From positions 1-24,418 of the forward strand of contig CAXGWI010000040.1 of NCBI GenBank assembly GCA_964013405.1: a DNA stretch of 24,418 nt, in the 5' to 3' direction. Of the stretch, positions 1 through 24,418 are shown in pieces; the stretch's first letter is position 1; each line of letters opens with the position of its first letter. The stretch comes from an uncultured Myxococcales bacterium (GTDB lineage Bacteria > Myxococcota > UBA4151). The translations under genes and the position numbers were made by a program. Under the pieces are notes generated by a model. It was not told the origin of the DNA and searched no databases. It was given only the letters and a program-made list of their open reading frames with translations.

Positions 1-88
1 CCCCCCGTCACCGGCATCTGGGTTCGTTGCGCTCCCCCCGTCACCGGCATCTGGGTTCGTTGCGCTCCCCCCGTCACCGGCATCTGGG
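1..88. repeat. Perfect 33-bp tandem repeat (at least 2.7 copies, cut by window edge), coding for an 11-aa unit SATNPDAGDGG
   Basis: Unit ccccccgtcaccggcatctgggttcgttgcgct at 1-33 and 34-66, partial copy from 67; in frame with the minus-strand lipoprotein. Confidence 0.95.
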
Positions 89-276
89 GTGGCGGCCGAA
101 CCGCCATCCACCTCGGTTCCACCGTCCCTTGAAATCCGTTCGGAGCCCGCGGGGGCGCAGATCGCCTCAAGGCAATAGGACTGGGGGCAATCAGCATCGC
201 TGGCGCAGCGTTGGTAGCCCCGCAAGTTGGGCTGACAGCCCAGAACCAGCACCATGGGCAGGAGGTAACGCATCAT
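1..276 (-). CDS. Partial (3'-truncated) Cys-rich lipoprotein with PDAG-type repeat linker
   Basis: Not in the ORF track because it has no stop in the window. Manual translation from ATG 276: MMRYLLPMVLVLGCQPNLRGYQRCASDADCPQSYCLEAICAPAG...PDAGDGGSATNPDAGDGGSATNPDAGDGG. Lipobox VLGC, four-Cys module, and an ATGA overlap with the stop of the upstream gene. Confidence 0.8.
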   Translation of the reverse strand, partial: MMRYLLPMVLVLGCQPNLRGYQRCASDADCPQSYCLEAICAPAGSERISRDGGTEVDGGSAATPDAGDGGSATNPDAGDGGSATNPDAGDGG

Positions 277-1070
277 GGGAGATAGACCTTCGCCAATACA
301 CCCAAACTCACCGCGGCGACGCCCGTACCGAGGACGATGTTGCCCAGTCGGAACTGGCTCTCAAGAGTATCGAGAGATTGGTTTGTGACTTCTTGGGCTT
401 CATGGCTTTGATCGAAGGTGCTTTGGGCCTGGGCCATCACGAGCAGGCCGCCGCCGACGGCCAAGCCGCCGCTCGCCAGCAACAGGGTCGGCGTGAGGCT
501 TCGCTTCGATGCGGTGGGCTTCGGCGCGGCAGTGGGTGCCCCACTCGCCTTTTGGGGCTCAGCTTTGGTGGCTGCGGGGGGCTTTGTTGCCGCGACCTGG
601 GGCTCCGGAAAGGCCTCGGCCACCGCCTTGTCAACGGCCCCATCGACGCCGTCGAGCAGATCATCTTCGGATTTTAGTCGCTGCACGTGGCTGCCCACGA
701 CTTTGGCGCCGTTCACGTCCATAATCTTTATGGAGAGCAAGTAGCTCGCACCCACCCGGCCCAAATTGGCGTGGACGAGATACGGGACCCCCAAGGCGCC
801 GCCGATCTCGGCAAGGCAACTCTGATCATCGCAGTTGAGGGCCTGCTTTTGCTGCTCTAGATTCAACATCGCCCGCATGTCGGAGCCACTCAGGATGTTG
901 CCGAAGCGCTTCGTGCTTTTTAGTCGGGCCACCAGGCTGTCGTTGAGAATATTAGCCAGGCTCTGCTCCACCTCATGGACCGCCTCGAGATCCATGACGA
1001 CGACACCAGGCCGCTCGGCAGCGGGGGGCGCGGCGGTGATCAGGGCGATGGCGGTGATAAACGAAGACAA
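273..1070 (-). CDS. Exported hypothetical protein: signal peptide, CsgG/TolB-N-like domain with CxxxxC, Pro/Ala/Lys linker, two C-terminal hydrophobic segments
   Basis: N-terminus FITAIALITAAP; motif LNCDDQSCLAEIGGALGVPYLVHANLGRVG of a type common in myxobacterial exported proteins; TTG start; stop overlaps next start. Confidence 0.65.
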   Translation of the reverse strand: MSSFITAIALITAAPPAAERPGVVVMDLEAVHEVEQSLANILNDSLVARLKSTKRFGNILSGSDMRAMLNLEQQKQALNCDDQSCLAEIGGALGVPYLVHANLGRVGASYLLSIKIMDVNGAKVVGSHVQRLKSEDDLLDGVDGAVDKAVAEAFPEPQVAATKPPAATKAEPQKASGAPTAAPKPTASKRSLTPTLLLASGGLAVGGGLLVMAQAQSTFDQSHEAQEVTNQSLDTLESQFRLGNIVLGTGVAAVSLGVLAKVYLP

Positions 1071-1097
1071 GCGTAGGGTTCCCGCGGTTAGTCTGCC

Positions 1098-4000
1098 TCA
1101 AGGACCGGGCCGAGGAAAGAGTCGATCGCAATCGGCCCGTAGGGCTCGACTCAGGAGGGGGTCGACTTGTTTCAAATCCGCCAGGGCATCCTCGAGGCGC
1201 TCGGTGGCCTGCCCATCGCCACGACGGAGCCGCTGGCAGGCGTTGTCGAGGGCGCGAAAAACCGCATTGGCCATGACTGAGGGGCTGCCTTCAAACTCCC
1301 GGCGCAGTCGTTCTCGGCTGCGCTCCGCCTTGTCGAGTCGGCCCCGTAGCAGGTGACACCAGGCTAAATCGAGCCGAGCCCAGATCCCATGGGAGAGCCC
1401 GGCCCGTTCGGTAATCCGAAGGGCCCGGCGTAGGCGGGCCGTGGCGGCATCGACAGCGCCCATCATGCGTTGGAGTCGGGCCCCATTGATCAAGGCGACG
1501 GACAACAACCGTCGGCTTCCCAATTCCTCACTGCGCTCGATGACCCGCTCCATCAAGGCCTTGGCGGTCTGGGTTTCGCCGCGGCGCAGCAGCAGGTCGA
1601 AATGGAAGAAGGCAAGGGTGCACCAGGCCCGGATGTCCTCCGCCTCAAGCATGGCTTCAAGGGCTCGCTGGAGGGTTGTTTCCGCGGCATCAAGTCGCCC
1701 TTCTAGGCGCTCTACCTCCGCGGCCAAATGGAGCGCCCTCGCCACATCATGGCTGCTTGAAGCTAAGTTTAGGCCCTCGGCCGCAAGGGGGCCTAGCCGA
1801 TCTCGGCTCGCCGGAACATTGCGCAGGGTTAAGCCCAGGCAATAGATAATCTCCAGCCGCAGGGAATCAGAGCAGCGATCCCGTTCTCGCGCCAGCCGCT
1901 CGAGAATAGCGATGCCCTCCACAGGCTGCCCCTGATCGAGGGCGAGACGGGCCCGCTGAAGATCCAGCTTGATGCCGTGCTCAGCTCGACGGTCCGGATC
2001 GAGGCCGTCGAGGAGTTGTTGCGCCCTGTTGGCCACCCGGCTCGCTCCATTGAACTCCAAGGCCTCTCGCAGTCCGCGGCAGGCCTCGATGAGAAGTTCT
2101 AAGGCCTCCAGTTGGCGAGGGGTGTCGGCTAGGTAGAGCCCGGCTCGTTCGGCCCGGGAGTAGAGGCCTGCCTGGTAGGTTTGCAGGACCACATCGGCGC
2201 AGGCCTCTCGCCACTGAGCCCAGCGCCCAGCCTGTCGAGCCCGTCCCATGAGGCTTTCCCGCAAAAGACCGTGACTGAAGCGGTAGCCGTCATCGAGGGG
2301 GAGCAGGAGGCCCGCTTTGAGCAGGCGCGCCGGCAAACTGCCCAAGGGCGGCAAGGCCGCTCGCTCCAGGCCTGCTTCCCATTCCTCTCCATGGAGGTCG
2401 CCATCCATTGCCGCCCCCAGTTCCAATTGCTGATGTACGGCCTCGGACTCGTGGGCGAGCCGGTCCATCCACAAACTATGTAGATCCTCTGTGATCGGCG
2501 GCATGGGTCCGGCCAGTTCGAAACCTTGGCGCCCCATTTGGAGCAGGCCGCGACTGATCCAGTCGGCCAATAGCTGCTGGGCGAAGAGCGGGTTCCCCTC
2601 GGCCCGAAGAGCCAGTTGAGTCGCCAGTTCGGGCTCCAGTTCGAGGAGGTCACGAGTCAGCTTCTGAGTGGCTTTTGTCGACAGGGGCTCCAGTCTGATT
2701 TCCGTAGCTCTAGCCCCCTCGAGAAGGTCCTCGATCAGGGCCGTGTTCTCCCGATGAGTTGCCTCCGCCTCCCTCTGACTGGTGATGGCAACCAGCAGGG
2801 GGAAGTGAGCCCACTCCAGCAAGCCACGAACGAAGTTGAGGGCATCCAAATCCACCAGGCCGTCGTCGAGGACAAGAATCAGCGGGCGCTCTCGGGCCCG
2901 GCTGTGGAGCAAGCGGCCCAGGACTCGGTGCCGGGCCTCTTGGCTTTCGAAACGTCGGCCTTGAAACCATCGCCTCGGGGCCAGGAGGCGGCAAAGATCG
3001 GCCAACTCGTCAGCATCGCTCTCCGGCAGTCGCTGGACTAAATGTTGGCGCAGTGACGAGCCATGGAGGTCCTGGCAGCGGAGGGCCTGTTGGGCCATCG
3101 CGGTCAGTGCCTCGCCGGCCGGTTGGTCTGGATGGTGGTGAGCGATGAACGACTCGGCGGCTCCAACTTCATGGGCCCGTGAGGCAAACCAAGCGAGGAG
3201 GTGACTCTTGCCGCAGCCAGCGGGCCCACGGATCACGACGAGCGCCGGGCCTTGGTCCTCTTCCACCTGCATCAAGGCTGTCCACAGGCGCTGGCAGTGC
3301 GCCGCCCTTCCAGTGGGCGGCGGTCGCCGAAGCCCAAAGAGGCCCAGGCCTGATTGGACATCTTGTCTTCTTCGGACCAAGCCGCCACGCCAGTCGTCTG
3401 GGCTTAGGACTGGGCGCTGCCTGGGGGCGATTTCGCTCGGCAGCGGCGGGGGGGCGATGGCCTCGGGCTGAGAGGGCATCGGCCCCGTGGGGAATTGGTC
3501 GGTTTCGGTGATGATGTCTCGGTGGCTATCGAGAACGATGGTGTGCCGAGGTTGACTGACGATAGTCGGTTCGTTCGTGCTCCCCGGTGGGGGCATGGGC
3601 GGGGGTTCTCCATGCTCCCCTTCCACTGCAGTGCTGGCTGCAGGAAGGCTAGCCAGTGCGTCGGCAGCGAGACGAAAACGCTGGTCTGGGCGGCGCTGCA
3701 GGAGACGCCGGACCCAGGGGCAGAAGGCCGGGGGCAGGGGCAGCGCTGGCTGAAACGGGCCCAATGGGCTTTCGGCTTGGGCCAAAAGCTCGGCCATTGG
3801 ACCTTCCGCGGTGGCCGAGAAGGGGCGATGGCCTGTAGCCAAACGAAAGGCGAGGCAGCCGAGGGCGAAAAGATCTGTGCTGGGGCTGTAGTCCCGCCAA
3901 TGGCCACGGACTTGTTCGGGGGCCATATAGGCCGGCGTGCCGAAGATCTGGGAGCCACTTTCGAGGAGGGGGTCCTCCATGGCAAAAGCGAGACCGAAGT

Positions 4001-4487
4001 CCGCCAGTTTGAGTTGGCCATCTGCGGTAAAGAGCACATTGGCTGGTTTGAGGTCTCGGTGCAGTACGCCCCGGGCGTGACTGTGGGCCAGGCCCGCAAG
4101 GATGCGACTGAGCGTCTGGTGGAGCCGGGGCCAAGATGGGGTCGAGGTGCTGCCGAGCGTCCCCCCGCCACAGAATTCCATGGCCATCCATGGAGCCCCT
4201 GGAGGAATGGCCCCCTGGGTGAAGGCAGCCAGTCGCTCGTCGCTGCGGCCGTGATCGTAGATGGCGACGATGTGGGGATGTTCCAAGGCAGCCACAGCCT
4301 GAATCTCTCGGGCAAAGCGAGCTTCCATGCGATCTGGCGCAAGACCTTTGGGTACCTTGAGGAATTTAAGGGCGACGATACGGTTTAAGTCCGTGTGCCG
4401 GGCGGACCAGACCGTGCCCATCCCACCCCGGCCGATGGGTTCGATGAGCCGGAAGGCTCCGAGGCATTGTTCCGGGTCCAGGGCCAT
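1098..4487 (-). CDS. Ser/Thr protein kinase fused to a STAND-type (AAA_16-like) ATPase and TPR-like helical repeats, about 1129 aa
   Basis: Kinase motifs GRGGMGTV, VALK, HRDLKPAN, DFG, GTPAYMAPEQ; Walker A GPAGCGKS; Walker B LILVLDD; EGNPLF motif; Ala/Leu/Arg-rich helical C-terminus. Start moved to ATG 4487 (MALDPEQ) because the track's extension overlaps the divergent permease. Confidence 0.9.
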   Translation of the reverse strand: MALDPEQCLGAFRLIEPIGRGGMGTVWSARHTDLNRIVALKFLKVPKGLAPDRMEARFAREIQAVAALEHPHIVAIYDHGRSDERLAAFTQGAIPPGAPWMAMEFCGGGTLGSTSTPSWPRLHQTLSRILAGLAHSHARGVLHRDLKPANVLFTADGQLKLADFGLAFAMEDPLLESGSQIFGTPAYMAPEQVRGHWRDYSPSTDLFALGCLAFRLATGHRPFSATAEGPMAELLAQAESPLGPFQPALPLPPAFCPWVRRLLQRRPDQRFRLAADALASLPAASTAVEGEHGEPPPMPPPGSTNEPTIVSQPRHTIVLDSHRDIITETDQFPTGPMPSQPEAIAPPPLPSEIAPRQRPVLSPDDWRGGLVRRRQDVQSGLGLFGLRRPPPTGRAAHCQRLWTALMQVEEDQGPALVVIRGPAGCGKSHLLAWFASRAHEVGAAESFIAHHHPDQPAGEALTAMAQQALRCQDLHGSSLRQHLVQRLPESDADELADLCRLLAPRRWFQGRRFESQEARHRVLGRLLHSRARERPLILVLDDGLVDLDALNFVRGLLEWAHFPLLVAITSQREAEATHRENTALIEDLLEGARATEIRLEPLSTKATQKLTRDLLELEPELATQLALRAEGNPLFAQQLLADWISRGLLQMGRQGFELAGPMPPITEDLHSLWMDRLAHESEAVHQQLELGAAMDGDLHGEEWEAGLERAALPPLGSLPARLLKAGLLLPLDDGYRFSHGLLRESLMGRARQAGRWAQWREACADVVLQTYQAGLYSRAERAGLYLADTPRQLEALELLIEACRGLREALEFNGASRVANRAQQLLDGLDPDRRAEHGIKLDLQRARLALDQGQPVEGIAILERLARERDRCSDSLRLEIIYCLGLTLRNVPASRDRLGPLAAEGLNLASSSHDVARALHLAAEVERLEGRLDAAETTLQRALEAMLEAEDIRAWCTLAFFHFDLLLRRGETQTAKALMERVIERSEELGSRRLLSVALINGARLQRMMGAVDAATARLRRALRITERAGLSHGIWARLDLAWCHLLRGRLDKAERSRERLRREFEGSPSVMANAVFRALDNACQRLRRGDGQATERLEDALADLKQVDPLLSRALRADCDRLFPRPGP

Positions 4488-4595
4488 ACGGGCCCTTAGC
4501 GGGGCCCAGGCCGGATGCCAACCGGCCCTGTTGCTTGGAAGTTGTCGACGCCATCGATTGAACAGGTTAGGATAGAGCGCTGACTGGAGTTCCCT

Positions 4596-5792
4596 GTGCT
4601 GGACAACCTGTGGATGGTCATGACTGAGTTGGCCCCTTGGTTGATCCTGGGGGCAGTCATTGCTGGCCTGCTCCACGGCCTTTTGCCGCCAAACTTTGTC
4701 ATCCGCCACCTGAGGGGGCGGGGCGCTGTACTCAAGGCCGTGGCCCTGGGGGTGCCGATGCCCCTGTGCTCTTGCGGCGTGATTCCGGCCGGCCTCGGCC
4801 TGAAAAAGGATGGCGCAAGTGATGGTGCCAGCGTCGGCTTCTTGGTGAGCACGCCCCAAACAGGTGTGGACTCGATCCTCGTCAGTGCGAGCTTTCTGGG
4901 CTGGCCTTTTGCGTTGTTTAAAGTGCTCGCCGCCCTCGTGACGGGTTTGCTTGGGGGCTGGTTGACGGACGCGGCGACGGAGGCGCCCGGTGCCCCTGTA
5001 GAAAGTGCCTCAGAACAGCGGGACGCTGAACCTCGAGGTCTTCGGGAGATGATCGACCACGGCTTGGACATCATCCGCAGTATCTGGGGCTGGTTGTTGG
5101 TGGGGATCTTCGCATCGGCGGCGATCTCGACGTGGTTGCCACCGGAGCTTGTCAAAGACTTTAATGGCACAGGATTGGTTTTGGGCATCGCCTTCATGTT
5201 GGTGATCTCGTTGCCGCTCTACGTTTGTGCGACCGCCAGCGTCCCCATTGCCGCGGCCTTGGTCATGCAAGGCTTGCCGGCGGGCACAGCCATGGTCTTT
5301 TTGATGGCCGGACCCGCGACCAATCTGGCCACCATGGGTGCGGTCCTCCATGGCTTTGGTAAGCGGGTGTTGGCCATCTACCTGTCCGTTATCATCGTGG
5401 GCAGCGTCGTTGCTGCCTTTGCCTTCGACGCACTCATAGGAGTGGGGCCGATGAGTCATGGCGCCCATCATCACCACCCGGCGCCTTGGGCAACGGCTGC
5501 GGCGGTGGTCCTGACCGGAGCGATCCTCTGGTTTGCCTTCCAGGATTTGCGTCAATGGTGGGCCGGTCGGAGGCAAATCGATATCGACGGGGCTGAGATC
5601 ATTCATGATGTCAGCATCGAGGGGATGACCTGCATGGGTTGCGTGCGGAAATTAACCGGCAGGCTTGAAGCCACCGAGGGGGTCGATCAAGCCATCGTTC
5701 GTCTCGAGCCAGGCTCTGCCCGGGTTTCGGGAAGCATTAATCGGGAGGACTTAGAGGCGGTCATCCTCGCGTCAGGGTTTCGGGCGATCTAA
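4596..5792 (+). CDS. ArsP/DUF318-type metal permease with C-terminal heavy-metal-associated (HMA) domain
   Basis: Family motifs PMPLCSCGVIP, STPQTGVDS, PLYVCATASVPIAA, FLMAGPATN; His-rich loop SHGAHHHHP; HMA motif EGMTCMGCV; GGAG upstream of the GTG start. Confidence 0.85.
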   Translation: MLDNLWMVMTELAPWLILGAVIAGLLHGLLPPNFVIRHLRGRGAVLKAVALGVPMPLCSCGVIPAGLGLKKDGASDGASVGFLVSTPQTGVDSILVSASFLGWPFALFKVLAALVTGLLGGWLTDAATEAPGAPVESASEQRDAEPRGLREMIDHGLDIIRSIWGWLLVGIFASAAISTWLPPELVKDFNGTGLVLGIAFMLVISLPLYVCATASVPIAAALVMQGLPAGTAMVFLMAGPATNLATMGAVLHGFGKRVLAIYLSVIIVGSVVAAFAFDALIGVGPMSHGAHHHHPAPWATAAAVVLTGAILWFAFQDLRQWWAGRRQIDIDGAEIIHDVSIEGMTCMGCVRKLTGRLEATEGVDQAIVRLEPGSARVSGSINREDLEAVILASGFRAI

Positions 5793-6214
5793 TGGTTGGG
5801 CAGGCGGAACAGAAGGAAGGTCGTTGGTTTGATCGCGTGGCGGCCGGACTGGGCATTGCCTGTGCCGTTCACTGTCTTTCTATGCCCCTGCTCATCGGCA
5901 CATTGCCGTTCTTAAGCCTCAGTTGGCTTGCCAGTGAGACAACTGAAATTTGGATGGTCGCCGTGCTCATCGTGACGGCCCTCGTCGGCATCATCTGGGG
6001 AATAAAGCGTCATGGGAATTTGCGAGTGATCTCGACCTTCATCGCCGCTGTGATCTTGCTGGCTGTGGGTCAAGTCCTCCACGAGGCGGAGTATTTGACT
6101 CATCTCCTCACCATTTTGGGCTCCATAGCGATCGCATGCGCCCATCTCTTCAGTGCCCGTGTGCGCAAGACCTCTCCAGGACCCGAGCAGGATAATTGCT
6201 GCGACCACTCCTGA
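5792..6214 (+). CDS. MerC-family membrane protein
   Basis: DRVAAGLGIACAVHCLSMPLL matches the MerC-type N-terminal CxxHC motif; four hydrophobic helices; C-terminal CCDH; TAATG overlap with the permease stop. Confidence 0.75.
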   Translation: MVGQAEQKEGRWFDRVAAGLGIACAVHCLSMPLLIGTLPFLSLSWLASETTEIWMVAVLIVTALVGIIWGIKRHGNLRVISTFIAAVILLAVGQVLHEAEYLTHLLTILGSIAIACAHLFSARVRKTSPGPEQDNCCDHS

Positions 6215-6298
6215 CACCAGGGGTCGACCAGACGGCTGAAGACAGCACGGTGCAGGTTTGCTAGGGCGCCCTGCCGACGATCCAAGGAGTGCGAGACC

Positions 6299-7327
6299 GT
6301 GTTCGCCAGTTCGTATCGTGAAGCTCGGACGAGTTTCCGTCGTGAGGTGGAACAAAGGGGCGGGGAACTGCACTCGCTCGTCGTCCATGAAGATGACGAC
6401 CTCACCATCGACATCGCTCAGTTTAATCCCATGGCGGAGCGCGTATTGGTGATTTCCAGTGGCCTTCACGGTGTGGAAGGTTATGCGGGAAGCGCCATTC
6501 AGTTGGACTTTCTCGCGGCGGATTGGCCGGATGATCTCGGTGTCGTGTTCTTGCACGCACTCAATCCCTACGGGATGCACTTCATTCGCCGTGTGAACGA
6601 ATCGAACGTGGACTTAAACCGTAACTTTCTGCCGCCCGGCGAACCCTACGAGGGCAGCACGCCGGCCTATCAAAAACTCAACCCGCTGCTCAATAAAGCC
6701 TGCGCACCTGGATCCTTCGAGTTCTTCTTTCCTCGAGCCCTCTGGGCGATCTTTCAAAACGGCTTCAACGCGCTGAAGCAGGCTGTGGTGGAGGGGCAGT
6801 ACGACTTTCCCCAAGGGGTGTTTTACGGGGGCTCGGCCTTAGAGCAGACCGCCGTCCTGCTGCAGCGGCATCTACCGGGCTTCGTGGAACAAGCGCAACG
6901 GGCAATCCTCGTCGACTTTCATACGGGATTAGGGGCCAGTGGGACCTATGCGCTGCTTGTCGATGCGCCCAGTGATAGTGAACGGTACCGAGTTCTTCGG
7001 GAGCGCTTCGGTGAGCGAGTTCAACCTTGGGATCCGGACGAAGGTGTCGCCTATACGATCCGGGGCGGGTTTCCATCGGCGCTACAGCGCTGGTTTGGCG
7101 ATCGGATGGAAGTGCTGACTTGTGAGTTTGGTACCCATCCACCACTGACCGTCTTGAATGCGCTAACGACGGAAAACCGGGCCCACCACTGGGGGGGCGA
7201 CCAGGCGCAGGCGAAGGCCCAGCTCATGGAGGCCTTTTGCCCCCGTTCTCCCCGCTGGCGATCGGAAGTGCTCGCCGGTGGTGCGACGGTTCTTCGCCAA
7301 GCGGTCGAGCGCTTGCAGGAGGTCTGA
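6299..7327 (+). CDS. DUF2817 / M14 zinc carboxypeptidase-like metallohydrolase
   Basis: SGLHGVEGYAGS (HxxE Zn ligands), NPYG, RRVNESNVDLNRNF, DFHTGLG (third ligand), CEFGT; AAGGAG upstream; no signal peptide. Confidence 0.85.
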   Translation: MFASSYREARTSFRREVEQRGGELHSLVVHEDDDLTIDIAQFNPMAERVLVISSGLHGVEGYAGSAIQLDFLAADWPDDLGVVFLHALNPYGMHFIRRVNESNVDLNRNFLPPGEPYEGSTPAYQKLNPLLNKACAPGSFEFFFPRALWAIFQNGFNALKQAVVEGQYDFPQGVFYGGSALEQTAVLLQRHLPGFVEQAQRAILVDFHTGLGASGTYALLVDAPSDSERYRVLRERFGERVQPWDPDEGVAYTIRGGFPSALQRWFGDRMEVLTCEFGTHPPLTVLNALTTENRAHHWGGDQAQAKAQLMEAFCPRSPRWRSEVLAGGATVLRQAVERLQEV

Positions 7328-8784
7328 TGGAAGGGCCCGCGGTATCGACGCCTGAGTCGTCGAAAGAGGAACTCGACGTTTTTCGTCAAATCCAGGCGCT
7401 CCTTGCGGAGTACCTGGTTCAAGCCCGGGATCCGTTGACACCGGTCGTGGATTATCTGGAACCGGCATCCCTGGCGAAACGCTTTGATTTCAGTCTGCCG
7501 GAGACCGGGGCGACCAACGCGGCCCTTCCGGCTCTGGTTCGTGATTACTTGGAGCATAGCGTCCGTTCGGCAAACCCACGCTTCTTCAACCAACTCTTCG
7601 GCGGCTTCTTGTTGCCGGGCGTGGTCGGGGAGCACGTGGCCGCTGTGACGAATACCTCCATGTATACCTACGAGTGTGCGCCGATGGCCACGCTGATGGA
7701 AGCGGCTGTTGTCGAAGAAATGGCCCGGTTGGTGGGGTTTACGAAGGGCGAAGGACTTCTGGTCACCGGCGGTAGCAATGCCAACCTTGTGGCCATGAAC
7801 GCAGCCCGTCACCGGGCCCGGCCGGAGGTGAAGAGCCAGGGTGGTTCGGGTCAGGCGCCGCTGGTCGCCTTCGTGAGTGATCAGGCCCATTATTCCTTTG
7901 AGAAGGCGGTGGCCTTGATGGGGATCGGGACACAGAACTTGTGGCGGGTGGCTACAGACGCCGATGGGGCGATGCGGCCTGAGGCCCTGGCTGAATCGAT
8001 CAAAGACTGCCGAGAAAAAGGCTTCGAACCCTTCTTTGTAGGAGCCACCTCAGGCACCACGGTGTGCGGCGCATTCGATCCCCTCCCGACTCTTGCCGAG
8101 ATCTGCGCCGAAGAGCAGCTATGGTTACATGTGGATGGCAGTTGGGGTGGAAGCGTCGCACTTTCGCAGCAGCACCGACACCTGATTCAGGGCTCAGCGA
8201 ATGCGGACAGCATGACCTGGAACCCCCATAAGATGATGGGCCTGCCCTTGCCCTGTTCAGCCATTCTCTTTCGACAAGCGGGAACCTTGGCGGAGGTCCA
8301 TGGGGTCGGGGGCACCGAGTATCTCTTTCACGATCATGACAGCCTGCCCGATCTGGGCCCCCTTTCCTTGCAGTGTGGTCGCCGGGTCGATGCGCTGAAG
8401 CTTTGGTTGGCCTGGCGCTGTCTGGGAACCGATGGATTTACTCGTCGCATCGACCATCTCTTCGGGCTTTGCCAGCAAGCGAGGGAGCGGGTGTGTCAGG
8501 AACCTCGTCTCGAGTTGATGCGGGAGCCCATCTCCGTGAATCTGGTTTTTCGCTATCGCCCCCTGGGCGTCAGTTGCGAAGATGAACTCGATCGAGTCAA
8601 TGTCTCCCTACGACGTGCGCTACACCACCGGGGGCTCGCCTTGGTGAACTATGCCACTGTCGATGGGGCCCAAGTCTTCCGTTTGGTCTTCGCCAATGGG
8701 GACCAGTCGGCGGCCGATGTCCGCCGTTTCTTCGATGATCTGCTCGACTGCGCCCGAGACCTGATCGAGCCCCAGATCTCGTGA
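7327..8784 (+). CDS. Group II PLP-dependent amino acid decarboxylase, CSAD/GADL1/ADC-like, 485 aa
   Basis: PRFFNQLF, NTSMYTYE, GGSNAN, AHYSFEK, ATSGTTVCGAFDP, WLHVDGSWGG, TWNPHKMMG (PLP Lys at 8230-8232), QCGRRVDALKLW. Start set at ATG 7327, which overlaps the upstream TGA. Confidence 0.92.
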   Translation: MEGPAVSTPESSKEELDVFRQIQALLAEYLVQARDPLTPVVDYLEPASLAKRFDFSLPETGATNAALPALVRDYLEHSVRSANPRFFNQLFGGFLLPGVVGEHVAAVTNTSMYTYECAPMATLMEAAVVEEMARLVGFTKGEGLLVTGGSNANLVAMNAARHRARPEVKSQGGSGQAPLVAFVSDQAHYSFEKAVALMGIGTQNLWRVATDADGAMRPEALAESIKDCREKGFEPFFVGATSGTTVCGAFDPLPTLAEICAEEQLWLHVDGSWGGSVALSQQHRHLIQGSANADSMTWNPHKMMGLPLPCSAILFRQAGTLAEVHGVGGTEYLFHDHDSLPDLGPLSLQCGRRVDALKLWLAWRCLGTDGFTRRIDHLFGLCQQARERVCQEPRLELMREPISVNLVFRYRPLGVSCEDELDRVNVSLRRALHHRGLALVNYATVDGAQVFRLVFANGDQSAADVRRFFDDLLDCARDLIEPQIS

Positions 8785-8791
8785 CCGGACC

Positions 8792-9649
8792 ATGGCCAAG
8801 TCCCCAGACCCCAGTAAGGACCTGAGTGATTCGTTGGCTTGGCCAACCCTCGTTTTAGCCGCGGCATGCTTTGCGGGACTGGGTCTCAACACCGTTGCCG
8901 TGCTGCAAGGTGAACGGTCCCTCATCCTGGGTCTTCTGCTCAATACGCTCGCCATCTACCTCGCATTTACCCCCATGCACGATGCAGCCCATGGCGCCAT
9001 CAGCGGTGGTCGGGCCGGCCGTCGCTGGCTGGATGGGGTGGTGGGTTGGACCTGTGGTCTCTTGTTCCTCGCACCTTTCGTCGGCTTTCGACGCCTCCAC
9101 TTGCGGCACCACTCGGCCACCAATGACCCCCGCCGAGATCCCGACTACTGGGTGGTGTCTGACCATGGGCGGGGGGTCATGCTTCGCTGTCTCACCGTGA
9201 TCCCCCACTACTACCGATTCTTTCTGGCGGCCGGTGGTTTCGGGGGCGCTCAGCACAACAGCGAGCGAAGTCGGGCCATCGTGTTCCTCGGTGGTCTGGT
9301 GGCGACGATCTGGCTATTGATTACCGGTGGTTACCTTCATCAGGTGATGATGCTTTGGCTATTACCCGCGGTGCTTGCGAGCGGGATCTTGGCCTTCACC
9401 TTCGACTGGCTACCCCACCACCCCCATCGCAGTCGGGCTCGGTTTAAAGACACTCGGTTGCTACGGGGCTGGGGCTTGCACTGGCTGCTGGTGGCCCAGG
9501 ATCTCCATTTGGTTCACCACCTGCATCCTCGGGTGCCCTTCTATCGTTACCGCAAGCTCTATCGTCACCTCCGGCCCCAACTGGAAACAAAGGGGACGAG
9601 GATCGCGCAGCTCTGGCCTGGAGGCAGCGGATCGGAATCGGCGAGCTAG
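8792..9649 (+). CDS. Membrane fatty acid desaturase/hydroxylase superfamily protein (CrtR beta-carotene hydroxylase-like)
   Basis: Three His boxes HDAAH, HLRHH, HLVHH plus FDWLPHHP; several TM segments; starts 7 bp after the decarboxylase stop. Confidence 0.85.
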   Translation: MAKSPDPSKDLSDSLAWPTLVLAAACFAGLGLNTVAVLQGERSLILGLLLNTLAIYLAFTPMHDAAHGAISGGRAGRRWLDGVVGWTCGLLFLAPFVGFRRLHLRHHSATNDPRRDPDYWVVSDHGRGVMLRCLTVIPHYYRFFLAAGGFGGAQHNSERSRAIVFLGGLVATIWLLITGGYLHQVMMLWLLPAVLASGILAFTFDWLPHHPHRSRARFKDTRLLRGWGLHWLLVAQDLHLVHHLHPRVPFYRYRKLYRHLRPQLETKGTRIAQLWPGGSGSESAS

Positions 9650-10920
9650 GGGCAGAGGGCCAGGCAGGCTTCAGGATTCTCGCCGCGGACGCAACTTTCG
9701 CCCACTTGGGGTTCAAACAGTTCAAGCCAGCTCTCTCTCTGTGTGTCAAAGACCCAAACGTCATCGATAATGCCGCAATCTGTCTCTCCTGCGAAAAGGA
9801 TCCACTCCCCACGGGTCTCGTCCATTGCAGAAAGGTGAGCACTTCGTCGTTCTGGAGCCTCGAGATCGGGAACTGTAAAGTTGGGCGGGAAGTCACAAAA
9901 TCCGAAGGCTGCTTCTTCGATGGTTTCTCCTGGGCTTAGATTGATCCATTCGCTGCTGTTGAGGTCGTAGGACCAGGTGTCATTGTTGTTGGCCAGATCG
10001 CCGTCATTATGGCCACCGAAGAGAAGCAGGCGGTCGGTCGAAGCATCGTAGGCGATCGTGGACCAAATTCTCCCCATGGGAACGTTCGCTCCTCGTCCAT
10101 CGTGGAGCTGCTCCCAGCGCTGTTCGGCCAGGTCGAGGACCCATAGATCACCGAGGAAAGGTCCTTGCCAGGCATTGGCGTCGCCCCCGCCGTAGATGAA
10201 CAATCGTTGTCCTGCGGAGTCAACGGCGGCGGCGTGAAAGAGTCGAGGCTCGGGTTTTTCGCCCTCTGGGCGAATAGCTCGCCAGGCGCCGGTTTCTAGA
10301 TTGAGTGCGTAGGTGTCATTCTGTGGGCCAAAGGCCAAGCCATTGCGGCTCGTGTTACCACCGAAAACAATCATTTCACCCCGTTGGCGATCAAAGCCAC
10401 CAGCGGGGTTGGAGCGAGCTGTTGGACCCCCGTTTGTGGTTTCGATCTCACGCCACGTTCTCGTCGCTAAATCCAGCGCCCAAACATCACTAAAGTTGAT
10501 GTAGTCGCCTCGGTCCCGACGACGGAAACGACCCCCGAAGATCACCATCTGGTCCCCGGTCGGATCGTAAACAGCCATCCCGCGTGCCCGGGCCGGCGGC
10601 TTGTTGCCATCGATAAAGATCTCTTCGAAAGTAGCGCTCGCTGCGTCGTAGACCCAGAGGTCATCAAGCCCGACTGGGTGTGGTGCGGTCTGACAATCGA
10701 CAGGTAAGCCATCGTCACCACCAAAGAAGACCAGTTGCCGACGCTGTTCGTCAAAGGCGCCGAGCAATTCAGAGCGAGGCATCGGGCGTACTTTCTCAGC
10801 AGGCGGTATTGGTATGTTTTGTCCAGCATCCGGGGGTTCTATACCGACGTCTTCGGAGCCATTCGTGTTGGGAGAAGGGCATCCCATCACCAGAAGGGGT
10901 ACCAGAACAAAAATTCTCAT
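9646..10920 (-). CDS. Kelch-repeat (six-bladed beta-propeller) lipoprotein, 424 aa
   Basis: Start moved to ATG 10920 (MRIFVLVPLLVMGC, lipobox). Six repeats: VFFGG..LWVYD, VIFGG..VWALD, IVFGG..TYALN, FIYGG..LWVLD, LLFGG..TWSYD, ILFAG..VWVFD. Cys-rich C-terminus. Confidence 0.85.
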   Translation of the reverse strand: MRIFVLVPLLVMGCPSPNTNGSEDVGIEPPDAGQNIPIPPAEKVRPMPRSELLGAFDEQRRQLVFFGGDDGLPVDCQTAPHPVGLDDLWVYDAASATFEEIFIDGNKPPARARGMAVYDPTGDQMVIFGGRFRRRDRGDYINFSDVWALDLATRTWREIETTNGGPTARSNPAGGFDRQRGEMIVFGGNTSRNGLAFGPQNDTYALNLETGAWRAIRPEGEKPEPRLFHAAAVDSAGQRLFIYGGGDANAWQGPFLGDLWVLDLAEQRWEQLHDGRGANVPMGRIWSTIAYDASTDRLLLFGGHNDGDLANNNDTWSYDLNSSEWINLSPGETIEEAAFGFCDFPPNFTVPDLEAPERRSAHLSAMDETRGEWILFAGETDCGIIDDVWVFDTQRESWLELFEPQVGESCVRGENPEACLALCP

Positions 10921-11088
10921 TGGAACGCTCTCTTTGCGGGGGGACCCATACACTGGTTTTTCATCCAAAGCGTCATCAGAAGGTAACAAGAAATTCAGTG
11001 CAGCTTCGAATGAGATCACCCATGAATTGGTCACACATCAGAGAACACGAAGTGTCTTGAGCACACCGAGATATTCTCAAGTCTGCCG

Positions 11089-13371
11089 TTAGGGCGACGC
11101 ACCCGCAGTGATCCAAGAGGACAGAATCCGTAACTGACAGGCATCGAGGGGCTGTCCAGGGGGCATACGACCTCCGATGATCCCACCACCTCCTTCGACT
11201 TTCTCCCAGAGGTAGCTCTGCTCTGGCGAGCCTGGAACGACTATCCGGCGGCCGCTTTGTTGGGAGTCCTGTTGGGTTAAGCGAGCCTGCAAATCGGTGC
11301 CACTAAGGTAGAGGCCTGCAGCCTGATCACTCTCCCCGTGACATCCTGAGCCATTGCAGCTCCTGGCAAAGACTTGATCTCGGACGATATCAAAGGGTGC
11401 AGTCGCTCCTTCTGGAATGGGACAATCTTCGGGCTCGATCTCTACCGCTCGCATCCGTTCGATCTCCTCGAGCGTCAGCGGCCGGCTCTTGATGGGATCA
11501 TCGTGACCGATCAGGACGGTTGGCTCCCCGTCTCGAGTCTGGACCTGGTCTAAGCGCCACTCGACACCATCTCCATCGGTTTCGATATAGCGATCGGTAC
11601 CGAAGCCGACCACTTGGTCGAAGCGCTCCGCATTGGCCTCGTCTCCGGGGACGGTATGACAGCGCTCGCAACGCATGAAGGGACTCCATCGTTGCACGGT
11701 GTGGGGATGATAGGCCCGGTGGCCCATCCCGTTGGGCTCGAGTCGTTCCCCATTGCGCATGGGACCGGTGCGGACCTGCTTGTCGATCACCAGGGTGCCA
11801 TCGCCATCCACCGCCGAGAAAAACATCCGTTCGGTGGGCATGGAGGGCGTGATCTTTCCATCTGTCGAGAGCAGCAGGATTAAGTCGTCGGTACTCACCC
11901 AGCGCCGACTCCCTGAGATTTGGCCCGGCGTGGAAACCCCCGTGATGAGACTGCGCTGGACTCGCCTCATGTCCACATTGACATGGCAGCCATAGCAGGT
12001 GGGCAGCCAGCCGCTGTGGCAGGCATCGCAGGACAATTTGTCCAGATGAGAGAAGCCGTCTTCGTTTCGCCCCATCGAGCGGTGGAGGAAGGATTCCGGA
12101 CTGGCCCCTTGGATCACTCGGGCGATCTGCGTGACCTTAAGGCGTTTCTTTTGAACCTTCGTCGTGAGCCAAACATCCCCTTGGGCATCTCGCTCTAAGT
12201 TCTTCATGGGGTTACCGAGGCGGGTGGTCAGGTCGGTCTCCGCGTCACCGCTGCCGTGGCAGGTCTCGCAGCGAACCTCTGTGGCCATGTTGGTGTCATT
12301 GTAGAGGTGACCATCGCCGTGCACATCGTGGGATGTATGGCAATCGACACAGTCCATGCCCGCACGAAAGTGCACATCGGCCGGTGTCTCATCCACTTCG
12401 TTTCGAGTGTCCTCGTCGGTGATGTAGAAACTGGCGTCGTGACCATGGAGTGCCTCACCTAGGAACTCGGCATGTTCAGGTCGCAATCCGGCGCCAGCCC
12501 CCGGACGATAGCCCTTGAAAGAGGGACCGATGCGGGCCCCGCGATAATGGCAATGGAGGCACTGATCTGTCGGAATGGCGTTGGTCAGGCGGTGCTTTTC
12601 GGGATGGGGCGGTGCTTCCTTATCGATCATCGGATCATCGGAGAGGCTTCGGCCGTCGTCTCGATAGGGCATATGGCAGCCGGTACAACCGGAGCTGCGG
12701 TAGTCACCCTGGAACTTGTTGTCGCCGAAGTTCCACAGATGGCAGCGCATACAGGCCTTGGTGAGATAGAGATCTTGGAATGGTCCGATAGAGGTTTCAC
12801 CCGCTTGAATCCGCGGCTCCTCCATCCTGGTGAGCGCACCGACGGTGCCAGGCACGGCGCCCACCGCAAAGCTGGGGTCGCGCACGTCGTAGATCCCCTT
12901 GAGCGCGTTGGAGGTCCGTTGTCGCCCGGCCCGATAGCGGGCGACCCCAAGTTCACCGGAGAACGTCGCCATCTGATTGGTTTTGACGGTCTCGATAATG
13001 GCGGTGTGACAGGGACCGCAACTGGTCTCCGCAACCCGTAGATCCCCTGGGTTGATGAAGCGGAGATAATCCACTTCAACGGAGTCCAACTCGCCATGGG
13101 TGAGGTTCTTCAAAAAGTGCTCGGCGTTGGGACCGGGCTGAACGTGAGCATCGCTCATTTTTGGCTGGCTGCTGTCGCCGCCGTGGCAGTCGGTACAGCT
13201 TAGGTTTTTTCCATCCACAGGCGGGTGCGCCTCTTCGATGCCGTGGGGCGTGCCGTCGGCCTGAAGGGGGCGGTGGCAGGCGAGACAGGAGCCGCGATCG
13301 ACCTCAAGGGGGACAGGCGTCGGCCCGGGACAGGCGGCGAGCCAAAGCAGCATGGGCAAGATACGACGCAT
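11089..13371 (-). CDS. Multiheme c-type cytochrome lipoprotein (11 CXXCH plus a C-terminal CX4CH planctomycete-cytochrome-like domain)
   Basis: Lipobox LAAC (Cys14); CLACH, CTDCH, CGPCH, CMRCH, CTGCH, CLHCH, CVDCH, CETCH, CDACH, CYGCH, CERCH; C-terminal CNGSGCH...VVPGSPEQSYL...GRMPP...WITAGA. Confidence 0.92.
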   Translation of the reverse strand: MRRILPMLLWLAACPGPTPVPLEVDRGSCLACHRPLQADGTPHGIEEAHPPVDGKNLSCTDCHGGDSSQPKMSDAHVQPGPNAEHFLKNLTHGELDSVEVDYLRFINPGDLRVAETSCGPCHTAIIETVKTNQMATFSGELGVARYRAGRQRTSNALKGIYDVRDPSFAVGAVPGTVGALTRMEEPRIQAGETSIGPFQDLYLTKACMRCHLWNFGDNKFQGDYRSSGCTGCHMPYRDDGRSLSDDPMIDKEAPPHPEKHRLTNAIPTDQCLHCHYRGARIGPSFKGYRPGAGAGLRPEHAEFLGEALHGHDASFYITDEDTRNEVDETPADVHFRAGMDCVDCHTSHDVHGDGHLYNDTNMATEVRCETCHGSGDAETDLTTRLGNPMKNLERDAQGDVWLTTKVQKKRLKVTQIARVIQGASPESFLHRSMGRNEDGFSHLDKLSCDACHSGWLPTCYGCHVNVDMRRVQRSLITGVSTPGQISGSRRWVSTDDLILLLSTDGKITPSMPTERMFFSAVDGDGTLVIDKQVRTGPMRNGERLEPNGMGHRAYHPHTVQRWSPFMRCERCHTVPGDEANAERFDQVVGFGTDRYIETDGDGVEWRLDQVQTRDGEPTVLIGHDDPIKSRPLTLEEIERMRAVEIEPEDCPIPEGATAPFDIVRDQVFARSCNGSGCHGESDQAAGLYLSGTDLQARLTQQDSQQSGRRIVVPGSPEQSYLWEKVEGGGGIIGGRMPPGQPLDACQLRILSSWITAGASP

Positions 13372-13374
13372 AGA

Positions 13375-13887
13375 TCAGCCCGGATGGAGGACGACCTGGC
13401 GTTGATCAGACACGCTACGGTCTTGGACTCTAAAAGTGATGTTAAGCGGTTGCTCGACACCGTAAAGGCTTTCGAGGTGGCCGGCGAGATCATCGCCTCG
13501 GTAGGAGATGGGAATGGGAATATCGTAGGCCTCCAAGAAGCCCTCGGCAGTTCGGGAGAGGCGCAGGTCGTACTGAGTCTCTCCGATCCCATTGTCTTCA
13601 CCGAGCCCGGCCTTGATCCTTCCAAGGCTCCGCATACCGTTGACTCGAATGGATAGGTGCACCCAAACGCCCCCCTGAAATCCGTGGATGATGTGCATCT
13701 CCCCACCGGATTCAACCTCCGTAAAAAGTTGTTCCTCGTACACACCGGGGATCAGCCAAGGTTCACCGTCAAAGTCGACGGCATTAGGGTCGAGATCTTG
13801 TTGGGTCTCAATATCAGCAAAAAAGGGAGCATAATCTTCACCGCAACCGGTGATCAGAAGACTGAAACCGAGAAGCATTCTCATCAT
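13375..13887 (-). CDS. Hypothetical lipoprotein, 170 aa
   Basis: Start moved to ATG 13887 (MMRMLLGFSLLITGC, lipobox) with purine-rich GAGAGGG upstream; beta-rich body with HGFQGGVWVHLSIRV; stop lies 3 bp before the cytochrome start. Confidence 0.75.
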   Translation of the reverse strand: MMRMLLGFSLLITGCGEDYAPFFADIETQQDLDPNAVDFDGEPWLIPGVYEEQLFTEVESGGEMHIIHGFQGGVWVHLSIRVNGMRSLGRIKAGLGEDNGIGETQYDLRLSRTAEGFLEAYDIPIPISYRGDDLAGHLESLYGVEQPLNITFRVQDRSVSDQRQVVLHPG

Positions 13888-14056
13888 ACTCGCCCTCTCG
13901 CCTTGGTTCCCAACAGTTGACGACGTTGCTGTCATCCCCTTAGGACCAGTCATAGCACGGAAAAGTCGATTTGGCCGTTAAGTTTTAAAAATTCGACCAA
14001 GTCGCACCATTTACCGTGTTTCCCATCGCGTCCAAGGAAACTTAGGAGGAAGGTTA

Positions 14057-14395
14057 GTGCAAAGCTCCCAAGCCTTCAAATCCATCGATGCTATCGACAC
14101 AAAATCTCGCCTCGAACAGGGCTGGAAGCCTTTCGTTCTCGATGTCCGAGGTGCTTCGGAAGCGGCGATCTCGACCTTGGAGTTTACGGATCAACTGCAA
14201 CCGCACACCAGCGTTGGCCAGATCGCGGCGGACCTTCCCACCGATCGAGATATTTTGGTGTACTGCCGCAGTGGTGGCCGCAGTGCCTACGCCTGTGAGG
14301 TCCTCCATCAACTGGGATTGCGGAACCTTTTCAATCTCGAAGGCGGTATCAATGGCTGGGCTCAAGCCGTCGATCCAAGCTTGCCGACCTACTGA
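14057..14395 (+). CDS. Single-domain rhodanese-like sulfurtransferase
   Basis: LDVR, active-site loop VYCRSGGRS, NLEGGINGW, C-terminal VDPSLPTY; AGGAG upstream of the GTG start. Confidence 0.9.
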   Translation: MQSSQAFKSIDAIDTKSRLEQGWKPFVLDVRGASEAAISTLEFTDQLQPHTSVGQIAADLPTDRDILVYCRSGGRSAYACEVLHQLGLRNLFNLEGGINGWAQAVDPSLPTY

Positions 14396-14397
14396 GG

Positions 14398-14440
14398 GCA
14401 GGCCCCCGGCCTGCTAGCGACTGAGGCGCCCAAGGCCTCA
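14398..14440. terminator. Two short stem-loops between convergent genes (possible terminator)
   Basis: GCAGGCC-CCC-GGCCTGC (14398-14414) and TGAGGC-N7-GCCTCA (14422-14440); no clear U tract. Confidence 0.3.
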
Positions 14441-14461
14441 ACAAAGCCTACCGAGGCGAGC

Positions 14462-15943
14462 CTAGGGGGCCCGGCCCTGCTGAACCAGGGCCTCCCCCGG
14501 GTTGCCATCGCCTCCCATCGACTGGAACCAGACCACCCCGGCGACGAGCGCGAAGAGCAAAAGGATCACGGTGACGAGCGGGCCGCCAAGCATCTGGTTT
14601 TCTTGCTCCGGGCCTGGAGCGGGAGCGTCTTCTACCGCACGGTGCTCGGAGCTTGGGCTTCGAGCCGGTTGAACCGGTCGTGGCGAAGGGCTGGGCACAC
14701 CGGTCACACGGGTCGGCTCTTCCACGGATCTCGATTGGAGTTCGCCTGGGTTGGTAATCACAGTGGCATCATCGCCAGCGAGGGCCTGTGGTTCCGCGAG
14801 GTCACCCGTAGAGGCGATCACGGTCGCCTCCTCCGGGGCGCGCTCGGCGATGCCGAAGCTGCTCGCTTGGGCGACACGGGTTTGATCCTCTGGCGACGCA
14901 GTCTCGCCAGGGCCAACTTGACCAAAAACTTCATCGACAAGCTTCTGGGTCCCGAGGGGGGGGATGTCCCGGTTCGTATGGGGGTCGCCGACGATCCTTC
15001 CCTGTTGCCACCAGGCCTCAAACTCCTCCGTCGCCAGGCGGCCACCCACATGACGGAGGGTATTTCCCAAGGCTTTCGCCAATTGGGTACAGTCGTCGAA
15101 GCGAGCGTTGGGCGAGCGGTGAAGGCAGCGCATGACAATGGCTGTGAGACCGTCGGGAAGGTCGGTGGCGAGTCGGCCGAGGTGCGGCACGTCGGCTTTC
15201 TGGATACGTGTCAGGATACCGAGGTCGCTTTTTCCATCGAAGAGGCGTCCACCACAGAGCAGCTCGTAGAGTACGATCCCGAGGGTAAACTGATCGCTCC
15301 GCCCATCGAGGGGCCGGCCCTCTACCTGCTCCGGGCTCAGATAACCGAGCTTGCCTTTCACCACACCGATGGAGGTCTCCACTTGGTTGCTTGTGGCCCT
15401 TGCGATGCCAAAGTCGAGCAGCTTCGCATCCCCGGTCCGGGTGATCATAATGTTCTGGGGGCTGACATCGCGATGGACGACTTTGAGGGCCTTGCCATCG
15501 TAGTCCTTGAGGTCGTGGGCATAAGCGAGCGCATTGGCGATGTCGACAGCCATAGCGAGCACGACTCGCAAGGGCAGTTGGCCCATGGATTGGACAAGTT
15601 CTTGAAGTTCAGCCCCTTGAACGTGCTCCATCACAAGATAAAGGACGCCGTCGGCACTGCCGAAGTCCTCAACCCGGACGATGTTCGGGTGGTGGAGCAG
15701 TCCGGCCAGCCTCGCTTCGTCCTCAAATCTTGTCACGAACTCCGGTTGCTGGGCCATGTGTTCATGGATTTGTTTGATCACCACCCGCTGGGTGAAGTTC
15801 CCTGGCCCGGACTTCTCGGCCAGCCAAACCGTGCCCATGCCGCCGGCCCCCAGCATTTCAACCTTCCTATAGCGGCCAGCGAACAACTCGCTGGCTTGCC
15901 CGCTGTTTGGATTGGTGGGATGAGCCACAAGATACTCCGTCAC
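14462..15943 (-). CDS. Membrane-anchored Ser/Thr protein kinase (Pkn-type)
   Basis: GAGGMGTV, VVIK, HRDVSPQN, DFGIA, GKLGYLSPEQ; Pro/Thr-rich juxtamembrane region; TM LVTVILLLFALVAGVVWF; very short external tail. Confidence 0.92.
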   Translation of the reverse strand: MTEYLVAHPTNPNSGQASELFAGRYRKVEMLGAGGMGTVWLAEKSGPGNFTQRVVIKQIHEHMAQQPEFVTRFEDEARLAGLLHHPNIVRVEDFGSADGVLYLVMEHVQGAELQELVQSMGQLPLRVVLAMAVDIANALAYAHDLKDYDGKALKVVHRDVSPQNIMITRTGDAKLLDFGIARATSNQVETSIGVVKGKLGYLSPEQVEGRPLDGRSDQFTLGIVLYELLCGGRLFDGKSDLGILTRIQKADVPHLGRLATDLPDGLTAIVMRCLHRSPNARFDDCTQLAKALGNTLRHVGGRLATEEFEAWWQQGRIVGDPHTNRDIPPLGTQKLVDEVFGQVGPGETASPEDQTRVAQASSFGIAERAPEEATVIASTGDLAEPQALAGDDATVITNPGELQSRSVEEPTRVTGVPSPSPRPVQPARSPSSEHRAVEDAPAPGPEQENQMLGGPLVTVILLLFALVAGVVWFQSMGGDGNPGEALVQQGRAP

Positions 15944-15964
15944 TGGGGCGCAGGTTAGGTCTCA

Positions 15965-16588
15965 TTGAGCGAACTGTCACCACCTCCACTGCCATGGTCT
16001 TATCGGCCCCTCGGCCTTTTTGGGCGTTTCATCCTTTGGCTCATGGGCTGGCAGGTCAAAGGTGCGTTGCCGACTCAGAAGAAGCTGGTCTTGATCGTCG
16101 CACCCCATACCTCGACCTGGGACTTCCCCATCGCGATTGCGACCCGCTGGGCCTTGAACCTGGATGCCCGTTGGATCGGTAAACACGAACTGTTTCGTGG
16201 TCCTTTAGGCCCACTGATGCGGTGGGCTGGAGGGGTGCCAGTCGACCGCAGTCAGGCTGAGAATCTCGTGGCTGAAGTGGTGAAGCGCTTTGAGGCCTCC
16301 GATGCCTTCTGGTTGGGGATTTCGCCCGAGGGCACCCGAAGTTATACCGAGCGCTGGAAGACCGGGTTTTACCGCTTGGCCCTGGGGGCTGGCGTCCCAC
16401 TGTGGTGTGCCGCCATCGATGCAAAGACTCGCAGCCTTGATCTCGGTGTTGTGATCGAGTTGACGGGCAATGAAGACGAAGACATGGAGCGGATTCAAGC
16501 CTACTATGCGGACAAAACGGCGATTAACCCCGAGCGCTTCGGCCCGGTCCGTCTTCGGCTCCCCGAGCCACCGGACCAGACGGGCTAA
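15965..16588 (+). CDS. PlsC-family (lysophospholipid) acyltransferase
   Basis: Catalytic HTSTWD (HxxxxD), GKHELF, GGVPVDR, SPEGTR, KTGFY; start codon uncertain (TTG). Confidence 0.88.
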   Translation: MSELSPPPLPWSYRPLGLFGRFILWLMGWQVKGALPTQKKLVLIVAPHTSTWDFPIAIATRWALNLDARWIGKHELFRGPLGPLMRWAGGVPVDRSQAENLVAEVVKRFEASDAFWLGISPEGTRSYTERWKTGFYRLALGAGVPLWCAAIDAKTRSLDLGVVIELTGNEDEDMERIQAYYADKTAINPERFGPVRLRLPEPPDQTG

Positions 16589-16596
16589 GTGGGGTG

Positions 16597-18126
16597 ATGG
16601 CTGAGCGCGCTGGGATACGACGGCTTGTCCGGATTCTCTGCGGGGCTTTCTTTCGCGAGGTGGAGGTCATCGGTGACGACGATGTCCCCCGGGACCGTGG
16701 TGTTTTATTTATCGCGTGGCACCCGAACGGCATGTTGGACCCGATGCTCATGGTTGCGACGGCACCGCGCCACCCTCATTTTGGCGCTCGGCACGGAATT
16801 TTTCGTTGGCCTGGCCTCGCCTACTTGTTGAGGCGGGCAGGGGTTGTTCCCGTGTATCGGGCCATGGACCTTGGCGGCGATGCAGGGCGGGCTCGAGCGA
16901 AAACGAACAACGCCGAAAGCTTATCGGCCTTGGCTCAGATCGTCGCTGATGGGGGCATTGCCGGACTCTTTCCCGAAGGGGTCAGTCATGATGATCCCCA
17001 TCCCCAGGATCTGCGCACGGGTGCGGCTCGTATCTATGGGGAAGCCTGCCGTCTTGGTCATGGCTCCCGAGCGCCTGTGATCGTCCCCGTCGGGCTCCAC
17101 TATGATCGGAAGTCGCTGTTTCGATCGAAAGCCTTGATCGTTTATCACCCGCCGATGGAAGTCCCAGAGACCCTGGCCTACGACCCGTCTCTGGACGATG
17201 ATCCTGAGGCCCGGTGGCAGCAGGCCCGGGATCTCACCTTCGCGATGGAGGCCCAGTTAAAGCGGGTGGTGATGGCCACGGCCGACTGGCAAACGCACCA
17301 CCTACTACACCGTGTTCGCAAACTGGTGCGAGCGGAACGGGCCTGTCGCGCAGCGGCATCTCCCGGCCGAGCGAAGGTCAAGGAGCGGGTCTTGGGCTTT
17401 CGGCGCGTGTGGCTGGCTCACCAGGCCCTTGAATCCTCTTGTCCTGGAGCGGTGGATGCACTGCGCGTTGAAGTGGAGTCCTATCAAGAGGATTTGCGCG
17501 CTCTTGGCTTGAAGGATCACGAACTCGACCAATCCCCGGCCCTCGGCGGCTGGGGGATGAGCTTGCTCCTCCTCTTGCAGTTGATGTTCACCCATTTGCT
17601 CCTGCCACCCCTCATGGTGGTGGGTTATCTCGTCAATGGCCCGGTGGCGCTCCTCCTGCAGCTGCTTTGCTGGATTGTTGCGGGCGAGAAGAAAGACGAA
17701 GCCACGATCAAGCTTTTCGTCGGCGCGGTGCTCTTTCCAGCGACATGGGTCCTTTTGGGCATTTTTGCGGGGCACTACTACCATGAGTTGAAGGGTCTCT
17801 ATCCGACCTTACCCGGTGCGCCTTGGAGTTTGGGGTTGTTTTGTTCTGTCCTCGCCATGGTGGGCGGTGGCTTGGCCGTTCGAAACCTTCGCTTGGCTCA
17901 GCGGATGCGGCGGATCGTCCGTGTCCGGTTGACTCGGCGCTTACAGGCAGCCGCCATCGAGCGATTGAAATCGACTCGGGCCGCCATCTATGACCGACTG
18001 ATCACTGTGAGTGATGGGCTCCCATTACCTGGCGAAGTTGCGCCGGACGGGCGGATTATCGACGGCGCCGACGAGGGCGCTTCTTTTTCTTCGCCGGGGC
18101 TTTCTTCGGTGCCGCCGGAGCGATGA
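16597..18126 (+). CDS. PlsC/GPAT-family acyltransferase with C-terminal transmembrane region
   Basis: HPNGMLD, VVPVYR, FPEGVSH, LRTGAAR, IVPVGLHY; three to four TM segments in the C-terminal third; alternative GTG start at 16594. Confidence 0.88.
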   Translation: MAERAGIRRLVRILCGAFFREVEVIGDDDVPRDRGVLFIAWHPNGMLDPMLMVATAPRHPHFGARHGIFRWPGLAYLLRRAGVVPVYRAMDLGGDAGRARAKTNNAESLSALAQIVADGGIAGLFPEGVSHDDPHPQDLRTGAARIYGEACRLGHGSRAPVIVPVGLHYDRKSLFRSKALIVYHPPMEVPETLAYDPSLDDDPEARWQQARDLTFAMEAQLKRVVMATADWQTHHLLHRVRKLVRAERACRAAASPGRAKVKERVLGFRRVWLAHQALESSCPGAVDALRVEVESYQEDLRALGLKDHELDQSPALGGWGMSLLLLLQLMFTHLLLPPLMVVGYLVNGPVALLLQLLCWIVAGEKKDEATIKLFVGAVLFPATWVLLGIFAGHYYHELKGLYPTLPGAPWSLGLFCSVLAMVGGGLAVRNLRLAQRMRRIVRVRLTRRLQAAAIERLKSTRAAIYDRLITVSDGLPLPGEVAPDGRIIDGADEGASFSSPGLSSVPPER

Positions 18127-19390
18127 TCAGCGGCGATTCTTCCTGAGGCGCTTCTATCGAACTCGGTCGGCTCGGCTCGCTGGTCGAGGGCAGGGCTTCA
18201 GGGGGACTGCTGGGCAAGAGAAACCAAGCACACAGGGCGATTAGGATGCCTAAGACCAGCCCGATGCCGAGGCTTCGCGCTTTCTTCCCCCCAGTGATCT
18301 TTGTGTCCTCGCTGCGGAGTCGGGCCATTTCGCGCATCTCGGAGGTTACGATTCGAGTTCGTGGCTCGTCGGCTCCCCTGGCCTCCTGGTGGGTTGCGGC
18401 ACTCGTCTGCGTTCCGGAGTAACCCACGGCTCGACGGTCGTTGATCAACGACTCCGTGAGCATGGGCAGAGGCCTTCCGGAGGGGGGCAGGGTATCAAGC
18501 CACCGCTTCAGGTCGTCGCGCTCAAGCCGCCCGCCGAGTTGCTCCAGGCTTTGATCGAGGATCTTGGCCACTTGAGCGCAGTTAGCGTGGCGGTATCGGG
18601 GCGATTTGGCCGTGCACTGGGCGATCGCTTTCACCACCTGAATGGGGGTTTCTGGCGTCAGGCGATTGGCCGCCGGAACCCAGCACTTCTTCACAGCCTT
18701 CAGGGTTTCGAGGTCGTCGTCGCGCATGAAGAGACGGGCCCGGCAGACGAGCTCCCAGAGCACAACCCCCAATGAGAACTGGTCGCTTTGCGGCGACACG
18801 TTGGCCCCATCGAGTTGCTCCGGACTGAAGTAACTCATCTTGCCTTTCAGTACGCCAGCTGCCGTCTTCTGCTCGTTGGTGGTGGCCCGGGCGATGCCGA
18901 AGTCCAACAGCTTGGCTTGGCCCAGTTCGGTCAGGAGAATATTGTCGGGCGAGACGTCTCGGTGGACGATCTCAAGGGGGCGACCATCGGGGGCTTTGAG
19001 TTCGTGGGCGTAATGAAGGGCCCGCGCGATGTCGGCGCCGATCTGCAGGGTCAAGCGTAGCGGTAAGCCCACCCCCGCAGCCAAGGCCCGTTGGGAGAGG
19101 GACTTTATGTTGTCGCCCGTGACGTGCTCAAGGACGATATACGGTCGCCCGTTCTCCTCGCTGAAGTCCTCTAGGCGGACGATATTGGGGTGGTTAAGCA
19201 GGCTGGCCAACCGCGCTTCGTCGTGGAAGCGCTGAACGACATCGGGGTCATCGGCCAAATGCTGATGGATCTGTTTGATGACTGTTTGCCGCTGAAAGCC
19301 ACTGGGCCCCCGCTGCCGCGCAAGGTAGACCTGGGCCATACCCCCTTGGCCGAGCCGTTCGATAATTTCGTAGGGGCCGATGGAATCCAC
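18056..19390 (-). CDS. Membrane-anchored Ser/Thr protein kinase (Pkn-type) with polybasic C-terminal tail
   Basis: GQGGMAQV, TVIK, HRDVSPDN, DFGIA, GKMSYFSPEQ; TM LGIGLVLGILIALCAWFLL; tail KKAPAKKKKRPRRRRR. Confidence 0.92.
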   Translation of the reverse strand: MDSIGPYEIIERLGQGGMAQVYLARQRGPSGFQRQTVIKQIHQHLADDPDVVQRFHDEARLASLLNHPNIVRLEDFSEENGRPYIVLEHVTGDNIKSLSQRALAAGVGLPLRLTLQIGADIARALHYAHELKAPDGRPLEIVHRDVSPDNILLTELGQAKLLDFGIARATTNEQKTAAGVLKGKMSYFSPEQLDGANVSPQSDQFSLGVVLWELVCRARLFMRDDDLETLKAVKKCWVPAANRLTPETPIQVVKAIAQCTAKSPRYRHANCAQVAKILDQSLEQLGGRLERDDLKRWLDTLPPSGRPLPMLTESLINDRRAVGYSGTQTSAATHQEARGADEPRTRIVTSEMREMARLRSEDTKITGGKKARSLGIGLVLGILIALCAWFLLPSSPPEALPSTSEPSRPSSIEAPQEESPLIIAPAAPKKAPAKKKKRPRRRRR

Positions 19391-19435
19391 CGCGCCAGTT
19401 TGAGGTGGCTTGCTGGGCTTGGCAAGAGGCCCTGA

Positions 19436-19924
19436 TCAGGCCTGTGGCTCGGCCGATCGGACGAAGAGTTGTTTCAAGTCCCAGGCCGGGCCCGCAATGA
19501 AGGAGAGGGGGTCATCGGCAAAGGCCGGGGCATTCTTTTCATGAAAGGCATGGCCCCAGATGTTGAGGGCCCAGCCGAAGGCAAAGGTCCCCGCGGCCCA
19601 AAGCCAAGGTGTCTGGTGGACGGGGAGGACGAAGAGGCCGATGGCGGCCCCTAGGATCAACGGAATCCCCCAGATATGGAGCAATCGATTGATGCGGTTG
19701 CTGTGGGTTGCATCATAAAAGTCCAAGGCCGCCCGCCAGCGGGCCTGAAAGCCGCCACTAAACTGGGGCCTCAGCAGTCGCCAGCAACGCTCCAGCATGA
19801 GGTTTCCGATCAGGAAAACAGCCAGGCCGATCCACTTGTAACCCACGAAAAGAAGCACCATGCCAGCGACGACGAGCAGCACATAAAAATTTCTGAGTGC
19901 GGGGGGTTTACCTGCCTCTGACAT
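19436..19924 (-). CDS. Mpo1/DUF962-family membrane protein, 162 aa
   Basis: HSNRINRLLHIWGIP and GWALNIWGHAFHEKNAPA motifs; strong SD GGAGG 7 nt before ATG 19924 (the track's longer start rejected). Confidence 0.8.
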   Translation of the reverse strand: MSEAGKPPALRNFYVLLVVAGMVLLFVGYKWIGLAVFLIGNLMLERCWRLLRPQFSGGFQARWRAALDFYDATHSNRINRLLHIWGIPLILGAAIGLFVLPVHQTPWLWAAGTFAFGWALNIWGHAFHEKNAPAFADDPLSFIAGPAWDLKQLFVRSAEPQA

Positions 19925-20062
19925 GGAATATCCTCCGGGCTCCGGTGGCAGCACTCTACCTCCGTGGGCGGCGCCCTTCCAGTCCGACCTTTGCCCGAGG
20001 GCGCATAAAGCGTTGCGGGCCAGCACATCCGCTGCAAAAGAGGGGGCCGTCAGGAGGACCCA

Positions 20063-20425
20063 ATGCTTCCCTATGCATTCTATAAGATCATTCACCTTTT
20101 TGGTTTGGGGATGACTGTCACGGGGCTTGGTGGCCTCGCCTTCGCCGGTGCTGATGGCATCGAAAAGGAAGCCTCAAAGACATGGAAGGTCGCCAGCATC
20201 TTTCATGGCGTGGGACTCTTCTTGGTTCTGCTCGGGGGCATGGGCATGGTCAAAGGCAACCTCGGCGCCGGGTGGGTGCACGGGAAGTTCGCCCTTTGGT
20301 TTCTCTTCGGCGCTGCGATGATGATTCCACGCCGTAAGCCTGCCTTGGCGAAGCCTTTGTTCTTGGCCCTGCCCGTACTCGTGGCCCTGGGCGCTTGGCT
20401 CGGTGGAATGCAGCCCGGTGCTTGA
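20063..20425 (+). CDS. Small four-TM membrane protein (possibly SirB2-like)
   Basis: AGGAGG SD; YKIIHLFGL, FHGVGLFL, WVHGKFALW; four hydrophobic helices. Family assignment tentative. Confidence 0.7.
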   Translation: MLPYAFYKIIHLFGLGMTVTGLGGLAFAGADGIEKEASKTWKVASIFHGVGLFLVLLGGMGMVKGNLGAGWVHGKFALWFLFGAAMMIPRRKPALAKPLFLALPVLVALGAWLGGMQPGA

Positions 20426-20435
20426 ACCTTCTTTC

Positions 20436-20476
20436 TGGCGGTTCAACCCACGGGTTGAGCAAGCCGCCATCCTTTG
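20436..20476 (+). terminator. Intergenic hairpin, possible intrinsic terminator
   Basis: Outer stem TGGCGG (20436-41)/CCGCCA (20464-69) enclosing TCAACCC-AC-GGGTTGA, followed by a weak TCCTTT tract. Confidence 0.4.
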
Positions 20477-20509
20477 CTAGCTGCCCTGCGTTTCCTGAGG
20501 AGTTGACTC

Positions 20510-21019
20510 GTGATCTGGTTGCTTTCCTTGGTCCTGCTCGCTGCCCCTGCAGATGAGCTACCAGAGATGATCCCGCTGTCGGAGTTGCCGACCACCGGCA
20601 AGCCGGCTGCGGACTTTTCCTTGCCCCTGTTTAGCGGTGGTACCTTCAAACTCAGCGCCCAGCGGGGCAAGCCCGTGATCATCAGCTTCTGGGCTTCTTG
20701 GTGTGGACCCTGCCGAGAGGAGTTGCCCGAACTGAATCGCTTCGCCAACAAGCGTAAGGATGTGGTGGTCGTGGCCGTCAACACCGACAGGAACCGCAGC
20801 GCGGGCGAGCGCTTCTACAAGGAACTCAAACTTACCCTGCCGGCGGTCTACGACGAAAACAGCGCCGCCATCAGCAACTACGATGTCGAGACCTTTCCGA
20901 CGACCTACGTCATCGACCAGCAAGGGACCGTCGTGCTGCGGAGTTCGGGCTACAACAGCAAGTATGGGCTGAAGCCCCTCTTCAATTTCGTGAACCGCCT
21001 GCTCGGCCAGAAGCGATAA
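20510..21019 (+). CDS. TlpA/ResA-family exported thiol-disulfide reductase
   Basis: Signal peptide; AADFSLP, GKPVIISFWASWCGPCREELP, cis-Pro loop FPTTYVID; GAGGAG SD. Confidence 0.92.
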   Translation: MIWLLSLVLLAAPADELPEMIPLSELPTTGKPAADFSLPLFSGGTFKLSAQRGKPVIISFWASWCGPCREELPELNRFANKRKDVVVVAVNTDRNRSAGERFYKELKLTLPAVYDENSAAISNYDVETFPTTYVIDQQGTVVLRSSGYNSKYGLKPLFNFVNRLLGQKR

Positions 21020-21028
21020 GGGGGCGCC

Positions 21029-23098
21029 ATGAGTCTTGCCGATGAACTCAAAAAGCTCGCTGAACTACGGGACGCCGGTGTCCTGACCCAGGACGAGTTC
21101 GATGACCAAAAAGCCCGCTTGCTGGCGGGGGGCTCCCAGGAGGCTCCGGCCGAAGCGCCCCAAGCCACCGAAGAGCCAGTCGCCCCCGAACCGATGCCGT
21201 CGGCATCGTCGGCAGCGAGCGAAAAAACAGCGCCTGCTTGGGCCTATATGCTTCTGATTCTCGTCGCCGCCTTTGGCGTCTTCGTGGGCGCGCTGATGAC
21301 CCAGCACCACGATGTGATGGCCTACGACCCCAATGCGCAAGAGGGGCAGTTGATTGGATGTGCAGCGGAGGAGGGCGTCAACTGCGACGTGGTCAACACG
21401 TCGAGCTACTCCGAAGTCGCCGGAGTGCCCATCGCGACCCTCGCCATCCCCGTCTATCTCATGGTTCTGATCCTGAGCATCGTCGGTCTCGTGAAGAAGC
21501 GCCGGGAGCCCATGACGTTGATCTTGGCCCTTGGCGTGGGGATGAGCCTTTACTCGGTCTTTCTCTTCTACATCTCCAAAGTGGAGTTACAGAATCTGTG
21601 CACGTGGTGCGTTCGCAACTATATCGCTAGCTTTGCGGTACTGGGAATAGCACTCATCGCCGGCGCCTGGCGGGATCGAGTCGTGCCCATGGCCCTCGTG
21701 AAAGCCTCCCTGATCCTCTTCGTAGGTGCTTCACTCGTCGCCATGGGCGGCGAGCAGATGTACCGCCGTAGTCTCATCGGTGAGCAGCCCAAGGAACTTA
21801 GCCAGAAAGCGGACACTGCAAAGCTTTCGAGTTCCGATGAGGGGGGTGTGCTCAAGCCCCGGAGCTTTAAGTCCTTTGCTGTGGATCGTCGGGGGCGTGA
21901 GGTTCCCTACGGAACGGTGAAAGTGGGCCCCGGCAACCGCTGGCGTGGCAACCCGGATGCCGAGGTCGTCGTCATCGAGTATGCCGACCTCGAATGCCCG
22001 ATTTGTCGTAACGCAGCTGTGCACTTTGATCGCCTTTACGCTGCCTATGGGGACCGGGTTCTCTTTGTCTTTAAGCACTTCCCCATCAATCGCCGCTGTA
22101 ACGGTCACGTACGGCGCAGCAAACATAACTATGCTTGTATTGCGGCGAAGGCCGCCGAGTGCGCTGGTGACCAAGGGCACTTCTGGCACTACATCGAAAC
22201 AACCTTTCGCAATCAGCACAATTTGGGGGCCCGTAGTTTGCGGTCCCATGCGAAGGCCATGGGTTTGGACATGAAGAAGTTCAATCAATGCCTCAGAAAA
22301 CGGGGCACGCCCGATGGTGTCAAGAATGACACGGCCGAACTGGGTGGTTTGGAGAAGATGCGCAAGTCGACACCTAAGGTCCTGATTAACGGCGAACTCT
22401 ACACCGGCGGTCTGAGCGCCGAGGGCCTAGCTCGGGAGATCGAACGGCGTCTCGGTACCGATGAAGGCGAGGCAGCCTTCCGGGCTGAGGCCTTCGGTGG
22501 CGGTGGCAATGTCCCCACCGAGGTCCCCACGGATCTGCCGGCGATGCAATCGGTGGAGTACGGCGATTATAAGTTCAAGATCGACCGCTTCGAGTCTGGT
22601 CGGGACGATGACGGCAAGGCCATCACCGGCAAGCGAGTGATTCCGGCCACGGGGATCACCTGGCATGGGGCGAAGGAAGCCTGTGAGGCCGCTGGTAAGC
22701 GCCTGTGCCGGGCCGAGGAGTGGCTGGCTGCCTGTCAGGGCGCGGCACCGAAAGACGACAATGGGAACGGCCGAGTCTTCGATGATCGAATCGAGGGCAG
22801 CCTGTACCCCTATGGTGATGTCCACCGGCCCGGTCGCTGCTGGGACGGACATAAGCGGGATGCATATCGACCGGTCTACACCGGCGAGCACCCGGCCTGC
22901 GTGAGCCGGGATGGGGTCTACGACCTCACCGGCAATATGGCGGAATGGGTGGGGGACAGCCCGGACAAGGCGGTCCTGATGGGTGGTTTCTACGAAGACC
23001 GGCGACCCAGTTGTTTGACCTATGATCCCAACTGGGGCCCCAGTCAGTCGTCGATCTACACGGGCTTCCGTTGCTGTAGTGATGGGGAGGGCAAGTGA
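21029..23098 (+). CDS. SHOCT-VKOR-DsbA-FGE/sulfatase-modifying-factor-like fusion protein
   Basis: SHOCT: ADELKKLAELRDAGVLTQDEFDDQKARLL. VKOR: loop Cys pair C-AAEEGVN-C, SSYSEVAGVPIA, CTWC, five TMs. DsbA: EYADLECPIC, FKHFP, TPKVLING. FGE-like: IDRFE, AKEACEAAGKRLC..EEW, YPYG, GVYDLTGNMAEWV, GFRCC. Confidence 0.88.
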   Translation: MSLADELKKLAELRDAGVLTQDEFDDQKARLLAGGSQEAPAEAPQATEEPVAPEPMPSASSAASEKTAPAWAYMLLILVAAFGVFVGALMTQHHDVMAYDPNAQEGQLIGCAAEEGVNCDVVNTSSYSEVAGVPIATLAIPVYLMVLILSIVGLVKKRREPMTLILALGVGMSLYSVFLFYISKVELQNLCTWCVRNYIASFAVLGIALIAGAWRDRVVPMALVKASLILFVGASLVAMGGEQMYRRSLIGEQPKELSQKADTAKLSSSDEGGVLKPRSFKSFAVDRRGREVPYGTVKVGPGNRWRGNPDAEVVVIEYADLECPICRNAAVHFDRLYAAYGDRVLFVFKHFPINRRCNGHVRRSKHNYACIAAKAAECAGDQGHFWHYIETTFRNQHNLGARSLRSHAKAMGLDMKKFNQCLRKRGTPDGVKNDTAELGGLEKMRKSTPKVLINGELYTGGLSAEGLAREIERRLGTDEGEAAFRAEAFGGGGNVPTEVPTDLPAMQSVEYGDYKFKIDRFESGRDDDGKAITGKRVIPATGITWHGAKEACEAAGKRLCRAEEWLAACQGAAPKDDNGNGRVFDDRIEGSLYPYGDVHRPGRCWDGHKRDAYRPVYTGEHPACVSRDGVYDLTGNMAEWVGDSPDKAVLMGGFYEDRRPSCLTYDPNWGPSQSSIYTGFRCCSDGEGK

Positions 23099-24418
23099 TG
23101 AGCGAGCACACAGATAAACAGGTCTCTCTCGGCTTGGTGATCGCTGCGGTTCTTGCCGGGACCGGGTTGATGATTGGGCTGCAACTCGCCGGTGCCGATG
23201 GGGGTGCTGGACTCGCCACACCCAGTGCCGTCAGCGCTGGTGGCGAGGGCATCACCCGAGCCCGTTTACCTTTGGCCGATAACATTCAGGGCGAAGGTCG
23301 TTGGCCGGCCAAAGTTGCGGCGGTGGCCTACATCGATTTGCACGATGAGTTATCGGCTCGGCTCATGGCCGACCTCCGTAGTCTGCAGGCGGAGCTGGGC
23401 GAAGACCTCTTCCTCGCCACCAAGCAGTTTCCCCGGGCCCATGACCGAGCCTCCGTCAGTGCAGCCCGCGCGGTGATCGCTGCCGAGTCCCTCGGTGCTG
23501 GGCCCAAGTTCACAGCCCACCTTCAGCGTCATCGCGCCACCCTCAGTCACGCAGACCTGCCAGCGCTCGCCACCGAGATCGGCATCGATGGGGCCAAGCT
23601 CAAAGGGTTGATGGATGGGGAAGAGACGAAGAAGACGCTTGCTGCCCATCTCGCAGAGGCCAAGGCCCTCGGCCTGGAGCGTCGCCCGAGTCTCTTTGTC
23701 AACGGCGTGCCGGTCCATCACGTGGTTCCGAAAGAGGCTCTCAAAGCGCTCATTCTGCGGGAGCGGACCGTGATCGAATCGCTGGGTAGCGATTTGAAGG
23801 CCGCCCACAAAAAGCTGCTCGCTCGGGCCGGGGAGCCGGTGAAAACGGCGGAAGCCGGGGTCAAAGAGATCAAGGAGCCCCCCCGAGAGGGGAGCTTACC
23901 CCCCACGATTACACCGGAAGACTTCAGTTGGGGCGATCCCAACGCGCCCGTCCAGATCGTCACCTTCGCCGACTACCAATGTCCCTATTGCTCGAAGACG
24001 GCCGAGATGCTGGCGAAGCTCAAAAAGACCTACAAGCCCGAAGAGATCTATATCGTCTTTAAGAATTTGCCACTCACCTGGTTGCACCCCAGCGCACCCA
24101 TGGCAGCCCGGGCCGCCATCGCGTCCGGTCGCCAAGGCAAGTTCTGGGAGTTTCATGATCTGCTCTTTCAGCGGCAGTCGGAGTTGAAGACCTTGGGCAA
24201 AGATGCCCTGTGGCCCTGGATCCGGGAGCTCAAGTTAGATGAGCGCAAGTTCATCGAGGATATGACCAGCCGAGCGACCCGAGCCCAGGTCGAGGCCGAT
24301 TCTGCGGAAGCCCGCCGGATTGGTATCTACACCACACCGAACTTCTTCATTAACGGGCGGCACCGTCCTGGCTTGAGCCTGCAGGTGGTCCAGCGGATGG
24401 TGGAGCAGGCCCGGAAGT
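23098..24418 (+). CDS. Partial (3'-truncated) membrane-anchored tandem DsbA-family protein
   Basis: Not in the ORF track (no stop in window). ATG 23098 overlaps the upstream TGA. N-terminal TM LGLVIAAVLAGTGLMIGL; domain 1 YIDLHDELS...KQFP...RPSLFVNG; domain 2 WGDPNAPVQIVTFADYQCPYC (CPYC at 23980-23991), QGKFWEFHD, TTPNFFING. Confidence 0.9.
   Translation, partial: MSEHTDKQVSLGLVIAAVLAGTGLMIGLQLAGADGGAGLATPSAVSAGGEGITRARLPLADNIQGEGRWPAKVAAVAYIDLHDELSARLMADLRSLQAELGEDLFLATKQFPRAHDRASVSAARAVIAAESLGAGPKFTAHLQRHRATLSHADLPALATEIGIDGAKLKGLMDGEETKKTLAAHLAEAKALGLERRPSLFVNGVPVHHVVPKEALKALILRERTVIESLGSDLKAAHKKLLARAGEPVKTAEAGVKEIKEPPREGSLPPTITPEDFSWGDPNAPVQIVTFADYQCPYCSKTAEMLAKLKKTYKPEEIYIVFKNLPLTWLHPSAPMAARAAIASGRQGKFWEFHDLLFQRQSELKTLGKDALWPWIRELKLDERKFIEDMTSRATRAQVEADSAEARRIGIYTTPNFFINGRHRPGLSLQVVQRMVEQARK

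Follow-up and report, generated by a model that had tools for sequence, protein, structure and literature searches.

A VKOR-DsbA-FGE-like fusion protein from uncultured myxobacteria and the TlpA-type thioredoxin encoded beside it

The window, the whole 24,418-nucleotide stretch of DNA from an uncultured myxobacterium that was analysed, carries an uninterrupted ORF of 689 aa at 21029..23098 on the + strand, the strand of all features given below. Each of its four domains exceeded the curated Pfam cut-off: SHOCT at aa 5–32 (34.8 bits, cut-off 27), VKOR at aa 75–208 (E 4.6e-21), Thioredoxin_4 (DsbA-like) at aa 302–472 (E 4.7e-22), and FGE-sulfatase at aa 531–644 (41.4 bits, cut-off 23.3). A preliminary description, made from the DNA letters, had proposed a single reading frame of this composition, and both the ORF call and the Pfam matches bear it out. 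The cysteines also lie where they had been placed, namely at C111/C119 and in CTWC (191–194) of the VKOR domain, in CPIC (323–326) and at C357/C370 of the DsbA-like domain, which has T448-P449 as its cis-Pro loop, and at eight positions in the FGE-like domain. The AlphaFold model reached a pLDDT of 89.3 and a pTM of 0.78, the latter despite a 68-residue tail, and Foldseek matched it to DsbA-class proteins (ScsC, BdbD, DsbA), to FGE, EgtB and CalU17, and to the Synechococcus VKOR. The fusion gene is flanked by two further thiol-related genes: a TlpA/ResA-like exported thioredoxin (20510..21019) that ends 9 nt upstream, and an overlapping downstream gene (23098..24418, running off the contig) that encodes a membrane anchor, a DsbA module lacking CXXC and a DsbA module with CPYC. 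A tandem-DsbA gene directly downstream was seen in the window's own bacterial family only.

An artefact of assembly, or a chimera in decay, might be suspected from the public contigs, which cover the gene piecewise, show no joints and leave the SHOCT–VKOR junction unbridged. Matches in public reads, from marine metagenome runs, are likewise fragments, and the five short pieces among them from two RNA libraries are no proof of transcription. The same four-domain ORF is present in an independent genome of the same genus at 87% identity, with synonymous sites saturated; pN is 0.035–0.10 in the four domains and pS 0.64–0.89, so that neither misassembly nor a decaying gene accounts for it. This copy, whose pN is well under pS throughout the four domains, and a set of more than 170 homologues refute the artefact, to which we assign a negligible probability. 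The junctions are real on the strength of the identical architecture in the same-genus genome; read mapping gave fragments only.

The SHOCT domain (21041..21124) is predicted to be cytoplasmic and in the AlphaFold model consists of two helices on a disordered linker, the only disordered stretch of the model. This Ala/Pro/Glu-rich linker (21131..21232) has a pLDDT below 50 at aa 38–61 and only 24% identity to the same-genus copy. With a pN of 0.10 against a pS of 0.83 in the same comparison, the SHOCT domain is, judged by its substitutions, under purifying selection, and it resembles SHOCT (PF09851) in its two short helices and its score above cut-off. Among the 120 homologues listed of 176 matches, it occurs in the same-genus protein alone; none of 54 fused-form rows has it, nor does any of 16 further representatives, among them the sister protein P0004 with 66% identity. 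From this restriction to the window and one same-genus protein, SHOCT is read as a late, genus-level addition; the SHOCT-bearing form itself is a minor local variant, and the chain of four domains starting with SHOCT, which the preliminary description had treated as the unit of interest, is not supported as such. SHOCT had also been described as an established oligomerisation motif. This is not established either: the experiment reported in the SHOCT-defining paper, made on another SHOCT, gave no support for oligomerisation (PMC3581485). N-terminal SHOCT domains on membrane proteins are known from that paper, and its supplementary files that were examined contain no VKOR or DsbA architecture with SHOCT (PMC3581485); the window SHOCT differs from those in being joined to VKOR-DsbA. 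We would regard it as an accessory cytoplasmic tag of the genus, outside the core mechanism.

The remaining three domains belong together in many organisms. VKOR, DsbA and FGE domains are carried by 119 of the 120 homologues listed, at 39–87% identity, and the relatives are labelled mostly Myxococcota; VKOR-DsbA-FGE is a large conserved family, mostly from uncultured myxobacteria, and not an oddity. All 18 cysteines of the window protein are invariant in 121 close rows, gaps apart, and nearly invariant in 204 rows across both subfamilies. In a phylum sample of 301 genomes (E 1e-30), matches to the fusion, whether complete or partial, were confined to the window's own family; this search considered three candidates in each genome and does not pick up the distant fused form.

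The VKOR domain (21251..21745) contains the loop pair C111/C119 (21359–21385), CTWC (21599–21610) and a fifth TM helix, modelled by AlphaFold as helix 221–250, and it matches the solved Synechococcus VKOR (4nv6/4nv2/3kp9). Five TM segments were recognised by hydropathy (72–90, 137–155, 164–182, 194–212 and 221–239); basic stretches follow TM2 and TM4, a positive-inside pattern that fits a cytoplasmic N-terminus and SHOCT, with the DsbA and FGE-like domains outside. The DsbA-like domain (21932..22444) provides CPIC (21995–22006), the T-P cis-Pro loop (22370–22375) and four extra invariant cysteines at 357, 370, 378 and 421. C111, C119, C191 and C194 are kept in 190–193 of about 200 rows, and the redox cysteines each in 190–204. 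The protein combines these sequence features of a VKOR-DsbA/Trx oxidase: a loop Cys pair with a CxxC in TM4, a fifth TM, and a DsbA-type CxxC with a cis-Pro loop. A VKOR-DsbA fusion from Clostridium sp. (R7I132) complements E. coli dsbA dsbB (PMC12453122), and VKOR-thioredoxin/DsbA fusions have been noted in proteobacteria and spirochetes (PMC4555120). With all redox cysteines conserved and the Clostridium fusion working in E. coli, the oxidase reading put forward earlier gains support, and by analogy we consider it highly probable that this inner-membrane VKOR-DsbA part forms disulfides in exported proteins, with quinone as the electron acceptor. The relay, by homology, would run from substrate to the DsbA CxxC, on to the VKOR loop cysteines and the VKOR CxxC, and finally to quinone; MqnA was not found in the genome. 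The window family shares with the known fusions (3kp9/4nv2/4nv6, R7I132) a VKOR of five TM helices that has the loop Cys pair and a CxxC, and behind it a thioredoxin-fold domain in the periplasm, likewise with a CxxC and with a cis-Pro loop; it differs from them in having an FGE-type lectin-fold domain as well as an obligate TlpA partner, in the four extra invariant cysteines of its DsbA domain and, in the window genus, in SHOCT.

The product of the upstream gene has a TlpA fold, an export signal and the WCxxC motif (WCGPC at 20702–20713), with Pfam AhpC-TSA/Redoxin matches. Its best NCBIfam matches are ResA, StoA and TlpA; scoring 95.8 against a ResA cut-off of 170 bits, it is by this profile not ResA itself. 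A TlpA gene lies directly upstream in all 22 distinct complete three-domain loci, its stop overlapping the fusion start in 17 and separated from it by 9 nt in 3. This count leaves out duplicates (L003=L014, L018=L207, L181=L012), the frameshifted L102 and the contig-end loci L004, L005, L011, L015, L020, L103, L105 and L106, of which L011, L015 and L105 do show TlpA. At 13 plain VKOR-DsbA loci the available DNA held no TlpA in 10 and a different TlpA in 3. In a second, more diverse set the two genes can be one: fused VKOR-DsbA-FGE-TlpA proteins made up 12 complete chains among 53 matches, and of the representatives at 50% identity the 150 best comprised 23 complete four-domain and 12 complete three-domain chains. 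Around genome G301, the FGE-like domain is found in 18 of 41 genomes, and at 20 loci from this group TlpA is fused in 9 and split and upstream in 11. Homology of the split TlpA with the C-terminal domain of the fused chains has an hhalign probability of 100. Because TlpA is always adjacent or fused, the conserved unit is VKOR-DsbA-FGE-like plus TlpA, with the window as its split form, and the earlier label of a self-contained machine is not supported, the TlpA here being a separate gene. In a quick tree of the VKOR and DsbA parts (87 rows), the window protein and its nearest relatives share a long stem (0.61) and lie in a supported clade of three-domain proteins; the three-domain state needs five changes on this tree. 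Three DsbA-FGE-TlpA chains (P0243, P0254, P0273) persist after loss of VKOR and of the DsbA CxxC, and these VKOR-less sequences point to a scaffold role.

Just after the TlpA signal peptide lies PEMIP (20561..20575), a mark of the split-form partner and a candidate docking peptide; PE[ML][IV]P follows the signal peptide in 21 of the 22 loci, which were chosen by adjacency, and a stricter PEMIP-type pattern was found in 0 of 102 generic TlpA matches. The charge complementarity between PEMIP and the C-terminal site of the FGE-like domain (see below) gave no clear result. For a natural FGE-like+TlpA fragment of the relative G344, with a 20-residue linker, the model had a pLDDT of 96.5 and a pTM of 0.92; domains of such size moving freely would not give this value, so that the two are placed confidently relative to each other. 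The FGE-like domain and TlpA are thus predicted to pack rigidly in the fused relative, in a model that does not resolve the contact surface and has no flexible-linker control. Mean-field couplings computed from 204 rows (effective number 174) gave no clear signal between domains: 22 of the 25 top pairs were intra-domain, and topologically impossible ones were among the inter-domain pairs. Two inter-domain pairs, V331-V598 and E114-G460, are leads only.

CGPC is a thioredoxin-type motif, usual in reductants, and was present in 29 of 32 split-form TlpA rows. The best solved relatives of TlpA include ResA, and M. tuberculosis DsbF, which is of oxidising character, was also among the matches. One could then picture the docked TlpA as a second oxidant or shuttle that takes its oxidising equivalents from the DsbA or VKOR domain and carries disulfides to clients off the membrane, and its fusion and 1:1 translational coupling to the oxidase, the signal peptide of the split form (which is probably soluble) and the DsbF/DsbE-type TlpA-fold proteins among its structural relatives would agree with this. 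Its motif and its best matches (ResA, StoA, TlpA) argue against such a role, as do the other DsbA modules of the genome, which could shuttle, and the lack of a DsbC match, and we consider the shuttle improbable.

The FGE-type domain (22538..23083), recognised by Pfam, alignments and fold match, has a C-type-lectin fold and eight invariant cysteines. In a relative its closest structural match is TvpA, a binding protein (Z 17.2, rmsd 2.4, 158 aligned), followed by CalU17, pFGE, EgtB, TaqVP and Mtd. Likeness to FGE-type lectin-fold proteins (TvpA, Mtd, TaqVP, pFGE/SUMF2, CalU17, the EgtB C-terminal domain, CarF, PorK) lies in the fold (Z 15–17, rmsd 2.3–3.2) and core motifs; unlike them, the window domain is shorter, has eight invariant cysteines and an acidic insertion, and is joined to a disulfide oxidase. 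None of 50 solved chains listed as matches spans both an FGE-type lectin-fold domain and a thioredoxin. The acidic insertion D576-G590 (22754..22798), which falls in a gap of the pFGE alignment, is conserved at D576 (203/204), D585 (190/203), D586 (193/203) and G590 (202/203). Its pattern, Dx[DN]x[DN]G, is one that we take to be of the Ca2+-binding loop type, and the insertion is likely such a loop, as predicted from these columns. To the formylglycine-generating enzyme SUMF1/FGE itself the sequence similarity is weak and the fold similarity clear; the window domain differs in lacking the two-Cys catalytic loop and in being predicted to be periplasmic and disulfide-locked. In an alignment that is weak (2.2 bits) and anchored by GG and GFRC motifs, the catalytic Cys pair of FGE has no counterpart, one position being non-Cys and the other in a deletion; the single Cys of the family in this stretch aligns, equally weakly, with the third Cys of FGE and not with the pair, which we take to be the catalytic, copper-binding residues. 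The alignment, weak as it is, supports an FGE-like domain without the catalytic pair, as first described.

The domain could still be an enzyme, acting in sulfatase activation or in a PvdO/EgtB-like oxidation for which the thiol domains move electrons; the FGE-sulfatase match, the strong conservation of the domain and five sulfatase-family matches in the window's genome would speak for it. Besides the missing Cys pair, the residues invariant across subfamilies are those of the fold, the eight paired cysteines and the acidic loop, and nothing else; the surface where an active site would lie differs freely from one subfamily to another, and no sulfatase recurs among the neighbours listed for 33 loci. 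An enzymatic role is, in our view, very unlikely. The C-terminal surface at aa 654–681 (22988..23071), where lectin folds have their ligand site, is well conserved inside each subfamily and differs between them, a pattern one expects where a ligand is bound and not where catalysis takes place. A ligand site near the C-terminus, and lectin folds as general ligand binders, are described in PMC5006420. For the lectin-fold domain the predicted role is that of a non-catalytic dock for TlpA.

With moderate confidence we propose that the VKOR-DsbA part oxidises, that the lectin-fold domain docks a probably reducing TlpA, that a DsbD-type protein reduces TlpA, and that TlpA corrects wrong bonds. The FGE-like domain would hold the TlpA encoded upstream as predicted from the fused relative, and the split TlpA would dock in the same way, the PEMIP peptide perhaps replacing the covalent linker. 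The DsbD-type protein of the genome, the only one found there, could keep TlpA reduced, and TlpA may then break or reshuffle wrong bonds in multi-Cys lipoproteins, the job of DsbC in E. coli. The genome (3.9 Mb, 94%-complete assembly) offers a setting for this: in crude gene calls, which include false ORFs, 82% of 197 Cys-containing putative lipoproteins have an even number of cysteines against 50% of cytoplasmic proteins, a mark of heavy demand for disulfides, and 113 of 208 lipoproteins have at least 10. The partner resembles the ResA/TlpA/CcmG reductants and the E. coli DsbC-DsbD pathway in its TlpA fold, its WCGPC and the DsbD-type donor in the genome; in contrast to the DsbC-DsbD pathway, it is a probable reductant tied to the oxidase by fusion or coupling. 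In E. coli, oxidation and isomerisation follow pathways that are separate and largely antagonistic (PMC4460558).

The C-terminal surface also bears on a different role of the domain, the recruitment of substrates suggested in the preliminary description. Particular Cys-rich exported proteins would be held at the DsbA site, in the way a lectin chaperone offers its clients to a disulfide enzyme, with TlpA merely co-expressed or bound elsewhere; this could coexist with docking. Such a surface, conserved within and variable between subfamilies on a fold of general ligand binders, would suit it, and so would its joint divergence with the DsbA active-site surface in the window lineage. More distant genomes carry two to four VKORs in 4 of 5 cases, and the plain VKOR-DsbA paralogues kept there beside this protein suggest specialised clients. 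Against substrate capture as the main role, no conserved substrate neighbour beyond TlpA was found among the neighbours listed for 33 loci, where the recurrent genes were generic kinases, helicases and two-component genes. The tight coupling to TlpA is also left unexplained, and a protein that is the only VKOR found in the window's genome and the like in three of five family relatives must serve broadly. We consider capture rather unlikely as the main role, and retain docking of TlpA as the preferred reading.

The window lineage has changed most on its putative binding surfaces. In the window protein and the two sequences closest to it, 12–14 of 60 conserved DsbA columns and 9 of 15 at the C-terminal site differ from the family consensus, against 2–4 of 33 VKOR and 3–4 of 58 FGE-core columns. 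At the C-terminal site the nine changes in the window protein compare with a mean of 0.32 in 118 others, and the DsbA motif CGYC has become CPIC. PEMIP is kept although the putative ligand surface (9/15) and the DsbA surface (12/60) are rewritten, a combination that fits a substrate-binding role of that surface too. The window VKOR is the only one found in its 94%-complete genome, where several other DsbA modules were found and DsbB and DsbC (DsbC_N) were not. Among five relatives of the bacterial family, three have one VKOR and in two none was found; DsbB was found in none of the five. The 93%-complete family member G028 gave no VKOR match.

From these data a wider proposal, possible though doubtful, can be drawn: a lectin-fold adaptor would hold a reducing thioredoxin beside, and insulated from, a quinone-linked oxidase and would also present clients, an oxidase-plus-isomerase that replaces DsbA/DsbB/DsbC in cysteine-rich myxobacteria. 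The window lineage would then represent a copy that has taken over as the only housekeeping oxidase, with rewritten binding surfaces and a newly gained cytoplasmic tag. VKOR-thioredoxin fusions are known; the FGE(-TlpA)-bearing form is undescribed in the literature searched, which was mostly open-access papers. Bacteria are generally held to keep disulfide-forming and disulfide-reducing enzymes apart, and a family hundreds strong in which a lectin-fold domain links a probable reductant with an oxidase would, if this is true, represent a different design. It would suit organisms with very Cys-rich surfaces and might help in the production of multi-disulfide proteins. A loose likeness in adaptor-plus-isomerase design could then be seen to the pairing of lectin and disulfide isomerase in the ER.

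The stop of the fusion ORF (SHOCT-VKOR-DsbA-FGE-like) is overlapped by a tandem-DsbA gene (23098–24418, + strand), which encodes a membrane anchor, a DsbA module lacking CxxC and a DsbA module with CPYC. Among the loci compared, such a gene occupies this position only in the window's own bacterial family (L002–L005 and L014; L003 duplicates L014, and contig ends cut L004 and L005), and its product may be an additional client of the VKOR domain. In another member of the family, the 93%-complete genome G028, a search for both VKOR and DsbB found neither, reflecting either an assembly gap or the use of another oxidase.

The window's own genome, G000, carries 11 further FGE-domain ORFs (contigs C1, C10, C30, C32, C33, C87, C128, C173, and C204), many of them secreted and cysteine-rich. 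The catalytic, copper-binding cysteine pair of true FGE was sought by sequence pattern and was found in none of the six, out of these 11, in which the C-terminal loop was captured.

Among homologous representative proteins, P0243, P0254, P0273, and P0178 form DsbA-FGE-TlpA and DsbA-FGE chains without VKOR or the DsbA CxxC and with partly degenerate TlpA motifs, possibly a non-redox offshoot of the VKOR-DsbA-FGE-TlpA cassette. Locus L102 holds two tandem cassettes with frame breaks, probably assembly errors; one copy reads on into TlpA. In a distant clade (L094, L096, and L099), plain VKOR-DsbA genes are followed by a TlpA-like lipoprotein of a different kind, and the coupling of VKOR-DsbA to TlpA may therefore have more than one origin.

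Elsewhere in the window, an apparent operon (9646–13953, − strand) encodes a 192-residue protein without a Pfam match, a multiheme cytochrome c of 760 residues that contains a Planctomycete cytochrome c domain, and a protein with Kelch repeats. Three putative Ser/Thr kinase-like genes, as is typical of myxobacteria, were read from sequence on the − strand at 1098–4859 (very long, with an apparent ATPase-like motif and repeats), 14462–15943, and 18056–19390.
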